IMG/VR virus record: IMGVR_UViG_3300031991_000008
Location: 1 to 64,000 of that record
DNA length: 64,000 nt
DNA from: a virus
Strand: one strand, 5' to 3'
Part shown: in pieces, positions 1-64,000 of the stretch
Layout: the number at the start of each line of letters is the position of its first letter
Position numbering within the stretch: the stretch's first letter is position 1
Position numbers and translations under genes: made by a program
Notes under the pieces: generated by a model
What the model was told of the DNA's origin: nothing
The model's database searches: none
What the model saw: only the letters and a program-made list of their open reading frames with translations

Positions 1-143
1 GCGCGTGGTTTCGCGAGCACGGACTCGACTTCCGCGCGTTTCTGCGCGATGGCATTGAAGCCGACGAGTTGGTCTCGAAGGGCGACGCGATGGCCGTGCG
101 CGTTGTGGCGTTGAAGGCGAAGCGGGAGGGCGAGAATGGGTAA
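1..143 (+). CDS. 3' end of an upstream tail gene (partial; reads ...ALKAKREGENG*)
   Basis: Open frame running into the window start. Its stop (141-143) overlaps the ATG of the next gene. It lies just before a J-like gene, so it may be a tail-tip assembly gene. Confidence 0.35.
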   Translation, partial: AWFREHGLDFRAFLRDGIEADELVSKGDAMAVRVVALKAKREGENG

Positions 144-2556
144 GCAGAAGAAGCCCAAGATTCCCGTCACCGACTACACGTTGTCGGTTCACTACGGAAT
201 CTCCCTCGGCCCCATCGACGCGCTGCTCAAGATTTGGACCGGCGAGAAGATCGCGTGGGAGGGCCGTCAGGAATCGCAGGGCGACATCCTCATCCGTCAA
301 CTCGATCTCTACGGCGGCCCGAAGAAGGAAGGCGGCGTTGAAGGCATCGCGCACTATCTGCCGGGCGGCCAATCGCAAATCATCCCCGAGAAGATCGCGG
401 CGAAGTTCGGACTCACGTCTGCCACCATGCCCGCGTTCCGTGGTACTTCGACTATCTTCTTCCACGGTGACACGTCGGAAGGCGAAGACGACTCGAACTC
501 GACGTTCGTGGACGACAACATCACGCAATGGGCTTTCGTCGGCCGCTTCCCCATCCTGCTCGGTCAGCAGGGCTCGTCGCCGAACGGCGTCAAGGGAAAG
601 CCCGGCTTCTATTGGCAGTCGCAGAACCCGAGCATCAAGACGATTTGGGTCACGGCCGAACGATGCCCGCGCTCGCTCGGCACGTTGAACTCGCGCATTC
701 TCAATCTTGAAACGGTCGAAGACGAAAGCTCGAACTCCGAACTGTCCGCGCAGTACGACGGCAACCCGGCGCACATCATCTACGACTGCCTCACCAACAC
801 CGATTTCGGTATGGGCGCATCGTCCGCGATGATCGACGAAGCCTCGTTCTTGGCCGCAGCGCAAACGCTGTTCGACGAAGACTTCGGCGTGTCGATGCTG
901 TGGACGCAGCAATCGACGGTCGAAGCGTTTGTGCAGGAAGTGCTCGATCACATTCAAGCCACGCTGTTCGTCGATCCAAAGACGGGCCTCATCAACATCA
1001 CGCTCCTTCGCGCCGACTACGTTGCGGCCGACGCTCCACTGTTCACGCCGGATAACTGCGTCGTGCAGAACTTCGCTCGCAAGGGCGAGGGCGAGATCAT
1101 CAACGAGATCGTCGTCACGTACACTAACCCGCGCAACGAGAACGAAGTCACGCTGACGGTGAAGAACCTCGCTGGCATCTCGAACGTCGGCGGCATCGTC
1201 AGCGACGGCCGCAACTACTATGGCGTGCGCAAGAGCAGCCTCGCCGCGATGCTGGCGAACCGCGACATCCGCAGCGCCGGTATCCCGCTGGCGAAGTGCG
1301 AGATGATTACGTCGCGTGACGGGTGGACGCTGACGCCGGGCCAAGTCCTGCGTCTCACGTATCCCGAGCACGGTGTCGAAGAAGTTGTGTTCCGTGTCGG
1401 CGCCGTGAACTACGGCAAGAGCCGCGATGCGAACATCCGCGTCACGCTGACCGAAGACGTGTTCGGGTACGACCCCGGCGATTACGTCATCCCGAATTAC
1501 TCGGCCTGGGTGGACACGTCGCAGCGTCCGCTTGCGCTGCCGTTCGCGCAGATCACGACGCTGCCGTACTACATGGCGAATCAGATCGACACGTTCGAGG
1601 AAGGCAACGCATTCGTCGCCGCCCTTGGTGGCACGACGCAGAGCGACGCATTCGGATTCGACTTCCTGATCGAAACCGCGATGACGGACGGGTCGATGTC
1701 CTACGAACTGTCCGGGCTCAAGTCGATCTCCGGTCGCTTCCTGCTCGACGCCGATCTGGCGCAGGATGATACGAGCTTTGTCGATCTCCCTTCGGGCACC
1801 GTGAACTCGACGATCTTCCCCGGCATGTTCTTGTTCATCGGCGACGGTGACGAGGAAGAACAAGAGATCGTTTACGTGCGTCAGGACGCGAGCAACAGCG
1901 GCGGCGTGTGGGTGCTGGACCGTGGGATGCTCGACACCGTGCCGCGCGCGTGGCCCGAGGGCACGCCGGTTTGGTGCGTCGATCCTACGACCGTGTTCTA
2001 CGACAACACCGAACTCGCGATTGGCGCGGCCGTGAATTTCAAGATGCTGACGCGCACGTCGCTCGGCCGCCTCGAAGAAGACGACGCGCCGATCATCGCG
2101 CACACGATCCATGCGCGGCCCGAACTGCCGATCCGTCCTGCGGACGTGATGGTCGCTGGCGAACCGTGGGACGACGAACTCAACCCTGCGAGCATCGTGG
2201 ATGACTCGAACTCGGCCGGTGTGTTGGTCCCTGTGACGTGGGCACGACGCAACCGCGACAGCGAGGACTCGACGCTGCTCCGTTGGACCGATGGCGATGT
2301 GACGCCACCTACGGGGGTCACGACCACCATTACGGTGCTGGCGCTCGACCGCACGACGGTTTGGTTCACGCAGGACGGCGAGACGGGCACGAGCTACGGG
2401 CTCGATGCTGCGGAATTCGAGGGAGCCGTGGGCGTCGTCCGCGTGACTTCCAAGGACGCGGATGGTAATGAGTCATTGCAAGGCCACGAAATCAGCGTGC
2501 GCGTCCGTGCAGGGGGTTATGGATTTGACTACGGGTTCAATTACGGAGGCGTGTGA
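136..2556 (+). CDS. tail tip / host-specificity protein, lambda J-like N-terminal region (806 aa)
   Basis: N-terminus ...LSVHYGISLGPIDALLKIW... resembles the lambda gpJ N-terminal ...LSVIDAISEGPIEGPV... region. It precedes the fibre genes. It carries 3 SNS motifs (DDSNS, ESSNS, DDSNS). Confidence 0.55.
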   Translation: MGKQKKPKIPVTDYTLSVHYGISLGPIDALLKIWTGEKIAWEGRQESQGDILIRQLDLYGGPKKEGGVEGIAHYLPGGQSQIIPEKIAAKFGLTSATMPAFRGTSTIFFHGDTSEGEDDSNSTFVDDNITQWAFVGRFPILLGQQGSSPNGVKGKPGFYWQSQNPSIKTIWVTAERCPRSLGTLNSRILNLETVEDESSNSELSAQYDGNPAHIIYDCLTNTDFGMGASSAMIDEASFLAAAQTLFDEDFGVSMLWTQQSTVEAFVQEVLDHIQATLFVDPKTGLINITLLRADYVAADAPLFTPDNCVVQNFARKGEGEIINEIVVTYTNPRNENEVTLTVKNLAGISNVGGIVSDGRNYYGVRKSSLAAMLANRDIRSAGIPLAKCEMITSRDGWTLTPGQVLRLTYPEHGVEEVVFRVGAVNYGKSRDANIRVTLTEDVFGYDPGDYVIPNYSAWVDTSQRPLALPFAQITTLPYYMANQIDTFEEGNAFVAALGGTTQSDAFGFDFLIETAMTDGSMSYELSGLKSISGRFLLDADLAQDDTSFVDLPSGTVNSTIFPGMFLFIGDGDEEEQEIVYVRQDASNSGGVWVLDRGMLDTVPRAWPEGTPVWCVDPTTVFYDNTELAIGAAVNFKMLTRTSLGRLEEDDAPIIAHTIHARPELPIRPADVMVAGEPWDDELNPASIVDDSNSAGVLVPVTWARRNRDSEDSTLLRWTDGDVTPPTGVTTTITVLALDRTTVWFTQDGETGTSYGLDAAEFEGAVGVVRVTSKDADGNESLQGHEISVRVRAGGYGFDYGFNYGGV

Positions 2557-3536
2557 TGGCCGGTGAACGTACCCTTCCAGGCATTAGCCTGACGGGATTT
2601 TGGAATGCAGGAGACAACACTTGGAAGGCTGGCAACGACGCCAACCTGCTCAAGCTGTCCGTGCTCGTGCAACTGCGCGTGCTTTCGCGCGTGATCTTCC
2701 CGCCAGCCGACAACTCGAACTCTCTTGGTGTCGCTAACGGCGACATCTACATCGTTCCGGTCAACGACTCGAACTCCATGCAGTCGTCGAACTCTGTTCC
2801 TCGTCACAACGACATCGCCGTCTTCGACAATGGCGCGTGGGTCTACTACACGCCACTCAACGGCTTCCGCGCTTACGTGATCGACGAGAGCGCCTACTAC
2901 AAGTTCAACGGCACGACGTGGGTCGCCGATGGCGGTAGCGCGCTCAACATCGCGTACAACAGCGGCACGAGCGGCGACTCCAACTCGACCGAGACTAATG
3001 TCGCTGACGCGCTCGATGATCTCTATGAGCGCGTGCGCAACGTCAGCGCGGGCATCATCGACGCGAGCACCGTGAACTACAACAGTGGCGACGGCGGCGA
3101 CTCGAACTCCACCGAGACGACCGTGCAAGGCGCGCTCGATGACATCTACGGCCGCGTGCGCGCTGTTGAAGGAGCAGCCGGTGGCATCACGTTCGTCGTG
3201 CTTGCGTCCGCTGCGATCACGCTGACGGCCGCTGACGACAAGAAGTTTTACATGGTCGAAGACGACTCGAACTCGGCGGGCTTCTGCACCATCGGCATCC
3301 CGGCCGACTCGCTCGAAGATTTGCCGGACGGCTTCACGGTCTCGGCCGTGCAGATCGGCGCGGGAAATCAAGTGACGTTCGCCGAGATTCAAGACTCGAA
3401 CTCGCCGGACGATCTCGTGCTGATCTATCCGGCCGACATGCAGCCGCGAACGCGCGGGCAGAACTCGGTCATTACGGCGCTCAAGACGAGCGTCGCAAAT
3501 CGTTGGTTGGTCTTCGGCGACTTGGAGCCGGTGTAA
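2556..3536 (+). CDS. DUF2793-like tail fibre / head spike protein (327 aa)
   Basis: ...LVQLRVLSRVIFPPA...GDIYIV...NGAWVYY..W matches the DUF2793 consensus (LDalvqlaVl..PP..G.rYIV..Ga.W) seen in GTA head spikes and alphaproteobacterial phage fibres. It has six DSNS-type insertions. Its start overlaps the previous stop (TGATG). Confidence 0.55.
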   Translation: MAGERTLPGISLTGFWNAGDNTWKAGNDANLLKLSVLVQLRVLSRVIFPPADNSNSLGVANGDIYIVPVNDSNSMQSSNSVPRHNDIAVFDNGAWVYYTPLNGFRAYVIDESAYYKFNGTTWVADGGSALNIAYNSGTSGDSNSTETNVADALDDLYERVRNVSAGIIDASTVNYNSGDGGDSNSTETTVQGALDDIYGRVRAVEGAAGGITFVVLASAAITLTAADDKKFYMVEDDSNSAGFCTIGIPADSLEDLPDGFTVSAVQIGAGNQVTFAEIQDSNSPDDLVLIYPADMQPRTRGQNSVITALKTSVANRWLVFGDLEPV

Positions 3537-6265
3537 TGCACACGATTCACACGTTGCCGGGTTTGATCGCCGCAGCACGCTTCATCAACAGCGCAACCGA
3601 ACTCACCATCGGTCACGAGCTTTTCGACTTCGTTGGCGAAACGTCGATCTCGCCCGTCGTGCCTGCTGGCATGAACCGCTTGCTGCTCGATCTGTGGGGC
3701 GGATCAGGCAGCGTAGGAGCCTCGGGTGGTTTCCGCGGATCAGGCGGCGGTGGCTGGACGCACTTGGTGATCGACGTTCAAGAAGGCGATGTCGTCGAAA
3801 TCTACACGGGAGAGGGCGGCGGGACTAGCGTCGCGAACGTCGAAGGCGGCGAGGGCGGTTGGCCGGACGGCGGCAACGGCAGTCGCGCCGGAAGCATCGT
3901 GGGCGGTGGCGGTGGCGGTTCCTCGCGCGTCTACGTCAACGGCACGCTCGTCGCTATCGCTGGCGGCGGTGCGGGCGAGAACGGATCGTCGGGCACGCAG
4001 GGCAGCGGTGGCTCGGGAGGCGGCTCGGCGCCGGAAATTCACAGTGGCACGGATGACTTGACCATGACGCCCGCGTCTCAAACTGCGGCGGGAACGAACA
4101 CGGTCGATGCAAACGCCAGTGGCGCGGCCTTCCAAGGCGGACACGCTCACGGATCGAGCGACCGCTTCACTGCACTCGGCGGCACTGCTGGCGGCGGGGG
4201 CGGGGGCGGCGGATTGTTCGGTGGCGCAGGTTATCACGGCCGAGGCGGGGGCGGCGGATCGGGTTGGTCTATGCCCGTTGGCGGCGACTCGAACTCGCTG
4301 CTCGACCGCGAAGTCTATGAGTCCACGACGTTGAACGGCGTCGATACGGACGGCCAAGGTCGGCAAGCTCAAGGTTGGGATCGCTGGAAGGGATCGGGCG
4401 TCGAAGAAGGAACGGCCGCTACTGGCGGTGATATTCTCAACAGTCACAACGGTCGCGTTTCTGTGTGGGGCTTTGCGCCCGGTGGTGATGCGCCGCTTGG
4501 TCGTTTGCCGATCAACGTGACGGCCGAACTGTCGCAAGCGCTGGGCTCCGCGAACCGCATGGAGTTCCGTCAATACATCTGCCCGACCGATATGGTCATC
4601 GACGAAGTTGGGTTCTTCACGACGAACACGCTCGACTCGAACAGCGCAGTCGCAAGCTCTGTTCCTGTGAGTGGCGGCCGTGTGTTTCTCTACAACGACG
4701 CGGGTCTCGCAAACTCTGCGGGCGCCTTGCTCGGTCGTTCGGCCAACATCACCACTATCAACGACGGCGAAAATTGGTTCGCTCTCAATCAAACGTACTA
4801 CGCTCGACGCGGTGAAATTCTGTGGGTCGGCTACAACTTCGGAACGGCCATCACGATCTCGCTCGACCGCATCGCTCTTGCGTCCGGTCAATCGCGGCGT
4901 GCCGCGAGTATCACCGTCGCAACGAATCCGACTCCCGAGCAATTGTGGGGCATCACCAACTCTGTTCGTACCGAGGCTTATCCCGTTGCGGCTCGCGGCT
5001 TCGTGCCCACTACTGATCCCACCGATGACGTTGTGGTTGCGGTCGTGCCTTTCACGAATCCCACGAGCGCAGGCAGCATCGACGTTACCGACGATCTGCT
5101 CGGTTCTCGCGTTCCGAAGGGTGTCGTCATCGTCGGCGGTTACGCGCCGCCCAACACTGCGAACACGGGTTCGATCAACGTCGGGACCGGCGTAGCTTCG
5201 CGTGCATCTGAAAACCAATGGTGCATGTCTGCGAACCTCACGGACAACGTGTCGCTCTCTGACGGCCGCACGGATCAACGCGCGGGTTCGATCATCTCCA
5301 GGATGACGCCCGGCACGAGCGTCGGAGGCGGCGGACAGACGATGCGGGCAACCGTGTCGGCGTGGATCGCGGGTGGTGTCACGATCAATTTCACCGTAGC
5401 CGAGGCAACGCAGCGTCAGTTCTTCGCGATCTTCTTCGCGGGCGACGATCTCGATTGCGTTGCTACGCGCAAGGAAGATTGGCCGAGCGGTGTCACTCCG
5501 CAGGATCGTTTCGGATTCCCGCCTGACTTCCTGATCTGGACCGGCGAATTCTCGAACGGCGGCAACGGTGACGGCGATCAACTGTCGTCGGGCTACGCCT
5601 TCGGCATGGGCATCGCGCAAGGATCGGAACAAGGCTGCATCTGGCAACGGCAATCCGACATTCAAAGCGCGGCGAGTAACAACCCTGCGGGCGGCGCATC
5701 GAACACTCGTGTCGAAAAGATTCAGAACATCACCGCCACCACGTTCATCGGTGATCTCACGGCGCAGGGCTACGACGCGGACGGCTTCGAGATCAATGCG
5801 TCAGCCGCGCTCTCGTCCACGGACTCGCACTACTTGGCGGTTCGCACGCGCGGCGGCATGAGCGTTGAGTTCATCGACTTCACGACGCCGACTTCGACCG
5901 GCGTGCAGAACGTCACTGGCGCGGGCTTCCAACCGAAGGCCGCGCTGTTGCTCGGCCACTCGGCCGTTGCGTGGGACACGGGTTACTACAACGACGCCGA
6001 CGCGAGCGGATTCGGCATCGCTGCTTTCGATACGAATGGCGGCGTTTGTCTGTCGTTCTACAACTCGTCTGGCCCCGACTCGAACTCTGCGCTGACGGAC
6101 TGTGCATCGAGCGCGCACGACAACGAATTCAACATCGGTCGCGGCAACAGCGCCGAGACGTTGAATGCCGAATGGGATGGATTCACGAGCGACGGCTTCG
6201 ATCTCGATTGGCAGGCCGTCCACACGTCGGCGTGCCGGGGGCTCGCTCTCGTCTTCGGTTGGTGA
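3536..6265 (+). CDS. glycine-rich tail fibre protein (about 910 aa)
   Basis: Long GGxGG/GGSGG-rich N-terminal third, as in glycine-rich-domain phage fibres. It lies in the fibre cluster. TAATG start overlap with the upstream gene. 3 DSNS motifs. Confidence 0.55.
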   Translation: MHTIHTLPGLIAAARFINSATELTIGHELFDFVGETSISPVVPAGMNRLLLDLWGGSGSVGASGGFRGSGGGGWTHLVIDVQEGDVVEIYTGEGGGTSVANVEGGEGGWPDGGNGSRAGSIVGGGGGGSSRVYVNGTLVAIAGGGAGENGSSGTQGSGGSGGGSAPEIHSGTDDLTMTPASQTAAGTNTVDANASGAAFQGGHAHGSSDRFTALGGTAGGGGGGGGLFGGAGYHGRGGGGGSGWSMPVGGDSNSLLDREVYESTTLNGVDTDGQGRQAQGWDRWKGSGVEEGTAATGGDILNSHNGRVSVWGFAPGGDAPLGRLPINVTAELSQALGSANRMEFRQYICPTDMVIDEVGFFTTNTLDSNSAVASSVPVSGGRVFLYNDAGLANSAGALLGRSANITTINDGENWFALNQTYYARRGEILWVGYNFGTAITISLDRIALASGQSRRAASITVATNPTPEQLWGITNSVRTEAYPVAARGFVPTTDPTDDVVVAVVPFTNPTSAGSIDVTDDLLGSRVPKGVVIVGGYAPPNTANTGSINVGTGVASRASENQWCMSANLTDNVSLSDGRTDQRAGSIISRMTPGTSVGGGGQTMRATVSAWIAGGVTINFTVAEATQRQFFAIFFAGDDLDCVATRKEDWPSGVTPQDRFGFPPDFLIWTGEFSNGGNGDGDQLSSGYAFGMGIAQGSEQGCIWQRQSDIQSAASNNPAGGASNTRVEKIQNITATTFIGDLTAQGYDADGFEINASAALSSTDSHYLAVRTRGGMSVEFIDFTTPTSTGVQNVTGAGFQPKAALLLGHSAVAWDTGYYNDADASGFGIAAFDTNGGVCLSFYNSSGPDSNSALTDCASSAHDNEFNIGRGNSAETLNAEWDGFTSDGFDLDWQAVHTSACRGLALVFGW

Positions 6266-6268
6266 TCC

Positions 6269-7039
6269 ATGAAGAACGGAATTCCTTGGCGCGTTCGTCG
6301 AGCGATGGAAGCGGCTAAGCGCAAGAAGCCAAAGGCCACGCCGCGCTCGACGACTCGCAAGGTGCCGGAAGATCATAACCCGCACGCACCACGCGGAATC
6401 GTTTCGTGGGTTGACGCGCCTCGCATGTTCGACGGGAAGGTCGTCGCCATCATCGGCGGCGGGCCGTCGCTTAAAGGCTATGACCTATCTTTCCTCGCCC
6501 CGTTGGTAGGTCAAAACCTAATCGGCTGCATCGCCGTAAACACGAGCTACAAGATCGCGCCGTTCGCAAACATCCTGCACTTCGCTGACTGTGAGTGGTG
6601 GCGTTGGAATGGCGAGCACGTCATGCGGACGTGGCCTACCGACAAGATCATCACCACGGCGACGAGCGATGTGACGCATGTGAACTCGCCGCGCATCAAG
6701 CGATTCTGGCGCGACCGAAACAAGTTCTCCGACGAGCGCGCGAAGCTGCACGGATGGGATAGCGGCACCCAGGCCGTCAACCTCGCCTACCACCTTGGCG
6801 CCAAGAAGATCGTTCTCTTCGGGATCGACATGCAGCCCGCGCCGGACGGCGAGACGCAATGGCATCGCGAGCACAAGCGCGTGACCTACGTCCCGAATTA
6901 CGCGACGAAGTTCGCCCCGTCCCTTGCGGAGTCCGTGCGCCAACTGGCGAAGCGGGGCGTGACCGTAGTCCGGGCGACCGAGCCCGGCATCCCCGAGGCC
7001 CGGTTGGAGGCTGTCGAACAGGCCCTAGTCCTGCCCTGA
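6269..7039 (+). CDS. GT42 sialyltransferase / Maf (DUF115, MptE-like) family putative nonulosonic-acid or sugar transferase (256 aa)
   Basis: VVAIIGGGPSLKGYDLSFLAP matches the Cst-II/Maf N-terminal motif (IIAGNGPSLKEIDYSRLP). SGTQAVNLAYHLGAKKIVLFGIDM matches Cst-II SGVYMCAVAIALGYKEIYLSGIDF. It is a paralog of 42825-43430 (shared KPAPDG block). Confidence 0.45.
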   Translation: MKNGIPWRVRRAMEAAKRKKPKATPRSTTRKVPEDHNPHAPRGIVSWVDAPRMFDGKVVAIIGGGPSLKGYDLSFLAPLVGQNLIGCIAVNTSYKIAPFANILHFADCEWWRWNGEHVMRTWPTDKIITTATSDVTHVNSPRIKRFWRDRNKFSDERAKLHGWDSGTQAVNLAYHLGAKKIVLFGIDMQPAPDGETQWHREHKRVTYVPNYATKFAPSLAESVRQLAKRGVTVVRATEPGIPEARLEAVEQALVLP

Positions 7040-7093
7040 TCTGCCCAAGAGGGGGTTGCTCAACCGGCCGGGTCGCGCGTAGTGTCGCCCTGT

Positions 7094-7114
7094 TGATGGG
7101 CGGCGCTAAAGCCG
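7094..7114 (+). terminator. GC-rich hairpin GGGCGGC-gctaaa-GCCGCCC after the fibre/transferase operon (no clear U-tract)
   Basis: 7-bp perfect stem immediately downstream of the 6269-7039 stop. It is followed by an RBS-like GAAGGAGAAG and a 36-codon ORF (7132-7242). Confidence 0.25.
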
Positions 7115-7343
7115 CCCGAAGGAGAAGACCCAATGCTCGCATCCATCCAAGCGCTCGTGACCGCGCTACAATCCATCCCCGCCGCCGTGACCGCAGCGAC
7201 CGCCGCGCTCACCACGTTTTCCGATTTTCTCGAATCGGTGTAACCGCGCGAAGAAGATTTGGGCGAGCGCTCCGCGCACGCTCGACGGAATACTCGCAGC
7301 ACTGAATCAAATCGCGGCCCTCGGCCAAACGGAGATCAAGATC

Positions 7344-7532
7344 ATGGCAACCGATACGACCCTCACTTCCCTCGGCTTCCGCACTCGCACTGCGGGTGTC
7401 GTGTCCCACCAACAAACCACGAAGTTCAACGCCGAGAAGGCGAACGAACTCATCGCCGCGTTGACGGCGCGCGTGGCCGCGCTCGAAGCGTTCCAAGCGA
7501 GCGTGACTAGCTCGAACTCGCCGGGCATCTAA
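7344..7532 (+). CDS. small protein (62 aa) ending in ...SSNSPGI
   Basis: ORF with good GC3 bias. The C-terminal SNS motif is shared with virion proteins. Confidence 0.35.
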   Translation: MATDTTLTSLGFRTRTAGVVSHQQTTKFNAEKANELIAALTARVAALEAFQASVTSSNSPGI

Positions 7533-7630
7533 TTGGTTTGCGCGGGGAGCCACGAGCGGCAACCCGGATATGGGCAGTATCCCAGGTGTAAATCCTGCCC
7601 CGCGCACCAACTCATTTTTGAGGGCATGAC

Positions 7631-7861
7631 ATGTCAGATTCAAACAACGTCACGGTCGCCGGAGTCTCCGTCCCGAAGAAGGGGTGGAAGACCTACGCCG
7701 TTGCCATCGTCACTGGCGCGCTCGCTGCCGCAGCCGGTCTCGATTGGTCCGAACTTCTTTCACCCGATCATCTTCCAGAAAAGCTCGCGTGCATCTCTGC
7801 GGGCATCGCCTTCGCCCGCGCGCTCGTGTCGCTGTTCCGGGCAATGGGGAACAAGCAATGA
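7631..7861 (+). CDS. small two-TMD membrane protein, holin candidate (76 aa)
   Basis: Two hydrophobic segments (YAVAIVTGALAAAAGL and LACISAGIAFARALVSLF). It sits just upstream of the spanin pair. Confidence 0.35.
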   Translation: MSDSNNVTVAGVSVPKKGWKTYAVAIVTGALAAAAGLDWSELLSPDHLPEKLACISAGIAFARALVSLFRAMGNKQ

Positions 7862-7947
7862 CCTTTCTACTCTGCTTCGGCTCTTTCATCGGCGGCGTCG
7901 TCGCCGGTTGGTGGCTGGGGCGCAACCTGTTCTCGAAGGGATGACCA

Positions 7948-8259
7948 ATGGACTTCGTTCGTGATCTCGGCCCGTGGGTCGTACTGGCAATCTGCGTTGC
8001 AGCCGTCGCGGCTGCGTTCGTGTATCTGCCAAACAAGAAGATCGCCGTGCTCGTCGCGGCCGTGGGCGCCGTTGTCAGCGCATTCGCATTCGGCCGCCGT
8101 GGCGGCCAGAAGGACGTTCGTGAGGATGTCCGCAGGGAGACCGAACATGAAGTCGAACGTCAAGCGGAACGCGCCGATGACGCGCGTGTTGAGTCTGATC
8201 GCCGCAACGCTGATCCTGACGAGTTGCGCAACTCTGACGGATTCCGAAGGACCGACTGA
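7948..8259 (+). CDS. i-spanin-like (or holin-like) membrane protein with a highly charged C-terminal domain (103 aa)
   Basis: N-terminal hydrophobic segments followed by an E/R/D-rich tail. Its 3' end contains an embedded lipoprotein ORF in another frame, the classic Rz/Rz1 arrangement. Confidence 0.45.
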   Translation: MDFVRDLGPWVVLAICVAAVAAAFVYLPNKKIAVLVAAVGAVVSAFAFGRRGGQKDVREDVRRETEHEVERQAERADDARVESDRRNADPDELRNSDGFRRTD

Positions 8260-8386
8260 TCTTTTCTGCCGCGCTGCGCGGCCGATTTCATGGTCGGTCA
8301 ATGACACCGACCAAACGATCCGCGAAGTGAAGGCTCACAACGCGGTTGGTGTGGCACTCTGCGGATGGGACGCGACCGATGACTGA
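8147..8386 (+). CDS. o-spanin-like outer-membrane lipoprotein (Rz1-like), overlapped with the upstream gene
   Basis: Internal start MKSNVKRNAPMTRVLSLIAATLILTSC, giving a signal peptide plus lipobox L-T-S-C. It is out of frame within and beyond the 3' end of 7948-8259. The mature part is short and Cys-containing. Confidence 0.45.
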   Translation: MKSNVKRNAPMTRVLSLIAATLILTSCATLTDSEGPTDLFCRAARPISWSVNDTDQTIREVKAHNAVGVALCGWDATDD

Positions 8387-8690
8387 TCTTCTCTACAAGA
8401 CTCTCGACCGCATCGAGACCGCCGCGAACGACGCGCGTGCGGCATCGAACGACACGAAGCTCGGCCAAGCCGTGCTCGCGGAGCGCGTTGGGAATCTGAT
8501 CGAGAAGACCGACGAACACATCGAGAGAGACCGCCTCGTCCACGCGGCGCACTCCAAGGACATCGAACGCCTCAACGTCTGGAAGACCGAGTTGAAGACC
8601 AAGATCGCGACGTATGCGGCCATCGCCGGTTTCTTCGTCAGCGTGGTCGTGTCAATCGGCAAGGAAGCGCTCGCGGCGGTGTTCAACTAA
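8379..8690 (+). CDS. hypothetical C-terminally membrane-anchored protein (103 aa)
   Basis: ATG overlaps the o-spanin stop (ATGACTGA). C-terminal TMD IAGFFVSVVVSI. Possibly lysis-related. Confidence 0.35.
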   Translation: MTDLLYKTLDRIETAANDARAASNDTKLGQAVLAERVGNLIEKTDEHIERDRLVHAAHSKDIERLNVWKTELKTKIATYAAIAGFFVSVVVSIGKEALAAVFN

Positions 8691-8995
8691 TGGCTCGGCG
8701 CCTGCTCGCCGTCGTGGCGTGCTACGCCCTATTGTCGGTCACGGCCGTTGCTCAAGGCTACCGTGTTCCCGGCTTCCCCACCTACGTCTCGAACGTCACG
8801 CTCTGTGTGAAGCGAGACAACATCCTTGGCGACATCTTCGGCTGGCGCTGCCAGACGTTCTCGCAGCGTTGGGAAACGCGCGGGACCTGCTACGTCAGCG
8901 AGTGGATGATCGTGCGGATGCTGGCGGCCGATGCGAACGCCCGTGGATTCCACATGGGCGCCCGCGTTGAGTGCATCGCTGAATACGAAGCGTAG
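8690..8995 (+). CDS. secreted protein (signal peptide, 101 aa)
   Basis: N-terminal MARRLLAVVACYALLSVTAVAQG signal-like sequence. Six Cys. Confidence 0.4.
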   Translation: MARRLLAVVACYALLSVTAVAQGYRVPGFPTYVSNVTLCVKRDNILGDIFGWRCQTFSQRWETRGTCYVSEWMIVRMLAADANARGFHMGARVECIAEYEA

Positions 8996-9033
8996 TAAGT
9001 CGCACAAAAGGTACGACCTTCTCCCGGCAAAAC

Positions 9034-9864
9034 TCAATCGCAGCCACGACCGACTTGCGATACGCCGCTGTTTGCGTCGCCCTTTGGAAACTCAACGAAC
9101 GACTCCCAATGCCGCCAAGCCTTCGGGCACCAAAAGCCCCAGGCCCGTTGCTTCGGTCCCGTGATGAACAGCGTCCACACAGGTTCTTCACCCGCGAGAG
9201 GCACCGGCCGCTTCATCATCATCGGCTTGCGCTTGTGCAGTTGTACGCGGTGCGCCCGCTCGGCGTGACGAAATGCGAAGTGACCTTCCTTGCGAGGAAT
9301 GCGCTTCGTCGGCGGCACGTTGTATTCGTAGCCTTCGACGACGCCCTTGGGATCAGTCTCGAACACGACTTCATCGTAGTCACCTTCGAGCAGCCACGAC
9401 ATGTTCGCCCACGGGTGATCGTGCAGCGCGCGGTCGTCGTCGCTCCGCAGAAAATGGTGGAAGTAGATGTTGATCGTCGTCGCATCGACGAACTTCTTCA
9501 CGGCGCCTTGCACCGCGAGTGGCAGACCGAGGCGTTGCGACAGCCGCTTGAGAAACCCGAACGGCCATTCGTTGCGCGGCACGACGTGCCAGCGATGGAG
9601 ATACGGGTTTTCCAGCGAGCCGATCACAACGTCCGGCGCCATGAGCGGGTCTGCCTGCGTCGCCTGCCAATAGATGTGCGGGGTGTTGTCGGCCTCGTAG
9701 CGAGCCCACAGTTCCGCGATCTCTTGGTACTCGGAGAAATCAGCCCCCGCGTAATGGGTCGCGCCGCGAGCGTCCACGCTGCGGGCGGGCGGCGCAGCCT
9801 TGACGAGCCGGGCGTGGCGTCGGCGGACTTCGGCCTTCAAAAGCGCCAGAACAAACTTGTGCAT
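9034..9864 (-). CDS. hypothetical protein (276 aa)
   Basis: Long ORF with GC3 bias. It contains histidine clusters (FHHFLRSDDD...HDHPW). No family recognised. Confidence 0.45.
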   Translation of the reverse strand: MHKFVLALLKAEVRRRHARLVKAAPPARSVDARGATHYAGADFSEYQEIAELWARYEADNTPHIYWQATQADPLMAPDVVIGSLENPYLHRWHVVPRNEWPFGFLKRLSQRLGLPLAVQGAVKKFVDATTINIYFHHFLRSDDDRALHDHPWANMSWLLEGDYDEVVFETDPKGVVEGYEYNVPPTKRIPRKEGHFAFRHAERAHRVQLHKRKPMMMKRPVPLAGEEPVWTLFITGPKQRAWGFWCPKAWRHWESFVEFPKGDANSGVSQVGRGCD

Positions 9865-9996
9865 GGAATATTCTCTCCTGCTACACGAAAACGCTCTAGG
9901 ATGCCCGTACAGAGGCGGCGCAGTCCGCCTTCACACGGCGTCGGCTATGGTCTCCGAGGGGGCTAGCCGTCCAGCCCTGCGCGACGTTCCTGCGAT

Positions 9997-10689
9997 TCAA
10001 AAAATATCCTCCAACGGACGGCGCGGCTTGCGGCCGTCAGCCGAGGGGTCTTGACCGAACAGCCCGGTTTGGTCGCCCCACTCGGTCCAGCCGGGCCTTG
10101 GGGCAGATCGGGAGAAGAGTTCGAGGTAGGGACCGGCCGCAAGGCGCTCGATCCGCTCGTAGGCTTCGTCAGGCTTGCGGCTGTGCTCGCGGACGGGCGC
10201 GTCGATGATCTCGCGCACGCCCGCGTCAACGCGCTTGGGCGAGCCACGGGTGAACAGCAGGCAGCGCTCGCTCTCGCCCCGGAACCAATAACCCATTCCG
10301 ATCTTGGTCTTCGAGCCGTCCTTCACGAGCTTGCGCCACGTCAGGCCGCGCGTCTTGTAGGTGAACCCCCACGCCTTGCCGAGCGCCAATGCCTGTTCGA
10401 GATGGGAGTCGATGATCCACATGATGAGCACGCAATCGTCGGCCGCGACCGCAGCGACTTCGAGCGACATGAGATCGTCGAGCGACATCGTTTCGTAGGG
10501 CTGCTCGCCGCGCGCAGGCACAGCGTGGTTCTCGCCCTTCGCAGCACGAGTGACGAACTGCCACGGCGGGTCAGCGTAGATCACACCAAACCGCTTGGGC
10601 GCCGAACGAGGAAGACGGATTTTCATGCGCGGCTCCACTCGTGGCGGAACGCCGCGACGAAGCTCTCGCCCCGAAGGTAGCGCGCCCAA
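9997..10689 (-). CDS. MT-A70-family DNA N6-adenine methyltransferase
   Basis: GVIYADPPWQF (DPPW catalytic motif), 230 aa, typical phage MT-A70 architecture. Confidence 0.7.
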   Translation of the reverse strand: MGALPSGRELRRGVPPRVEPRMKIRLPRSAPKRFGVIYADPPWQFVTRAAKGENHAVPARGEQPYETMSLDDLMSLEVAAVAADDCVLIMWIIDSHLEQALALGKAWGFTYKTRGLTWRKLVKDGSKTKIGMGYWFRGESERCLLFTRGSPKRVDAGVREIIDAPVREHSRKPDEAYERIERLAAGPYLELFSRSAPRPGWTEWGDQTGLFGQDPSADGRKPRRPLEDIF

Positions 10690-10714
10690 GCCCGCTCGAT
10701 GCAGAGTTCGTGCT

Positions 10715-11011
10715 TCATTGCGTATCCTTGAACAACACTCGATACAGCAGCGACGCCGACAGCGCGCCCGTGCCGGAACCGAAGCCGACAGTGAGAACGA
10801 TGGGGAGCGTGTAGCCGTGCTGCGCGAGGTTCACGATCACGTAGCACTCGACGACCGCGATCAACATGCTCGTGGGCACGATCCAAACGTATTGCTTGAA
10901 CACGCTGTTCAACGTCTGCATCACCTTGAGGAAGATGAAGCCGAAGCTGGCGAGGTATGTGAGTACGAAGAAAATCCAATTCTCGTTCACGGCTTCCACG
11001 TTCCTTGCCAC
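10715..11011 (-). CDS. holin-like membrane protein (3 TMDs, 98 aa)
   Basis: Three hydrophobic helices and a charged C-terminus, immediately downstream of the endolysin gene. Confidence 0.45.
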   Translation of the reverse strand: MARNVEAVNENWIFFVLTYLASFGFIFLKVMQTLNSVFKQYVWIVPTSMLIAVVECYVIVNLAQHGYTLPIVLTVGFGSGTGALSASLLYRVLFKDTQ

Positions 11012-11445
11012 ATCGCGATCTCGTCGGCGCGGCGATTGACGAGCCCACCGAGCTTCTTGCCGCCCGCGTATACGAACCGCATGAACTCACCGGGGACTCG
11101 CGAGAGATCGCCGTCGAGAAGGTAGCGTGCGATCTGCCACTTGTTCGACCAACCGACGTTGTAGGCGAACGAGATCATCGCGGCGTATTGGTTCTCGGTC
11201 AGCGAGTCCATTGGCGTTGCGACGCCGCGATACAACTTCTCGCGCGCGTCTTCGAGATCGGCGCGCAGCAGGTCTTCCGCGTACATGCGCGTGATGGTGC
11301 GGCCGTTCTTCACGTCGTCGGCCGTGACCGTCTTCGTGTGACCGAAGCCAATGGTCGGAACGCCAGCGGCACAGAGGTACGCCTTCTCGCGAAAGCCCTC
11401 CCACTTCGCGACGATCAGTACGGCTAGGTGTGGGATCGCCCTCAT
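10987..11445 (-). CDS. endolysin, GH24 (lambda R / T4 e-type) lysozyme
   Basis: ...WEGFREKAYLCAAGVPTIGFGHT... is the canonical GH24 catalytic N-terminus (E-x8-D/C-x5-T). Start taken at MRAIPHL with an ATGA overlap. The upstream part of the ORF looks non-coding. Confidence 0.75.
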   Translation of the reverse strand: MRAIPHLAVLIVAKWEGFREKAYLCAAGVPTIGFGHTKTVTADDVKNGRTITRMYAEDLLRADLEDAREKLYRGVATPMDSLTENQYAAMISFAYNVGWSNKWQIARYLLDGDLSRVPGEFMRFVYAGGKKLGGLVNRRADEIAMWQGTWKP

Positions 11446-11618
11446 GCTGGCCGCCCGTCCTTCATGTCGGAGCGCACGAAATACAGCGGCTCCATGTCTT
11501 CGGTGCCGGGCACGACTTCGACGACGGTGCGAACCGTCTTCTTGAACTTGTCGTGCCAATAGCGCTCGATGCGCTTCGCCAACTCGGCGGCGCCCGCGCG
11601 GCTCATGTGATCCTTCAT
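11442..11618 (-). CDS. small hypothetical protein (58 aa)
   Basis: Start taken at the internal MKDHMSRAG...; stop overlaps the endolysin ATG. Confidence 0.3.
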   Translation of the reverse strand: MKDHMSRAGAAELAKRIERYWHDKFKKTVRTVVEVVPGTEDMEPLYFVRSDMKDGRPA

Positions 11619-12015
11619 TGGTCTTCCTTCTTCTTCATCGGAGTCGGATCGGCCTGCTCGATCTCGGGCATGATCTCTCGGATCGAAACGATCTCGCAAC
11701 AGATCACACCACCGTAGCCGGGCTTGCTCCACTTCTTCGCGGAGATGAGTTCTTGCACCATCCCACACAGGTATTGATCGCCGCCCGGAAACAGCGATCC
11801 CGTGTTCTTCGAGATGCCGCCCTTGTGCAGCAGACGGATTTGGAAACGATGCGCGATCCCGTACTCGCCTTCGCCACTCTCGGTGATAACCTCGAACGTG
11901 CGGCCTTCGACGGCGACGCGCGGATCGAGCGTGCGAACAGGACGACGCTTGCGCTTCTTCGGCGCGGTCTTCTTCGCGTTGCCGCGCCCGCCTTGGATCA
12001 CCTTTAGCTTCGCCA
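11615..12015 (-). CDS. hypothetical protein (133 aa)
   Basis: Start MAKLKVIQGG overlaps the upstream stop (TAATG). Basic N-terminus with a KKRKRRP stretch. Confidence 0.45.
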
Positions 12016-12291
12016 TTAGATCATCCCCAACGCGACACGATAGAGATCGGCCACGTCCTGTTCCTTTTCCCACTTGGTCGGGTCCTTCTTCTTCGCCTTG
12101 CGCTCGGCAACGAGCTTGCGCACGACCTTGGAGTCGAACCCTTCCGCCTTGAGAATCTTGTAGGTGTCCGCGATGTAGTCGGCGATAGCCTGCTTCTCAT
12201 CGGTCAACTTCTCGATGTATGCGACACACCGCGTGAGCAGCGTCTTCGCATCCTTGTCGAGCTTCGAGTTGTCGGTGCGATGCTCGGCCAT
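12016..12291 (-). CDS. GapR-like (DUF2312/UPF0335) nucleoid-associated protein
   Basis: ...AEGFDSKVVRKLVAERKAKKKDPTKWEKEQDVADLYRVALGMI matches the GapR C-terminal signature (GFDxKxLRxxxxxRKKDxxxxxEExxxLDLYxxALGM). The family is typical of alphaproteobacteria and their phages. Confidence 0.6.
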   Translation of the reverse strand: MAEHRTDNSKLDKDAKTLLTRCVAYIEKLTDEKQAIADYIADTYKILKAEGFDSKVVRKLVAERKAKKKDPTKWEKEQDVADLYRVALGMI

Positions 12292-12292
12292 C

Positions 12293-14143
12293 TTACGCGC
12301 CCGGCCGTGCGGCCCACGGGCGCGCCTTCCAGAACAAGATCACTTGGCGCTTGCCATTCGGATACGTCACGACGTGCGCGTGAGCCCACGATGACGGGCC
12401 GGTGTTGTAGCCCTGCCGCAGCTTGCCGGTGACGCCCGCGACATACGTGCCGCCCCAAATACCCGGCGAGTGGCCGTGACCGATGACGTTCTTGCGGCCG
12501 AGCTTCGAGAGATTGCGCGGCGATCCGCGCGCACCGTTCGGGCCGATGTCGCCGTGCAACGCGAGTTCGACACCGCCACCGGCGCCTTCGCAAACGACGA
12601 GCGACAGCTTGTCCGGGTCTTCACTGCGGAGGTTCATCACCTTCGCTTCGGTTGCGACGCCTAGCTTTTGCCAGACCCATTCGAGCAGCGTGAATTCGTC
12701 TTCGCGCCCTTCGTCGATGGCGTCCATGATCGCGAGGTTCGCTTCGCAGATCAGACGCGCGTTCGGCATGTCGGAGTACGGGTCGCGCACTTCCTTGAGA
12801 TAGCGGTCGAAGTGACGGTCGTGATTGCTGTCGATGACGTAGCACGTCGAGCCCGCGTAGGCTTCCTGCGCGAAGTCAAGGAACTCACCGGCCTCGCGCA
12901 CTTCATCCAGCACGTTGTCACGGCCGCGCTTGTATAGCGCGTACATGACGTGCGGGTCCTTGCGGTTGTGGTGGCTGCGGCTCTCGAAGTCGAGCAGATC
13001 GTGGAAGACCTGCTTCTGCGGCGCCAGCACTTCAACGAGACCGCCCTTGCCCCACGTCGCTTCCATGATCTCGGGTGCGATGTTGCGGCGGTGGATGTCA
13101 CCGAAAGAAACGGCGGCCGACTCTTCGTCGTTGACGAACACGCCGTCCGGCGTCGAGTAAACGTCGATGTCGTAGATCGTGCCGTCGCTGTCGGCGTTGA
13201 GTTGGCGCGGCCACCAATTGCCATCGGCGTCCACTTCAACGAGCAGAGCGCCGAAGCAATGGTAGAACTCGGCGGTGATGCCTGCGTCGCGCTGGATGTA
13301 ATTGCGCAGCGTGACGGCGCCGGTGGTAAAGTTGAACTTCGTGCCGTCGCCCTGCGTCGTGGCGACAGGACGCATCTCAACGCGCGTGTGCGGGAAGACG
13401 CCGCTGTTGCGGCCGTTCAAGTTTTCCTTGCTGCGCAGAGGGTCAGACGAAGTGGGGCGGGTATTGTAATGGCCGCACCAAACGAGGCCGGGCGCAAGCT
13501 GCTCGAAATCGTCCGAGATGAAAGGAACAACGCGAGGATCATACCAACGATCCTCGATCTTCCAGCCCATCGAGTCCTTCTTTTCTCGTCCACGCTTCTC
13601 GCTCCCGTCCTGCGACCCGATGTAAGTGAAAGTCGAAATCTTGATGTCGGCGCCGTAATAGTTCGACAGGTTGATGAGCGACGCCCAGGTCGGCTCGTGC
13701 AACTGCGTGTTGTTCTGCGCGCACGTCAGCAGGTAGCGGCGCACTTCGCCCTTCTTCGGCAGCGCCAGCTTCTTCGCGGACATCGCGTGCGTGCTGCCGA
13801 GGTTCTTCTTGGTGTAACCGAACTTCGTCATCGCCTTGCGAATGCGATCATCCATCGCGTTGCGGCGCAGGCCCACAGCGTCGGCCGCTTCGGTGAGGTT
13901 GTAGCCATAGCGCTCGTAGACGTTCCACGCAGCGTGAAGCTCGGCGTCAGGAATCGTGTTCGACTGCACGACATCCTTCGGGTCGATGTTCGGCGGCACC
14001 TTCATCTTCTTGTCGGCGGCTTCTTCGAGGCGGCGCCGAAGCGTCGTCTCTGCCATGTTCAATGCCTTCGCCGCAGCCGGGCGCGAGCCCTTCGCCTTCT
14101 TCACAGCGTTGATGATCTTTTCGAGTTCGCGCTTGGCAGTCAT
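12293..14143 (-). CDS. large regulatory/enzymatic protein: N-terminal HTH plus calcineurin-like metallophosphoesterase motifs (616 aa)
   Basis: N-terminal ...AAKALNMAETTLRRRLEE HTH. Metallophosphatase-like motifs follow: GDIH..., DSNHD, GHGH. Confidence 0.45.
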   Translation of the reverse strand: MTAKRELEKIINAVKKAKGSRPAAAKALNMAETTLRRRLEEAADKKMKVPPNIDPKDVVQSNTIPDAELHAAWNVYERYGYNLTEAADAVGLRRNAMDDRIRKAMTKFGYTKKNLGSTHAMSAKKLALPKKGEVRRYLLTCAQNNTQLHEPTWASLINLSNYYGADIKISTFTYIGSQDGSEKRGREKKDSMGWKIEDRWYDPRVVPFISDDFEQLAPGLVWCGHYNTRPTSSDPLRSKENLNGRNSGVFPHTRVEMRPVATTQGDGTKFNFTTGAVTLRNYIQRDAGITAEFYHCFGALLVEVDADGNWWPRQLNADSDGTIYDIDVYSTPDGVFVNDEESAAVSFGDIHRRNIAPEIMEATWGKGGLVEVLAPQKQVFHDLLDFESRSHHNRKDPHVMYALYKRGRDNVLDEVREAGEFLDFAQEAYAGSTCYVIDSNHDRHFDRYLKEVRDPYSDMPNARLICEANLAIMDAIDEGREDEFTLLEWVWQKLGVATEAKVMNLRSEDPDKLSLVVCEGAGGGVELALHGDIGPNGARGSPRNLSKLGRKNVIGHGHSPGIWGGTYVAGVTGKLRQGYNTGPSSWAHAHVVTYPNGKRQVILFWKARPWAARPGA

Positions 14144-14155
14144 GGTGGTTTCTCC

Positions 14156-15022
14156 TTAGCCGCAGGGGCCGTGATCGACGTTGGTGAAGGGTGCCTTGCG
14201 AACTTCGGCCGGATACTTTTCCAGCAGAGCCTTCGCCATGCGATTGAGACGTGCGAGCCAACCGGCGTCCTTGACCTTCGGCGGACGGTCGTCGCTCCAC
14301 ATGTCCTGCATCATGGCGTCGCGGAGAACGACCGCGCTAGCGATGAGCTTGGTGATGTGGTGCAAACGCATTTCGGGATCGTCGCTCGTCTCGGGATCAA
14401 GGTCTTCGCCCTCCCACCACGAGTCGAGATGGCGCTTCATCGCGTCGTAGTAGACGCTCGCGCGCACACCGGCCTTGCGATAATTGTGGCGGCCGTACTT
14501 GAGAGAGCCTTCGAGCATCGCGAGACCGACTTCCCACAACACCGGCTGCGGAACGGTGGACATGTAAGCCTTGCCGACACCAACGGCGTCCTTTGGATTG
14601 CTGTCCTTTGCGGAGGCGCCAACCATTCCACTGCGTTCCATGAACGACGGTTCGCGCGGCGTGAGTTGATGGCCGATGGTTGCAGAGTACGAGGGATCAA
14701 CTTGCACAGCGTCGGGCAATCCGCTCGGATCGCGCAACGGCGGCGAAACGAAATCGTCGCCAGCGCCGCCGCCTTCTTCGACTTCGGCCGAAGGGTCATC
14801 GACAGCGAACAATTGTTCCTTCCACAGCTTGAAGGAAGCGCCCGAATCGTCCACGACGAACAGCTTGTTTTGGCCGCCTGGATCACATGGGTCATCCTTG
14901 ACCGTGCCCTGCACCTTGCCTTCGTGCCAATAGTCTTGCGCCGTCGCGTCTGCGGTGGTCGCCAACCACTTCACGCGCTGTCCGTATGCGAACGGTAGAA
15001 ACTTGTCGCCCTTGCTGCTCAT
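14156..15022 (-). CDS. hypothetical protein (start at MSSKGDKF; about 289 aa)
   Basis: GC3-biased ORF. The C-terminal half (KYGRHNYRKAG...YYDAMKRHLDSWWEGEDLDPE) is weakly reminiscent of phage nucleotide pyrophosphohydrolase-associated domains. Not assigned. Confidence 0.4.
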   Translation of the reverse strand: MSSKGDKFLPFAYGQRVKWLATTADATAQDYWHEGKVQGTVKDDPCDPGGQNKLFVVDDSGASFKLWKEQLFAVDDPSAEVEEGGGAGDDFVSPPLRDPSGLPDAVQVDPSYSATIGHQLTPREPSFMERSGMVGASAKDSNPKDAVGVGKAYMSTVPQPVLWEVGLAMLEGSLKYGRHNYRKAGVRASVYYDAMKRHLDSWWEGEDLDPETSDDPEMRLHHITKLIASAVVLRDAMMQDMWSDDRPPKVKDAGWLARLNRMAKALLEKYPAEVRKAPFTNVDHGPCG

Positions 15023-15234
15023 AGGTCCCTCGTGTCTTCGATTAGTGCTTTGAATCGTTCGCCATCTTCCTCGGGGCACCACACAGCGAAGCGGCCCTTC
15101 TCGAACACGAACGCGCACGACTGTTGATCGCGCAGCGCGCGCTTCGCTAAACGCAGCGCGTGTGCTTCTTCGAGCGTGGTCGGATGGATGTAGGTGCCTG
15201 ATCCTTCACCGGGCTTGCGCGACATGCTCGACAT
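15019..15234 (-). CDS. small hypothetical protein
   Basis: Protein-like C-terminal portion of ORF 15019-15312; the start is uncertain. Confidence 0.3.
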   Translation of the reverse strand: MSSMSRKPGEGSGTYIHPTTLEEAHALRLAKRALRDQQSCAFVFEKGRFAVWCPEEDGERFKALIEDTRDL

Positions 15235-15529
15235 CCTCTTGCCAGCGGAAGAAATGGCACGGCCCAAACTTGGCGTGGACGAGGTATCGCCCGTTCTTCG
15301 CGCAGAAGTCAACGGCCACGACGTTGAACTCCTGCAATCCGGTACACATTCGCACGCGGTCGCCGATGTCGAAGCGTTGCTCGGGCAGATTCAGGCGCAC
15401 CACGACATCGCGGTACGGATCATCGGACACGACCGCGTTAGCTGGATCGTAGCCCATCGCCAGCACGGGCGACTTGCCGATGCGGCGGTTAGTGGACGCG
15501 CGCATGGCGGGCCTCGTAGTTCTTGGCAA
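15206..15529 (-). CDS. hypothetical protein
   Basis: ORF with coding-like composition; the start is uncertain. Confidence 0.35.
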   Translation of the reverse strand: MPRTTRPAMRASTNRRIGKSPVLAMGYDPANAVVSDDPYRDVVVRLNLPEQRFDIGDRVRMCTGLQEFNVVAVDFCAKNGRYLVHAKFGPCHFFRWQEDVEHVAQAR

Positions 15530-15704
15530 GCTGCGTCATGCGTTGCGCGAAGTCCCAGCCCTTCTTCTGCGCGCGTTCCCAATTAGGCGGCGTGTAGAGA
15601 TCGACATCCGGGCGCGGACGGCCGCGATAGAAGTCGTTGGCGCCTCGGATGTATTCGATGAACTCGTCCACATCCGAGGGAATGTAGAAGCTCTTAGCGG
15701 TCAT
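15489..15704 (-). CDS. hypothetical protein (71 aa)
   Basis: ORF with GC3 bias in the operon context. Confidence 0.35.
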   Translation of the reverse strand: MTAKSFYIPSDVDEFIEYIRGANDFYRGRPRPDVDLYTPPNWERAQKKGWDFAQRMTQLAKNYEARHARVH

Positions 15705-16242
15705 CGCCCGAGCCCTTGAGCGTGCCGCGCTGCTTGCGGCCTTCGCGCTTCTTGATGTTGATGAGCGCGACTTCGGCGAGGTTCGATCCGAGTTCCTTCG
15801 CGATCATCACGACGTACCAAAGGATGTCGCCGAGTTCCTTGAGCAGCGCCATCCGTCGCTCTGCGTTGAGACCCTTGGCGCCTTGCGTGTACGGCGACCA
15901 CTCGTCGTCGCGGATCGCCTTGCCAACGTGCTCGGAGAATTCACCGGCCTCGCCGAACAACTTGAAGCAGATGTGCGCGAACCAATCTGCGGTGCCGTAT
16001 GACTTCGAGGCGACCGTCGTGTGGCAGCGCTGCTCGAAGAACTCAAGCGATAGAGGCTCACCACCTGCGTCGATCCGCGCGTAGAGATCGCCGAGGACTC
16101 GAACGCGCATGTCCTGCTCGGTGTCCACGATGTCGCGAAGGTGGCGCTTCTCCGCGAGAGCGTAGCCATAGTGGAAGCAGGCGACGCCCGCAGGTACGAG
16201 GAAGCACGCGGCGATGGCCGCGATGACTAGGAAGGTGAGCAT
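15694..16242 (-). CDS. MazG-like nucleotide pyrophosphohydrolase with N-terminal TMD
   Basis: ...ELGDILWYVVMIAKELGSNLAEVALINIKKREGR is the MazG EExxE/ELGDxLWY signature region. N-terminal hydrophobic helix. Confidence 0.6.
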   Translation of the reverse strand: MLTFLVIAAIAACFLVPAGVACFHYGYALAEKRHLRDIVDTEQDMRVRVLGDLYARIDAGGEPLSLEFFEQRCHTTVASKSYGTADWFAHICFKLFGEAGEFSEHVGKAIRDDEWSPYTQGAKGLNAERRMALLKELGDILWYVVMIAKELGSNLAEVALINIKKREGRKQRGTLKGSGDDR

Positions 16243-16251
16243 GTGATCTCC

Positions 16252-16752
16252 TTAAGCGGCCGTGGCGCCGAGTACGATTTCGAGGGGCATCTTGTCGTCC
16301 CACAACTGCATGAGTTGCTTGAGACGATCCCAACCGCACTCACGCATGGCGTTCGCACGGTCGTAGTGCTGCGCGCCACCGGGACGGCCGTAGTTGTCTT
16401 CGTGTTGACGGAGGCGCGCGTAGTACGCCGCGCACTCACGTTCGAGAATGACGCCTTCCTCTTGGCGGCGGAACATGAAAGCGCGATGTGCATTCTTACG
16501 CTCGCGCTCGGCCTGTGCGCGCGTCAGCGCGTCGAAATCTGCCTGCGGAATCTTCTCGCCTGCGAGGAAGCGGCGCTTCATGCGGCGCTTGTAGACTTGT
16601 TCCTCGCTGTTGAAACGCGGCGAGAGACGCGCTTGCGGCGGCTTGGGGTTCTGCGGATCGGTGCTCACGTTGTCGGGCGCACCGACCCTCGATAGCATCG
16701 ACATCGCCATCGCACCGATTGATGCGAGACCGAACATCCGTGAAGACCGCAT
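16252..16752 (-). CDS. secreted hypothetical protein (signal peptide)
   Basis: N-terminal MRSSRMFGLASIGAMAMSMLSRVGA signal-like segment. Confidence 0.4.
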   Translation of the reverse strand: MRSSRMFGLASIGAMAMSMLSRVGAPDNVSTDPQNPKPPQARLSPRFNSEEQVYKRRMKRRFLAGEKIPQADFDALTRAQAERERKNAHRAFMFRRQEEGVILERECAAYYARLRQHEDNYGRPGGAQHYDRANAMRECGWDRLKQLMQLWDDKMPLEIVLGATAA

Positions 16753-16753
16753 G

Positions 16754-16984
16754 TTATTCTCCGGGTGAAACGCGCAGCACCGAAGGGTCTACGCTGTAGT
16801 TCGACGGCTCATCGAGCCTGGGTTGATTGAAGGCGCTGCACGTCGCCATCCAGAAGGCGATGCAGAACAGCAGCCCGAGGGCGCATCCGAGGCGGCGCTG
16901 TCGATACCTGCGGCGTTGTTCGCGGGCGATCTGCTCGCGTACTTGGCCGAGGTTCACGACGTTCGATGCTCGGAGATCGCTCAT
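16754..16984 (-). CDS. small membrane protein (76 aa)
   Basis: One TMD (LGLLFCIAFWMATCSAF). Confidence 0.35.
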   Translation of the reverse strand: MSDLRASNVVNLGQVREQIAREQRRRYRQRRLGCALGLLFCIAFWMATCSAFNQPRLDEPSNYSVDPSVLRVSPGE

Positions 16985-17166
16985 GCAAAGCTCTCGTCGT
17001 TGCCGAGCCGAAGCATCAAGTCCGGCAGATGATCGGTGATGGCGCCGATCCCGAACCCGGCCATCGTCAGTGCGTCGATGATGGCGTCTTGGCGTTCGGG
17101 GCCAGCGCGCCCCCTGAATTGTGATACGGCCGATTCCATCTCGGCCAGTACGTCGTTTCGAGCCAT
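16981..17166 (-). CDS. small hypothetical protein (start at MARNDV with a GAGGGGAGAG RBS)
   Basis: Strong SD-like sequence upstream of the internal Met. The upstream part of the ORF overlaps a terminator hairpin. Confidence 0.35.
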   Translation of the reverse strand: MARNDVLAEMESAVSQFRGRAGPERQDAIIDALTMAGFGIGAITDHLPDLMLRLGNDESFA

Positions 17167-17218
17167 GTGCTCTCCCCTCGGATGGCGGGACAATACAGAC
17201 CGTCGTTGGGTCGTCAAC

Positions 17219-17254
17219 ATAAAAATACGGCCGGGCGTAAAGAAGCCCGGCCGT
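17219..17254 (-). terminator. rho-independent terminator (10-bp stem ACGGCCGGGC/GCCCGGCCGT plus ATTTTTAT on the minus strand)
   Basis: Perfect 10-bp GC stem, 8-nt loop, and a T-tract on the minus strand. It lies downstream of the C5-methyltransferase gene. Confidence 0.55.
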
Positions 17255-17386
17255 CAGTCAGTTCTCGGAGGAAACGGGTCAAGCCCGGATTACTTGAACT
17301 TGGTCATTGGTGCCTCCATCGGCTTCCCAAGCTGCTATGTCAGCGAGCGTCAGAACCCGAAGGCTACGACGCCGGACGCAATCTTG

Positions 17387-18076
17387 TCAACGGCGCCGCT
17401 TGATGTGACGGATCGCAGCGCGGCCGATGTGTTCTGCAAACGCTGGCGGGATCGCTTCGCTCAACTCCCCAAGCGTCATCCAATCAATCCCCATTGCGAT
17501 GCTCGCGATTTCCTTCTGCGAGTAGCCGGGGAAGTCAACGGTCTTCCGGCCGCCCCACTCCTTCGAGCGATTGCGTGCGTGACCGCCGTAGACACCGACG
17601 ACCGGCAGCTTGTCGGTGTAACGATCACGCGGCGGGATGATCTCGAAGTTCGACTCGAACAACCGTTCGCGCGACAACTGAAACCAAGTGCCGCCGACAT
17701 CGCAGCCGAGATCGAACATCGTGCCACAGAGCTCCACGGGATCGCGTAGATGTTCCTCGGCACCCATCACGTTCTCGATCACGTATGGCAGGCCCGTCGC
17801 CTTGCACAGCTTGCGCGCGTCAGGGATGAGGTTGATGTGCTTTGACTTGTCGTTGTTGAGTTCGGTCGCGAACTGACACGGCGGCGAGACCCACACGAAA
17901 TCGAAGTTGCGCTTGATCCACGGGATCGAGAGCGAGCGCAGATCGCACTCGACCATGTAGTAGGGGTATCGCTTGAAGCGTTTGATGTCACAACCTGTGA
18001 CCGCAAAGCCCGCGCGTTCGAGCCCGCGCGAGACGCCGCCCGCGGCGGAGCAGATGTCGAGCCCGCGCAGCTTCAC
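17387..18076 (-). CDS. DNA (cytosine-5)-methyltransferase (small, 229 aa)
   Basis: Motif I LDICSAAGG, motif IV SPPCQF and the ENV motif (VIENV) of m5C methyltransferases. Confidence 0.65.
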   Translation of the reverse strand: MKLRGLDICSAAGGVSRGLERAGFAVTGCDIKRFKRYPYYMVECDLRSLSIPWIKRNFDFVWVSPPCQFATELNNDKSKHINLIPDARKLCKATGLPYVIENVMGAEEHLRDPVELCGTMFDLGCDVGGTWFQLSRERLFESNFEIIPPRDRYTDKLPVVGVYGGHARNRSKEWGGRKTVDFPGYSQKEIASIAMGIDWMTLGELSEAIPPAFAEHIGRAAIRHIKRRR

Positions 18077-18239
18077 GTCTTGTCCTTGATTGCATCTTGC
18101 AATTTGCGAAGGCTCTCGTCATCGAGCCACCGACGCAGGCGCAGATAGTATTGGCCCATGCGCTCGCCGTGGCGCGGCTGCGGTGCGCCGCTCTCGGGCG
18201 GGTGGCCTTCGATTGCCTTCTGGCGCCAACTCTTTGCCA
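18073..18239 (-). CDS. small hypothetical protein (MAKSWRQK..., 55 aa)
   Basis: Start overlaps the stop of 18240-18599 (TAATG). It is the C-terminal portion of the long 18073-19020 ORF. Confidence 0.35.
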
Positions 18240-18599
18240 TTAGTGAACCGTTCCCGTCGCTTCGTATGCGTCGAGTTGCGCCTTGATCTTCACGACCACT
18301 TCGGGACCGGGACCAAAGTAGGCTAGCGCGTGCTCGTTCTTCATCGCCTTCTGCAAGCGGCCGATCTTCGCGGTCGCTGCATCCTTGAACGTGAAGAAGG
18401 CGCCCTTGCCGAGCAACGTCGAGCGTTGCAGATGGCGCGGCCAGCCCGTCGCTTCGGTCAGCAGCGCCCACGACATTTTCTTGGACACGCGGATTTCCGC
18501 CGAGCCCACTCGGATCGGGCGCCACGGTCGCTTGAGATCGAGCAGGAACACCGTCTGCACAGGCAGCTTCGGCTTCGGCAACGGCGTAGGCTGCGCCAT
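18240..18599 (-). CDS. hypothetical protein (119 aa)
   Basis: Strong GC3 bias in this frame. The overlapping frame of ORF 18073-19020 loses GC3 bias here. Confidence 0.45.
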   Translation of the reverse strand: MAQPTPLPKPKLPVQTVFLLDLKRPWRPIRVGSAEIRVSKKMSWALLTEATGWPRHLQRSTLLGKGAFFTFKDAATAKIGRLQKAMKNEHALAYFGPGPEVVVKIKAQLDAYEATGTVH

Positions 18600-19020
18600 G
18601 ATTGATCCCCTCTCGTGCGCGCACGCCCTTAAGACCGTTGCGCTGAATGAGCATTTCCATTTCGTAGCTACACTCGGTCGGCGAGAGTACGATGGTCCGC
18701 AGCTTCACGAGTCCCTTGAGTTCGTAGCTCTCGACGAGATCGTGCAACGCCATGATGTCGGGCTTGATGTCGAAGTATTCGTCGGGCACACGCGGCATGA
18801 CCGCCTTGCGCTTCTCCTTCTTCGCCATCTCGCGCTCGAACTTTCGCTTGGCCTCGTGCTCGGCGCGCTGTTGCTTCGTCATCCGCTGCTCGGGCGTCAT
18901 CAAGATACGACGCATGTCCGGGCCACGGAAATACTCGAAGGACTCCCCCTTCTTAGCCTGCGTCATCCAGGCTGCGGCGGCCGTCGTTCGCGGCCCCGCC
19001 GTTGGCTTTGGTACGTTCAC
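18600..19020 (-). CDS. hypothetical protein, N-terminal coding part of ORF 18073-19020 (no in-frame stop; possible frameshift/fusion with 18240-18599)
   Basis: GC3 bias supports coding from 19020 down to about 18600 only. See findings. Confidence 0.3.
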
Positions 19021-21110
19021 TCGCCCTCGTAGAGATCGTCTTCGTCGTCGTGAGCGTGCAGCGAATCGTATTCAGTGCCGCCCGGCGAAAGATCGTATCG
19101 AAGGCCGGGGTCATGGCGCGACACCGAGTCCGACGTGAACAATTCGTGCGCCTCGGGGAATGCGTCGCGATACTTCTCGCGAAGCTGCGTGCATTCATCG
19201 CGCACGATTTCCCACTGCGACTCGTCCATGATCTGCGCGACCTTGCGGACCTGCATTCCACCGTAGCTCATCACTTCGGGCAGCGGGCCGCCAGACCAAC
19301 GGCCGGTCATCGGCTGGCCGCTGTAGGTCTCGAAGTCCATCACGTCGCCCATTGCAAGCACGCCGTGGCCGCTTCGGTCTTCCTTGTCCGCGATGCTTTC
19401 GCGTTCGAGCGTGAACGAGAGATCGCAGTGCGCGTCGAGACACATGGTGTGTCCCTGCGTGTCGGTCCACGTTCCCCAAATATTGATCTCGTCGTTGTGC
19501 TCGTCGTATTCGTAGTCAGTGGCGTCGTAGCTCGGGTATTCCGTGCGGCCGATCTGCTCACGCAACACGGCGTGCAGACACGGAGCAACTGAGTCGTGCC
19601 CCCGCACACGCAACATCTTTGCGCGGGCCATGCGCTCGTGTTCGCTACGCCGTGCTTCTTCGGCCGCCATCACAGGAATCATGCTCTTATGCAGAGCGGC
19701 CGACAGCTTCAAATCTTGTTCGCAGTACGCGCGTAGCTGCTCCGCAGCGGCAGGATCGACGCCGTGCATGGTGATCCCGTATTTCGCCGATCCCTTGACC
19801 ATGAGGTCGCGGATGATCCGTTCGTCCAGCTTCTTCATGCTGTCCTTCATCTTCGCCATCGCTTCGGCGTTGCCTTCGAGGCCCTTCACATTGAACACGA
19901 TGGTCGGCAACTCGGCCTTCTTGAAATCGACTTGATGAACCACGCCGTCCTTCACGAACGTCATGTCCGCCTGTCCGCGCGCGGCGTCGAGCGCTTGCCA
20001 TTGGTAGTCGCGTAGCTTACCGCCGTACCCGCGAAACAATTCATCGGACTTGCCCTCGCGCTTCGGGCTTTCGTAGTCCGCGAGATGCGTGTCACCGAAT
20101 GGGATCGAGACCCAATCTTCCGACTTCAACCACGGCGTGCCTTCCACGGACTTACTGACCGCAGCGGGCTTGTGGAAAGTGACGTGCGGGTGCAACCACT
20201 GGCCCGGCCCCTTGTTGTAACCGCAGTCGCGCAGACCGAACGTGCCGACGATGTAATCGCCCGGCTTGATCTCTTGATCGTGCGAGGCGCCGCGCGCCAC
20301 ATCGGCCCGATATGATAGTGAAGCGCCGCCGACGATGCCGCTGTGACCGACGTGATAGCGCGAGCCGTTCGGCGTCTCGATGATGCCGCCGTGCTTGAAG
20401 CGACCTTCGGCGTTCCACTGCTCGAACTTGTTGAGCAGTTCTTCTTGCGCGTCGTAGTCGTCGATGTCGATGTTCGGGAAGCAAGCGTGCATCAACGTAC
20501 CGACAACTGCGTGACCGAGTTCTTCGACGAAATGCGCGAGCACTCGTTCTTCGATCTTCGAGAAGTCCATGTCCGCGAGCGCAGCCATCTTGTCTCCCGT
20601 GACGTTGGCGTGATGTTGAGCGCGCTTGCGCAGGCCGCTCTTGCTGATCGGCACGCCCGCGTTGCGGCACTCGCGCACGTATGCGTCAACGTCGGCTGGC
20701 GACAAGCCGTAGCTTTTGGCGCCGTCTTCGTGAATGCGGTCGCGCTGCGTTGCGCTGCGATACAGTCCGTCAATGGGAAGCTCACGAGGATCAACCGGCG
20801 AACGCTTTGGCGCTGCGGTCTTCGGCATCCGTCGTGGGCTAGAACCAAAATCCCCACGGCGGATAGCCGTGTCCGGCTCGGGTTCGTCGCCCTCGTGCTT
20901 CTCCTTCTCGACGAGCTTCTTGCCCGCGTTCCAGCCCGGCCACGGTTGATCGCGGTCGAAGGTGCCTGCGGCTTTCATCTGCCGAGCGATGCGTGCGGGA
21001 TCGAGGATGTCCGTAGACTCGGGCGCGGGTTGAGCGCGCGACGGGCAGTCGCGGCATAGCGTTCCGGTTGGTGAGGGGCCTTGGCAGCAGTCCTTGGTCA
21101 CGGCTTCCAT
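19017..21110 (-). CDS. large hypothetical early protein (697 aa)
   Basis: Long GC3-biased ORF. No family recognised from motifs. The N-terminal about 100 aa are low-complexity, so the start may lie downstream. Confidence 0.45.
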   Translation of the reverse strand: MEAVTKDCCQGPSPTGTLCRDCPSRAQPAPESTDILDPARIARQMKAAGTFDRDQPWPGWNAGKKLVEKEKHEGDEPEPDTAIRRGDFGSSPRRMPKTAAPKRSPVDPRELPIDGLYRSATQRDRIHEDGAKSYGLSPADVDAYVRECRNAGVPISKSGLRKRAQHHANVTGDKMAALADMDFSKIEERVLAHFVEELGHAVVGTLMHACFPNIDIDDYDAQEELLNKFEQWNAEGRFKHGGIIETPNGSRYHVGHSGIVGGASLSYRADVARGASHDQEIKPGDYIVGTFGLRDCGYNKGPGQWLHPHVTFHKPAAVSKSVEGTPWLKSEDWVSIPFGDTHLADYESPKREGKSDELFRGYGGKLRDYQWQALDAARGQADMTFVKDGVVHQVDFKKAELPTIVFNVKGLEGNAEAMAKMKDSMKKLDERIIRDLMVKGSAKYGITMHGVDPAAAEQLRAYCEQDLKLSAALHKSMIPVMAAEEARRSEHERMARAKMLRVRGHDSVAPCLHAVLREQIGRTEYPSYDATDYEYDEHNDEINIWGTWTDTQGHTMCLDAHCDLSFTLERESIADKEDRSGHGVLAMGDVMDFETYSGQPMTGRWSGGPLPEVMSYGGMQVRKVAQIMDESQWEIVRDECTQLREKYRDAFPEAHELFTSDSVSRHDPGLRYDLSPGGTEYDSLHAHDDEDDLYEGE

Positions 21111-21316
21111 CCTTGTCGATGCTCGACTACGCCATAAGCGCAGCGGTGGTCAATACGAATCCACAGGTCTTCCCAAATAATTCCGGTGAACGATGGCCCT
21201 TCGCAGGCGCGGTACTGGCGGCAGAGAACTTGGTAGGTCCCGGCCGACATCGCGACATGAAAGCCATGTCGCTTGCCGTCTGGATCGACCTGCTCAAGTG
21301 CGTGCCGCAAGCTCAT
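21098..21316 (-). CDS. small hypothetical protein
   Basis: ORF in the operon context. Confidence 0.3.
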   Translation of the reverse strand: MSLRHALEQVDPDGKRHGFHVAMSAGTYQVLCRQYRACEGPSFTGIIWEDLWIRIDHRCAYGVVEHRQGWKP

Positions 21317-21397
21317 CGTTCAATCCCAATCTTTCGTGACCGAATGAATCAGATTCGGCCCATCAATTTTTGGCGGGTGAAAAAGGTTCGACTTTTC

Positions 21398-21636
21398 CTA
21401 GTGCCTCGTTGGCTCCACTCCGTTCACCGTCCACCCGTCTGCCTTCAATTGCTGGCACATCTCGAACGCGCCGTCGTCGAACGAACGGAATTCCTTTTCC
21501 GCGCCCAACTCTCCGTCCTGGTTCCACCACTCGAAGTGCCAGTGATCCCCGCACTCTTCGGCGAAGTAGATCGAGCCGTCGTCGCCGTCTGCGATGAATG
21601 TGCCTTCTTCCGGGCCGCTCTCCCACTCAACCATCA
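21398..21636 (-). CDS. small hypothetical protein (MVEWESG..., 78 aa)
   Basis: TGATG overlap with the upstream gene. Acidic, Trp-rich. Confidence 0.35.
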
Positions 21637-21864
21637 CAGCGACCGCGTGAGAGCGTCCACGCGAAGCTGCACGGCCGCAGGCGAGATTTGCGTGCGCCTG
21701 TTCGGCCGGTCGGTCTCGAACGTCGCGAGTTCGACCTTGATGCCGCGCTGCGCGATCTCGACGAGCAGATCGTTCAACTCGACTACACGACGCCGCAGAG
21801 TCGAGGCGAAGTGCCGGTCGTTCTCTTCGTCGGTCGATCCAGCCTTCAATGGAGTCCCCATCAC
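21634..21864 (-). CDS. small hypothetical protein (76 aa)
   Basis: ORF with coding-like composition. Confidence 0.35.
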   Translation of the reverse strand: MMGTPLKAGSTDEENDRHFASTLRRRVVELNDLLVEIAQRGIKVELATFETDRPNRRTQISPAAVQLRVDALTRSL

Positions 21865-22055
21865 GCATCTCCGTTGAGATATTGCACACAGTCGTCGAAG
21901 TTGTCGGAGACGAGCTTGATTTCGCCCTTCTCGCGGTGCTGTGCTTCGTAGAAACGGAACTTCGCAGCGGCTTCGATCAGCAGCTTACCGGCGCCAATGC
22001 TGTCGGACTCACACGCGCGGCCTGCGCTCAATTCACGGCCGAGATCATCGCTCAT
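21861..22055 (-). CDS. small hypothetical protein (64 aa)
   Basis: ORF. Confidence 0.3.
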   Translation of the reverse strand: MSDDLGRELSAGRACESDSIGAGKLLIEAAAKFRFYEAQHREKGEIKLVSDNFDDCVQYLNGDA

Positions 22056-22258
22056 TGTTCTTCCTCGATGTCATGCCACTGACGGTCGCCGTGGCCGCGA
22101 GTAACGAGATAGCGTCCTGCGCGTCCGTCGAGATCGTCGCCGTCACGGCCGCGACACACGATCATGCCGGGGTAGCCCTTCACGCGGAACGTGCGGCCGT
22201 CGCAGCTTTGCGGGACGAGCTTGGAGCAGCGCGAGCAGATGGTGCGAGTGACGATCAT
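22052..22258 (-). CDS. small Cys-rich hypothetical protein (start at MIVTRTICSRCSK)
   Basis: CxxC...C pattern. The upstream part of the ORF is likely non-coding. Confidence 0.3.
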   Translation of the reverse strand: MIVTRTICSRCSKLVPQSCDGRTFRVKGYPGMIVCRGRDGDDLDGRAGRYLVTRGHGDRQWHDIEEEQ

Positions 22259-22746
22259 GCCCGCTTCCGCAGCGTGCCGTGCCCTCGCGGGAGCGCAGCG
22301 GGGGATGACTCTTCGATCTGATCGTAGCGAGCGTTCGAGTCCTCGGCTTCCCGAGGCCCCAAGCAATCGGGCCGGATGTCAGCAGCCATCGCGTAGCCGC
22401 GCGTCCCGTGAGGGAGCTTGTAAAGTTCGCTTCGGAATTCCTTGGCGTTGAGCACAATCGCTTCGTGCTCTTGGCCGTCAACACCGGCCCATGCGATTCG
22501 ATAGCGGTCGAACTCGCTTTGGCCGACTGCCATGTTGAGATACAGCCCGCCCACGATGCTATCGCCGTCTTGGAAACACACATAGCTTTGATGTCCGATC
22601 TCGCGGAAGCTGTTGCTGTTCGCATCGAGCGGCAGCGCCAGCCATGCGTCGCGCGTGAGCACGATCCGGGGCAGCGAGCGCCAATACGGGCTCGCCATAT
22701 CCCACGCGGTCATCGGTTGCTGCGGGTGGACGGGACGGAAGTTCAT
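22255..22746 (-). CDS. hypothetical protein (163 aa)
   Basis: ORF. It contains the only early-region occurrence of an NSNS peptide. Confidence 0.35.
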   Translation of the reverse strand: MNFRPVHPQQPMTAWDMASPYWRSLPRIVLTRDAWLALPLDANSNSFREIGHQSYVCFQDGDSIVGGLYLNMAVGQSEFDRYRIAWAGVDGQEHEAIVLNAKEFRSELYKLPHGTRGYAMAADIRPDCLGPREAEDSNARYDQIEESSPAALPRGHGTLRKRA

Positions 22747-23003
22747 GCCTTCTTCTCCGGTTGCGCGTGGTCGAGCATGGTCTGAATCTTCGAGCGGTTG
22801 AGACCGAACAGATTGTCGATCATCTGCAAAGTCTCCGCTGCCGTCAGCAGAAGTTCGTAGGTGCGCTCGGCCGTTCCGAACGACACTTCGTAGCGCACGT
22901 CGTGATAGCCTGTGTGGCGCAGCCGCGCGCCGAGGAATCGCGCTTCCGGCATCTCTTCCTTCGAGCGCGTTGCACCGATCTTCGAGGACTCCATACGAGC
23001 CAT
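22743..23003 (-). CDS. hypothetical protein (86 aa)
   Basis: ORF. Confidence 0.35.
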   Translation of the reverse strand: MARMESSKIGATRSKEEMPEARFLGARLRHTGYHDVRYEVSFGTAERTYELLLTAAETLQMIDNLFGLNRSKIQTMLDHAQPEKKA

Positions 23004-23004
23004 G

Positions 23005-23256
23005 TCAGTAGTTTCCTCGGCCTAGAATTGCGTCCATGACCACGCTGTGCTCTTGCGATCCGAACTCTTCCGACGAGTTCGTGTACGGCGCAGGCGGTTC
23101 GACAGGCTTCGGCTGCACGCGCGTTGCGTGGAGCTTAGTGGCGTCGAGACCATTTTGCAGCGCGGCCTTGATGCGAGCGTCCATCTCGTCGCTGGCGCGC
23201 ACGAAGTACGCGCGGCCTTGCTGATCTGTGACGTTGTATTCGTGCTTGCCGATCAT
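23005..23256 (-). CDS. hypothetical protein (MIGKHEYNV..., 83 aa)
   Basis: Only the C-terminal part of ORF 23005-23706 looks coding. ATGA overlap with the upstream stop. Confidence 0.35.
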   Translation of the reverse strand: MIGKHEYNVTDQQGRAYFVRASDEMDARIKAALQNGLDATKLHATRVQPKPVEPPAPYTNSSEEFGSQEHSVVMDAILGRGNY

Positions 23257-23891
23257 GCTACGCCTCCCCACTGCGACGCCATCGCCGCAGCAATGCCCGT
23301 GAACGTGCGCGACCGCTCGCGCCATCTGTCCTTCGACGGCGACATCTTGAAGATGCGCTGCTCGCGGCCTTTCACGACGTTCGTAGGCGTCAGCGGCGGC
23401 AGGTTCTTGAGCCACAAGCACGTCGCCTTGGTCTCGCCGTGCCCGTGTTGCCACGGCTGCACAATCTGCGTGTGGCGCGGAACGCTCGATCCCATGCGTT
23501 CGCGAGCGTGCTTGTGCATGATCGGGTTCTCGATGGCGATGCGCTCGATGGGCGCCTGCCACAGTGTCATAAACAGACCGCAGGCCGCGTACATGTCGTT
23601 CCACATCTCTTGCTTCGAGCGGCCGGGCGGCGGCGTGTGAAGCCAACGCACGCCGCTGTTGCACAGTCTCGTGCATGGCGGGTGCGCGACCATCAACAAG
23701 TCCCATCCGTCGTCAAGGATGTTCTCGACTTCGCCGATGATGTGCTTGTTGCTGCGATCCTCGGACGGCAGCAGGTCGCACGACCAAGCGTCGTGACCGA
23801 GCGCAGCGAAGGCGCGGCGAACGACGCCGCTGCTCTCGCAGGCGACGAGCACGCGCAACTCGCGGCCGGACGGTTTGAGCAGCGCGCTCAA
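23253..23891 (-). CDS. divergent C5-cytosine-methyltransferase-like protein (212 aa)
   Basis: VLVACESSG...CDL (motif I-like), AHPPCTRLC (PC motif) and IAIENP (ENV-like). Weaker match than 17387-18076. Confidence 0.4.
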   Translation of the reverse strand: MSALLKPSGRELRVLVACESSGVVRRAFAALGHDAWSCDLLPSEDRSNKHIIGEVENILDDGWDLLMVAHPPCTRLCNSGVRWLHTPPPGRSKQEMWNDMYAACGLFMTLWQAPIERIAIENPIMHKHARERMGSSVPRHTQIVQPWQHGHGETKATCLWLKNLPPLTPTNVVKGREQRIFKMSPSKDRWRERSRTFTGIAAAMASQWGGVA

Positions 23892-24268
23892 TGCACGGTC
23901 GCCGGGTCGCGGTCGGCGATGAACGTGCGAAGCACGCGCTCGGCCTTCTCGCGGTTCTGCGGCTCGACGGCCTGCAAGAACATCTGAATTCCTTTCTCGG
24001 TGATGACCCAGCCGGGCGTCTCGACGAGCGAGGGCTTCAACGCAGCCTCGAACTCTTCGGCGCTCTCGTTGCCGGTCAGGTTCACGACCGGACCCATCGG
24101 AGCAATGGCCCAGCCGCGCCCTTCGCGAACAAGGCCCTTCTCACGCAACTCGTCGAACGCCGTGCGGGCGCTGTTGACGAGTTTGGGTTGGAGCTTCATG
24201 TGCGGGAATGCGTAGACCTGCAACAGTTCCCAAGCGTCGCTCGTGAGGGTGATGTCGATAGCGCTCAT
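23888..24268 (-). CDS. hypothetical protein (start at MSAIDITL)
   Basis: ORF. It is preceded by a 42-codon single-TMD ORF (24263-24390, MTFSDLRVRFFSAAVTASGAIVGAAVTLGAGYLLAWILRIV) with an ATGA overlap. Confidence 0.35.
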   Translation of the reverse strand: MSAIDITLTSDAWELLQVYAFPHMKLQPKLVNSARTAFDELREKGLVREGRGWAIAPMGPVVNLTGNESAEEFEAALKPSLVETPGWVITEKGIQMFLQAVEPQNREKAERVLRTFIADRDPATVH

Positions 24269-24523
24269 ACGATCCTCAAAATCCAGGCGAGCAGGTAGCC
24301 CGCGCCGAGGGTGACAGCGGCCCCGACTATCGCGCCCGAGGCGGTCACGGCGGCCGAAAAGAAACGAACGCGGAGATCGGAGAAGGTCATGGGTCTCGCT
24401 CTGCAAATCGAATGCCGGTCGTGACCCTACAATCCAACGGAATGTTGTGTCAATCCGGTATTTTCAGAAAAGTGCAGGGGCCGAGCACATGGCCCGGCCC
24501 CTGCATCCCCTCAATGGCTGCGC

Positions 24524-25933
24524 TTAGTTGTGCGCGGCGCCGTTCGACTTCACCGGGGGCGCGCCCGGCAGCTTGACACCAAGCGAGGCGAGGGCCGCCG
24601 CGCCTGCTTCGGTGTTGGCGAAGCCTTCGAGCATCGAGGCAACCTTGAGGCCGCCGCTGGAGCCGAAGAGATCGCCGATGGACGCGAGGCCAGAAGGTGC
24701 GTCGCCCGAGTTGGCGATGACCTTGATGTTCGCGGCCTTGAGGGCGTCCGCGTTGGCGATGCCGACGCGCTCGTCCTTCTCGACACCACGGATGTCCACG
24801 AGGTACTTTTGGTACGCCGGGAGTTCCGCGATCTTCTGCGCCAATTCGATTTGCGACGACACAGGCGCCATGAGCAACGCGAGTTCGGCCGCACCCTTGG
24901 CTTCACCTTCGGCCTTGATGCCTTCCGCAGCGAGCAGCGCGGCGTCGCGCTTACCCGTGGCGATGAGCACGGTTTCCGTTTGATGGCCTTCGGCTTCGGT
25001 AACGGCCTTCGCCTTGTCGAGTTCGGCGGCGAGAATGCCGGTCGCCTTGGTTTCTTCCGCCTTCACGATGGCGGCGTCCTTGGCGATGGTGGCCTTGCGT
25101 TGCGTCTCGACGGACAGAACTTCCATCGAGCGTTCCATCGTGGTCTTGGCTTCCAACTTGATGTCTTGTTGGGCCTTTTCCTTCGCGATGCCGACCTGAC
25201 GTTCTTGATCGGCGGTGCGTTGACCGACGAGTTGCGTCTTTTCTTGTTCGCGGATTTCGACTTGCTGTTCGGCTTCGATTTCTGCGATGTCGGCGACCTG
25301 CTTGTTCTTCGCGACTTCGACGCGCGATTGCATCGAGATCACCGAAGCCTTCTTCGCCATGATGTCCGTGATGATCGTCGAGCCCTTGGCGTCGCGAATG
25401 TCCATGAGTTCGAGATGCTTCACGGGCACCACGCCCCATTCCTTGAGGCCGTCCGTCACTTCGAGCGTGAATTGTTCGCCGAAGGTTGCACGGTCCACCA
25501 TGATCTGCTCGACATGATGCTTGGCGAGCACGGTACGAACCGCGCCTTGCATGGTGAGTTCGAGTTGGTGCTTCAACTTGTCGAAGCTGCCGACGCGACC
25601 GGCCGCGACGTTCGTGTCGTCGATGCGGAAGAAGCCCACCACATCCACGAGGAATTCGGCGCGATCCTTGTCGTAGCCCGGATAGGCTTCGAGCTTGAGA
25701 TCGAAGTTGTCCACCGGCAGCACAGTGACGGTCACACCGAAGATCGGGATGAACGATGGGATGCGGTAGTAGACGTTGCCCGCAGCGAGCTTGGCGCCAT
25801 AGCTGATCGTTTGCTTGCCGCTCTGCACGATGTGGACTTTGTTCGTATCGACGACCACGCGCCACGCAAACGCGAGGAACAGGCCGACCGTAGTGAGCGC
25901 GACGATTGCCGCGATTGCGATCCAGATAAGCAC
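24524..25933 (-). CDS. SPFH/band-7 (flotillin-like) membrane protein (469 aa)
   Basis: N-terminal TMD, SPFH-like core, then a long EA/KA-rich coiled-coil region (...AEETKATGILAAELDKAKAVTEAEG...) typical of flotillin/YqiK-type proteins. Confidence 0.65.
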   Translation of the reverse strand: MLIWIAIAAIVALTTVGLFLAFAWRVVVDTNKVHIVQSGKQTISYGAKLAAGNVYYRIPSFIPIFGVTVTVLPVDNFDLKLEAYPGYDKDRAEFLVDVVGFFRIDDTNVAAGRVGSFDKLKHQLELTMQGAVRTVLAKHHVEQIMVDRATFGEQFTLEVTDGLKEWGVVPVKHLELMDIRDAKGSTIITDIMAKKASVISMQSRVEVAKNKQVADIAEIEAEQQVEIREQEKTQLVGQRTADQERQVGIAKEKAQQDIKLEAKTTMERSMEVLSVETQRKATIAKDAAIVKAEETKATGILAAELDKAKAVTEAEGHQTETVLIATGKRDAALLAAEGIKAEGEAKGAAELALLMAPVSSQIELAQKIAELPAYQKYLVDIRGVEKDERVGIANADALKAANIKVIANSGDAPSGLASIGDLFGSSGGLKVASMLEGFANTEAGAAALASLGVKLPGAPPVKSNGAAHN

Positions 25934-26176
25934 TGATAGTTCTCCATTGCGGACGCAGGGGTGTTTCGCTCATGTCGGCGCCGCGCGACACAGGCGAATC
26001 CGTTAGAGCGGATTCAGTAGAGCACCATCAATCGAACGACGGGTGCTGCGTATGCGATTGCGGGCAACAGGAACGCGCCCGCGATGAGAGCCCACACGAG
26101 CCACCAAAGCATGTTGCGCTCGCTTCGCTTGCGGCGTTTGCGCGAGGGCGGATTGGTGGAATGAAATCGAGCCTGC

Positions 26177-26543
26177 TCACTGACCATTGAAACCTCGGGT
26201 CTTCGCTCGCACGCCGTCGTTGTCCGTGCCGAGCTTGTCGAACACTTCGTCCTTGGCGCGGGAGAAGTGCATGAGATCGTCGATGCCCGTGCGCCATTCG
26301 TAGCTGGCCGGGCGGCCTTGTGTGTTGACGCCGATGTCACCCAGGCGGGAGCCCATCGACAAACGAACGATGCGAGCGCGCGACTTGCACCACGCCCACA
26401 CTTCGGGCTCGGGCACTTCGGCCGCCATCAACACGCAATAGTCGATGGCGGGCAGGCGCTTGAACAGCAACCACGCGCGGAGGAACGCAGGATACGAGTG
26501 ATCGTGGATCACGTCGTCGATGTGCTTTTCCTCGCTCATCTTC
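26177..26543 (-). CDS. hypothetical protein
   Basis: ORF (start possibly MSEEKH). Confidence 0.3.
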
Positions 26544-26579
26544 CCTCGCTCTGAAAAGTTCGCTTCCGTTGCAGCAGAT

Positions 26580-26984
26580 TCATTGGGGTGGATTCGTTTG
26601 GACGTATTCATCTGGCACAACTCGTGCCAACACGGCCGCCACTTCCACCCGTGCTCTCTGCACCAAGCGATCTTGGCGTTCGAGAGTGGTGCCGATCAGT
26701 TCAACCCACTTCTCGCATATCACCCGGCCGAGCGCTTGCTGCATGATCTCACCCTCGGGTCCGCGCTCCATAGTCACATTCACCCACGGTGATGCGCCGA
26801 GGAAATACTTGGCTGCGTCACGCAACTTCTCCCTGTGATCGAGAGTGTCCGCGAGAACGCCGTACACATCCGCGATCTCGCGTGCGAGCTTGGGGTCCGT
26901 TGTGACTGGCGAACTGCCGACTGTTGTGCTCACGTCTTCACTCCTGCGATACGCAAGGCCCAAGGGCGCTTGCACAACTTGCAC
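26580..26984 (-). CDS. hypothetical protein
   Basis: ORF. Confidence 0.3.
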   Translation of the reverse strand: MQVVQAPLGLAYRRSEDVSTTVGSSPVTTDPKLAREIADVYGVLADTLDHREKLRDAAKYFLGASPWVNVTMERGPEGEIMQQALGRVICEKWVELIGTTLERQDRLVQRARVEVAAVLARVVPDEYVQTNPPQ

Positions 26985-27118
26985 GTCACGTCGGCCACCA
27001 CGTCGGTCGAGTTGTTTCCACCGCCGTTCTCATCGTCCTGCAACGTCTCCCGTCCGCAAGCCGTGTGGGTGGTGAAGCCACCGAAACGGTTGGGGGTCAT
27101 CGTGCTAATGTGAACCAC
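26930..27118 (-). CDS. small Cys-containing hypothetical protein
   Basis: ORF with C..C...CKLC. Confidence 0.25.
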   Translation of the reverse strand: MVHISTMTPNRFGGFTTHTACGRETLQDDENGGGNNSTDVVADVTCKLCKRPWALRIAGVKT

Positions 27119-27182
27119 TTTACGCGCCGTGACCGGGCTTCTCGCATGTCCAGTGCCGGTGTGTCAAGCGCTAGTTGGGTCA

Positions 27183-27276
27183 CATTTCCCCGTGTAGCCA
27201 TTTCCCCGTACCCCACATTTCCCCGTGTAGCCATTTCCCCGTATGCTCATTTCCCCGGTATCAACATTTCCCCGCC
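27183..27276. repeat. six to seven direct iterons CATTTCCCCGT at 16-17 bp spacing
   Basis: Copies at 27183, 27199, 27216, 27232, 27248 and 27266, plus a degenerate copy near 27281. A 33-bp unit CACATTTCCCCGTGTAGCCATTTCCCCGTACCC is duplicated. Confidence 0.8.
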
Positions 27277-27300
27277 CCTGCATTTTGCCCGGCCGCAGCA

Positions 27301-27347
27301 TGAACCGGAATCGGTTCACGGCCGCGAATTGAACCGGAATCGGTTCA
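27301..27347. promoter_or_regulatory. two copies of the palindrome TGAACCG-GAAT-CGGTTCA, 29 bp apart
   Basis: Exact 18-bp inverted repeats at 27301-27318 and 27330-27347, just downstream of the iterons. Confidence 0.7.
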
Positions 27348-27480
27348 TGCGTTCGCGCACGCGGCGCCGCAGCCTGGACGGCTGGCGCACGGGCGCGCGG
27401 GCGCTGCGGCTTCGATAGCCGCGCGGGCGCGTCAAGGCGGGCGCTCTGCGGCGCTCGCTCGATTGCGAAGGGTTAGGGGG

Positions 27481-27669
27481 CTAGGTGCGTCGGCGCCTCC
27501 CTAGCAGGGCGCCAAGCCCTCGCAGCGCGCGCACATACCAGGGCGGGCGCGTCCAATGGTCTAAGGGCTGTAGGTACTCGATAGACGCGGCGACGCGCGC
27601 CCATGAACCGCCGCACGCATCAAGGCGCGCTAGCGTTCGTTCCGAATAGCGCCACGGCGCGGCGCTCAA
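27481..27669 (-). CDS. small hypothetical protein
   Basis: ORF in the GC-richer island. Confidence 0.25.
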   Translation of the reverse strand: MSAAPWRYSERTLARLDACGGSWARVAASIEYLQPLDHWTRPPWYVRALRGLGALLGRRRRT

Positions 27670-27944
27670 TCGAATAAGTCCGCGTTGCTGCGGCGCGGCT
27701 TCGCCTGTGGCGCTGCGGCGGGCGTGGCTGGCGCTGTATCGTCCAGCGCTCTAAACGTCCGCTTGCCCGCCTTCGCCTTCTCTAGCGCATCGGCGCACGC
27801 TGTGGCGTAGCTGTAGCCGTTACCGCTGATTAGCTCGACTCCCCCGTCGAATATGTGGACTCCCCAATGGTCCCCCCATTGCGAAGCTGTGACGCGCGCG
27901 GACTCGGGTTTGAGTATCGCTAGCGCTTGCTCGATTGCGTCCAA
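27666..27944 (-). CDS. hypothetical protein (92 aa)
   Basis: ORF. Confidence 0.35.
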   Translation of the reverse strand: MDAIEQALAILKPESARVTASQWGDHWGVHIFDGGVELISGNGYSYATACADALEKAKAGKRTFRALDDTAPATPAAAPQAKPRRSNADLFD

Positions 27945-28071
27945 TGGAGTCCCCTATCGTTTCAGCAAGTGAAGAATCGCCAGCCACAAGAGCAGAGTCA
28001 GACACACGCAACAAAGCGCCGCACATTCGGCGGCGCCTTGAAGGGCGGACATGATCGGGCGCGGGCGCGGT

Positions 28072-28911
28072 CTAATCATCACGCAACGCTAGCAGGGCGC
28101 CGAGATTGAATCCGCACGTTCGCGGCGGATGCTTCGCCCATTGCGCCAGCGCTTCGCCGCGCTCGAATGCGTCAAGCTCTACGGTATAGTGCAAGAGGAG
28201 TCCGCGCTCATATTCGCGAGTCTCTGTTATGTGCGCCCGCGTGGCTTTAGTGCGCGCGTCGGCGCCGTAGAAATGCCGGTCAACGTGCTCTAGCGCCTGG
28301 ACTTTCCCCCGGTGAACTTCGCGCGCCTCTTTCAGCAATTCGCCAGCCCGTGCGCCGCGCTGATATGACTCGTCATACTCGCGCGCCTCTTGTGCGTAGC
28401 GTTCGGCGATTGTTTGCGCCGCGTTGGCGGCTGCGATCAAATCGCCGAAAACTTCTAGCGCAAGGTACGCCGCGCCGCGCCCGTCTTTCGAGCCATTAAA
28501 TGCGTCATGCCCGCCCGCGATATAGCGCGGCGCGCCGTCTTTCGCGCTTAGCTGATACACTACCGGGCGCGTATATTCGTGCTCGAAAGTGTCCATGTAA
28601 TAACCCTGTGTATCCCATTCGCGGGCGCGCCAGCCTTCCGCCCGCGCAAGTTCGGACGTGGCGCCCTTAAATCGGAAATGCGACTCGGGCTTCTCAATCC
28701 ATCGGCAGTCATAGCCCGCCACCTTGAACGGCGCGCCAGCCGCGCCAAACGGTTTGCGCCATGCGGACTCTTGCCCGTATTTAGTGCGCTCTGCGATCAT
28801 CGCAGACTCGGCGCGGGCGAATTCGAGCGCCGCAATAGCGGGCGCCAATGCAACGCCGCAGCGCCCGCGCAAACGGGCGAAGCGATACGCACGGATTAGC
28901 GACTCGTCCAT
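28072..28911 (-). CDS. hypothetical protein (279 aa)
   Basis: Long ORF with good GC3 bias. Confidence 0.45.
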   Translation of the reverse strand: MDESLIRAYRFARLRGRCGVALAPAIAALEFARAESAMIAERTKYGQESAWRKPFGAAGAPFKVAGYDCRWIEKPESHFRFKGATSELARAEGWRAREWDTQGYYMDTFEHEYTRPVVYQLSAKDGAPRYIAGGHDAFNGSKDGRGAAYLALEVFGDLIAAANAAQTIAERYAQEAREYDESYQRGARAGELLKEAREVHRGKVQALEHVDRHFYGADARTKATRAHITETREYERGLLLHYTVELDAFERGEALAQWAKHPPRTCGFNLGALLALRDD

Positions 28912-29092
28912 TACTCGACTCCTTCGCGCTTCGAGCGCCAGCCGTCGAAAGGCTTAGGCGCTACGGATTCGGTTTGCAGTGTGAGCGGCGGGCGCCACGT
29001 CGAATCGAATTCCGAGTCCACTATGGAGTCGGAACCCCATTGAATGCCGCGCACGTATGGCGGGCGCTGCGGCTTGCATGTATTGCGGCGGC

Positions 29093-29323
29093 TCATTGCG
29101 TGGACTCCTCAAGGCTCGACTCGGCGTTTTCGCAATCGCCTATTGCGGACTCGATTGCATCAATCGCGCTTTGCGATTTTTCGCCGCGCTCGCCTTGCTG
29201 AAACGATCCGGGCATGGCGTCGAATGCCTCTTGCTGATCATCGCGAACGGACTCTAGCTCGCCTATGGCTTCGCGAATCTTCGCGCTGGCGGCTTCGATT
29301 CTCTTGCGGCGTTCGGCATTCAT
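29093..29323 (-). CDS. small acidic coiled-coil protein (76 aa)
   Basis: ORF. Confidence 0.35.
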   Translation of the reverse strand: MNAERRKRIEAASAKIREAIGELESVRDDQQEAFDAMPGSFQQGERGEKSQSAIDAIESAIGDCENAESSLEESTQ

Positions 29324-29796
29324 GGCTGCGGCGCCTTTCCGTCTGATAGCAGGAATTCGAGCAATGCGGCGCGCGCTTTGGCGTCGAGACTAACCGCAAT
29401 CACACGACTCGAAATGACGTCGCGCACGTTTGGAGTCATTTCTTCGATTCGGATGCTCGCCCATTGCTCGCCCGTATGGTCGACTCCGGTTTGAACGTCG
29501 AGCGTAGCAACGGAGTCGGGGCTGCGGCGATTCCAGCGTGTATGATTGTTATCGCGCCACTTGAACGCTTGCGCCTCCCCTGGTTCCGCGGCGCGGAAGC
29601 CGTAAGGGGCTTCGAGTTTGAAACTGGCGGCTTGATCGCTACGCGGCATTAGTGAGACTCCATGAATTGCGGAACCGGGGGAGGCGCGGCGCGCCGTCAC
29701 TATTCCAAAAATCAGCGGCTTCGCGTTCACCGGCTGCGATACGTTCCCATGACCGGGCGCCCTTCGCGTCTCCGCGTTTGGCGCATTCCGCAGCAA
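29320..29796 (-). CDS. hypothetical protein
   Basis: ORF (start possibly at the internal MPRSDQ). Confidence 0.35.
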   Translation of the reverse strand: MLRNAPNAETRRAPGHGNVSQPVNAKPLIFGIVTARRASPGSAIHGVSLMPRSDQAASFKLEAPYGFRAAEPGEAQAFKWRDNNHTRWNRRSPDSVATLDVQTGVDHTGEQWASIRIEEMTPNVRDVISSRVIAVSLDAKARAALLEFLLSDGKAPQP

Positions 29797-29857
29797 GGCG
29801 CGACGACTCGCGGGCTTGGCGGGCGTAGTGTCTGGCGCGTACTCGATTCGATTGCAT
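29639..29857 (-). CDS. small hypothetical protein
   Basis: ORF partially overlapping the previous one; uncertain. Confidence 0.2.
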   Translation of the reverse strand: MQSNRVRARHYARQARESSRLAAECAKRGDAKGARSWERIAAGEREAADFWNSDGAPRLPRFRNSWSLTNAA

Positions 29858-29881
29858 GGCCTGGACTCCGTTGTGTGGCGG

Positions 29882-30046
29882 TTACTTCGCGGCCTTGCGT
29901 TTGCCGAACACCGGCGCCGAGACTTGGCCCGCGCCTTGAACGACGGCGCGCACGGCTTGGCGTTGCAATTCCGGCTTGCGCTCTTGGATCGCTTCGCCCG
30001 TCCATTCGCGGCGGGCGGCTTCCATCTCTTGCTTGCTCATCGTGGT
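29882..30046 (-). CDS. small hypothetical protein (MTTMSKQEMEAARRE...)
   Basis: ORF. Confidence 0.3.
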   Translation of the reverse strand, partial: TTMSKQEMEAARREWTGEAIQERKPELQRQAVRAVVQGAGQVSAPVFGKRKAAK

Positions 30047-30105
30047 CATTGTCTCGACTCCGTCTTTCGATATAGCCACCCTACAGGGACACCCTTAAGG
30101 GAGTG

Positions 30106-30420
30106 TTACCGTGCGGGTAGAATCTCGCATGTGAGCAATAATTCATATGAGGGGCGGGCGCCGTTGTGAGCGGAGTCCAGCGCATAGCGGCAATCGCTCA
30201 CACTCAAGCCCGAGTCGAGCACGTCCGACTCAAGGGCGCCGAAACGTGACGCGCTATAGCTCACTAAGGCGAAGCGTGCGGGCGTGGCTGCGGCTTCCGC
30301 TTCCGGGTAGGGGTGGCGTGTGTAAGCCCCGTATATGGCTACCGCGACGAATGCGAGCAGGGCGGCGCCTATGGCCCGCGTTGCGAATGTGAAGGGCTTC
30401 GAGATGAGGGGCTTACGCAT
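30106..30420 (-). CDS. membrane-anchored hypothetical protein (104 aa)
   Basis: N-terminal TMD (AIGAALLAFVAVAIYGAY). Confidence 0.35.
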   Translation of the reverse strand: MRKPLISKPFTFATRAIGAALLAFVAVAIYGAYTRHPYPEAEAAATPARFALVSYSASRFGALESDVLDSGLSVSDCRYALDSAHNGARPSYELLLTCEILPAR

Positions 30421-30579
30421 GGGGACTCCGTTGCGCCCTTGGGGTAGTGCGGGCTAGACCGAATTGATACCAAAGCCCCTTGGATCATGCAAGCCACATT
30501 CCGCAGCGAAGCGAGATAAAGGCGCCGCCGCGCGCTTCCATCTAGGGCGGCTGCGGCGGGCGTCATGGGGGCGGATGTA

Positions 30580-30670
30580 GGGGTGCGCCCTGGTAGCGGG
30601 TAGCATGGCAAGGGGTGCGCTGTAGGGGGCGGCTCGATAGGGGGAGAGGGTGCGCCTTGGTAGCAGGGGA
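30580..30670. repeat. direct repeats GGGTGCGCCyTGGTAGCrGG (2 copies, about 65 bp apart) plus related GGGGTGCGCTGTAGGGGGC
   Basis: Visible by eye at about 30583 and about 30648. Confidence 0.55.
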
Positions 30671-30935
30671 GAGGGTGAGCCCTGCCCTACCTAACCCCCT
30701 TACCTACTCGCCCCCGTGGGGTGCGTATGCGTTTACTCATTAGCCCCTCATCCCTGCCGATTGTGTGTCAACTACGGCTTGGATTACTCGAAGCGTGCTC
30801 GCTTGGGTCCCTCCCCGCTGCGGAGGCGTCCGGGGGTGGCGCAGAGCCCCGGAAAACGAAATTTTTCGGACCCCTTCATAGAGCAACAACACCGTTTTGG
30901 TGAGTGTTCAAACCGTTTTCACCCCTCAAACGACA

Positions 30936-31215
30936 TCTGTAATCAACTTCAGTTTGTAATTAGCTTTCATCGGCTAATTACACGCGCTAATTACAAAAAT
31001 AGCCGGTGTTTTCAAGGGTTTCCGAGGATTTGTAATTAGTAATCAATATTTAGGGGAGAACTCTACATAGGGAAGGAAAAAGGCTTGCGCCCCGCCTTAT
31101 GGAAGACACCGGCGAGGTATGTCAGATTCCTAATTACAAATTACAGGCGCCGTGGCGCCCTTGAGAATCAAGGGGATTGAGCGTAATTAGCGCAGGGGGC
31201 GCGCTAATTACAAAG
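30936..31215. repeat. AT-rich island with about 7 copies of CTAATTACA(AA) in both orientations, including the 14-mer GCGCTAATTACAAA twice
   Basis: Copies at about 30955(rc), 30973, 30988, 31030(rc), 31130, 31183 and 31204. Palindrome GGCGCCGTGGCGCC at 31146-31159. Local GC is far below the genome average. Confidence 0.75.
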
Positions 31216-31222
31216 AACACGC

Positions 31223-33631
31223 TTAGATCAGGTCGGAAAGGTCTCGACGGGTCTTCCGAACGCGGCCAAACGCCTGTTGCGGACCAAAGCCGGGGAAGCG
31301 CTTCGTCCCTGCCTTTTCGGCATTCGCGACCTTCAAGATCGCAGCGGCGACGCGGTTGGACAAGCCGCGCGCGAGAGCTTCGGGGCGGCCGTTGAGCGCG
31401 TCCTGCCAGACCTGCGGCACACAGCAGAATTCCCTTCGCACGAGAGGATCGTCTTCGTCGAACTTGTCGAGCCGAGAGCCGAGCCCTTCGAGTTCGGACT
31501 TGCGGACGGGGGTGTCCCACCACTCTTCGATCATGCCCGCCCACAGGTCGGCCTCGGTCGAGACACGGCGGCTGTCTTGGAGCTTCAACGCGGCGTCGGT
31601 CGCGGCGGCGCCCGAGAGATCGAGGAAGATGCGGGTCGGGCCACCGGCCGCGTCGCACATCGACTGATAGCGCTCGAACGCCTCGGCCCAAATCTGCGGC
31701 ACCGCGCGCTTGAAGCCGGTAAGGTCGATCTTCATCGCGGCGCAGGCCACCGGCCAGAATCGGCGGTTGCCGGTCTCATCGCGGAGATAGGCATCATTGT
31801 TCGACGAGCCCATGTAAACGGACTGCCGCATGAACTCTTCTTCCTCGCGGGCATACGCCTTGCGGACGACATCACTCTGCGCGGAGAAGAACGCCTTCAC
31901 GGTCTCGACATCGGACTTGCCGAACTGCGATAGCTCGGGCAACTCCGCGATCCAACGGCCGGACAGCGTTTCGACGATGCGCTTCGGATCATCGAAGCCG
32001 CAATTCAACTCGACGAACCAATCGCGAGCGAGCAGGCGGATGAACGTGGACTTGCCGATGCCCTGCGGGCCTTCGAGGATCGGCGCACAGTCGAACTTGA
32101 TGCCGGGCGTGTAGATGCGCGCAATCGCGGCCATGCAGAAGATCACGGCGACCTGACGGTGATACGGCGTGTCGGGGCAACCGAGCCAATCAATCAGCAT
32201 CGTTTCGAGTCGCTCTTGCCCATCCCACGTCAGAGCTTCGAGGAATTCCTTCACAGGGTGGAACGGCGACGAGCGCGACACGGCCGCGATTGCATCGGTG
32301 AGATCGAGCTTCGTCGGCTGCGTCTTGAACCAACCACCGAAGATGCGGCGCTCGGAGAGCAGTGTGCGGATTTCGCTGACGTGATCGTCGTGCAGCGGCA
32401 GACCATGCACCTTCTCGATCTCCGTGAATTGCCACAGCGGACCTTCGAGTTGGTGGACGAGATCGGCATCCTTCTCACGCCCGGCAAACTTTCCAGGCGG
32501 CTTGCGAAAGACGCGCTTCCGCGTGAATTCATTGAAGGCAATGCGATCTGCGAAGCGGCTGTCGTTCATAAAGATGCGCCGCATGTTCATGGCAGTCGCC
32601 TTCGGCGTGCTGTCTTCCGTGCGGTCGAGCGTGCGATTCCAATCGGACTCGAACCCGTGATCTTCCTTCTCACGCTGAAACTCTGCGGCCTGCATGAGAG
32701 TAGCGAAGCGCACAGGGCGACGGCCCGCGTTCTTGCCGAACGACTTCCACTTGTCGTCGAGAGCAGCGGCATCGTAGTTGTCCGCACGCTCGGAGAAATC
32801 GTGCCACAGATCGAGACCGTCTTGATCGCCCTCGAACTCATGGTGGAGAGCCATGCCGACCTTGAGCCATCCGTCATATTCAACGGCCCACTCATCGAAT
32901 GGCAGGCGTTCGAGGATGTCCCACGCACCGTCTGCATCAACACCGATGCGCTTGTTCTTGGCGATGTCGGAGAGTGAGCGTGAAGAGTCATCATTGCGGG
33001 TGCTGCTCCGCGTTGACTTCCCTCCACGCTCATCACCCTCACGAGGCGCGAGTCGATCTGCGCTGACGATCATCGAGTCGAGATCGTCGAAATTGATTTG
33101 CTGGCCCCACTTATACGGGCGGCCGGTGTCGGGGTGGATCGACGGCGGCAGCACGACTTGTTGGCCGGTGCCGAGCAGTTGAATTTCCCACGTCGCGGAA
33201 TTGTGCTTCTTGCCGTTGCCGTCGATCCAATCAATGCGCCGCGACGACTGCGCGAGCGTTTCCTTGGTGAGCGGTTCGGTGACGGCGACATAGATGTGGG
33301 CCGACCCGCCGCCGCGCCCGCTCTCCACCCAGGGGAACTTTTCCCACGTCGGGAGAATTTCAGCCAAGGCCGCATAGGCTTCGGCCTCGTCGCGGGGGTC
33401 GGTGCCCTTCACGTCCACGTCGAGCGCGTGCAGGAACAGATCGGTGTCGATCTCGCTCGGCTCGCCGAGGCGCACGCCGACGTTGTAGCCGGGGCGGTAG
33501 GTGGATTCGAGTTCGGCGACCGAGTTCACAGGGGCGCTCGTCCAACCGTTGTCGATTGGGCGCTTCTGCTTCTTCTTGAGCCAAATTACGGCGCAGCCTT
33601 CACGGGCGAGCGCCTTCGCGGATTGCAGCAC
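31223..33631 (-). CDS. replicative primase-helicase (Prim-Pol N-terminal domain plus P4-alpha/D5-type P-loop NTPase, 802 aa)
   Basis: Walker A ILEGPQGIGKSTFIRLLA. The N-terminal part matches the bifunctional primase/polymerase-like region (..AVIWL...NVGVRLGEPS...). The C-terminal part matches the D5_N / VirE-type domain. Confidence 0.7.
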   Translation of the reverse strand: MLQSAKALAREGCAVIWLKKKQKRPIDNGWTSAPVNSVAELESTYRPGYNVGVRLGEPSEIDTDLFLHALDVDVKGTDPRDEAEAYAALAEILPTWEKFPWVESGRGGGSAHIYVAVTEPLTKETLAQSSRRIDWIDGNGKKHNSATWEIQLLGTGQQVVLPPSIHPDTGRPYKWGQQINFDDLDSMIVSADRLAPREGDERGGKSTRSSTRNDDSSRSLSDIAKNKRIGVDADGAWDILERLPFDEWAVEYDGWLKVGMALHHEFEGDQDGLDLWHDFSERADNYDAAALDDKWKSFGKNAGRRPVRFATLMQAAEFQREKEDHGFESDWNRTLDRTEDSTPKATAMNMRRIFMNDSRFADRIAFNEFTRKRVFRKPPGKFAGREKDADLVHQLEGPLWQFTEIEKVHGLPLHDDHVSEIRTLLSERRIFGGWFKTQPTKLDLTDAIAAVSRSSPFHPVKEFLEALTWDGQERLETMLIDWLGCPDTPYHRQVAVIFCMAAIARIYTPGIKFDCAPILEGPQGIGKSTFIRLLARDWFVELNCGFDDPKRIVETLSGRWIAELPELSQFGKSDVETVKAFFSAQSDVVRKAYAREEEEFMRQSVYMGSSNNDAYLRDETGNRRFWPVACAAMKIDLTGFKRAVPQIWAEAFERYQSMCDAAGGPTRIFLDLSGAAATDAALKLQDSRRVSTEADLWAGMIEEWWDTPVRKSELEGLGSRLDKFDEDDPLVRREFCCVPQVWQDALNGRPEALARGLSNRVAAAILKVANAEKAGTKRFPGFGPQQAFGRVRKTRRDLSDLI

Positions 33632-33641
33632 GCAAAACCTC

Positions 33642-33911
33642 TTAGGCTACGAACGGAAGGAGTTCGTCGAGTTTAATGCGGCAACCGCGAATGGCAACAA
33701 TCGCACGCGCTCGCGCGAGAGAGGGGAGTTGATCGTCCCGCAGCCACTTGTAGATTGCCTCGTCCGTGACCTTGAGCTTCTTCGCGAGCCATGCGATGTC
33801 GAGCACGTCGTAGCTGGCGGTGCGGTGCTCGGGGAAGGCGTTGGCGATAAGCACATGCAGCTTCCCCATCGGCTTCTTACAGCGACCACGGCGTTCGTTC
33901 TTAGCGGCCAT
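33642..33911 (-). CDS. HTH DNA-binding protein (excisionase/AlpA-like or transcriptional regulator)
   Basis: 89 aa with WLAKKLKVTDEAIYKWLRD, a helix-turn-helix signature. Divergent from the + strand replication operon. Confidence 0.5.
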   Translation of the reverse strand: MAAKNERRGRCKKPMGKLHVLIANAFPEHRTASYDVLDIAWLAKKLKVTDEAIYKWLRDDQLPSLARARAIVAIRGCRIKLDELLPFVA

Positions 33912-34052
33912 GTGGCGGGCTCCTTTTGATTTCGCGACCCCGGCATGGCATGTCGTAATGGTGATTGCAACACCCCCACGGAAGGCCGGTCACACCCAAC
34001 CAATAGTCATCCAGAAGGGGGTTGACTTGCTGCTAAACGAACGGCAGAGATC

Positions 34053-34712
34053 ATGGGCGCGTATGAAACGCCAGCGCTAGGAGACCCCATGTCACTCGAA
34101 AAGATGCTCGAAGCCAACACCGCTGCGGTGGAGGCGAATACCGAAGTTCTCAAGCAAGTTCTCGCGAACCAAAACAAAGCGCTCGCGGGCATCGCCAGCA
34201 AGGATGAACCGGCCGAGGATGCGCCACGACGCAGCCGCCGCGCCGCCGAAGAACCGGCCGCCGATGAAACGCCGCGCCGCAGCCGCCGTGCTGCCGCCGA
34301 CGAAGAGACCACCGAAGAAGCGCCGCGCCGTTCGCGCCGCGCCGCTGCCGAAGAACCGGCCGCCGAGGAAGACCCGCCGCGCCGCTCGTCGCGTCGCGCT
34401 GCCGCCGAGGAAACCGAAGAAGCGCCGCGCCGTTCATCGCGCCGCGCCGCTGCGGACGAAGACGAAGCTCCGCGCGCGAAGCCGAAGAAGGACGAGAAGC
34501 CGAAGAAGCCGACTCTCGATGACATCAAGGCGGCGTTCGCCGACTTGCTCGCCACCGACGACAAGGACGAAGAGGATGATCGCCGCGACTTCATCGAATC
34601 GATTCTCGATGAGTTGGCCGTCGCCAAGACGAACCAAATCAAGGAAGCCGACTTCGCCGACGTGCTCGAATGGGTCGCGTTGAAGAAGGCGGGCAAGAAG
34701 GTCACGTTCTAA
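34053..34712 (+). CDS. acidic/basic repeat protein with five EAPRRSRRAAAEE-type repeats (219 aa)
   Basis: Tandem peptide repeats (coding 34209-34503) also found in the SSB-like gene. First gene of the replication operon. Confidence 0.5.
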   Translation: MGAYETPALGDPMSLEKMLEANTAAVEANTEVLKQVLANQNKALAGIASKDEPAEDAPRRSRRAAEEPAADETPRRSRRAAADEETTEEAPRRSRRAAAEEPAAEEDPPRRSSRRAAAEETEEAPRRSSRRAAADEDEAPRAKPKKDEKPKKPTLDDIKAAFADLLATDDKDEEDDRRDFIESILDELAVAKTNQIKEADFADVLEWVALKKAGKKVTF

Positions 34713-34717
34713 CTCAA

Positions 34718-34775
34718 CACGTCATATATGACGCATTAGCCCCGATAACGTGGCTTAAAGCGTCATATATGACGC
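34718..34775. promoter_or_regulatory. pair of 16-17 bp palindromic operator-like sites (core GTCATATATGAC), centres 42 bp apart
   Basis: cACGTCATATATGACGc at 34718-34734 and GCGTCATATATGACGC at 34760-34775, in the intergenic region upstream of the nuclease/SSB/polymerase genes. Confidence 0.65.
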
Positions 34776-34989
34776 CATCGGTTTCCGAGGGCTCGGGCCC
34801 GCGGGACGGAGTAAAGAGAACCGGGCTTGGCCGCTCGGGGGCGCAATACCTCGTCAGTCTCGCCGAGTTGTAGGAAAGGTGAAGCAGGAGCGCGCCGCGC
34901 GCACTCGCACTTTGATGGGCCTCCGAGGCTTCATCGCTGTTTGTCGAGAACGTCGCGCTCCTGCGGAACCGACCACGCAGAGGGAAGCC

Positions 34990-36297
34990 ATGTCAGGCGC
35001 ACACGCACGATTGTCACCATCCGGCGCCGACCGCTGGATGCTTTGCCCTGGATCGGTCGAAGCAGAGAAGGTCGAGCCGAACGAGAGCAACGAGTGGGCC
35101 GCAGAAGGCACCGTCGCGCATTGGGTCTTCGAGCAGTGCTTGCGATTCGACCTAGAGCCGCATGACTTTATCGGCCGCGTGCGAACCGTGCGCGACGAGG
35201 ATGAAGACGGCAATCCGATCCCTGACGGCAAGGAATACAAGATCACCGTCGATGACGCGATGGCCGAACATCTCGCGCCGATCATCGACGAAGTTCGCGA
35301 CATGGGCGGCGAACAACACTACGAATTGCGCCTCGATCTCTCGCGATGGATGGAAGGCCAGTTCGGCACGCTCGACGTTGGCGTGATCCTGCGCGATCAA
35401 AACCTCGTCGTCATCCGCGATTTGAAGTACGGCAAGGGACTTCCGGTCTTCCCCGAATTCAATCGGCAGCTACGCATCTACGCGCTCGGCTTTTGGGATC
35501 GCGTTGCACGTCAGCATTGGAAGGGCACTAAGGAACGCCCACGATTTCGTATCGTCATCGACCAACCGCGTAATCACGGCGGGGGTGGCGTTTGGGAGTG
35601 CGATTTCGACGATCTGCTCGACTTCGGAGATGAAGTCACCGTTGCGGCCGAGAAGACCGAGGCGCCGAACGCGCCGCGCATCGCGGGTGAAAAGCAGTGC
35701 GGTTATTGCCGTTCCGCGATGAATCTTCACTGCCGCGAATACGAAGCGTGGACGGCCGCGCAGTGCGATCTCAAGATCAAGGACTTCGGCGATGAGCCGG
35801 AAGATGTGGAGGCGAAGCTGCCCGACCCCGAAAAGATGGACCCGAAGAAGCGCGCGCAAATTCTCAAGGCTGCGCCGGTCATTCGACAATTTCTCAATCG
35901 TCTGCACGCCGACGCAGTGAACGACTGCTTGCAGGGCCGCGACGCTGGCGGGCTCAAGGCCGTCGTATCGCGCAAGGGCATTCGCAAGTGGCGCGACGAA
36001 GAAGCGGGCCTCGCATGGTTGGAAGAAAACGTGCCCGAGCATAAGCCGATCTATAAGCCGCGCGAGATCATCTCTCCTGCGGGCGCCGAGAAGGCCATCG
36101 GCCGTAAGATCGTTCAACGCGAGCCCGATCCGCCAGCGGACGGCAAGAAGAAGTCGCGCGCTAAGCCACCGCTTGTTTGTCTCGACATCGTGCAGGAAGA
36201 TGGAAAGCCGACGCTCGTGCCCGAGTCCGATCCACGTCCGGCCATGAAGGCGTATTCCTCCATGCTCCGAGATTTTGGTGACGACGAAGACGAGTGA
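34990..36297 (+). CDS. DUF2800-family PD-(D/E)XK nuclease (phage recombination/replication exonuclease)
   Basis: N-terminus MSGAHARLSPSGADRWMLCPGS is the DUF2800 signature. It is followed by DUF2815 and PolA, as in known phage replication modules. Confidence 0.6.
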   Translation: MSGAHARLSPSGADRWMLCPGSVEAEKVEPNESNEWAAEGTVAHWVFEQCLRFDLEPHDFIGRVRTVRDEDEDGNPIPDGKEYKITVDDAMAEHLAPIIDEVRDMGGEQHYELRLDLSRWMEGQFGTLDVGVILRDQNLVVIRDLKYGKGLPVFPEFNRQLRIYALGFWDRVARQHWKGTKERPRFRIVIDQPRNHGGGGVWECDFDDLLDFGDEVTVAAEKTEAPNAPRIAGEKQCGYCRSAMNLHCREYEAWTAAQCDLKIKDFGDEPEDVEAKLPDPEKMDPKKRAQILKAAPVIRQFLNRLHADAVNDCLQGRDAGGLKAVVSRKGIRKWRDEEAGLAWLEENVPEHKPIYKPREIISPAGAEKAIGRKIVQREPDPPADGKKKSRAKPPLVCLDIVQEDGKPTLVPESDPRPAMKAYSSMLRDFGDDEDE

Positions 36298-36379
36298 TCG
36301 TGAGGCCGTTGACATCTGCATTTAGCCCGCAGATGGTGACGGTGCCCTATGGTTGGGCTATGTAAAAGAAAGGTGCATC

Positions 36380-37183
36380 ATGGCACAGACTGACGAAAAG
36401 AAGGTCGGCAACGTCGAAATCTACATCGAGAACGTCCGCCTCTCCTACCCCTTCCTGTTCAAGCCTCGCGTCCAAGAAAACGACGACGGCAAGACCACGA
36501 AGAAGTTCCAGGCGAAGTTCATTCTCGACAAGAAGAAGAACAAGACCGCCATCGCGGACATCGACGACGCCATCGACGAACTCATCGAAAAGAAGTGGGG
36601 CAAGCGCCCTGCGAAGCTCACCGACGACCGCCTGTGTATGCGCGACGGCGACGACGAAGACGGCGTGGAATTCCACGGCGCGATGGTCGTTTCTGCGAGC
36701 AACACGAAGCGGCCGGAAGTGCGCGACCGTAACAAGGCGCCGCTCGTCGAAGAAGACGGCCGCCCCTACGCCGGTTGCTACGTCAACGCCATCGTTCGCC
36801 TGTGGGCGCAGGACAACAAGTTCGGCAAGCGCATCAACGCTTCGCTCGAAGTTGTGCAATATTACGCCAAGGGTGATGCGTTCGGCGCGCCGCCTGTCGA
36901 TGCTGATTCGAAGTTGAAGGACTTCGGTGAAGACGAAGACGAAACGCCGCGTCGTTCCTCGCGCCGCTCGCGCGACGCCGATGAAGACGAAGCTCCGCGT
37001 CGTTCCAGCCGCCGTTCGGCGGAAGCGGACGAAGATGAAGCGCCGCGCCGGTCCAGCCGCCGCAGCGCCGAAGCGGACGAAGACGAAGCTCCGCGTTCGA
37101 GCCGTCGCGCGTCTCGCGATGAAGCCGATGAAGACGAGGCCCCGCGCCGTTCGTCCCGTCGTTCGTCGCGCGATGACGATTGA
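36380..37183 (+). CDS. DUF2815-type ssDNA-binding protein (T7 gp2.5-like) with an inserted RS-type repeat region and an acidic C-terminus
   Basis: MAQTDEKKVGNVEIYIENVRLSYPFLFKPR is the DUF2815 N-terminal signature. About five ~60-bp tandem repeats (EDEAPRRSSRRS...) span 36920-37180. Ends ...RDDD. Confidence 0.55.
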   Translation: MAQTDEKKVGNVEIYIENVRLSYPFLFKPRVQENDDGKTTKKFQAKFILDKKKNKTAIADIDDAIDELIEKKWGKRPAKLTDDRLCMRDGDDEDGVEFHGAMVVSASNTKRPEVRDRNKAPLVEEDGRPYAGCYVNAIVRLWAQDNKFGKRINASLEVVQYYAKGDAFGAPPVDADSKLKDFGEDEDETPRRSSRRSRDADEDEAPRRSSRRSAEADEDEAPRRSSRRSAEADEDEAPRSSRRASRDEADEDEAPRRSSRRSSRDDD

Positions 37184-37430
37184 TCGCATTGCGCAGTTGA
37201 TCGCTAATGGGTGGCGCGCCTTCGGGCGTGCCACCTTGTGGTCCATGACGTACACACTCGCGCCTACGAGGGACGTGGTGCTTCTCAAGACGATGAATGA
37301 CGCAGACCTTCGCCGCTGGGCCGATCAGCCCGCGAAACAGCGGAGATACGTGCTGTCGCGTCGCCGTTGGGCCGCTGCAACAGGGCGCCCGATCAAGACC
37401 GAACCGCACAGCCGAGGGCGCTTGAAGTGA
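37175..37430 (+). CDS. small hypothetical protein (85 aa)
   Basis: ORF overlapping the SSB 3' end. TGA overlaps the GTG of polA. Confidence 0.25.
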
Positions 37431-39571
37431 CGGTTCTCTTCAACGATTTTGAAACGTACTCGGACGCCGATCTCTTCGATGTCGGCCAGTTCAAGTATGC
37501 GCGCGACCGCACGACGAAGGCATTGATGCTCGCGTATGCGTTCGACGATGAGCGCATCCAGCAGTGGGTTCCGGCAGAAGGCCAGAAGATGCCGTCCGAT
37601 CTTCGCGACGCACTGCGCGATCCCGATGTCATCAAGAGCGCATGGAATGCCAGCTTCGAGAAGGTGATCTGGCAGTATGTGCTCGGCGAAGAGATTTTCG
37701 ACGACGAGTGGCGCTGTTCAATGGTGCGCGCCTACACGCTGTCGTTTCCCGGCAAGCTCGCGGCCGTAGGCCCGATTGTGCGACTGCCGATGGATCAGCA
37801 GAAGGACAAGGAAGGCAAGGCGCTCATCAAGTTGTTCTGCCAGCCGAAGAACCCGCCGAAGCGCATCGCGAAGAATCCAAAGCCGTTCATCCGCGTCGCG
37901 AACATGTATACGCACCCGGACGAGTGGGAGAAGTTCAAGGACTACAACCGGCAGGACGTTGAAGCCGAGCGCGCGATTTGGAATCGCACGAAGAAGTGGG
38001 ACCTGCCCGCGCACGAGTGGGAGATGTGGGCGCTCGATCAAGAGATCAATCGTGACGGCATCCCCGTGAACATGAAGGTGGTCGAGAAGGCCATCGAGTT
38101 CGTCGAATACATTCGCGAGAAGCGTTTCGCGCGGCTTCGTGAGATCACGGGTGTAGACAACCCGAACTCGCGTCCGCAACTGCTCGATTGGTTGCAGCGA
38201 CGCGGCTATCGTTTCGACGACTTGAAGAAGGGTCACGTCGTCACTGCATCGACGGACGAAGAACTAGACGATCTCACGCGCGAAGTTCTTGAACTGCGCC
38301 TTGAAGTCTCGAAGACGAGCACCGACAAGTATTACGCGATGCAGCGCGCCGCGACCGATGGTGTCGTGCAGGGCGCGTTGCAATTCGCGGGCGCGCAACG
38401 CACTTGGCGTTGGTCCGGCCGCATCTTTCAGCCGCAGAACTTGGCGCGCCCCGCGCCCGATCTCGAAGCGACGCAGGAAGCGTGCGTGCGCAATCTCGAA
38501 CGGTTGTCGCCGAAGTCGCTCGAACTGATCTACGACAAGCCAATGGATTTTCTCTCGACGTGCATCCGCCCGACTATTCAGGCGGGCGAGGGCGAGATCA
38601 TCTTCGGCGCCGACTTGAACGCCATCGAAAACCGCGTGCTCGGCTATCTCGCACAGGATCAGAAGATTCTCGATGTCTTCCGCAACAAGCGCGATCCGTA
38701 TCTCGATTTCGCGCGCTACATGTTCGAGTCCACCTACGAGGAAGAGAAGGAACGCTTCAAGCCCGCAGACGGCTCGAAGGGCAACAAGGATCACCGCACG
38801 ACCGCGAAGCCGGGCGTGTTGGGCTGCGGCTACATGCTCTCCGCTGGAAAGCAAAAGGAAAACAAGAAGACGGGCGAGATCGAAGCGACCGGGCTGCTCG
38901 GCTACGCATGGAACATGGGCGTCAAGTCGTTCACGCTCGAAGACGCAAAGCTCTCCGTGGAAACGTGGCGTGAGACGTTCTCCGGCGCCGTTGAGTATTG
39001 GTGGGAGATCGAGAAGGCCGCGAAGCGCTGCTTGCGCTCGGGCGACGTAACGTGGGCTGGCCCCGTGCGATTCGACATCTCCGGCCCCTTCATGCGGATG
39101 AAGCTGCCGTCTGGCCGCTTCCTACACTACTGCCGCCCACGTCTCGACATCACGACGCAGTATTGGTGCCGTGAAGAGATGAAGTATCTGCCCTACGATC
39201 TCTGCATCGACCCGGACAAGCGAAAGCAGCGGCAGAAGGAAAACATCACCTACGAAGGTTTGAATGATCGCGGCGGTTGGGGCCGCATCTGGACGCACCC
39301 AGGCAAGCTCACGGAAAACGCGGACCAAGCCATCTCGCGCGATCTGCTCGCAGAAGGTATGCGTCGCTTCCGTCGTCGCGTGCCGCGTTCGCTCGCGCGC
39401 ATCCGTCTACACGTCCACGACGAAATCGTCGGATGGTGCAAGGAAGAACGCGGCGACGAGATGTTGAAGATTCTAATCGAGTGCATGGAAGAACCGATGC
39501 CGTGGGCGTCGGAAGAAGAATTGCCGTTGGGCGCGGCGGGCTCGCTCGGAAAGGTGTGGATCAAGGATTGA
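37427..39571 (+). CDS. family A DNA polymerase with 3'-5' exonuclease domain
   Basis: Exo I motif VLFNDFETYSD near the N-terminus. Pol I-like length (about 714 aa). It sits among DUF2800, SSB and VRR-NUC genes. Confidence 0.75.
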   Translation: MTVLFNDFETYSDADLFDVGQFKYARDRTTKALMLAYAFDDERIQQWVPAEGQKMPSDLRDALRDPDVIKSAWNASFEKVIWQYVLGEEIFDDEWRCSMVRAYTLSFPGKLAAVGPIVRLPMDQQKDKEGKALIKLFCQPKNPPKRIAKNPKPFIRVANMYTHPDEWEKFKDYNRQDVEAERAIWNRTKKWDLPAHEWEMWALDQEINRDGIPVNMKVVEKAIEFVEYIREKRFARLREITGVDNPNSRPQLLDWLQRRGYRFDDLKKGHVVTASTDEELDDLTREVLELRLEVSKTSTDKYYAMQRAATDGVVQGALQFAGAQRTWRWSGRIFQPQNLARPAPDLEATQEACVRNLERLSPKSLELIYDKPMDFLSTCIRPTIQAGEGEIIFGADLNAIENRVLGYLAQDQKILDVFRNKRDPYLDFARYMFESTYEEEKERFKPADGSKGNKDHRTTAKPGVLGCGYMLSAGKQKENKKTGEIEATGLLGYAWNMGVKSFTLEDAKLSVETWRETFSGAVEYWWEIEKAAKRCLRSGDVTWAGPVRFDISGPFMRMKLPSGRFLHYCRPRLDITTQYWCREEMKYLPYDLCIDPDKRKQRQKENITYEGLNDRGGWGRIWTHPGKLTENADQAISRDLLAEGMRRFRRRVPRSLARIRLHVHDEIVGWCKEERGDEMLKILIECMEEPMPWASEEELPLGAAGSLGKVWIKD

Positions 39572-39573
39572 TT

Positions 39574-39867
39574 ATGGCACAGAAGGAAATCGTCGTCGAA
39601 ACGGACATCGTTTTGGAAGCCGAAGAAGCGGGCTACGTCGTGCGCAAGGTCACTTACGCAGGACGGCGCGGTGCGCCCGACCGTTGGTTCAAGCGACACG
39701 ACACCGATTGGATTCTCATCGAGTTCAAGAAGCGCGGCGAGAAGCCGGATGGCTTGCAGCAACGCGAGCACGACAAGCTGCGCGGCGCAGGTCAGAAGGT
39801 TCACGTCATCGACAATCACGATGATGCACGCCGCGTGCTAAAGCTGGGGGAATACGCATGGGACTAA
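39574..39867 (+). CDS. VRR-NUC domain nuclease
   Basis: About 97 aa: ...GAPDRWFKRHDTDWILIEFKKRGEKP..., the VRR-NUC D...E.K pattern. Typical partner of phage PolA and SNF2. Confidence 0.5.
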   Translation: MAQKEIVVETDIVLEAEEAGYVVRKVTYAGRRGAPDRWFKRHDTDWILIEFKKRGEKPDGLQQREHDKLRGAGQKVHVIDNHDDARRVLKLGEYAWD

Positions 39868-40088
39868 GGGTCAATCGAAACGAATGCGCCAAGGCCATCG
39901 TTAAGGTCTGTGAGAGCTTCGGCGCGACGGTCACGTTCGACACGAGCGGCAAACACCCCGTGGCTGTTCTCTCGTGGCGCGGAAAGACGCTTCGCCAAGT
40001 CTTCCCCGGCTCTGCTTCGGACAAACGGAGCGCGCTCAACAGCGCAGCATTTACACGGCGCACGCTGCGCGGATGGAGTGAAGAGTGA
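39858..40088 (+). CDS. small hypothetical protein (76 aa)
   Basis: ORF. Confidence 0.3.
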   Translation: MGLRVNRNECAKAIVKVCESFGATVTFDTSGKHPVAVLSWRGKTLRQVFPGSASDKRSALNSAAFTRRTLRGWSEE

Positions 40089-41521
40089 AGGTACGTTCGG
40101 AGTCCCAACTTCGAGATTACCAACGATACCTCGTGCGCGTCGGCATGAGGAAGCGCTTTGTGCTGTTCGCCGTGGACATGGGTCTCGGCAAGACGGCCGC
40201 AGTGCTTACGATCCTCCGCAACCTCCGAAACCAAGTTGACACGCGCAAGGTGCTCATCGTCGCGCCGAAGCGCGTTGCCGAAGAAACGTGGCCCGAAGAG
40301 ATCGCCGCGTGGCGTCACACGCAGCGCATCCCCTACAGCGTAATCGTAGGCACGCCCGCGCAACGCAACCGCGCGCTGCGCGACAAGCGTGCGTTCATCC
40401 ACATCATCAACAAGGAAAACTTGCAGTGGTTGTGGCAGACGCTTCGCAACGGCGCCGATTGGGACTACGACATGATCGTCATCGACGAGGCGTCGATGCT
40501 CAAGGAAGGAAAGAAGCGCACGACTCGTGCAGGCGGCGGCGAAGGGTCTCGCCCGCTGTCTCGCTTCGGCATCCTCGCCCGCGCTCGTCACAAGGTGGAT
40601 CGAGTAATCGAGATGACCGGCACGCCCGCGCCGGAAGGATTGCACAATCTGTGGGGTCTCTCGTACATCCTCGATCTCGGCGAACGCTTGGGCGCAAGCA
40701 AGAGCGCGTTTGAAGCTCGGTGGTTCGACAAGGGCTACATGGGCTACGACACGGACCCGTTTCCGCATTCGGAACGGGAGATCATGGCTGCGATCAAGGA
40801 CGTGATGATCTCGCTTCGAGCAGAAGACCATCTCGATCTGCCGCCCGTCATCACGACGCCCGACACCGATATTTGGGTGAACATGTGCAAGGAAGACTTG
40901 CGAGAGTACCGCGCGTTCGAGCGCGAGATGTTCACGGACAAGTACGACGTGGAAGCCGTATCGAACGGCGTGCTCGTCAACAAGTTGTTGCAGTTCGCGA
41001 ACGGCTCGCTCTATCGAAAGAAGGGCGAAGACATTCCGGTACACGATCTCAAGGCGCACGCACTGCTCGAACTCGTCGAGTCGCTGCAAGGACGGCCGTT
41101 GTTGCTCGCGACGAACTACAAGTTCGACCGCGACCGCGTGAAGAAGTTTCTCGGTAAGAAGGTGACGTTCATCGAAGACGCCGGGAAGAACTGGAAGAAG
41201 GATTGGGACAAGGGACGCATCAAGGTTCTTGCGTCTCACCCGTCGTCGCTCTCGCACGGGCTCAACATGCAATTCGGCGGCGCGCGTGCGTGTTGGTATG
41301 GCTTGCAGCACAGCGGCGAACTCTATCAGCAATTTAACACGCGCCTGCCGCGACCGGGGCAGGTCGAAGAACACGTCTTCATCTATCACATCCTCACGCG
41401 CGGGACGTGGGACGAGAAGGTGATCCGAAACCAAGAATACAAGAAGGGCAGCGAGACTTCGATCCGTAAGGCTTGCGCTGTCTACCGCGAAGACATTTTG
41501 CGGGAGTTGCAGGCGGCCTAG
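40085..41521 (+). CDS. SNF2-family (SF2) helicase
   Basis: Motif I AVDMGLGKT, motif II DEAS (MIVIDEASML) and downstream SF2 C-terminal motifs. 478 aa. Confidence 0.7.
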   Translation: MKVRSESQLRDYQRYLVRVGMRKRFVLFAVDMGLGKTAAVLTILRNLRNQVDTRKVLIVAPKRVAEETWPEEIAAWRHTQRIPYSVIVGTPAQRNRALRDKRAFIHIINKENLQWLWQTLRNGADWDYDMIVIDEASMLKEGKKRTTRAGGGEGSRPLSRFGILARARHKVDRVIEMTGTPAPEGLHNLWGLSYILDLGERLGASKSAFEARWFDKGYMGYDTDPFPHSEREIMAAIKDVMISLRAEDHLDLPPVITTPDTDIWVNMCKEDLREYRAFEREMFTDKYDVEAVSNGVLVNKLLQFANGSLYRKKGEDIPVHDLKAHALLELVESLQGRPLLLATNYKFDRDRVKKFLGKKVTFIEDAGKNWKKDWDKGRIKVLASHPSSLSHGLNMQFGGARACWYGLQHSGELYQQFNTRLPRPGQVEEHVFIYHILTRGTWDEKVIRNQEYKKGSETSIRKACAVYREDILRELQAA

Positions 41522-41556
41522 CGCCCGTGTATAGGCAATTGAAACGAGGGACGACC

Positions 41557-42270
41557 ATGCAGCCACTTCGCATCTTCATCGGTTACGACAGCCGCGAGCC
41601 GGACGCTTACGACGTTTGCGCGCGGTCTCTGCGCGAGCGTAGCTCTGTGCCGCTGGCGATCTCGGCCGTAAAGCAGGACCGCTTGCGCCTGCGAGGGGTC
41701 TACACCCGCGACCCGGCCGAGAAGGCGTCTACCGAGTTCGCGTTGACGCGATTCCTTGTGCCTCATCTGACCGACTACAAGGGGTACGCGCTGTTCATGG
41801 ACTGCGACTTCCTGTGGCGCGCTGACGTGTGCGATCTGTTCGATCTCGCCGACGCCACCAAGGCTGTCAGCGTCGTTCAGCACGACTACACGCCGCGAGC
41901 ACAATGGAAGATGGACGGGCAACCCAACGTCGCGTATCCGCGCAAGAATTGGTCGTCGCTCATGCTGTTCAACTGCCAGCACCCGAACGTGCGCGAACTG
42001 ACGCCGGAAGTCGTGAATTCACGCAGCCCGTCGTGGCTGCATCAATTCAGTTGGTGCGGCGACGACGAAATCGGCGCGCTTCCGCAAGAGTGGAATTGGC
42101 TCGAAGGCGAGTACGAGTGGCCGCATGACGGCACGACGCCTGCGGCGATCCACTTCACCAACGGAGGCCCGTGGTTCGCGGACCACCGCAGCGTTCGCTT
42201 CGGCGATCTGTGGGAATACGAACTGCTCATGCTGCGGCAGGAACAACCGCTTACTCCAACCATCAAGTGA
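41557..42270 (+). CDS. GT-A fold glycosyltransferase-like protein (GT8-like; DxD motif FMDCDFL)
   Basis: IFIGYDSREPDAY, ALTRFLVP and FMDCD resemble the nucleotide-sugar-binding N-terminal strands and DxD of GT8-type transferases. Confidence 0.4.
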   Translation: MQPLRIFIGYDSREPDAYDVCARSLRERSSVPLAISAVKQDRLRLRGVYTRDPAEKASTEFALTRFLVPHLTDYKGYALFMDCDFLWRADVCDLFDLADATKAVSVVQHDYTPRAQWKMDGQPNVAYPRKNWSSLMLFNCQHPNVRELTPEVVNSRSPSWLHQFSWCGDDEIGALPQEWNWLEGEYEWPHDGTTPAAIHFTNGGPWFADHRSVRFGDLWEYELLMLRQEQPLTPTIK

Positions 42271-42279
42271 GGCCCCAAG

Positions 42280-42828
42280 ATGAAGCTCATCTCTGACAGC
42301 TACCGCGCGCTCAACGCGGAACTCCACAACCGGAATCACAAGTACGGCGGCAAGGGCCACGATTGGTTGACGCGCGTTGTGCAATACGTCACGACGGCGA
42401 AGGCCGCGACGTATCTCGACTACGGCTGTGGCAAGGGCACCCTCGCTGACGCGATGCAAGAGAACTACGAACTCACGCTTCTGCCGAGCCCCGACGCAGT
42501 GTTTCGCTACGATCCAGTCACGGCGCCAGACGAACCGCAGCCCGCAGACTTCGTGACGTGTTGCGATGTGCTCGAACACATCGAACCGGAATATCTCGAC
42601 AACGTGCTCGCCGACATCAAGGCGAAGACGAAGGTGCAGGCGTTGCTCGTGATCTCGCAACGGCTCGCGAACAAGCGGCTAGCGGACGGCCGAAACGCCC
42701 ACTTGATCGTCGAAAAGACGCCGTGGTGGATGAAGCGGTTGAAGAAGCACTTCTCCGAAGTTGTCGAAGTCGATCCCATCAAGCCGACGCGCGTGGGAAT
42801 CGAATTGGCCGTTCTCGTTCGGCCGTGA
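42280..42828 (+). CDS. class I SAM-dependent methyltransferase
   Basis: Motif I LDYGCGKG and motif II FVTCCDVLEHI. Confidence 0.65.
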   Translation: MKLISDSYRALNAELHNRNHKYGGKGHDWLTRVVQYVTTAKAATYLDYGCGKGTLADAMQENYELTLLPSPDAVFRYDPVTAPDEPQPADFVTCCDVLEHIEPEYLDNVLADIKAKTKVQALLVISQRLANKRLADGRNAHLIVEKTPWWMKRLKKHFSEVVEVDPIKPTRVGIELAVLVRP

Positions 42829-43430
42829 AGCAACACATCGTTCCCGACGATTGGAAGGGCCAGACTGTCGCGATTGTGGCGTCTGGCCCCAGCGTATCGA
42901 AGTTCGACTTCGAGCGCATCGCGGGCTTGCGCACGATTGCGGTCAAGGACGGATACCTAAAGGTTCCGCGCGCGGAAGTGTTGATGATCGGGGATCACCG
43001 CTACGCTCGTCGCACGCCCGATCTTTCCGCATATCTCGGCCCGCTGATTCTCTACACCGATCCCGCGCCGCTGCCGGAAGCGCTGCACGATGCGCGCATC
43101 CAATTTATCCCGAAGGTCGCGGGCCGTGGGTTGTCGAAGCGACCGAACGAATTGCGCGGCACGTTCTCGACGACGTGTCTCGCCATCAACTACGCGGCGT
43201 TGCGCGGATCGAAGCGCATCCTGCTAGCCGGTGTGGACGCGAAGCCCGCGCCGGACGGACGCCGCTGGTTCAACGGCGACCGCAAGGAAGATTGGCATGA
43301 ACGCTACGGCCGCCAGCAATGGGGCTATCGCCGCTTGTCGGACGATCTGCGAGCACGAGCAATCGAAGTGTTCAATCTGAATTACGATTCCGCTGTGAAG
43401 ACGTTCCCGTTTTTGAAAGAGGGTGTGTGA
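42825..43430 (+). CDS. GT42/Maf (DUF115, MptE-like) family putative transferase, paralog of 6269-7039
   Basis: GTG start overlapping the previous TGA. VAIVASGPSVSKFDFERIA and STTCLAINYAALRGSKRILLAGVDAKPAPDG parallel the 6269 gene and Cst-II motifs. Confidence 0.45.
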   Translation: MKQHIVPDDWKGQTVAIVASGPSVSKFDFERIAGLRTIAVKDGYLKVPRAEVLMIGDHRYARRTPDLSAYLGPLILYTDPAPLPEALHDARIQFIPKVAGRGLSKRPNELRGTFSTTCLAINYAALRGSKRILLAGVDAKPAPDGRRWFNGDRKEDWHERYGRQQWGYRRLSDDLRARAIEVFNLNYDSAVKTFPFLKEGV

Positions 43431-44182
43431 TGCTGCCGATTATTCTTTGGTCGTGGGGCGGGAAGTTTCCCGACGCCTATATCGACAAGATGATCTCTAT
43501 GATGGATCGGCACCTGCACATGCCGCACCGATACGTCATCATCTCGGACAGCAAGACCACGCGCGAGAACTTCCACGCGAAGGGACACCAAGTGCATCCG
43601 TTGTGGTCGCACCTGCACAACATCGGTGGCAAGTGCTTCGTTCGCCTCCGTTGTTTCGACGACGCCTTCCGCACGATCATCCCCGAGCCCCGTTGGGCGT
43701 GGATTGATCTCGACATGGTGATTGTGGATGACGTGACGCCGATCTTCTCGCGCACCGAGCCCTTCTTGATGTCGGGCGTTGAACTCGGCCCACAGCCGGT
43801 GAATGGATCGCTCGTGATCGCGGATCATGGAGTCGCGCCAGAAATCTTCACCGAGTTCAACATCAACGAATGGCGTAATGAAAAGGCGCGTCTCCGCTTC
43901 GGCGGAAGCGATCAAGCCTGGATCGCGATTAAGGCCCGCCACAAGATCACCGGCATCCGTCACGAGGATGGACTGTTCTGCTACCGCGACGACATCTGTC
44001 CGCGCCACTTGTGGGCCTACGAATCGTGGCGGCAACGAAACCTCGTGGATGCGCTCAAGCACGAACCCACGGGCGGCGCGTTGCCAGACGGCGCACGCCT
44101 GATCCAATGCAACGGCCCGCACTCACCGTGGAGCGAGCGCCCGCAGCGCTTGAGCCCGTGGATTGCGGATCACTGGCGATAA
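43430..44182 (+). CDS. putative GT-A-like glycosyltransferase (DxD: WIDLDMVIVDD)
   Basis: N-terminal VIISD beta-strand-like segment, plus a hydrophobic stretch followed by DLD...DD. Weak assignment. Confidence 0.3.
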   Translation: MLPIILWSWGGKFPDAYIDKMISMMDRHLHMPHRYVIISDSKTTRENFHAKGHQVHPLWSHLHNIGGKCFVRLRCFDDAFRTIIPEPRWAWIDLDMVIVDDVTPIFSRTEPFLMSGVELGPQPVNGSLVIADHGVAPEIFTEFNINEWRNEKARLRFGGSDQAWIAIKARHKITGIRHEDGLFCYRDDICPRHLWAYESWRQRNLVDALKHEPTGGALPDGARLIQCNGPHSPWSERPQRLSPWIADHWR

Positions 44183-44196
44183 GGTAAGGTGCCGGA

Positions 44197-44802
44197 ATGA
44201 ATACGCGACGCTCGGACGCCGACCTACTCGGCGATGAAGATGAAGTCCGGGCCGCAGATGCGGAGATGGATTGGTCGAAGCTGCGCCTCGGCGTGACCGT
44301 CAATTGGCTCGCGGGCGCCTTCCGTCTCGACCGCAAGACCGTGAAGAAGCGGCTCGGCCCGCTGTCTCCCAAGACGAAGAGTTCCAAGGGCGATCTCTAC
44401 GATCTCGAACAGGCCGCGAGCTATCTCGTGAAGCCGCAGTTCGATGTCGCGGAATACATGAAGAAGATGAATCCGAACGAACTCCCGCCGATGTTGCGGA
44501 AGGAGTATTGGGAAGCCGAGAACAAGCGCATGACCTACGAGGAACGCGCGGGCGAGTTGTGGCCGACCGAGAGCGTCGTCGCCGTTCTCGCCGATGCGTT
44601 CAAGGCCATCAAGAATCAGATGCAGGTCTGGATCGACGACGTTGAGCGTGACGCCGGACTCACGCGCGAGCAGTACGCGGCGATGCAAAAGCGCGTCGAT
44701 CAGTTGCGCGACGAGTTGTTCGCGAAGCTGTGCGAACTGCCGAAGAACGCGCATCACGGCAGCGCGCTAGAAGAAGGACCGATTGGTGGCGACGAAGCGT
44801 AA
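44197..44802 (+). CDS. terminase small subunit (HTH-containing)
   Basis: It lies immediately upstream of TerL and overlaps it. HTH-like segment WLAGAFRLDRKTVKKRL. 201 aa. Confidence 0.5.
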   Translation: MNTRRSDADLLGDEDEVRAADAEMDWSKLRLGVTVNWLAGAFRLDRKTVKKRLGPLSPKTKSSKGDLYDLEQAASYLVKPQFDVAEYMKKMNPNELPPMLRKEYWEAENKRMTYEERAGELWPTESVVAVLADAFKAIKNQMQVWIDDVERDAGLTREQYAAMQKRVDQLRDELFAKLCELPKNAHHGSALEEGPIGGDEA

Positions 44803-46888
44803 GCCCCCGGCATACGACAGCCTCGAACAGATGGTTGCACAGGCGGCGGAAGTAATTCGTCCGCCTGATCGGCTGACTGTTGCCGAAGCGGCCGAGAAGT
44901 ATCGGTGGATCGACAACCCCGGCAACTACACGGGTCCATATCGAAACGATCTCACGCCCTACATGGTCGAGCCGATGGAAGTGCTCACGTCGCAGGAATT
45001 CACCGGCATGATCTTCGCCGGACCTGCGCAATGCGCCAAGACCGAAGGCGTGATGAATTGGGTGACGCACTCGGCGATCTGCGATCCGGCCGACATGATG
45101 ATCGTCACTCCGACGAACACGGCGTCGCGAGACTTCTCTAAGCGGCGTCTTCAACGTCTCTATCGCGACACGACCGCGCTACGCGCGTTGCTCCTTCCCG
45201 GCCGCAACGGATCGAACGTGTTCGACACGCAATTTCGCAACGGGATGCTGCTTACGCTCGCTCACCCGTCGAGCGCCGAACTCGCGGGTAAGCCGATCCC
45301 GCGCCTGTGGCTGACGGACTACGACCGGATGCCCGAAGACATCGACGGCGAAGGCTCGCCATTCGATCTGTCGAAGAAGCGCGCTACGACGTTTCGTCGC
45401 TTCGGCATGTGCGTCGCGGAATCCTCTCCGTCGTATCAAGTCGAACAGCCGAAGTGGATCGCCGCCACTCCACACGAGGCGCCGCCGACGCGCGGCATTC
45501 TCTCGCTCTACAATCGCGGCGACCGGCGCCGTTGGTATTGGAAGTGCCCGCATTGCGAAGTCCCGTTCGAGCCTGAATTCAAGTATCTCCAATACCCGGA
45601 CGAGGGCGACGACCTGTTCCGTGCAGAGCACGCGGTGATGATCTGCCCTGCGTGTTTCGGCGAGATCGACCACAGCATGAAGGCGAAGTTGAACCGCGAA
45701 GGTCGCTGGGTTCGAGACGGAATGAAGTGGAACAAGGACGGCACGATCACCGGCCGTCCATATCGTTCCGACATCGCTAGCTTTTGGTTGAAGGGCGTTG
45801 CCGCTGCGTTCGCGGAGTGGAAGACGCTCGTGCTAAACTTCCTCAAGGCCAGCGAAGAATACGAGAAGACGGGCTCCGAAGAAGCGCTCAAGACCACGAC
45901 GAACACCGACCAAGGCGATCCGTACATCTCGAAGGCGACGATGAACGAACGCCTGCCGGAAGAGTTGAAGGCACGCGCCGAGGATTGGGGAAGCACGGCC
46001 GCCGAACCGACCGTCCCGCCGTGGGTTCGCTATCTCATCGCGACGGTTGACGTGCAGGCGGGCGCGAAGTCGTCGTTCGTCGTGCATGTGCATGGTGTCG
46101 GTCCAGGTAACGACGTGACTATCGTAGACATGTTCAAGATCAGGAAGTCGAATCGTCTCGACGAAGATCAAGAACGAGAGTCCATCGACCCCGCCGCGTA
46201 TCCCGAAGATTGGGACGTGCTCATCGAGCAAGTGATTGAGAAGACGTATCCGCTCGCCGATGGCAGCGCGCGTCGAATGCAGATCAAGCTCTCGGGTTGC
46301 GACTCGGGTGGTGCCGAAGGTGTGACGACCAACGCCTATAATTTCTGGCGTCGTCTGCGCGACGACACCGAAGGCCGTAAGTATCACACGCGCTTTCAAC
46401 TGCTCAAGGGTGAACCGTCGAAGACGGCGCAGCGATACAAGATCGCGCACCCGGACTCGCAGCGACGCGACCGTAAGGCTGGCGCTCGCGGCGACATTCC
46501 CGTTGGCTTCATCAACTCGAACACGCAGAAGGATACCGTCTACGCGATGCTCGGCCGCACCGAACCGGGCGGCGGCATGGTCCGCTATCCATCGTGGGCG
46601 GAAGATTGGCTCTACATGCAGTTGACGGCGGAAGTTCGCACGCCGAAGGGCTGGGTGAGCACGAGCCGTCGCCGGAACGAAGCGTTCGACTTGCTCTACT
46701 ACGCCGTGTCCCTTCTCATCGACCCGCGCATCCAAGGCGAGAAGATGGATTGGGAAGACCCGCCTGGATGGGCGAAGGAGTGGGACAAGAACGATCTCGT
46801 CATCGAAGGCGACGCGGCGGGCGGCTTTGTCGTGCATAAGCGGTCTCGGCGGAAGTCCCTGCGGGCGCTCGGCGACCGCCTTAGCTGA
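44783..46888 (+). CDS. terminase large subunit, lambda GpA family
   Basis: ...AEKYRWIDNPGNYTGPYRNDLTPYMVEPMEVLT... and the overall 701-aa architecture match Terminase_GpA. Confidence 0.8.
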   Translation: MVATKRKPPAYDSLEQMVAQAAEVIRPPDRLTVAEAAEKYRWIDNPGNYTGPYRNDLTPYMVEPMEVLTSQEFTGMIFAGPAQCAKTEGVMNWVTHSAICDPADMMIVTPTNTASRDFSKRRLQRLYRDTTALRALLLPGRNGSNVFDTQFRNGMLLTLAHPSSAELAGKPIPRLWLTDYDRMPEDIDGEGSPFDLSKKRATTFRRFGMCVAESSPSYQVEQPKWIAATPHEAPPTRGILSLYNRGDRRRWYWKCPHCEVPFEPEFKYLQYPDEGDDLFRAEHAVMICPACFGEIDHSMKAKLNREGRWVRDGMKWNKDGTITGRPYRSDIASFWLKGVAAAFAEWKTLVLNFLKASEEYEKTGSEEALKTTTNTDQGDPYISKATMNERLPEELKARAEDWGSTAAEPTVPPWVRYLIATVDVQAGAKSSFVVHVHGVGPGNDVTIVDMFKIRKSNRLDEDQERESIDPAAYPEDWDVLIEQVIEKTYPLADGSARRMQIKLSGCDSGGAEGVTTNAYNFWRRLRDDTEGRKYHTRFQLLKGEPSKTAQRYKIAHPDSQRRDRKAGARGDIPVGFINSNTQKDTVYAMLGRTEPGGGMVRYPSWAEDWLYMQLTAEVRTPKGWVSTSRRRNEAFDLLYYAVSLLIDPRIQGEKMDWEDPPGWAKEWDKNDLVIEGDAAGGFVVHKRSRRKSLRALGDRLS

Positions 46889-46958
46889 TTGCCGCCCGGT
46901 TGCGTTCTGGCGGGACCACGAGTAACGATGGACCCTTCCAGCGCTACGAGGGACCCCG

Positions 46959-47177
46959 ATGGCACTCACCACGCAACAAAGGCTCGATGCCGCCAAGGCC
47001 GCGTATCACGCGCTCTTGACGGGCACGTCGGCCAAGGTCGTCGTCGATCAGAACGGCGAACGGGTGGAGTTCACCACGGCCAACCGCGCCGCGCTACAAG
47101 CCTACATTCGCGAACTCGAAGATGAACTTGCGGGCACGCCTCGAACGCGCGGCCCGATGAAGGTGTGGTTCGGATGA
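46959..47177 (+). CDS. head-tail joining protein, lambda gpW family
   Basis: 72 aa: ..QRLDAAKAAYHALLTGTSAKVVVDQNGERVEFTTANRAALQAYIRELE.. matches the gpW pattern. Confidence 0.6.
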   Translation: MALTTQQRLDAAKAAYHALLTGTSAKVVVDQNGERVEFTTANRAALQAYIRELEDELAGTPRTRGPMKVWFG

Positions 47178-48859
47178 CTCGTCGCCCTCTTGCAGACCTG
47201 ATCGGAGCCGAGAACATCGTGCTCCGTGCCGCCCCGGCAGATACCGCGTCTCCCCCTCCGCGTGGACGCCGGGGCGGCGACCTTGCTATCGCGGGCGCCT
47301 ATGAAGGCGCGTCGCGGTTGTCGCGCGAGGTTGCGTTGTGGACCCCGCCGCTCCGCTCTGCGGACGCGGACATTCTCGACGAGATGGACACCGCGAACGG
47401 CCGCGCACGCGACGTGCTGCGGAACGACGCCTACATCCACGCGGGCGAGCACATGCACCGCGACGGCGTTGTCGGCGGCTACTACATGCTCAACGCGAAG
47501 CCGAACATGCGCGCGCTCGGCATGGCCGAAGACGAAGTGTGGGAAACCGAATTCCAAGAGGAAGTCGAAGCGAAGTGGTCGCTCTACGCGGACTCGCACG
47601 ATTGCTGGATTGATGCGTCGCGCCGTCAGACGTTCACGGGTCTCGTGCGTCTCGCGGTCGGCGTCTACCTCGCGTCCGGGGAAGTGCTCGCGACTTCCGA
47701 ATGGTTGCGCGGCGGCGGCCGTCCGTATCACACCGCGATCAACATGATCGAGAGCGAACGGCTCTCGAACCCCAGCTTTGGCGCGTCTTATGGGCGTTTG
47801 CGCGGCGGCATCCTTCACGACCGTTACGGCGCACCGCTGACCTATTACATCCGCGATTCGCACCCGAGCGACATCGCCATGCTCGAAAACGAATGGACGT
47901 GGACCGCGTACCCTGCGCGCCTGCGCTTCGGCCGCGAGCGTGTCATTCACATCATGGAGCAGTCGCGGATCGCGCAGTCTCGCGGTGTGACCGAACTCGT
48001 TCACGCGCTCAAGGAAATGAAGACGACCAAGCAGTTTCGCGACATCATGTTGCAGAACGCGGTTGTCAATGCGACGTTCGCAGCGTCCATCGAATCTGAA
48101 ATTCCCGCGCAAGCATACGAAGCGCTCGGCGGCGGCGACAGCGATCCGCTCATCGACTACGCGGAAAACTATCTCGGCGCGGTCAGCGATTACGCAGGCG
48201 GCGCGCGTTCGCTCACGCTCGATGGCGTTCGCATCCCGCATCTGTTCCCCGGTCAAAAGCTGCAACTGCGCCCCGCTGGCGCGAACGGCCCGCTTGGCAC
48301 TGATTTCGAGTCGTCGCTTTTGCGCTACATCGCGGCCGATCTCGGCGTCAGCTACGAAGAACTCTCGGGCGACTTCACGAAGACCAATTACTCGTCGGGC
48401 AAGATGGGCGCGCTGCGGACGCAGAAGCGCATGACGGCCCGCAAGGTGATGGTGGCCGACCGCTTCGCAACGTCGGCATATCGCGGGTGGTTCGAGGAAG
48501 TCGTCAACGCTGGCGGCTTCGAGACCATGAAGGGTCGCCCGGATTTCTATGCGGACCCTCTCAACAAGGACGCCTATTGCTCGTGCGATTGGATCGGCGC
48601 GTCTCGCGGTCAGATCGACGAACTCAAGGAAACCCAGGCCGCGATGCTCCGCGTCACGAACAACCTGTCCACGCTGGAAGACGAACTCGGCAAGATGGGC
48701 AAGGATTGGCGGAAGGTTCTGCGCCAGCGCAAGCGCGAGAAGGAAGCCATCGACGCCGCAGGGTTGGCGCCGCCCGAGGATAACCGTATGAGTAATTCCA
48801 TCACGGGCGCTCCGCGCGAGAGCCGCGACCAAGAAGGAGCCGGTAATGGCGACGAATAA
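47174..48859 (+). CDS. portal protein (lambda B-type)
   Basis: Follows gpW with an ATGA overlap. About 560 aa, in the typical position. Confidence 0.75.
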   Translation: MTRRPLADLIGAENIVLRAAPADTASPPPRGRRGGDLAIAGAYEGASRLSREVALWTPPLRSADADILDEMDTANGRARDVLRNDAYIHAGEHMHRDGVVGGYYMLNAKPNMRALGMAEDEVWETEFQEEVEAKWSLYADSHDCWIDASRRQTFTGLVRLAVGVYLASGEVLATSEWLRGGGRPYHTAINMIESERLSNPSFGASYGRLRGGILHDRYGAPLTYYIRDSHPSDIAMLENEWTWTAYPARLRFGRERVIHIMEQSRIAQSRGVTELVHALKEMKTTKQFRDIMLQNAVVNATFAASIESEIPAQAYEALGGGDSDPLIDYAENYLGAVSDYAGGARSLTLDGVRIPHLFPGQKLQLRPAGANGPLGTDFESSLLRYIAADLGVSYEELSGDFTKTNYSSGKMGALRTQKRMTARKVMVADRFATSAYRGWFEEVVNAGGFETMKGRPDFYADPLNKDAYCSCDWIGASRGQIDELKETQAAMLRVTNNLSTLEDELGKMGKDWRKVLRQRKREKEAIDAAGLAPPEDNRMSNSITGAPRESRDQEGAGNGDE

Positions 48860-50165
48860 CGATGGCGCTCTCGCGATGCTCGCAGGCTTCGGCGACTTCG
48901 ATCCGATGCTCATCGCGCCCGATCAGAACAACCGCGTGACGGCGTGCCTTCGCGCGCTCGCTTCACATCCGCAAGCGGACAACATCTTCGCCGCCGCTGG
49001 CGACATGAACATGCAAGACGACTTCTGGCCCGCGAGCGATTCGTGGCAGGCGTCGATCAAGCCGTATGTCGTCAAGGCTGGCGTTCTGCAAATCCCGGTT
49101 AAGGGCGTGCTCCTGCACAATTTTCCCTTCGCAATCGGCAGCTACGCCACCGGGTACTATTACATCCAAAAGGCATTGGAACGTGGACTTTCCGATCCCG
49201 ACGTGAAGGGCATCGCGCTCGTTTGCGATTCTCCGGGCGGCCACGTTGCGGGCTGCTTCGAGTTGTCGGATCGCATTCACGCGGCGCGCTCGATGAAGCC
49301 TATTGCTGCGTTCGCGCACGAGCACGCATTCTCGGCCGCGTATGCCGTGGCTTCGGCCGCTTCCCGCGTCACGGTGTCCAAGACGGGCGGCGTTGGTTCG
49401 ATTGGCGTCGTCACGATGCACGTCGATTTCTCGAAGCAACTCGACAACGCCGGGATCAAGGTCACGTTCATTTTCGCGGGCAAGCACAAGGTCGATGGGA
49501 ACCCCTATGAGGCTCTTTCCGACGACGCCAAGGCCCGCATTCAGGCCCGGATCAACGACACCTATGGGGTGTTTGTGGGGGCCGTGGCGAAGTATCGAAA
49601 GCTGGATGAAAAGAAGGTGCGCGCGGCGGGGGCGTTGACTTTTACTTCCAGCGAGGCTGTAGATCAGGGACTCGCTGATCGCGTCGGACCCTTGGATGAC
49701 GCTTTGGCTGAATTTGCAACTTGCCTTTTGGGCAATGACGGAGAAGACACCATGACCGATCAAGCGAAGCCGGGCGTCGCCCAAGCCGATCACGACGCCG
49801 CCGTCGCTGCCGCTGGCGCCACCGCAAAGGCGGCCGAGCGCAAGCGTATCGCGGACATCAAGGCGAGCGACGCGGCGAAGGATCGCCCCATCGCTGCCGA
49901 GTCTGTCGCGATGAACACCGAACTTTCGGTCGAAGCGGCCGTCGCGTTCCTCGGCACGCTGCCGAAGGAGACCGCCGCCAAGACGACCAACGCGGGCGAC
50001 CCCGCCTTCGCGTCTCGAATGGCTGCACAGGGCGCAGGCCCGGCCGCCGATCTCGAAGGCGCCGAGGAAGAAGAAACCGCCCTCACCGCCGACCAACGCG
50101 CCGACGCAGAAGCCGAACGACTTCTGGCCGCGCGCTTCGGCCCGCGCACTTCGGCCCGCAAGTAA
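48846..50165 (+). CDS. S49-family (ClpP/SppA-like) prohead protease with C-terminal scaffold-like Ala-rich domain (lambda C-like)
   Basis: ...CDSPGGHVAGCFELSDRIHAARSMKPIAAFAHEHAFSAAYAVASAASRVTVSKTGGVGSIGV is the S49 catalytic region. The C-terminal 150 aa are low-complexity and acidic. Confidence 0.75.
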   Translation: MATNNDGALAMLAGFGDFDPMLIAPDQNNRVTACLRALASHPQADNIFAAAGDMNMQDDFWPASDSWQASIKPYVVKAGVLQIPVKGVLLHNFPFAIGSYATGYYYIQKALERGLSDPDVKGIALVCDSPGGHVAGCFELSDRIHAARSMKPIAAFAHEHAFSAAYAVASAASRVTVSKTGGVGSIGVVTMHVDFSKQLDNAGIKVTFIFAGKHKVDGNPYEALSDDAKARIQARINDTYGVFVGAVAKYRKLDEKKVRAAGALTFTSSEAVDQGLADRVGPLDDALAEFATCLLGNDGEDTMTDQAKPGVAQADHDAAVAAAGATAKAAERKRIADIKASDAAKDRPIAAESVAMNTELSVEAAVAFLGTLPKETAAKTTNAGDPAFASRMAAQGAGPAADLEGAEEEETALTADQRADAEAERLLAARFGPRTSARK

Positions 50166-50192
50166 ACAACAGCGATCCACGGAGACACACAG

Positions 50193-50651
50193 ATGACCCT
50201 TCTCTCTCAAAATGCACCGGGCCTCGCTGGCGGCGACTCTGACGCCTACACGCAGGACAACACGATCCTCGCGGGCGTCGCACCGACTCGCACGTCCTAC
50301 GGCTACACCGTGGACGATCTCGTTCAATACTCGCTCGTCGGTCGCGTGACGATCACGGGCGAACTCAAGCTGTCCGCGTTCGCGGCGGCGGACGGTTCGC
50401 AGAATCCTATTGGCGTCACCACGCACGCCGTGTCGGCAGGCAACCAAGACTCCAACTCTTCGGCCGACTCGAACTCGGCGGTTGACGTTGAAGCCAATCG
50501 CGTCGGCTTCTACACGGACGGCGTGTTCAACTACGACCGTCTGGCGAAGGGCGCGGGCTGGACTCTCGATCTCCTGCGTCGCAACCTCGAACTCAATGGT
50601 CAGTCCATTGGCGTCGATGTGATCCGCACGGCGACGCCGACCGAATCGTAA
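50193..50651 (+). CDS. head decoration protein (lambda gpD-like)
   Basis: 152 aa between protease and capsid; composition and length match gpD. Contains an inserted DSNSSADSNS. Confidence 0.55.
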   Translation: MTLLSQNAPGLAGGDSDAYTQDNTILAGVAPTRTSYGYTVDDLVQYSLVGRVTITGELKLSAFAAADGSQNPIGVTTHAVSAGNQDSNSSADSNSAVDVEANRVGFYTDGVFNYDRLAKGAGWTLDLLRRNLELNGQSIGVDVIRTATPTES

Positions 50652-50681
50652 TCCCGAACAGCCCTCACGGAGCACAACAAC

Positions 50682-51770
50682 ATGGCTATCCAAATCCTCC
50701 CCTCCCGCACGCTGCTCGGCATCTATCGCGATGACCGCCTGGACGTGCCGCAAACCTTCTGGCGCGAACTCGGCGGCTTCACGCGCCGCACGGTCCAATC
50801 GACCCGCGAGGAAATCGCGTTCGAGAAGATCAACGCGCCGGGTCGTGAGATCGCGCCGTTCGTGCTCCCGACCAACACGGGCCGCCCGATCTACAAGCGC
50901 AAGGGCTCGACGGCCAAGACCTTCAAGCCGGGCTACATCAAGCCCCGCGATCCGGTCGTGCCGCAAGAGCAATTCTCGCGCCGCCCTGGCGATCTGTTCA
51001 CCGACGTTCCGAAGACGCCGCAGGCGAACCGCGACGCCGAGATCGTTGACATCGCGCAACGCCACCGCACGGCCATCGAGCGCCGTTGGGAATGGATGTG
51101 CGCGCAAGCGATCATCCACGGTCAAGTCGTGGTCAACTACGAAGACGGCCCGTCCGTCACCGTGGACTATGAGCGCGACTCCAACCTGACGGTCATCAAG
51201 ACGACCGATCTGTGGACGGCGAGCTACGACATCACGGGCGATCTGCAACGGTTCAAGGACCGCATGGCGAAGGCCCGCTTCGGTGCCCAAGCCGTGAACC
51301 TGATCGTCGGCGTGGAAGTCTGGCCGGTGATGCAGCAAAACGAAGCGCTGCTCAAGCGGATGGACTTGAACGTCAAGAACTCCGACGTGAACCTCAAGCG
51401 CGGCCTGATCCCGACTGTCGGCGCGCCGGAATCCCCGGCGACCTTCGTCGGCACCATCGACGGTCTGCTCAACGTGTGGGTCTACTCGGACTTCTACGAA
51501 GACGACGCGGGAAACCAAGTTGACTTCATGAATCCGCGCGACATCGTGCTCACGTCCGGCGATCCGGGCGGCGTGATGGCCTTCGGCGCCATCATGGATC
51601 ACGACGCTGATCTTCAAGCCCTCCCCGTCTTTCCGAAGATGTGGAAGAACGAAGACCCGAGCGCGATCTACATCATGCACCAATCGGCGCCGCTGCCGGT
51701 GATGCCGTTCCCGAACCGCACGTTCCACGCGCGCGTTGTGGACGAAGACTCGAACTCGGCGGGCTCGTAA
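50682..51770 (+). CDS. major capsid protein (lambda gpE family)
   Basis: 362 aa in gpE position. Ends ...VVDEDSNSAGS*. Confidence 0.7.
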   Translation: MAIQILPSRTLLGIYRDDRLDVPQTFWRELGGFTRRTVQSTREEIAFEKINAPGREIAPFVLPTNTGRPIYKRKGSTAKTFKPGYIKPRDPVVPQEQFSRRPGDLFTDVPKTPQANRDAEIVDIAQRHRTAIERRWEWMCAQAIIHGQVVVNYEDGPSVTVDYERDSNLTVIKTTDLWTASYDITGDLQRFKDRMAKARFGAQAVNLIVGVEVWPVMQQNEALLKRMDLNVKNSDVNLKRGLIPTVGAPESPATFVGTIDGLLNVWVYSDFYEDDAGNQVDFMNPRDIVLTSGDPGGVMAFGAIMDHDADLQALPVFPKMWKNEDPSAIYIMHQSAPLPVMPFPNRTFHARVVDEDSNSAGS

Positions 51771-51797
51771 CAACGGGCACGACGTAAACCGGACCAC

Positions 51798-51830
51798 GGG
51801 GCGAGCGATCAACGCTCGCCCCGTTTGTCC
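51798..51830 (+). terminator. terminator-like hairpin after the capsid gene (GGGGCGAGCG-atcaa-CGCTCGCCCC then GTTTGT)
   Basis: 10-bp perfect stem immediately 3' of the capsid stop with a short T-rich tail. Likely a partial terminator. Confidence 0.5.
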
Positions 51831-52205
51831 ACAGACCAAGAGGGAAACATGAAGATCAAGGCATTCGTGACTATCGTCGCGCCGGACGCTGAGACCGGCG
51901 AGGCAATCGAGATCAAGCCGGGTGGTATCGCGGATGTCCGCGACGACAAGGCCGAGTATTTGATCGACGAAGGCTACGCGGAAAAGGCCAAGCGCAAGGA
52001 CGAAGTGTCCGGCACGCAGTCGGCCACGGCCGCGAAGAAGTCAGGCGACCGCAAGGGCGCAACGCAGACCACGCGCGGCGGCGCTCGCCCCGAGCGCAGC
52101 ACGCGGCGCTCTCGCAAGGAACTTCTCGGCGACAAGGGTGAGAACCCGGATCGTGAGAAGGGCGAAAACGGCAAGGGCTTCGAGGAAGACTCGAACGCGG
52201 AGTAA
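51825..52205 (+). CDS. hypothetical head-associated protein (126 aa; ends ...EEDSNAE)
   Basis: ORF after the capsid gene. Low-complexity basic C-terminal half. Confidence 0.4.
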   Translation: MSTDQEGNMKIKAFVTIVAPDAETGEAIEIKPGGIADVRDDKAEYLIDEGYAEKAKRKDEVSGTQSATAAKKSGDRKGATQTTRGGARPERSTRRSRKELLGDKGENPDREKGENGKGFEEDSNAE

Positions 52206-52211
52206 GCGACA

Positions 52212-52613
52212 ATGGGATGGCGGGAAACTTTGACCGAGGCGCGGGCAGTCGTCCACGACACGATGAAGGTTCCCGTCATCCTGCTCGCATCACTTGCGAG
52301 TGTGAACGACTCCAATTCAACGGACGTGGCGCAACTCTTCGCCCGCATTCACAACAGCGACAAGGCGCTCGGCGACCAAGCCGGGACTTCACTCAACAGC
52401 GCAGAGCGCTACGAGCCGATTCAACGCGCGATCTTTTGGGTTGCGGAATTGACGGCCGCAGGCGTTACGCTCGACCGCAACATGGTCATCTCTGTGTTGG
52501 CAGGCGAAGCCTACAACATCGACACCGTTCGGCCGCAGGATCGCGAGACGATCACCGTGGAGATCACGCGGCTCGACGCAGAGGACTCGGCAGGACTGCC
52601 GTTGCCTGAATAA
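52212..52613 (+). CDS. putative head-tail connector/completion protein (133 aa)
   Basis: Position equivalent to lambda FII. Contains VNDSNSTD. Confidence 0.4.
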   Translation: MGWRETLTEARAVVHDTMKVPVILLASLASVNDSNSTDVAQLFARIHNSDKALGDQAGTSLNSAERYEPIQRAIFWVAELTAAGVTLDRNMVISVLAGEAYNIDTVRPQDRETITVEITRLDAEDSAGLPLPE

Positions 52614-53197
52614 TGGCAGGCGCCATCGAGATCACCATCCGCAATATCAGCGCGTTCGAGGAAGTCGAATCGTTGCTCAAGCGTGTGCCCATCGCAGCGC
52701 AACGCGCGATCAATCGAACGGCGTCGCACGCGCGAACTGAGTCTTCGCGACGGCTGCGTCAACAGATCAATTTCAGCGCGCGATACCTCGTGTCGAAGGA
52801 CGGCAAGATCGGTCTTGTCCCTGCATCGAAGGGTCGATTGCAAGCGCATCTCTCCGCGCAATCGCGGCCGTCGTCTCTTGCGCGCTTCGTTGTCGGCGCG
52901 GTCGGTAAGAAGACTGGCGCTCGCGTGAGCGTCGACCCAGGCGGCACGCGAACGCTGCCCGGCGCATTTCTCCTTGGTATTGGCGAGAACACGCTGCTCG
53001 CGGTGCGGTCGCCGCAGAAGCCTCGCACGGCTTACAAGCCCCGCCGCATTGGCAAGTCGCTGTGGTCGCTCTATGGTCCCTCGGTCGCGCAGGCATTGGT
53101 CACGCGCGACGGTCGCGGCATCTGGCCCGAGCTTGAGCCCGAGCTTGCAGTCATGCTCGAAAATGAATTCCTGCGGCAGATGAATTTGAAGGTGTAA
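52613..53197 (+). CDS. putative tail completion protein (lambda Z-like position, 194 aa)
   Basis: Gene order and size (lambda Z is 192 aa). Confidence 0.35.
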   Translation: MAGAIEITIRNISAFEEVESLLKRVPIAAQRAINRTASHARTESSRRLRQQINFSARYLVSKDGKIGLVPASKGRLQAHLSAQSRPSSLARFVVGAVGKKTGARVSVDPGGTRTLPGAFLLGIGENTLLAVRSPQKPRTAYKPRRIGKSLWSLYGPSVAQALVTRDGRGIWPELEPELAVMLENEFLRQMNLKV

Positions 53198-53198
53198 C

Positions 53199-53729
53199 AT
53201 GGCAGACCCGTTTCGACTCCGCGTGATGAAGAACCTGACGACGTTGCTCGAAGGAATCACCGAGTCCTCGAACTCGCCGGACGATGGCCCGCAGCACAAT
53301 CTCTCGGGCCATGTCTTCCGTGGTCGAAACATCTTCGGTGAGACTGATCCGCTGCCGATGATCGCGATCCTCGAAACCCCTGTCGCCATCGACCAATTGC
53401 CCGCGCCAGAAGAACAGGGCGCGTCGAGCGGACTGTGGGATATTTCGATCCAAGGGTTCGTCAAGGACGACAAGGAAAACCCGACCGATCCGGCATACCG
53501 ATTGGCGGCCGATGTCATCATGGCTCTCGCTGACGAGAAGCGCCGACCTGCGCTCGAACGTCAATCCAAGGGAAAGGTGGTAACGCCGCTGCTTGGCGAA
53601 TCGGGCGTGCTCGACATCTTCATCGGGAGCCCGGTCCACCGGCCGCCCGACGACATCTCGGGCAAGGCGTACTTTTGGCTGCAAATCACGGTCAAGGTGG
53701 CCGAGAAGCATAACGCCCCATACGCCTGA
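53199..53729 (+). CDS. putative tail terminator / DUF3168-like protein (176 aa)
   Basis: Position just before the tail tube gene. N-terminus ...LTTLLEGITESSNSP.... Confidence 0.35.
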   Translation: MADPFRLRVMKNLTTLLEGITESSNSPDDGPQHNLSGHVFRGRNIFGETDPLPMIAILETPVAIDQLPAPEEQGASSGLWDISIQGFVKDDKENPTDPAYRLAADVIMALADEKRRPALERQSKGKVVTPLLGESGVLDIFIGSPVHRPPDDISGKAYFWLQITVKVAEKHNAPYA

Positions 53730-53833
53730 CCCCTCCGTGGGGGCGTTGACTTTGGCTTCGGCCAAGGCTGTAGATGAGAGACGATTTTGTAAGCCGGGCG
53801 ATAAAGCCGGGCACCCTGCGTGGAGACTGACAG

Positions 53834-54658
53834 ATGGCCCAAGGCGAACCCCAAAACTATACCCTCGGTCGCGGCGAACTCTATTTCGCACGCTTCGCGA
53901 ACGAGACCACGAAGGCGCCCGCTGGCGAGCGCTACATCGGCAACACCCCCGAATTCTCGCTGACCATTTCGCAAGAAGTGCTCGATCACTTCTCGTCCGA
54001 CCGAGGCATTCGGGAAAAGGACGAGTCGATTGCGTTGCAGGTCAACCGCACCGGCACGCTGACGACCGACAACGTGAACCCGGAAAACGTCGCTCTGTTT
54101 TTCTTCGGCTCGAAGGCCGATGTCGTCGAAGCTGGCGGCGCTGTCACCGAAGAACTCGCTGCCGTGCAGCAAGAACTCTACTATCAACTCGGCGTCTCTG
54201 CGTCGCGGCCTGCGGGCGCGCGCGGCATCTCCGATCAAGACTCCTCGAACTCGGAAGGCGTGTTCCTCGTCGCCGAATCCGACTCGAACTCGCTCGGCGG
54301 CGTGGCCTTCGTTGAAGGCACCGACTACGAGATGGACTACGATCTCGGCCGCCTCTACATCAAGGCTGGCGGCGGCATCGCGAACAACACGAACCTGATC
54401 GTCTCGTATCAAGTCCGTGCCGCGACGTTCGAGCGCGTGATCTCGGGTTCGGAACCCGTCTCGGGCGTGCTGCGCTTCATCGCGCAGAACCCGACCGGCG
54501 ACGACATCGACTACTACTTCCCGTGGGTCAAGATCAGCCCGAACGGCGACTACGCGCTCAAGTCGGACGAATGGCAGACCATTCCGTTCAACATCGAAGT
54601 GCTCAAGCGCACTGATCGGGAAGCGATCTACGCTGACGGCCGCCCGACCTTCGCGTAA
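53834..54658 (+). CDS. major tail (tube) protein
   Basis: 274 aa immediately upstream of chaperones and the tape measure, followed by a strong terminator. Two SNS motifs. Confidence 0.55.
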   Translation: MAQGEPQNYTLGRGELYFARFANETTKAPAGERYIGNTPEFSLTISQEVLDHFSSDRGIREKDESIALQVNRTGTLTTDNVNPENVALFFFGSKADVVEAGGAVTEELAAVQQELYYQLGVSASRPAGARGISDQDSSNSEGVFLVAESDSNSLGGVAFVEGTDYEMDYDLGRLYIKAGGGIANNTNLIVSYQVRAATFERVISGSEPVSGVLRFIAQNPTGDDIDYYFPWVKISPNGDYALKSDEWQTIPFNIEVLKRTDREAIYADGRPTFA

Positions 54659-54686
54659 GCGTTGGGCACCACCGATCTATAGCCGA

Positions 54687-54721
54687 CGCCGGTCTCGCGC
54701 GAGGGACCGGCGTTTGCTTTT
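54687..54721 (+). terminator. rho-independent terminator (CGCCGGTC-loop-GACCGGCG then TTTGCTTTT)
   Basis: 8-bp stem, 10-nt loop and U-tract directly after the tail tube gene. Confidence 0.65.
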
Positions 54722-54769
54722 AGTAGGAGCCCGGTGTAATTTCGCCGGGTCATCCAAGAGAGGGTTCAC

Positions 54770-55249
54770 ATGGCAGGTCTTACCGCGCTCGGCTTTGAAA
54801 CGGCCGACGTAATTGCACGCAAGGCGAAGGGCGATCAGCCCGCTCGCTATCTCACCGTTCGAGGGCTCTCGGCATCCGATGTGATGCGCCTCGTCAAGAT
54901 TCACGGCCCCGCGCTCGGCCGCATGTTCGAGACCATCGTGTCCGGCAAGGTCAAGCTCGATCTCGACAGCGCCGCGATGCTGGCGGGCATGTGTCTCGAC
55001 CAAGCGCCCGCGCTGCTCTCCGACATCATTGTGGTCGCCGCCGACACGCCGCCCGAGGAAATCTTGGACGCCTTCGAGCAGGCGCAGCGTTTGCCGGTCT
55101 CGGTCCAACTTGAGGCGTTCGAGAAGATCGCCGAACTCACCTTCATCGACCAAACGCCGGGGGAGTTCGTGGAGACCGTAGTGAAGCTGCTCGGAGGGAT
55201 GAACGGTCTCCTAAGCGCCCTCAATCTCCCAAGCCCAGCAAGCCCCTAA
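54770..55249 (+). CDS. tail assembly chaperone (lambda G-like)
   Basis: 159 aa, acidic. It lies immediately before the frameshift extension and the tape measure. Confidence 0.5.
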   Translation: MAGLTALGFETADVIARKAKGDQPARYLTVRGLSASDVMRLVKIHGPALGRMFETIVSGKVKLDLDSAAMLAGMCLDQAPALLSDIIVVAADTPPEEILDAFEQAQRLPVSVQLEAFEKIAELTFIDQTPGEFVETVVKLLGGMNGLLSALNLPSPASP

Positions 55250-55500
55250 CCTTCGCCGGTTGGCTGCAAGGCATTCGGAAGGCCGTCTCCCTGCTCCGGG
55301 GCAACGGCTACCCTGACGCGCACCTGTGGCCGTTGGCGGCCGTTTGGAGCGAACACGATTTGGTGGTAGATCGGAAGAACGGTGAGTTCGCGACGAACGC
55401 GGTCTTGACCCAGGCGGCGATCTACTCGGCTCTTGGGAACGAGGGCGCCAAGGAGTTCAAGAAGATCATCGGCACGTTGCTCTCCGAAGACGAGGAATAA
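55243..55500 (+). CDS. probable -1 frameshift extension of the tail chaperone (G-T-like fusion)
   Basis: The -1 frame after ...AGC CCC TAA reads ...PLTFAGWLQGIRKAVSLLRGNGYPDAHLWPLAAVWSEHDLVVDRKNGEF...EDEE* with coding-like composition. It ends 3 nt before the tape measure ATG. Confidence 0.4.
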   Translation, partial: PLTFAGWLQGIRKAVSLLRGNGYPDAHLWPLAAVWSEHDLVVDRKNGEFATNAVLTQAAIYSALGNEGAKEFKKIIGTLLSEDEE

Positions 55501-55503
55501 CCG

Positions 55504-58500
55504 ATGGCTATCCGCGATGTCGAACTCATCATCAAGGCTCGGGACCAAGCGAGCCAAATCGCGAAGACCGTTGGTGATGCGTTCGACCGTCTCTCGACTG
55601 CCGAGACGAAGGTAGGTACGGCGTCGGACAAGGCGGGCGATCTCATCGCTCGTCTCGCTACCGAACTCGCGCAGCTTCAAGCCACCGCAGGCGGCCTCTC
55701 CGCGTTCTCCCGCGTGTCCGGGCAGATCGACCGCGCTGGCGCATCCGTCACGCGGCTGCAAACGAATCTCGCACGCGCTCAAGATGCGTTCGTGCAAACC
55801 TCCCTGCGTGCGTCGCAGACGGCGACGAACCTCGGCCTGATCGAAGCCGAAGCGAACAGCGCGCGTACTGCGTTGGCAGGACAAGAAGGCGTGCTCTCGA
55901 CTCTGCAAGCGGAGTTGGCGCGCACGAATGCGCAAGTCGCGCAGGCTGGCGCTCGGTATCGTCAGTTGACCGGCGAGCTTCGTCAAACGAAGGCACCGAG
56001 CGATGCGTTGAAGCAGAGCGTGCGCGATCAACGCGACGCGCTGATCTCTTTGGTGGAGCAACAGCTTCGCCAGACGAACGCGCTGGCCGCGCAGCAACAG
56101 GTTGTTCGCACGGCCGCCGCTACGCTCAACACCTTGGAGAAGGAAGCCGGACAAACTGCGACGCAGTTGCGTCGTGTGAACATCGAGTTCGAGAAGACGG
56201 CTATCGCTGCGCGAAATGAATCGCAAGCGGTCGAGATCGCAACGAACGAATATCAGCAATTGCAGGCTGCGGCGACGGCGGCCTCGGCGTCGCTCGGTGG
56301 CGTCGCGCTCAAGCAAGACGACATCACCGCTGCGGCTCGGCGTAACGCGGACGCGATCTCGCGCGTCACTCTCGCGCTCGCGCAACAGCAAGCTCGCGCC
56401 AGCCAATCGTCGGGTCAAGCAGCCGCGAGCGGCCCGGCCGCACAGGCGACGGCCGCGCTGCGCTCTCAAATTGCAGCGGTCGAACAAACTCGCGCAGCGT
56501 GGAAGGCCGCCGAGGGCGATGCTGCCCGTCTCGCTGTGTCGATCCGCAACGTCGCACAACCCACGGCCGCGATGCGCGCCGAGTTCACGCTGGCGACCAT
56601 TGCCGCGCGGACGGCTAAGGATGAGTTTCGTCAGCAAGAGGCCGCGTTGCGTGGTATGCGCGCAGGCTTGCAGTTCGTGCAGACCGCGTTTCAACCGTTC
56701 ACGGCGTCGGCGCGTGCTGCCGCATTGGCGCAAACGCAAACGTCGGCCGCGTCGCTCACGCTCATTCAACGGCTGTCGCTGCTCGCGCAACGGCTCATTG
56801 GTATCCGCGCTCCTGCGCAACAGGCGACGGCCGCGCTTAATGCCGCTACGACTGCGGCTGCGCGTGCGAACGCAGCGAATCCGAACCAGGCGTTCCTCGG
56901 CCTCACGCCGTCGCGCTTGCAAAACCTGTCGTTTCAAATCAACGACGTGATTACGCAGCTTGCGTCCGGCACGAGTGTTCAACAAACGCTCGCACAACAG
57001 GCCGCGCAGATCGGGCAGTTGTTCCCGAAGTTCAACAACCTGCTCATCTCGGGTCTGCGACTGCTTCCGGTCTTGGCGGCAATCGGTGTCGTGCTGTCTC
57101 CGATCATCGCGGCCTTCATCAACCTCGGCAACACGGCGAAGTCGATTCGTGAATTCAATACGGTGCTCGCCGCGACCGGCGACAGCGCGCGTATCTCGTC
57201 GCGTGAACTCGCGAACACCGCGCGTGCCATCGACGAGTACGGCGGTTCTCTCGAAGACGCCATTGCCATCGAGCGCGAATTCCTGACGCAAGGGATCGCC
57301 ATCGACCACATGGAAGACTTGGCGAACGCGGCGACGAATGTCGGTCGCGCGTTCGGCATCGAAGCGACGGAAGCCGCGACGAAGTTCACGCGAGCGATCA
57401 ATGGCAGTCTCGACGATGTGCTGTCGCTGGACCGTGAGATCAACTTCCTCACGGCGTCCGAACGCGAGCGCATCCGCGCACTGAATGAATCGACCGACGC
57501 TACCACGCGCGACGCTCGCGAAGCAGAGCAGCGGCAGATCGTCTACGAAGCGTTGATCCGCCAAAGCGATCAGATCGCAGCGAACTCTCGCGGCCCGTGG
57601 TCGCAAGCGTTCCGCACGTTGGGCCAAGCGTTCAACGATGTTGTGCGCGCGTTCGAGAACACGGGCATCATTCAAGCGCTCGGCCGTCAGTTCGACGAAC
57701 TCGGTCAGAAGGTCAACGGCGCCGCACAGAATTTCCGCGTCGGCTTCGCGTTCCTCACCGGCGGCCGTCAAGGTCTCGTGCGCTTGGCAGAACGGCAACA
57801 AGCTGACCGCGCTTCCGGCGATCCGCGTGATCCTGATTCCGCTGTCGCGCAACGTGCGGCCGAAGCCCGCGCCGCGCAGCAACGTGAGTTCAATCGCGAA
57901 CTTGATCGCACTCTCGAACGTCGCCAACTCGAAGTCCGGCTCTCCGGTGCGTCGCGTGAAGCTGCGGCCGGTGAGCGTGCGGTGTTCGACTTGCAGAACG
58001 ACGCCCGCCGCGCTGGTGTCACGCTCACGCAAGAGCAGATCAGCGCCACCCGTACTGCGGCCGAGGCCGAAGAACGCGCTCGTGCAGGGCGTCGCCAAGG
58101 CATCTCTGACACGAATAGCCTGATCCGCCGTCAGCGCGAATTTAATCTCGATCTCGAACGCGAGAACGCTCAACGCGCTCTGCAAATTCGGCTGCTTGGT
58201 ATGACGGCTCGGCAGGCGGCCGTTGAATCGGCTATCGAGCAAGCGCGCATCCGCGCGGCAGAACGTCGTGTCGAGATCACGGATCGTCAGATCGAACAAA
58301 TCCGAGAGAGCGCCGAAGCGCTGTTCGACGCGCAGCAGGCCGAGACGCAACGCAACGAACTGTTGCAGATGGAAATCGAACTGCGCGGCATCCTCATTCA
58401 CAACATGGAGCGAGTCTCTGTAGAGCAGCAAATCCAAGAGGAAGCGCAGCTTCGCAACATCGACTTGACCACGCAATATGGTCAAGCGTGGTCCGCCATG

Positions 58501-59400
58501 CGGACGCGAGTGATCGAGGCTACGCGCTCGGTCGAAGATTTGCGTGAAGCGCAGAGCCGTGTTGGCGCACTAGCACAGAACCTTCGCAACATGGAACGCG
58601 ACTTCCGCACGGCGCGGGAGAACGGAGAGACCCGGGCGCAACTTGCGGAGCGGATGGAAGCTCTCGAAGAACAACGGCGCCTGCTTGTTGAAGCGCGCGA
58701 CGCTGCGATCCAACTGGCCGAAGCTCTCGGCGACGAAGAAGCTCTCGAACGCCTGCGCGCCACGAATTCCGAAATCCGTGTGCAGCGTGAAGAGACGTTG
58801 AGCACGGCCGACGCGAACCGGATGCTCGCAGACATGCTCACTCAAGCCATCGACAAGTCGGCCGAACAGATCGCGCTTGCTATTGACGGCACGCAGGATT
58901 GGGGCGACGCGCTCACCGCTATCGGTGACATCTTCCGACAGTTCGCGTCAGACTTCTTGCGGCAAATCGCGAACATGATTATCCAGCAGTTGATCCTCAA
59001 TGCGCTGCAATCGTCCGGCTTCGGCGGCGCTGTGTCCGGCGCCGTGAACGCCGTCACTCGCCACGGCGGCGGCATGGCAGGCTCGGGCGGCCCGCGCCGT
59101 CGTGTCGATCCTCGCATCTTCGTCGGCGCTCGCAAGTTCCACGGCGGCGGTGTCGCGGGTTTGACCAAGGACGAAGTGCCCGCGATCCTCAAGCGCGGCG
59201 AAGAAGTTCTCACGGCCGCCGATCCGCGCCACGTTGCGAACGGCGGACAAAGTGGTGGCGGCGTTAACGTGCGAAACGTGAACGTGTTTGACGCGACCGA
59301 AGTTTTGCAACAAGCCTTGTCTCGCTCGGGCGGCGAGAAGGTGATCCTCAACTATGTGCGCGAAAATCCGAGCGCATTCCGCAGTGCATTGGGAGTCTAA
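55504..59400 (+). CDS. tail tape measure protein (1298 aa)
   Basis: Very long Ala/Gln/Arg-rich coiled-coil protein in the canonical position after the G/T chaperones. Confidence 0.8.
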   Translation: MAIRDVELIIKARDQASQIAKTVGDAFDRLSTAETKVGTASDKAGDLIARLATELAQLQATAGGLSAFSRVSGQIDRAGASVTRLQTNLARAQDAFVQTSLRASQTATNLGLIEAEANSARTALAGQEGVLSTLQAELARTNAQVAQAGARYRQLTGELRQTKAPSDALKQSVRDQRDALISLVEQQLRQTNALAAQQQVVRTAAATLNTLEKEAGQTATQLRRVNIEFEKTAIAARNESQAVEIATNEYQQLQAAATAASASLGGVALKQDDITAAARRNADAISRVTLALAQQQARASQSSGQAAASGPAAQATAALRSQIAAVEQTRAAWKAAEGDAARLAVSIRNVAQPTAAMRAEFTLATIAARTAKDEFRQQEAALRGMRAGLQFVQTAFQPFTASARAAALAQTQTSAASLTLIQRLSLLAQRLIGIRAPAQQATAALNAATTAAARANAANPNQAFLGLTPSRLQNLSFQINDVITQLASGTSVQQTLAQQAAQIGQLFPKFNNLLISGLRLLPVLAAIGVVLSPIIAAFINLGNTAKSIREFNTVLAATGDSARISSRELANTARAIDEYGGSLEDAIAIEREFLTQGIAIDHMEDLANAATNVGRAFGIEATEAATKFTRAINGSLDDVLSLDREINFLTASERERIRALNESTDATTRDAREAEQRQIVYEALIRQSDQIAANSRGPWSQAFRTLGQAFNDVVRAFENTGIIQALGRQFDELGQKVNGAAQNFRVGFAFLTGGRQGLVRLAERQQADRASGDPRDPDSAVAQRAAEARAAQQREFNRELDRTLERRQLEVRLSGASREAAAGERAVFDLQNDARRAGVTLTQEQISATRTAAEAEERARAGRRQGISDTNSLIRRQREFNLDLERENAQRALQIRLLGMTARQAAVESAIEQARIRAAERRVEITDRQIEQIRESAEALFDAQQAETQRNELLQMEIELRGILIHNMERVSVEQQIQEEAQLRNIDLTTQYGQAWSAMRTRVIEATRSVEDLREAQSRVGALAQNLRNMERDFRTARENGETRAQLAERMEALEEQRRLLVEARDAAIQLAEALGDEEALERLRATNSEIRVQREETLSTADANRMLADMLTQAIDKSAEQIALAIDGTQDWGDALTAIGDIFRQFASDFLRQIANMIIQQLILNALQSSGFGGAVSGAVNAVTRHGGGMAGSGGPRRRVDPRIFVGARKFHGGGVAGLTKDEVPAILKRGEEVLTAADPRHVANGGQSGGGVNVRNVNVFDATEVLQQALSRSGGEKVILNYVRENPSAFRSALGV

Positions 59401-59401
59401 G

Positions 59402-59635
59402 ATGAGCATTGATCTTTCCGCCGTCGCGGCCGAATCGAAGAAGGGTGAAGGTGGCTACGCTTTCCGAGCGGGTATCGACGCCGAGAAGACCGCGCAACTG
59501 CTTGAGCAGATGGCGGCACAGCTTCGTGCGACCAACATCATCCCCACGAAGTGCTCGGTCACGTCCGAGTTCGTCAGCGGCGATTGGGAACGCGGTCGGC
59601 TCGTGCTTGAGTTCAACGAGAAGGTGTTTCTGTAA
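59402..59635 (+). CDS. small tail protein (lambda M-like position, 77 aa)
   Basis: ORF directly after the tape measure gene. Confidence 0.35.
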   Translation: MSIDLSAVAAESKKGEGGYAFRAGIDAEKTAQLLEQMAAQLRATNIIPTKCSVTSEFVSGDWERGRLVLEFNEKVFL

Positions 59636-60669
59636 TGGCCTACGAAACTGCAACCGCTTCGTCGTCGTCGGACTTCTACGACCGCCTCATCACGTTCCTG
59701 ACGACGGACAGCGATCTCGTCGCGAACTCGCAGAATTGGGCCGTCGTCTGGCGGCCCGACTCGAACAGCACGGGCGAGAACGGAACGGACATTGTGCTCC
59801 GTGGTCCGGGTTTGTCTGCGGCCGATCAGGTCTACATTGGGTTCCGGCTCGTCGAAGACCTGCTCAACGACTCCGCGTGGATCGAAATGGTCGGCATGAC
59901 CGGCATCATCACGAGCGCGCTCAACTACGATCAGCACGTCAACGTCACCACCAACGGCGGCGTGCGGATGCACTTGCGCGGAAACAACCCGATGGACTAT
60001 TGGTTCGTCGCGAACGGCCGTCGTTTCGTTGTGGTGGCTCAAGTCTCGACGATCTACGAAACGCTGTACGGCGGTCTGTTCCTGCCCTACGGCGAACCGA
60101 CTCAATACACCTACCCGCTGTTCATTGGCGGTGCGAGCGGCAACAGTTCGGGGTCGGGCGAGATCGAAGATTGGCGTTCGACTGCTACGGCGCACTCGCT
60201 GTTTCACCGACCGCAAATCAATACGTCGCCGTCCGGGCCTTATGGCCCGAGCGCGTACATGCTCAATCCTGCGGGGGAGTGGATGACGTGCGGCATCACG
60301 GACAATGAAAACCACGACTGCGGAATGACCCCGTGGGAGTTCCACGACGACGGAGACGATTGGCGGATCGAAAAGGCCAGCACCACGGGGCAAAAGGGAT
60401 ACGCGGATCACCACGCTCGAATCATCCAGGCGTTCGGTGGAGACTTCCCACTCGCGCCTATTGGCATCTGCCGTCGTGGACCGAACCGTCAGTTCTACGG
60501 CGTGCTCGAAGGCGTGTATCACGCGCCGGGACGTGGCAACTCCGCGGAGAATGTGGTGTTGGCAAACAACCTCGATCACGTCTGTTTCCCGAACGTGTTC
60601 CGAACGGACATCCAAGAATTTTTCGCTGTGCAAATCGGCTTCCCCGAAGACTCCAACTCGCGCTCGTAA
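59635..60669 (+). CDS. putative distal tail / baseplate protein (344 aa; ends ...PEDSNSRS)
   Basis: Position after the tape measure. SNS motifs at residue ~42 and at the C-terminus. Confidence 0.4.
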   Translation: MAYETATASSSSDFYDRLITFLTTDSDLVANSQNWAVVWRPDSNSTGENGTDIVLRGPGLSAADQVYIGFRLVEDLLNDSAWIEMVGMTGIITSALNYDQHVNVTTNGGVRMHLRGNNPMDYWFVANGRRFVVVAQVSTIYETLYGGLFLPYGEPTQYTYPLFIGGASGNSSGSGEIEDWRSTATAHSLFHRPQINTSPSGPYGPSAYMLNPAGEWMTCGITDNENHDCGMTPWEFHDDGDDWRIEKASTTGQKGYADHHARIIQAFGGDFPLAPIGICRRGPNRQFYGVLEGVYHAPGRGNSAENVVLANNLDHVCFPNVFRTDIQEFFAVQIGFPEDSNSRS

Positions 60670-60678
60670 GGATCAGCA

Positions 60679-61728
60679 ATGGCCTACTCTGTCCACAACA
60701 TCTCTGCGATCACCGACGTTCCCGCGTTGGTCGGCGCGTTCGCTGCGGCTAACGGGTTTGTCACCGATCTCACGAACCCTAACATCCCGATCATCTCGTG
60801 CCCCGGCGACTCGAACAGCGCCGAACCGAACTTGGAATTTCAAATCCAAGCGACGATCTCGGGAACGAACAATCAGAATCACGATTGTTGGTGGAGCGAA
60901 GCTCGCGGCGGATCGAATTCTTTCGCCGACGATGACATCGCTCGCATCACGTCTCCTAAGCTCAACGTCGGAGCGGCTACGACGGCGAACCCCACGGTGT
61001 CGCTGCCTACTCGATTGCACATCTTCGGCACGGCTGTAGCCACGGATAATCCGTTCATCGCGGTCTCCATCGAGTACGGCTTCAACAGCCACCGTCACTT
61101 GTATTTTGGCAAGATCGAATCGCGCGGGAACTACACCGGACGCGACGTGATCGCGTGCGCAGGCGGCCGTCGCGGCTCCACTTCCTCGTCGCTCGAACAC
61201 TGGACCGACGACGCTTCCTCTCACTTTCTCGCATCGGGTTTCTCGTCCGTGCAAGGAACGGGCAACTATGGTGGTGCGCGGATCATCCACGCGGACAATC
61301 CGACTGAATGGCGCCGCTTTGACGCGCCATTAGGTACGAGCACGCCATTGGACGAATATACGAACCAACAAATCAACGGGGGTTTCCAAGACGGATTCAA
61401 CGACGGTTGGGTCATGGACGGCAAGGCCGCCTTCGCGGGCGTGAACATCCTCGTGCCGATCAACCTCTACGCGCCGATCCCGATCTCGGGCAACACCGAC
61501 GTTTCGTTCGTCCCGCTCGGGCGTCTTCCGGGTGTTCGCATGGTCAACATGCAGGACTTGGAACCGGGACAACAGATTGAAGTCGGTAACGAAACGTGGC
61601 GCGTGTTTCCGCACACGACCAAGCGCGATGAGACCACGCAACTCAACGGGGTCGGCGGCGTGAACTGGCCGACCTACGAGACGAGCTACTATCTCGGTTA
61701 CGCATATCTCGAAGAGGATGCTCCGTAA
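60679..61728 (+). CDS. putative distal tail / baseplate protein (349 aa)
   Basis: Also starts MAY... with DSNS near residue 45. It may be a distant paralog of the previous gene. Confidence 0.4.
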   Translation: MAYSVHNISAITDVPALVGAFAAANGFVTDLTNPNIPIISCPGDSNSAEPNLEFQIQATISGTNNQNHDCWWSEARGGSNSFADDDIARITSPKLNVGAATTANPTVSLPTRLHIFGTAVATDNPFIAVSIEYGFNSHRHLYFGKIESRGNYTGRDVIACAGGRRGSTSSSLEHWTDDASSHFLASGFSSVQGTGNYGGARIIHADNPTEWRRFDAPLGTSTPLDEYTNQQINGGFQDGFNDGWVMDGKAAFAGVNILVPINLYAPIPISGNTDVSFVPLGRLPGVRMVNMQDLEPGQQIEVGNETWRVFPHTTKRDETTQLNGVGGVNWPTYETSYYLGYAYLEEDAP

Positions 61729-63464
61729 TGGCTACGGGCTACATCGAACCGATCATGTCTGCATTCGAGCGCGGCGGCCAAGGGTCGTTCGTGCTTGCTT
61801 CGCTTCCGCAAAACGAGCGGTTGCTGGCGCACGCCGATGTCGATCCGTTCTATGGTGACTTCTCGTTTCAGAATCCTGATCCGATCTCGCAGTCATACGG
61901 CGGGAACCGAGAGTTCGCGTTTCTCGACGACTTCTATTTCCGCGTCTATCTGATCCCGCAAATCTTGGACTTTGGCGCCATCGTTACGACCGTTACGCGA
62001 GAGATCACGGTGTGGAACGCATACTTCACGCCCGTCATCTTGCAGAGCATCACGCCGTTCTTCGGCGAAGAAGTTGTGCAGGGTGGTCCGGCTTTGCCGA
62101 ATTCGATCCCGCCGCTGACGATCCGCGCGTGGGAATTCACCGTCACGACCGAAGGCCCCCCGACGCTCGAAGAATCCTACACTTGGACGTTCGACACGGG
62201 CGAAGTGTTCACGCTGCCCGTGACGGGAACGCGCTCGGTTCTGTGGCCGTTCCTGCCCAATTGGGGCACGCCGTTCCGGTACACGCTGGAATATGATACG
62301 TCGGTCTTCACTGCGCGCAGCGGCCGTGAGCAACGTCGCGCGGATCGCGAGCATCCGCGTCTTTCTCTTGAGTTCGACATCATCGTTCACAGCGACAAGC
62401 TCGCGAACTATCGTCGCCTCATGGCGTTGTGGCAGGACCGCCCGTTCATTGTGTCGGACATTTCTCGCAACGTGACCGCCGAGACGGCACTGCTCGCGGG
62501 ACAGAACACGGTCACGGTGAGCGACGACCCGACGTGGATTGGTGTTGAAGATCGCGCGGTCGTACTCGTCACGGGTTCGGGCGAAGCGCAGCAGGTTGGC
62601 TCGCGTGTGATCGACAACATCGACACGTCCAACAATCTGCTTACGTTCAAGGACACTGATACGGTTGATTGGCCGGTCGGTACTAAGATTTATGCGGTCG
62701 TCGTCGCCAACCTCGAAGACGAACGCACGTTGCAACGGCACACGACGAACATTCGTTCGGGCTCGATTCGATTCAAGGTCTTGCCCGGAACCGAACTCGT
62801 CGAAGCGCCGCCGCTCGCTGACGAATATTTTCTCGACCGCGAGTTGTTTCTGTTCAAGCCGAATTGGGGATCGCAGAACGACGCGCTCGACGCGCATCCG
62901 ACCGAGTACGTGGACTACGGCGTTGGCCGACTCGCACGGTTCTCCCCGCTCGCGTATCCGCAACAAACGTGGACGCAGACTTACGTTGGACGCGACGCCG
63001 AGGGTATTCGCGAACTGCTCGACGTGTTTCGCCGCGCCAAGGGTCGTCAGGGCGAATTCTACATGCCGACGTGGGAAAACGATCTTGTCCCGAGTGTGCG
63101 ACTCAACGGAGCGACGCTTGGTATGCAGATCGCCGGGCTCGACGTACTCAACGCATACGGAACCGACCCGACGAAGCAGGCCGTGATGGTAGAGCTTGTT
63201 GATGGCACGCGCATCTTCCGGGCTATCGACGAAGTTGTCGTACACCCGAACGAAGTCGATACCCTCATCAACATGACGCAAACTTGGGACGACACCATTG
63301 AACTCGAAGACATCCATCAAGTGTCGTGGCTCATGTGCTGGCGCTTCTCGACGGACGATCTCACGGCAGAGTTTTTGACGAACAGCGTTGCGAACTTGTC
63401 TATGAGTGTTTCGTCTCTCGAAGACCTGCCTGCGGAATCAGATGAAGGGTCGAACTCGCCATGA
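61728..63464 (+). CDS. distal tail protein containing a DUF2460-like (GTA g12-like) region (578 aa)
   Basis: Internal ...SGREQRRADREHPRLSLEFDI... resembles the DUF2460 GHEQRNARW...R core. It directly precedes a DUF2163 gene, as in GTA and alphaproteobacterial siphophages. Ends ...DEGSNSP*. Confidence 0.45.
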   Translation: MATGYIEPIMSAFERGGQGSFVLASLPQNERLLAHADVDPFYGDFSFQNPDPISQSYGGNREFAFLDDFYFRVYLIPQILDFGAIVTTVTREITVWNAYFTPVILQSITPFFGEEVVQGGPALPNSIPPLTIRAWEFTVTTEGPPTLEESYTWTFDTGEVFTLPVTGTRSVLWPFLPNWGTPFRYTLEYDTSVFTARSGREQRRADREHPRLSLEFDIIVHSDKLANYRRLMALWQDRPFIVSDISRNVTAETALLAGQNTVTVSDDPTWIGVEDRAVVLVTGSGEAQQVGSRVIDNIDTSNNLLTFKDTDTVDWPVGTKIYAVVVANLEDERTLQRHTTNIRSGSIRFKVLPGTELVEAPPLADEYFLDRELFLFKPNWGSQNDALDAHPTEYVDYGVGRLARFSPLAYPQQTWTQTYVGRDAEGIRELLDVFRRAKGRQGEFYMPTWENDLVPSVRLNGATLGMQIAGLDVLNAYGTDPTKQAVMVELVDGTRIFRAIDEVVVHPNEVDTLINMTQTWDDTIELEDIHQVSWLMCWRFSTDDLTAEFLTNSVANLSMSVSSLEDLPAESDEGSNSP

Positions 63465-64000
63465 GCTTCGCACAACGAGAACTGAGTCGAACGAAGGGCC
63501 AGCCGGTATCGCTGCTCCTGTTTCGTTACGGCGCCGCCGTGGACGAGTTCTTCGCGTACACGAACGCGGAGTACGAACGCACGCACGCGACCGTGAACTA
63601 TCAGCCGGTGCCGATCTCTTACGGCGCCATCGAAGCGTCAGGTTCGCTCGACAAGAAGACTCTTGAAGTCCGCACGTCGCTCGACAACGAAGTGGCCGAA
63701 CTGTTTCGCGTGTCGCCGCCGTCGTATCCGATCTCGCTTGTGATTCGGCGCGGGCATTTGAATGACGCCGACAATCAATTCCTCGTCGAGTGGTCCGGTC
63801 GCGTTCTGTCGTGCGCCCGCGAGCGCAACGAAGCGATCTTCGCGTGCGAGCCGATCTCCACGTCGATGCGCCGTACCGGCCTGCGTCGGCATTGGCAGTA
63901 TTCTTGCCCGCACGCGCTCTACGGGCCGCAATGCAACGCGAACAAGGCAGCGGCCACGACGACGCAGACGGTCGTCAACGTCGAGAACGCGGCGATCATC
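63461..64000 (+). CDS. DUF2163 / Phage_BR0599-like distal tail protein (GTA g13-like), 5' partial in window
   Basis: MSFAQRELSRTKGQPVSLLLFRYG...YQPVPISYGAIEASGSLDKKTLEV...LVEWSGRVLSC...CEPISTSMRRTGLRRHWQYSCPHALYGPQC matches the DUF2163 signature. Confidence 0.65.
   Translation, partial: MSFAQRELSRTKGQPVSLLLFRYGAAVDEFFAYTNAEYERTHATVNYQPVPISYGAIEASGSLDKKTLEVRTSLDNEVAELFRVSPPSYPISLVIRRGHLNDADNQFLVEWSGRVLSCARERNEAIFACEPISTSMRRTGLRRHWQYSCPHALYGPQCNANKAAATTTQTVVNVENAAII

What the first reader, a model, noticed from the sequence alone, without database searches (positions are those of the whole stretch)
136..7532. In-frame 12-mer GACTCGAACTCG (peptide [D/E/S]-S-N-S) recurs about 16 times in the tail fibre genes
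Read directly from the sequence. Near-identical 12-mers occur at 490, 727, 2203, 2712, 2766, 2784, 2976, 3099, 3264, 3393, 4286, 4634, 6076 and 7508. Variants include GACTCCAACTCG, AGCTCGAACTCC and GACTCGAACAGC.
- Every copy is in the + coding frame and encodes x-S-N-S: DDSNS, ESSNS, DNSNS, NDSNS, SSNS, GDSNST (twice), DDSNS, QDSNS, GDSNS, LDSNS, PDSNS, SSNSPGI*.
- The copies lie in four different tail proteins: the J-like tip, the DUF2793-like fibre, the glycine-rich fibre and a 62-aa protein.
- A rough expectation for a tripeptide like SNS is about one chance occurrence over these ~2,400 residues. Codon wobble varies between copies (TCG/TCC/AGC), which points to selection on the peptide rather than a copied DNA segment.
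- In the DUF2793-like protein the motifs sit where the family consensus has short loops, so they look like insertions.
I know of no such shared micro-motif in phage virion proteins. Candidate roles are a post-translational modification tag (O-glycosylation of the Ser, or Asn modification), a recognition tag for a virion assembly factor, or a protease/autoprocessing site.
Basis: partly seen in the sequence, partly recalled or inferred. Interest (0 to 1): 0.9.

Follow-up and report, generated by a model that had tools for sequence, protein, structure and literature searches.

The report
DSNS tag on phage virion proteins
This phage has inserted a four-residue tag (Asp-Ser-Asn-Ser) about 27 times into loops and tail ends of a dozen virion proteins (capsid, tail tube, fibres), and next to them encodes an enzyme resembling flagellin glycosyltransferases, so the tags are most likely the sites where the phage coats its particle with sugar.

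Summary
GACTCGAACTCG occurs 8 times exactly (0.03 expected), always on the + strand and in frame. It is the preferred-codon spelling of a peptide tag with consensus (E/D/G)-D-S-N-S.

- **Distribution.** The tag occurs 27 times in 12 virion proteins: decoration protein, major capsid C-terminus, tail tube, distal tail proteins, J-like tip and fibres. It is absent from terminase, protease, chaperones, tape measure and 53 non-structural proteins (DSNS 18 versus 0); the portal has one off-consensus MSNS.
- **Peptide, not DNA.** In related phages the Ser codons switch between TCN and AGY.
- **Lineage-specific additions.** Tags are insertions or C-terminal extensions missing from Casjensviridae homologues.
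- **Co-occurrence.** Only phages with this enzyme subtype, which has an N-terminal HNPHxPRGI extension, carry tags. Sister phages with a shorter subtype, or no enzyme, have none.

Best explanation (about 0.55): DSNS is a portable acceptor sequon for cytoplasmic O-glycosylation of the virion surface. Nothing chemical is shown. I found no published description.

The parts
136..2556 (+). J-like tail tip protein (PF13550 Phage-tail_3), 806 aa. Tags at nt 490-501 (DDSNS), 727-738 (ESSNS), 1888-1899 (ASNS, weak) and 2203-2214 (DDSNS).
2553..3536 (+). DUF2793 fibre, 327 aa, 7 tags at nt 2712, 2766, 2784, 2976, 3099, 3264 and 3393 (12-mer starts). Tags are insertions, or DANA-to-DSNS substitutions, relative to tag-less homologues.
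3536..6265 (+). Glycine-rich fibre protein (PF12810-like N-terminal region), 909 aa. Tags at nt 4286, 4634 and 6077.
6269..7039 (+). Candidate tag-modifying enzyme, 256 aa. It is a minimal Maf/GT42-like PF01973 domain with a GGGPSL loop, invariant D187 and H199, and a lineage-specific N-terminal extension (HNPHxPRGI, residues 36-44). Its ATG is 3 nt after the fibre stop codon. It carries no tag itself.
7344..7532 (+). 62-aa protein ending in ...TSSNSPGI (tag at nt 7509-7520). It is conserved downstream of the enzyme in relatives, always with a C-terminal DSNS.
50193..50651 (+). gpD-like head decoration protein, 152 aa. Two tags (nt 50448-50459, 50466-50477) lie in a 16-residue insertion absent from AchV4 and Ruegeria V16.
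50682..51770 (+). Major capsid protein (lambda E / Chi / YSD1 type), 362 aa. The tag (nt 51747-51758) lies in a 10-residue C-terminal extension VDEDSNSAGS placed after the last beta strand. Model confidence is below 50 for residues 357-362.
52212..52613 (+). 133-aa head-tail connector-region protein (phrog_4858), with one tag NDSNST at nt 52308-52319. The position is conserved in relatives (about residue 32).
53199..53729 (+). Tail terminator (phrog_5078), 176 aa, with tag ESSNSP at nt 53265-53276.
53834..54658 (+). Major tail tube protein (homologue of YSD1_22 / Chi tail tube), 274 aa. Two tags (nt 54242-54253, 54281-54292) lie in two insertions within the segment I infer to be the outer domain 2.
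59635..60669 (+). 344-aa post-tape-measure structural protein (phrog_687). Tags at nt 59758-59769 and at the C-terminus, 60649-60660 (…EDSNSRS).
60679..61728 (+). 349-aa structural protein (phrog_687). Tags at nt 60808-60819 (GDSNS) and 60910-60921 (GGSNS).
61728..63464 (+). 578-aa distal tail protein (DUF2460 / phrog_1082) ending in …DEGSNSP (tag at nt 63447-63458).
55504..59400 (+). Negative control inside the module: tape measure protein, 1,298 aa, no SNS. The S49 protease (48846-50165), terminase (44783-46888) and tail chaperones (54770-55500) also lack SNS entirely. The portal (47165-48859) has a single off-consensus MSNS at residue 543 and no DSNS.

Best explanation
The 12-mer is the nucleotide shadow of a short peptide tag. 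The core S-N-S is almost invariant. Asp is strongly preferred before it, and Glu/Asp/Gly before that.

This phage lineage has inserted the tag into loops, and appended it to C-termini, of about 12 virion proteins. It is kept out of the tape measure, of transient assembly proteins and of all non-structural proteins.

The gene that follows the fibre genes in the same late operon (6269-7039) encodes a small enzyme with the fold of Maf flagellin glycosyltransferases and GT42 sialyltransferases. I propose three steps:
1. The enzyme recognises the linear tag through its lineage-specific N-terminal extension.
2. In the host cytoplasm it transfers a sugar to a Ser hydroxyl of each tag. The sugar is most likely a host-made CMP-activated nonulosonic or ulosonic acid.
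3. The finished particle therefore carries glycans at defined points on head, tail and fibres.

A portable sequon would solve the problem of glycosylating a dozen structurally unrelated proteins with one enzyme.

**Shown:** the tag, its enrichment and exclusivity, selection at peptide level, its insertional nature, its flexible location in the capsid protein, the enzyme fold, the gene adjacency and the co-occurrence.

**Inferred:** that the enzyme acts on the tag, the donor and linkage, and the biological benefit. Possible benefits are shielding, reduced non-productive binding, or altered surface charge.
For: **1. The tag is real and restricted to late/structural proteins.**
- DSNS 18 versus 0, and SNS 28 versus 1, in structural versus non-structural proteins.
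- The 1,298-aa tape measure, the protease, terminase and chaperones have no SNS; the portal has one off-consensus MSNS and no DSNS.

**2. Selection is on the peptide.** Ser codons interchange between TCN and AGY across relatives.

**3. Tags are lineage-specific additions.**
- They are insertions or C-terminal extensions absent from Achromobacter phage AchV4 and Ruegeria phage V16. Those phages' structural modules have 1 and 0 SNS in 8-9 thousand residues.
- All 26 capsid-protein clusters at 50% identity or more end in (E/D)(E/D)DSNS (one has DSNT). None of the 57 clusters at 44% or less does.
- 20 of 107 pooled tags lie within 5 residues of a C-terminus, several as the literal last residues.
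- The capsid tag is modelled as a disordered tail.

**4. Strict motif.** Pooled counts are DSNS 107 against 0.63 expected. Thr, Ala or Gly replacements stay at background level. Flanks are depleted in Lys and Arg.

**5. The enzyme.**
- Pfam PF01973 at E = 2.5e-6 and PHROG 4603 'alpha-2,3-sialyltransferase' at 1e-28.
- A family profile matches MptE and Cst-II, including the GxGPSL loop.
- The AlphaFold model has pLDDT 94.8.

**6. Linkage.** The enzyme ATG is 3 nt after the fibre stop codon, with no terminator between them.

**7. Co-occurrence.**
- Of 80 viral loci with a J-like homologue, only the 4 whose locus encodes an enzyme homologue scoring above 320 bits have DSNS (4-18 copies).
- About 72 loci without the enzyme have essentially none (0 in all but one locus, which has 1).
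- Three more lineages with the long enzyme subtype have 7-13 tags: L166, L167 and L003/L173.
- Phages L112/L179 and L168 carry a shorter enzyme subtype at the same position (38-42% identity, no HNPHxPRGI extension). They have no tags in head, tube or fibres.
Against: - There is no chemical evidence of any modification.
- The single-sequence Pfam score (27.8 bits) is below the gathering cut-off (34.6).
- The fold is shared with pyrophosphokinases (MptE, thiamine pyrophosphokinase), so glycosyl transfer is not the only possible chemistry.
- Known Maf enzymes are about 600 aa. From my own knowledge, they have no linear sequon and accept Thr as well as Ser. Here Thr is almost never used.
- The tag-bearing phages form essentially one clade. 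Enzyme-tag co-occurrence therefore rests on one or two evolutionary transitions, not many independent ones.
- The short-subtype phages show that the enzyme family can exist without the tag.
- No sugar-nucleotide biosynthesis gene was found among the 30 non-structural and head/packaging proteins screened against Pfam, and the host is unknown. The donor is therefore a guess.
Confidence: 0.55

Rival explanations
1. The tag is the substrate of the same adjacent enzyme, but the chemistry is not glycosylation. The PF01973 fold also houses ATP-dependent pyrophosphokinases. The enzyme could therefore phosphorylate, pyrophosphorylate or nucleotidylate a Ser of the tag.
Confidence: 0.1
2. The tag works without covalent modification. 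It could be a short acidic, hydrophilic surface patch that tunes solubility or charge. It could bind a metal ion or a host surface component. It could be a docking site for another protein. Under this reading, its association with the enzyme subtype is only shared ancestry.
For: All tag-bearing phages fall in one clade, so co-occurrence could be phylogenetic. D, S and N are common metal ligands. Flanks are acidic and poor in Lys and Arg.
Against: Generic hydrophilic or charge effects would not need an almost invariant S-N-S, with no Thr, Gln or Asp replacements, across 107 sites and 55-65% diverged orthologues. Four residues at a disordered C-terminus cannot form a binding site on their own. 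The sister phages that lost or never had the tags differ in exactly the enzyme subtype.
Confidence: 0.2
3. The Asn of the tag, not a Ser, is modified. This could be N-glycosylation or another Asn modification, by the phage enzyme or by a host enzyme.
For: Asn is as invariant as the two Ser. Some copies read N-S-T (for example GDSNSTE twice in the DUF2793 fibre), which is a classical N-X-S/T sequon.
Against: Only 14 of 107 tags have Thr after the second Ser, so most copies are not N-X-S/T sequons. The PglB sequon D/E-X-N-X-S/T is likewise not met. From my own knowledge, Maf and GT42 enzymes form O-linkages. Virions assemble in the cytoplasm, away from periplasmic oligosaccharyltransferases.
Confidence: 0.06
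4. The tag is a processing or cross-linking site, such as a protease cleavage site, an Asn-mediated self-cleavage site or an isopeptide chainmail site.
For: The module encodes an S49 prohead protease. Chi-like capsids use chainmail stabilisation (PMC7385642). Asn takes part in HK97-type cross-links (my own knowledge).
Against: Seven copies in one 327-aa fibre, and two in the tail tube, would fragment those proteins. Many tags are the literal C-terminal residues, which leaves nothing to cleave. Tags occur on tail fibres far from any capsid chainmail.
Confidence: 0.04
5. The recurring 12-mer is a DNA- or RNA-level element, such as a protein-binding site, a modification target or a recombination hotspot, that happens to lie in coding sequence.
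For: There are eight exact copies, all in one orientation. In this genome Asp is always GAC, and the first Ser is TCG in 14 of 18 copies. That is somewhat above background codon use.
Against: Every copy is in the same reading frame of a real gene. In relatives the same peptide is spelled with GAT, AAT and all six Ser codons, including AGY at both Ser positions. The near-matches on the minus strand and in non-structural genes number about what chance predicts. The exact 12-mer is simply the most frequent codon for each residue.
Confidence: 0.01

Closest known systems
Maf (motility-associated factor) flagellin nonulosonic-acid glycosyltransferases, Pfam PF01973 (MAF_flag10 / DUF115 / MptE-like), e.g. 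Magnetospirillum magneticum Maf, PDB 5mu5
   Different: The phage enzyme is 256 aa and lacks the N- and C-terminal flagellin-binding domains of the ~630-aa Maf. It has its own N-terminal HNPHxPRGI extension. Maf has no reported linear acceptor motif (none is mentioned in bioRxiv 10.1101/2020.06.03.131540; the rest is my own knowledge). Here a strict S-N-S core is implied, and the presumed substrates are a dozen unrelated virion proteins, not flagellin.
Virion glycosylation in cluster F1 mycobacteriophages (Che8; Freeman et al. 2023, as summarised in PMC11256854)
   Same: Phage-encoded transferases decorate the phage's own capsid proteins, giving a glycan coat on a non-enveloped phage particle.
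   Different: The hosts differ (Actinobacteria versus a probable alphaproteobacterium). The enzymes are of different families. No short defined sequon repeated across a dozen virion proteins has been reported. Glycosylation is experimentally shown there and only inferred here.
Short bacterial protein-glycosylation sequons: Campylobacter PglB D/E-X-N-X-S/T, and the Bacteroidetes O-glycosylation motif D-(S/T)-(A/I/L/V/M/T) (own knowledge)
   Same: The logic is the same: a 3-5 residue linear motif with an upstream acidic residue marks many unrelated proteins for one glycosylation machinery.
   Different: Those systems act in the periplasm with lipid-linked glycans and membrane oligosaccharyltransferases. 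The DSNS tag does not match either motif: the residue after D-S is Asn, and S/T at +2 of Asn is usually absent. The enzyme here is soluble and sialyltransferase-like.
Casjensviridae (Chi-like) siphophages: Salmonella phages Chi and YSD1, Achromobacter phage AchV4, Ruegeria phage V16
   Same: The genome architecture and virion proteins match: lambda-type A-W-B-C-D-E head genes, an Enc34-type SSB, a capsid protein matching Chi/YSD1 (E = 4.6e-45) and a tail tube matching YSD1_22 (E = 1.8e-54).
   Different: Those phages have neither the tags (0-1 SNS per structural module) nor the enzyme (no hit). The distal tail here is GTA-like (DUF2460, BR0599, Phage-tail_3, DUF2793).
PHROG 4603 'alpha-2,3-sialyltransferase' of Caulobacter and Brevundimonas jumbo phages and other phages
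   Same: It is a homologous catalytic domain (E = 1e-28; 33-37% identity to CcrColossus and its relatives) that is widespread in phages.
   Different: Those homologues lack the N-terminal extension. Their genomes show no DSNS enrichment in the 20-kb loci examined. Their function is also untested.

Membership tests
Maf / PF01973 glycosyltransferase family (enzyme at 6269-7039) | Significant match to the PF01973 profile | tested here: inconclusive
   The window protein alone gives E = 2.5e-6 at 27.8 bits, below the curated cut-off of 34.6. Most homologues carry a precomputed PF01973 assignment. PHROG 4603 matches at 1e-28.
Maf / PF01973 glycosyltransferase family (enzyme at 6269-7039) | Modified GT-A / sialyltransferase-like fold of the Maf central domain | tested here: met
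Maf / PF01973 glycosyltransferase family (enzyme at 6269-7039) | GxGPSL nucleotide-sugar loop and conserved acidic/His residues after the central strand | tested here: met
   G63-G64-G65-(P66)-S67-L68, N91, D107, D187 and H199 are invariant in 27 homologues. The loop aligns with GNGPSL of Cst-II. Equivalence of H199 to the Cst-II catalytic His is inferred, not superposed.
Maf / PF01973 glycosyltransferase family (enzyme at 6269-7039) | Flanking N- and C-terminal domains that bind flagellin (protein of about 600 aa) | tested here: not met
   The protein is 256 aa: catalytic domain plus a 56-residue N-terminal extension.
Maf / PF01973 glycosyltransferase family (enzyme at 6269-7039) | Transfers a CMP-activated nonulosonic or ulosonic acid to Ser/Thr of a protein | not testable with these tools
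   This needs enzymology or mass spectrometry.
Phage virion glycosylation systems (as in mycobacteriophage Che8) | Phage-encoded glycosyltransferase-like gene plus virion proteins carrying the acceptor sites | tested here: met
   The enzyme gene lies in the late operon. Tags are present on 12 virion proteins.
Phage virion glycosylation systems (as in mycobacteriophage Che8) | Glycans demonstrated on virion proteins | not testable with these tools
   No isolate is available. All relatives are metagenomic.
PglB-type N-glycosylation sequon D/E-X-N-X-S/T | Ser or Thr two residues after the Asn | tested here: not met
   In D-S-N-S-x the residue at +2 of Asn is mostly A, G, P, D, L or E. Thr occurs in only 14 of 107 copies.
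Bacteroidetes O-glycosylation motif D-(S/T)-(A/I/L/V/M/T) | Aliphatic residue or Thr after D-S/T | tested here: not met
   The residue after D-S is Asn in 107 of 107 DSNS sites.
Dispersed DNA repeat or DNA-binding site | Conservation at nucleotide level, independent of frame and strand | tested here: not met
   The motif occurs only in frame and on the coding strand. Synonymous spelling varies across relatives, including TCN/AGY switches.
Casjensviridae-like siphophage (genome context) | Chi/YSD1-type capsid and tail tube proteins, lambda-type head gene order, Enc34-type SSB | tested here: met
   The closest isolates are Casjensviridae at about 40% capsid-protein identity.

The most novel reading that the evidence does not exclude
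DSNS is a four-residue, portable, cytoplasmic O-glycosylation sequon read by a stand-alone 25-30 kDa Maf-like transferase. It would be the first linear acceptor motif for nonulosonic-acid-type protein glycosylation. It would also be the first case of a phage writing one sequon into every exposed virion protein to build a programmed glycan coat. If so, the enzyme-tag pair could be used to add sialic-acid-like sugars site-specifically to any recombinant protein.
Probability: 0.4. Interest if true: 0.9.

Novelty: new variant of a known kind. Interest (0 to 1): 0.8.

Why it matters
Protein glycosylation of phage particles has so far been shown experimentally only in a few mycobacteriophages (PMC11256854, citing Freeman et al. 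2023). Maf-type glycosyltransferases are not known to use an acceptor motif.

Here the genome itself appears to display the full substrate list of one enzyme: the same strict tag, written into about 12 unrelated proteins at positions conserved across a whole phage clade. If confirmed, this would give three things:
- A defined sequon for O-linked nonulosonic-acid glycosylation.
- A minimal enzyme for glyco-engineering in the bacterial cytoplasm.
- A readable map of which virion surfaces are exposed.

It also raises an ecological question: why does a probably flagellotropic, alphaproteobacterial phage lineage need a sugar coat? Possible reasons are mimicry of glycosylated flagellin, avoidance of non-productive adsorption, or protection from proteases and grazers.

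Homologous enzymes occur in at least 376 viral contigs, so virion modification may be much more common than assumed.

Tried and rejected
**1. DNA-level repeat.** Rejected by frame, strand and codon analysis.

**2. Close cultured relatives.** Megablast of the structural module against 50,697 phage genomes gave only a 44-bp hit. The nearest isolates are about 40% identical in the capsid protein and lack both tag and enzyme.

**3. Generalising to other enzyme lineages.** I looked for analogous enriched tetrapeptides in loci of more distant PF01973-encoding phages (the short-subtype phages L112 and L168, CcrColossus, and low-GC marine contigs). No comparable motif was found. The ORF sets were crude, so this negative is weak.

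**4. Host identification.** No homologue of the long-subtype enzyme, and no capsid protein at 50% identity or more, exists in 185,579 species-representative genomes. An NCBI record carrying a tagged capsid protein is a metagenome assembly. The best genome hits are alphaproteobacterial at 41% or less.

**5. Sugar-nucleotide biosynthesis genes in the phage.** None was found among the 30 non-structural and head/packaging proteins screened with Pfam. Small ORFs were not screened.

**6. Literature.** Seven full-text searches found no description of the tag or of Maf-like virion glycosylation. Freeman et al. 2023 could not be opened.

**7. Independence of enzyme-tag co-occurrence.** A neighbour-joining tree of J-like proteins puts all enzyme-bearing phages together. 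The tag-less short-subtype group sits between two tagged groups. The tree has no bootstrap support, so at most two transitions can be claimed.

**8. Capsid C-terminus in YSD1.** The position of the capsid C-terminus on the shell is not stated in the main text of the YSD1 paper. Surface exposure of the capsid tag is therefore inferred from its disorder only.

Full report
**Observation**

The 12-mer GACTCGAACTCG occurs 8 times exactly in the 64-kb window, against 0.03 expected. All copies are on the + strand. With up to two mismatches there are 44 matches against 15.5 expected. Two are off by one base: 6077 and 7509.

I called genes with a codon-usage model trained on the long ORFs. The tripeptide SNS occurs 29 times in predicted proteins.
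- Twelve more lie in head, neck and tail genes at 50-63.5 kb.
- One is an off-consensus MSNS in the portal. Only one (ANSNSF) lies in the 53 other genes.

The window is 64,000 bases of a 64,769-bp contig. Comparison of gene order with relatives shows that the structural module simply runs across the window ends.

Statistics:
- Late/structural genes (8,645 aa) have DSNS 18 and SNS 28. The rest (10,489 aa) have 0 and 1.
- Fisher p is 6e-7 for DSNS and 3e-9 for SNS.
- Residue shuffles give a mean of 0.12 DSNS, with a maximum of 2.
- None of the other eleven orderings of D, S, N, S occurs more than once.

**Peptide or DNA**

In this genome the tag is spelled mostly GAC-TCG-AAC-TCG, which are the commonest codons. 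Across eight related contigs the spelling varies:
- Asp is GAC or GAT.
- Asn is AAC or AAT.
- Both Ser positions use TCN and AGY codons.

A TCN/AGY switch needs two base changes, so the amino acids are what is conserved. The motif is never enriched in other frames or on the other strand. The recurrent 12-mer is therefore a by-product of a peptide motif.

**Which proteins carry it**

| Carriers | Copies |
|---|---|
| gpD-like decoration protein | 2 |
| Major capsid protein (C-terminus) | 1 |
| 133-aa connector-region protein | 1 |
| Tail terminator | 1 |
| Tail tube | 2 |
| Two post-tape-measure structural proteins | 2 each |
| DUF2460 distal tail protein (C-terminus) | 1 |
| J-like tip | 4 |
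| DUF2793 fibre | 7 |
| Glycine-rich fibre | 3 |
| 62-aa protein (C-terminus) | 1 |

Proteins without any SNS are the terminase subunits, the gpW-like protein, the S49 protease, the tail chaperones, the 1,298-aa tape measure and the enzyme described below. The portal has only the off-consensus MSNS. The tagged proteins are the capsid shell, decoration, tail tube, distal tail and fibre proteins. The tag-free ones include the tape measure, which lies inside the tube, and proteins that are not part of the finished virion. That these are respectively exposed and hidden is my reading from general phage architecture, not a measurement.

**The tags are additions**

Comparison was with the Casjensviridae isolates Achromobacter phage AchV4 and Ruegeria phage V16. 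Those phages' structural modules contain 1 and 0 SNS.
- The decoration-protein tags lie in a 16-residue insertion.
- The tail-tube tags lie in two insertions.
- The capsid tag lies in a C-terminal extension.

The capsid protein aligns to the solved Chi and YSD1 capsid proteins up to their penultimate residues, then continues for ten more: VDEDSNSAGS. In the AlphaFold model those residues follow the last strand, and 357-362 have pLDDT below 50. That fits a flexible tail.

The tail tube is homologous to YSD1_22 (E = 1.8e-54). That protein's domain 1 forms the tube and its domains 2 and 3 lie outside it (PMC7385642). The tags fall in the segment between the two halves of domain 1. I therefore infer that they lie in the outer domain; the paper's main text does not give the domain boundaries.

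In the DUF2793 fibre the tags are insertions or DANA-to-DSNS replacements relative to tag-less homologues.

**Distribution among phages**

I searched 5.8 billion proteins with the capsid protein.
- All 26 clusters at 50% identity or more end in (E/D)(E/D)DSNS, optionally plus two residues. One has DSNT.
- None of the 57 clusters at 44% or less has the extension.

Related contigs carry tags at the same positions in orthologous proteins. Several proteins end literally in ...EDSNS.

Pooling 157 proteins from these contigs gives 107 DSNS against 0.63 expected.
- The S-N-S core shows essentially no tolerated substitutions.
- The preceding residue is D (107 copies), then N, G, S and E.
- 20 tags lie within five residues of a C-terminus.

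Flanking residues are depleted in Lys (0.21-fold) and Arg (0.40-fold).

Two wider searches show how narrow the distribution is.
- Of 80 viral loci found with the tail-tube protein, only the six closest have tags (7-13 each). The other 73 loci (967 kb) have three DSNS in total.
- Of 80 loci found with the J-like protein, only four have tags.

**The neighbouring enzyme**

The gene at 6269-7039 starts 3 nt after the stop codon of the last fibre gene, with no terminator between them. Evidence on its identity:
- It matches Pfam PF01973 (MptE-like, formerly MAF_flag10/DUF115) at E = 2.5e-6. This is below the curated cut-off.
- It matches PHROG 4603 'alpha-2,3-sialyltransferase' at 1e-28.
- A profile of 27 homologues matches archaeal MptE and the Campylobacter GT42 sialyltransferase Cst-II. 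The match includes the GGGPSL/GNGPSL loop.
- The AlphaFold model is very confident, with pLDDT 94.8.

Maf enzymes O-glycosylate flagellin with nonulosonic acids. They are structurally related to Cst-II (bioRxiv 10.1101/2020.06.03.131540).

**Link between enzyme and tag**

In the J-like search, the four tagged loci are exactly those whose locus encodes a high-scoring homologue of this enzyme (above 320 bits). About 72 loci without it have essentially no DSNS. Three further contigs with enzymes at 45-59% identity (L166, L167 and L003/L173) also carry 7-13 tags.

Two related phages, L112/L179 and L168, have a homologue in the same position after the fibres.
- Their version is only 38-42% identical.
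- It lacks the first ~55 residues. In the tagged phages that region holds a conserved HNPHxPRGI segment.
- These phages have no tags in capsid, decoration, tube or fibres.

In a neighbour-joining tree of J-like proteins all enzyme-bearing phages cluster together. The tag-less group lies between two tagged groups. That tree has no support values.

The tag therefore tracks the enzyme subtype, but this rests on one or two evolutionary transitions.

**Interpretation**

The most economical reading is that DSNS is a linear acceptor motif for this enzyme. The phage would glycosylate its exposed virion proteins in the cytoplasm, probably with a host-supplied CMP-activated nonulosonic or ulosonic acid. 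A portable tag is what one enzyme would need in order to act on a dozen unrelated folds.

I put this at about 0.55. The rivals are:
- The same enzyme with kinase-like chemistry (0.10).
- A non-covalent role for the tag, with only phylogenetic linkage to the enzyme (0.20).
- Modification of the Asn (0.06).
- A cleavage or cross-link site (0.04).
- A DNA element (0.01).

The weak points are:
- There is no chemistry.
- The fold is shared with pyrophosphokinases.
- Maf enzymes are not known to use a sequon, and they accept Thr.
- No sugar-nucleotide genes were found in the 30 proteins screened.
- The host is unknown.

**Comparison with known systems, and novelty**

- The genome is a Casjensviridae-like siphophage with a GTA-like distal tail.
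- The enzyme works like Maf and shares its family and fold. It fails the architectural criterion because it has no flagellin-binding domains.
- The tag matches neither the PglB sequon nor the Bacteroidetes O-glycosylation motif.
- Virion glycosylation by phage enzymes is known in mycobacteriophages (PMC11256854). That system uses other enzymes, and no defined multi-protein sequon has been reported.
- Seven literature searches found no description of this tag.

I classify it as a new variant of a known kind (phage virion glycosylation). The motif itself is, as far as I could find, undescribed.

Noticed in passing
window 1-143 and 63461-64000: The window is 64,000 of a 64,769-bp contig. The structural module runs off the 3' end (BR0599-like hub protein, truncated) and resumes at the 5' end. 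The missing ~770 bases match the gene order of relatives, so the contig looks like a complete, circularly permuted genome.
   Followed up: partly
window 9997-10638 (-), 14156-15022 (-), 15694-16242 (-): The early region holds an MT-A70 methyltransferase, a PF18909 dATP/dGTP diphosphohydrolase-like protein and a MazG pyrophosphohydrolase. Relatives add dCMP deaminase, a dNMP kinase and ribonucleotide reductase (L166-L168). This looks like a nucleotide-pool or DNA-base-modification module. No PurZ-like gene was seen.
   Followed up: no
L112 16396-17016; L168 10001-10582; L179: Sister phages carry a shorter PF01973 enzyme (about 195-205 aa, no HNPHxPRGI extension) at the same position after the fibres. 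They have no DSNS tags and no other obvious recurrent tetrapeptide. What this subtype modifies is open.
   Followed up: partly
loci L006-L080; hits H32-H63: PF01973 homologues are widespread in viruses, with at least 376 confirmed viral contigs. They include Caulobacter and Brevundimonas jumbo phages, many low-GC (about 30%) marine contigs, Tetraselmis viridis viruses and Pseudomonas phage PAJU2. In PAJU2 the matching ORF is annotated 'structural protein'.
   Followed up: no
L002 7886-9955 (689-aa fibre protein, residues 408-444): The tag is tandemly repeated four times (FDSNSNSGG x4, then LNSNSAS) in one fibre protein of a relative. Tag number can therefore expand by local duplication.
   Followed up: no
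P0099 (capsid protein homologue, 58% identity): This is the only tagged capsid protein with a variant: it ends in ...DGDSNT instead of DSNS. A hydroxyl residue is kept at the last position, which may hint at which Ser matters.
   Followed up: no
window, flanks of all tags (8 residues each side): Lys and Arg are strongly depleted around tags (0.21- and 0.40-fold). Asp, Glu, Ser, Asn, Pro and Val are enriched.
   Followed up: partly
window 42280-42828 (+): A class I SAM-dependent methyltransferase (Methyltransf_23, E = 5e-12) sits just upstream of the terminase genes. Its substrate is unknown.
   Followed up: no
window 24524-25933 (-): A 469-aa SPFH/Band 7 domain protein lies in the early region. 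A Band_7 gene is also present in relative L166.
   Followed up: no
L166 16667-16963; L167 19072-19338; L168 14190-14480: Relatives encode GapR-like DNA-binding proteins (PF10073), a family typical of Alphaproteobacteria and their phages. Together with the GTA-like tail genes, this points to an alphaproteobacterial host.
   Followed up: no
window 52188-52199: A near-tag, GACTCGAACGCG (D-S-N-A), lies in frame near the C-terminus of the 126-aa protein at 51825-52205. Orthologues have no SNS tag in that protein, so it is probably chance or a decayed tag.
   Followed up: partly

What the first reader, a model, noticed from the sequence alone, without database searches (positions are those of the whole stretch)
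50193..63464. The same SNS motif marks head, connector, tail tube and distal tail proteins, frequently at the extreme C-terminus
About 12 more copies lie in the head-tail module.
- Decoration protein: DSNSSADSNS (50448, 50466).
- Major capsid C-terminus: ...EDSNSAGS* (51747).
- 51825 gene C-terminus: ...EEDSNAE*.
- 52212 gene: VNDSNST.
- 53199 gene: TESSNSP.
- Tail tube: DQDSSNSE and ESDSNSL (54239, 54281).
- 59635 gene: RPDSNST and C-terminal ...EDSNSRS* (59759, 60649).
- 60679 gene: GDSNSA (60809).
- 61728 gene C-terminus: ...DEGSNSP* (63447).
The motif is absent from terminase, portal, protease, chaperones and tape measure. Across all early, replication and lysis genes there is a single NSNS (in 22255-22746). 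Terminal extensions carrying a tag on capsid and tail tube proteins are the arrangement reported for O-glycosylated mycobacteriophage virions, where phage-encoded glycosyltransferases modify C-terminal extensions. Here the tag is a discrete four-residue motif, which would be a new variant of that arrangement.
Basis: partly seen in the sequence, partly recalled or inferred. Interest (0 to 1): 0.85.

Follow-up and report, generated by a model that had tools for sequence, protein, structure and literature searches.

The report
Four-residue DSNS tag on virion proteins
An uncultivated tailed phage has placed the exact peptide Asp-Ser-Asn-Ser into exposed loops and ends of nearly all its outer particle proteins and carries a co-inherited set of sugar-transferase genes, so the peptide is most likely a tag telling those enzymes where to attach sugars.

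Summary
Virion proteins (7,368 aa) hold 27 SNS (1.6 expected) and 18 DSNS (0.10 expected). The other proteins (about 12,000 aa) hold 1 SNS and no DSNS.

The signal is at protein level. Every copy is in frame, orthologous sites differ by synonymous codons, and no other ordering of D, S, N, S is enriched.

In homologues at 35-60% identity the tagged loops or C-terminal extensions are simply missing. Relatives at 55-75% identity keep DSNS at the same places, while the flanking residues vary.

Directly upstream of terS, coupled to the late genes, lies a cassette:
- a GT8/GT24-like transferase;
- a SAM methyltransferase;
- a GT42/Maf-like transferase that a simple gene call misses;
- a GT8-fold transferase (pLDDT 95, invariant DxD).

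A second Maf-like gene follows the tail fibres. Every related locus with the cassette has the tag, and about 30 without it have none, but this traces to one clade, so it counts as one event.

Best reading (about 0.6): DSNS is a compact acceptor tag for phage-encoded cytoplasmic virion glycosylation. It is analogous to mycobacteriophage virion glycosylation but uses unrelated enzymes. The chemistry, the acceptor residue and the enzyme that reads the tag are untested.

The parts
50448..50477 (+). Two DSNS tags in the head decoration protein (QDSNSSADSNSA)
   Evidence: The pair lies in an insertion absent from homologues L006, L007 and L009, and is conserved as a pair in L001, L002, L003, L021 and L022.
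51747..51758 (+). DSNS in the C-terminal extension of the major capsid protein (...VVDEDSNSAGS*)
   Evidence: Homologues at 36-41% identity end at ...ARV(V/I)A. The extension is conserved in L001, L002, L010 and L022 and absent in L021.
52188..52199 (+). DSNA variant at the C-terminus of the 51825 gene (...EEDSNAE*)
   Evidence: This is a degenerate copy and is not conserved in L001.
52308..52319 (+). DSNS in the 52212 gene (phrog_4858, head-tail joining region)
   Evidence: L001, L002 and L022 have PYDSNSG in the orthologue.
53265..53276 (+). SSNS tag (TESSNSP) in the tail terminator
   Evidence: It is a short insertion absent from five homologues. It reads EDSNS or DDSNS in L001, L002, L010, L021 and L022.
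54242..54295 (+). Two tags (DSSNSE ... SDSNSL) flanking a short strand in a loop of the tail tube protein
   Evidence: In 39 tagged homologues S, N and S are 99-100% conserved and D 87%, while flanks reach at most 55%. Homologues at about 60% identity lack the loop, and some relatives carry a third copy. The AF2 model puts both tags in coil. The nearest solved structures are the YSD1 and Chi tail tube proteins.
59758..59769 (+). DSNS near the N-terminus of distal tail protein 59635-60669
   Evidence: Conserved in L001 and L002.
60649..60660 (+). DSNS at the C-terminus of 59635-60669 (...PEDSNSRS*)
   Evidence: L001 and L010 end ...EDSNS* and L002 ends ...EDSNSAS*. L027, which lacks the cassette, ends without it.
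60808..60819 (+). DSNS in distal tail protein 60679-61728; a weaker GSNS copy lies at 60910-60921
   Evidence: L002 keeps both copies.
63447..63458 (+). GSNS at the C-terminus of tail assembly protein 61728-63464 (...DEGSNSP*)
136..6265 (+). Tail-tip (J-like) protein, tail fibre and a 920-aa protein, together carrying 14 further tags (4 + 7 + 3)
41473..42270 (+). GT8/GT24-like nucleotide-sugar transferase, first gene of the cassette
   Evidence: Pfam GT8 match is only E = 0.009, but phrog_28018 matches at 3e-61. Homologues are annotated GT24, galT-like or NDP-sugar transferase in Synechococcus, Pelagibacter, Stenotrophomonas and Caulobacter phages.
42280..42828 (+). SAM-dependent methyltransferase (Methyltransf_23)
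42825..43430 (+). GT42/Maf-like (MptE-like) transferase with a GTG start; missed by the simple gene call
   Evidence: phrog_4603 'alpha-2,3-sialyltransferase' matches at 2e-11. A profile of the family hits Cst-II at E = 0.001 and Maf 5mu5 at E = 0.024.
43427..44182 (+). GTx: GT-A, GT8-fold glycosyltransferase (phrog_1962) directly upstream of terS
   Evidence: AF2 pLDDT 95. Foldseek top hits are glycogenin, LgtC and GlyE at probability 1.0. D94 and D96 are invariant. The family profile hits GT8 structures at E = 0.007-0.03.
6269..7039 (+). Second GT42/Maf-like transferase, starting 4 nt after the last tail fibre gene
   Evidence: phrog_4603 matches at 1e-28. Pfam MptE-like scores 27.8 bits, below the 34.6 cut-off.

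Best explanation
DSNS (consensus [D/E/N]-D-S-N-S-[A/G/S]-[G/A]) is a short, portable acceptor tag. Evolution has inserted it into solvent-exposed loops and termini of the external virion proteins: decoration, capsid, head-tail joining protein (52212 gene), terminator, tube, distal tail and fibres.

A late-expressed phage cassette is proposed to read the tag in the cytoplasm and build a small, probably methyl-capped oligosaccharide on it. The cassette holds two GT-A (GT8/GT24-like) transferases, one SAM methyltransferase, and two GT42/Maf-like transferases (one inside the cassette, one after the fibres). The glycan may contain a nonulosonic acid. The result would be a glycan coat over the whole particle.

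Shown:
- the tag, its specificity and its conservation;
- its position in insertions and extensions;
- the enzyme folds and families;
- the operon position;
- the clade-level co-occurrence of tag and cassette.

Inferred:
- that the enzymes act on the tag;
- that the product is a glycan;
- which residue (Ser2, Asn3 or Ser4) is modified;
- which enzyme starts the chain;
- the biological benefit (shielding, stability, or evasion of host sensors).
For: 1. Enrichment and exactness. DSNS is 18 against 0.10 expected in virion proteins and 0 elsewhere, and other orderings of the four residues are absent.

2. Selection acts on the protein.
- Every in-gene copy is in frame.
- The capsid C-terminal site is encoded by four different codon sets in four relatives.
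- The second Ser uses AGY at 22%, close to the genome-wide 25%.

3. Tags are grafted. They sit in loops or tails that homologues at 35-60% identity lack. In the tube loop S, N and S are 99-100% conserved against variable flanks. Sites are gained and lost one at a time.

4. Internal or transient proteins lack the tag: tape measure, chaperones, protease/scaffold and terminase.

5. Enzymes.
- GTx has a confident GT8-type GT-A fold with an invariant DxD.
- The 41473 gene is GT8/GT24-like.
- Two genes are GT42/Maf-like.
- One gene is a methyltransferase.
- Start and stop codons overlap or abut through to terS.

6. Co-occurrence. Every related locus with the cassette and with structural genes covered has 2-11 DSNS. 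About 30 loci without the cassette have 0, and two have 1.

7. Similar cassettes sit inside or beside head-tail modules of unrelated phages: L016, L017, L019, Tetraselmis viridis virus S20 and Caulobacter CcrSC. Some phage proteins fuse the GT8-like and MptE-like domains.
Against: - There are no chemical data of any kind.
- The cassette-positive loci form one terL clade, so the co-occurrence counts as one event.
- Distant GTx relatives (26-45% identity) show no DSNS enrichment. L016 has only 2 copies. GTx may therefore not be the enzyme that reads the tag.
- Several family assignments are below curated cut-offs. Pfam MptE-like scores 27.8 bits against 34.6, and Pfam GT8 scores 16.1 against 24.3. 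The GTx profile (A2) hits GT8 structures only at E = 0.007-0.03 and the Maf-like profile (A5) hits PDB at E = 0.001-0.02.
- No nucleotide-sugar synthesis genes were found in the window.
- The first Ser shows an unexplained bias towards TCN codons.
- The terS protein of L001, not a virion protein, carries one DSNS.
Confidence: 0.6

Rival explanations
1. DSNS is a recognition tag for something other than glycosylation. Examples are Asn methylation by the cassette methyltransferase, phosphorylation, Asn-Ser deamidation or isoaspartate chemistry, or binding of a host or phage factor. In this reading the transferases act on another substrate, such as host envelope glycans or phage DNA.
For: - The enzymes are linked to the tag only by co-inheritance in a single clade.
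- Distant GTx relatives have no DSNS.
- A SAM methyltransferase is always present in the cassette.
- Asn-Ser is a deamidation-prone pair (general protein chemistry).
- Phage glycosyltransferases that modify DNA are known (papers listed).
Against: - No hydroxymethyl-pyrimidine or TET-type genes turned up among the genes scanned.
- Cassettes of this type sit inside head-tail modules in unrelated phages.
- Four to five sugar-transferase-like genes are hard to explain if a protein methyl mark were the only product.
- The tag occurs only on exposed virion proteins.
Confidence: 0.22
2. The signal is a DNA or RNA motif (GACTCSAAY, which contains a GANTC methylation site) in the late transcript, and the peptide is a by-product.
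For: - GACTCSAAY occurs 23 times on the forward strand and 2 on the reverse.
- The first Ser codon is TCN in 63 of 67 sites. Non-motif Asp-Ser pairs use AGY 35% of the time. As a result every D-S of the tag forms a GANTC site.
Against: - All virion copies are in one reading frame relative to their genes.
- The second Ser uses AGC freely, and Asp, Asn and Ser codons differ between orthologous sites.
- GANTC is not enriched overall: 237 observed against 225 expected.
- Copies sit at C-termini and in loop insertions, which is a protein-level pattern.
Confidence: 0.04
3. The tag is a chance or low-complexity feature of Ser/Asn/Asp-rich surface loops.
For: Virion proteins are somewhat richer in S (6.8% against 5.2%) and N (4.6% against 2.9%) than the rest. 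Many unrelated low-GC phages carry SNSDSNSD-type tandem repeats.
Against: - DSNS is 180-fold over expectation, while all other orderings occur 0-1 times.
- Copies are single and discrete, not tandem.
- The four residues are conserved across relatives while the flanks vary.
Confidence: 0.01

Closest known systems
Mycobacteriophage virion glycosylation (Che8 and relatives; Freeman et al. 2023, Cell Host Microbe 31:1216, as cited in PMC11256854; details from my own knowledge because the paper was not readable here)
   Same: Phage-encoded glycosyltransferases are proposed to modify capsid and tail tube proteins. The acceptor regions are add-ons to the conserved fold, and the outcome would be a glycan coat on the particle.
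   Different: - tblastn of three cassette enzymes (GTx, the GT8/GT24-like gene and the in-cassette Maf-like gene) found no mycobacteriophage match.
- The acceptor here is one exact tetrapeptide used about 27 times on at least 13 proteins, including fibres and connector.
- The tail tube sites are internal loops.
- The cassette sits upstream of terS.
- Nothing has been shown experimentally.
Maf / GT42 (Cst-II-like) nonulosonic-acid transferases that O-glycosylate flagellins
   Same: Two cassette genes match phrog_4603, the MptE-like Pfam family, and Cst-II and Maf structures by profile search. Maf enzymes act in the cytoplasm on exposed Ser/Thr of a self-assembling filament protein.
   Different: - The matches are marginal.
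- The phage proteins are about 200-250 aa and lack the flanking domains of the 666-aa Maf structure (5mu5).
- As far as I know, no sequon is established for Maf enzymes.
- Use of a CMP-sugar donor is unverified.
GT8 retaining transferases (glycogenin, LgtC, GlyE) and phage P1 PmgQ (phrog_1962)
   Same: GTx has the GT-A fold, the DxD motif and the size of this group. P1 PmgQ is a distant sequence relative located in a late 'putative morphogenetic' operon.
   Different: GTx has no Pfam GT8 hit, and identity to solved structures is 9-15%. The function of PmgQ is unknown, and it is non-essential (PMC10695390).
Chlorovirus PBCV-1 capsid glycosylation (virus-encoded cytoplasmic transferases plus methyltransferases, atypical Asn sites; from my own knowledge)
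   Same: A virus-encoded, cytoplasmic pathway combining transferases and methyltransferases that acts on capsid proteins at non-canonical sites.
   Different: The virus infects a eukaryote and no enzyme homology was tested here. The sites differ, and here all external virion proteins are tagged.
Bacterial N-glycosylation sequons (PglB D/E-X-N-X-S/T; HMW1C/NGT N-X-S/T)
   Same: A short sequon with an acidic residue two positions before the Asn.
   Different: Only 6 of 27 copies have S/T two residues after the Asn, and the tag can end the protein at Ser (...DSNS*). No GT41 or STT3/PglB domain appeared in the Pfam or PHROG scans.

Membership tests
Mycobacteriophage-type virion glycosylation | Phage encodes glycosyltransferases homologous to those of Che8-like phages | tested here: not met
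   tblastn of GTx, a distant GTx relative, the GT8/GT24-like gene and the Maf-like gene against 50,697 phage records returned no mycobacteriophage.
Mycobacteriophage-type virion glycosylation | Acceptor sites lie in C-terminal extensions of the capsid and tail tube subunits | tested here: inconclusive
   The capsid has a 9-residue C-terminal extension carrying the tag. The tail tube tags are in an internal loop insertion, not at the C-terminus.
Mycobacteriophage-type virion glycosylation | Glycans demonstrated on virion proteins | not testable with these tools
   Requires particles and mass spectrometry or glycan staining.
GT8 (retaining GT-A) glycosyltransferases | GT-A fold with a DxD metal/nucleotide-sugar motif | tested here: met
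   GTx model has pLDDT 95. Foldseek matches glycogenin, LgtC and GlyE at probability 1.0 and TM 0.53-0.59. D94 and D96 are invariant in 40 sequences.
GT8 (retaining GT-A) glycosyltransferases | Passes the Pfam PF01501 gathering score | tested here: not met
   GTx has no Pfam hit. The 41473 gene scores 16.1 bits against a cut-off of 24.3.
Maf / GT42 nonulosonic-acid transferases | MptE-like / GT42 catalytic domain | tested here: inconclusive
   PF01973 scores 27.8 and 16.1 bits against a cut-off of 34.6. phrog_4603 matches at 1e-28 and 2e-11. The family profile hits Cst-II at E = 0.001 and Maf 5mu5 at E = 0.024.
Maf / GT42 nonulosonic-acid transferases | CMP-nonulosonic acid donor available (synthesis genes in phage or host) | not testable with these tools
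   No such genes were seen in the window, and the host is unknown.
Canonical bacterial N-glycosylation (PglB or NGT) | Ser/Thr two residues after the Asn | tested here: not met
   Only 6 of 27 copies are SNS followed by S or T. Relatives end in ...DSNS*.
Canonical bacterial N-glycosylation (PglB or NGT) | STT3/PglB or GT41 enzyme | tested here: not met
   None appeared in the Pfam, PHROG or NCBIfam scans of the window's genes. Small ORFs were not all scanned.

The most novel reading that the evidence does not exclude
DSNS is a minimal four-residue sequon for a self-contained cytoplasmic phage glycosylation machine. The machine would coat every exposed virion protein, including the receptor-binding fibres, with a methylated glycan that may contain a nonulosonic acid. 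That would make it the first defined phage 'glycotag', transferable to any protein loop or terminus.
Probability: 0.35. Interest if true: 0.85.

Novelty: new variant of a known kind. Interest (0 to 1): 0.72.

Why it matters
To my knowledge, virion glycosylation by phage-encoded enzymes has been shown experimentally only for mycobacteriophages, and no compact sequon has been defined for it.

A four-residue tag with a 4-5 gene cassette would matter in three ways:
- It would extend virion glycosylation to a different phage lineage, probably infecting a Gram-negative host.
- It would give a directly testable enzyme-substrate pair. The tag can be fused to any reporter and the four to five genes co-expressed.
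- It could offer a small tag for cytoplasmic glyco-engineering of proteins and therapeutic phages.

It also suggests a function for a widespread, uncharacterised phage gene set (phrog_1962 including P1 PmgQ, phrog_4603, phrog_28018). These genes sit in or beside structural modules of hundreds of viral contigs.

Tried and rejected
- **DNA-level motif.** Rejected on frame, synonymous variation and placement. The TCN bias of the first Ser remains unexplained.
- **N-X-S/T or D/E-X-N-X-S/T sequon.** Rejected.
- **Low complexity.** Rejected.
- **Independent lineages with the tag.**
  - 75 loci with distant GTx relatives show no enrichment; only L016 has 2 copies.
  - Tetraselmis viridis virus S20 and Caulobacter CcrSC carry similar cassettes but no tag.
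  - A collection scan for paired DSNS-coding DNA returned mostly SD/SN tandem repeats in low-GC phages, plus the same clade again.
- **Are the two GT-A genes paralogues?** hhalign of GTx against the 41473 gene was not significant.
- **PDB sequence searches.** Single sequences gave nothing. Only profiles gave weak hits.
- **Literature.** Searches found no report of a DSNS tag. Freeman et al. 2023 could not be read.
- **Source and host.** Lookups gave only metagenome records.

Full report
**Setting**

The window is a phage genome of about 61% GC, laid out circularly. The late module runs from terS (44197) to 63464 and continues at 136-7039 with the tail-tip and fibre genes.

PHROG and Pfam matches identify the following:
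- head decoration protein (50193);
- lambda-E-type major capsid protein (50682);
- tail completion protein (52613);
- tail terminator (53199);
- major tail protein (53834);
- chaperone (54770);
- tape measure protein (55504);
- two distal tail proteins (59635, 60679);
- tail assembly protein (61728);
- a J-like tail protein (136) and a fibre (2553).

The closest isolated phages share only about 41% capsid identity: Achromobacter AchV4, Rhizobium PPF1, Xylella Salvo and Ruegeria V16. The modelled tail tube is closest to the tube proteins of the flagellotropic phages YSD1 and Chi, at 35% identity and TM 0.75.

**Observation**

There are two small corrections. The portal has one SNS (MSNSI, 48791) without the acidic context, and the 60679 gene has a second copy (GGSNSF, 60913).

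Over the whole window the counts are as follows:
- Virion proteins (7,368 aa): 27 SNS against 1.6 expected, and 18 DSNS against 0.10 expected.
- All other proteins (about 12,000 aa): 1 SNS against 0.9 expected, and no DSNS.
- Fisher p = 8e-11.

SNS is the most enriched tripeptide and DSNS the commonest tetrapeptide. The other eleven orderings of D, S, N, S occur 0-1 times each. This is therefore a specific word, not a Ser/Asn-rich composition.

**Protein level or DNA level**

The nucleotide word GACTCSAAY occurs 23 times on the forward strand and twice on the reverse. Twenty of the forward copies are in frame in virion genes.

Across 67 tagged sites in the window and six relatives, the second Ser uses AGY at 22%, close to the genome-wide 25%. 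Orthologous sites differ by synonymous codons. For example, the capsid C-terminal tag is encoded as:
- GAC TCG AAC TCG;
- GAC TCC AAC TCA;
- GAT TCG AAC TCT;
- GAC TCG AAC AGC.

Selection therefore acts on the peptide.

One oddity remains. The first Ser is TCN in 63 of 67 sites, although ordinary Asp-Ser pairs in this genome use AGY 35% of the time. As a result each tag carries a GANTC site. GANTC is not enriched overall (237 observed, 225 expected). I leave this unexplained.

**Tags are grafted onto conserved folds**

Alignments with homologues lacking the tag show the following:
- The capsid tag is a 9-residue C-terminal extension.
- The decoration tags are an insertion of about 12 residues.
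- The terminator tag is a short insertion.
- The two tail tube tags lie in a loop insertion of about 20 residues.

Tube homologues of about 60% identity lack that loop entirely. Some relatives add a third copy.

Among 39 tagged tube homologues, S, N and S are 99-100% conserved and the preceding D 87%. No flanking position exceeds 55%. The consensus is [D/E/N]-D-S-N-S-[A/G/S]-[G/A].

Sites turn over individually. L021 keeps the decoration and terminator tags but has lost the capsid extension.

Proteins that are internal or absent from the particle lack the tag. These are the tape measure, chaperones, protease/scaffold and terminase. In the tube model the tags are in coil on either side of a short strand.

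**Candidate enzymes**

Four genes with abutting or overlapping stops and starts run straight into terS:

| Coordinates | Assignment | Evidence |
|---|---|---|
| 41473-42270 | GT8/GT24-like transferase | Weak Pfam GT8 match; phrog_28018 at 3e-61; homologues annotated as GT24, galT-like or NDP-sugar transferases |
| 42280-42828 | SAM methyltransferase | |
| 42825-43430 | GT42/Maf-like protein, missed by my simple GC3-based gene call | GTG start; phrog_4603 'alpha-2,3-sialyltransferase' |
| 43427-44182 | 'GTx' | See below |

GTx has no Pfam family. Its model has pLDDT 95 and matches glycogenin, LgtC and GlyE (the GT8 GT-A fold) at Foldseek probability 1.0. Its DxD motif is invariant in 40 homologues, and it belongs to phrog_1962.

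A second GT42/Maf-like gene (6269-7039) starts 4 nt after the last fibre gene. A profile of these Maf-like proteins hits Campylobacter Cst-II at E = 0.001 and the Maf structure 5mu5 at E = 0.024. Uncultured phages also encode proteins that fuse a GTx-like domain with an MptE-like domain.

**Co-occurrence**

I collected relatives by four routes:
- capsid;
- the genomic contexts of GTx and of tail tube homologues;
- 76 terL-related metagenome loci with 10-kb flanks;
- 80 viral contigs with GTx relatives.

Every locus that has the four-gene cassette and covers structural genes has 2-11 DSNS at the homologous places. About 30 loci without the cassette have none, and two have one. L027 is an example, with a tube 60% and a capsid 52% identical to the window's.

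However, the cassette-positive loci form one clade in a terL tree. This is a single co-inheritance event, not repeated independent association.

More distant GTx relatives (26-45% identity) sit in or next to head-tail modules, together with MptE-like genes and methyltransferases, and sometimes GT2, GT-D or ATP-grasp genes. This holds in unrelated phages, including the isolates Tetraselmis viridis virus S20 and Caulobacter CcrSC. That placement supports a virion-related role. Those phages have no DSNS enrichment, except for two copies in L016.

A collection scan for paired DSNS-coding DNA found only this clade plus unrelated tandem SD/SN repeats. The discrete tag therefore appears specific to this clade.

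**Interpretation**

The most economical reading is that DSNS is an acceptor tag for a phage-encoded, late-expressed cytoplasmic glycosylation pathway that coats the exposed surface of the particle.

The enzyme set suggests a short glycan. It would be built by GT-A hexosyl-type transferases and GT42/Maf-type transferases, which in known systems use CMP-nonulosonic acids and, for Maf, modify Ser/Thr of flagellins. Methylation would follow.

Which residue is modified, which enzyme reads the tag and what the glycan is are all unknown.

The tag is not a canonical N-glycosylation sequon. Only 6 of 27 copies have S/T two residues after the Asn, and relatives end in ...DSNS*.

The main rival is that the tag serves another modification or binding function while the transferases act on something else. 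I found no hydroxymethyl-pyrimidine pathway that would point to DNA glycosylation. A dATP/dGTP diphosphohydrolase, a MazG and an MT-A70 are present.

**Comparison with known systems**

The closest functional analogue is mycobacteriophage virion glycosylation (Freeman et al. 2023, cited in PMC11256854). The logic is the same. The enzymes are unrelated at BLAST level, the acceptor is a single exact tetrapeptide used on at least 13 proteins, and the tube sites are internal.

Phage P1 PmgQ is a distant, uncharacterised and non-essential relative of GTx.

No paper in the library mentions such a tag.

**Verdict**

It is a new variant of a known kind and is readily testable.

Noticed in passing
window 27300-30450: Dense cluster of GANTC (CcrM-type) sites. 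About 43 sites fall in 3 kb, with 13 in 29000-29500, against about 3.5 per kb elsewhere. The region holds small early genes on the minus strand. This hints at an alphaproteobacterial host or methylation-coupled regulation.
   Followed up: partly
window 30420-31220: Intergenic region upstream of the primase/VapE gene. It holds G-rich repeats (GGGGTGCGCC-like, about 4 copies) followed by repeated (GC)TAATTACAAA boxes. It is probably an origin or operator region.
   Followed up: no
window 14156-15118(-), 15694-16242(-), 9997-10689(-): A dATP/dGTP diphosphohydrolase N-terminal domain (PF18909), a MazG pyrophosphohydrolase and an MT-A70 methyltransferase. Together they may form a nucleotide-pool or DNA-modification module.
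   Followed up: no
all DSNS sites in the window and in L001, L002, L003, L010, L021, L022: The first Ser of the tag is TCN in 63 of 67 sites. The second Ser and ordinary Asp-Ser pairs use AGY at 22-35%. Every tag therefore carries a GANTC site. Unexplained.
   Followed up: partly
window 48963-51839(-): A 958-aa antisense 'shadow' ORF lies over the protease, decoration and capsid genes. A simple GC3-based gene call picked it in place of the real genes.
   Followed up: yes
L019 518-1864; L116, L130, L144, L145, L150, L176: Many phages with distant GTx relatives encode collagen-like repeat proteins (GKDG, GERG or GATG repeats) near the cassette. These may be another substrate class for such enzymes.
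   Followed up: no
L016 3343 and 10056: An unrelated phage with an HK97-type capsid has a GTx 39% identical to the window's, two MptE-like genes and a methyltransferase between its capsid and connector genes. It has two DSNS, one in the portal and one in the head-tail connector. This may be a second lineage using the tag.
   Followed up: partly
L001 3501 (terS): The small terminase of one relative carries GDDSNSEAP, a tag on a protein that is not part of the virion.
   Followed up: no
L027 1-274: In the close relative that lacks the cassette, a different 285-aa gene sits upstream of terS. Its visible C-terminal part reads ...WNSNSLVDAVMNGVPIYAGS.... The gene is cut by the end of the locus and was not identified.
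   Followed up: no
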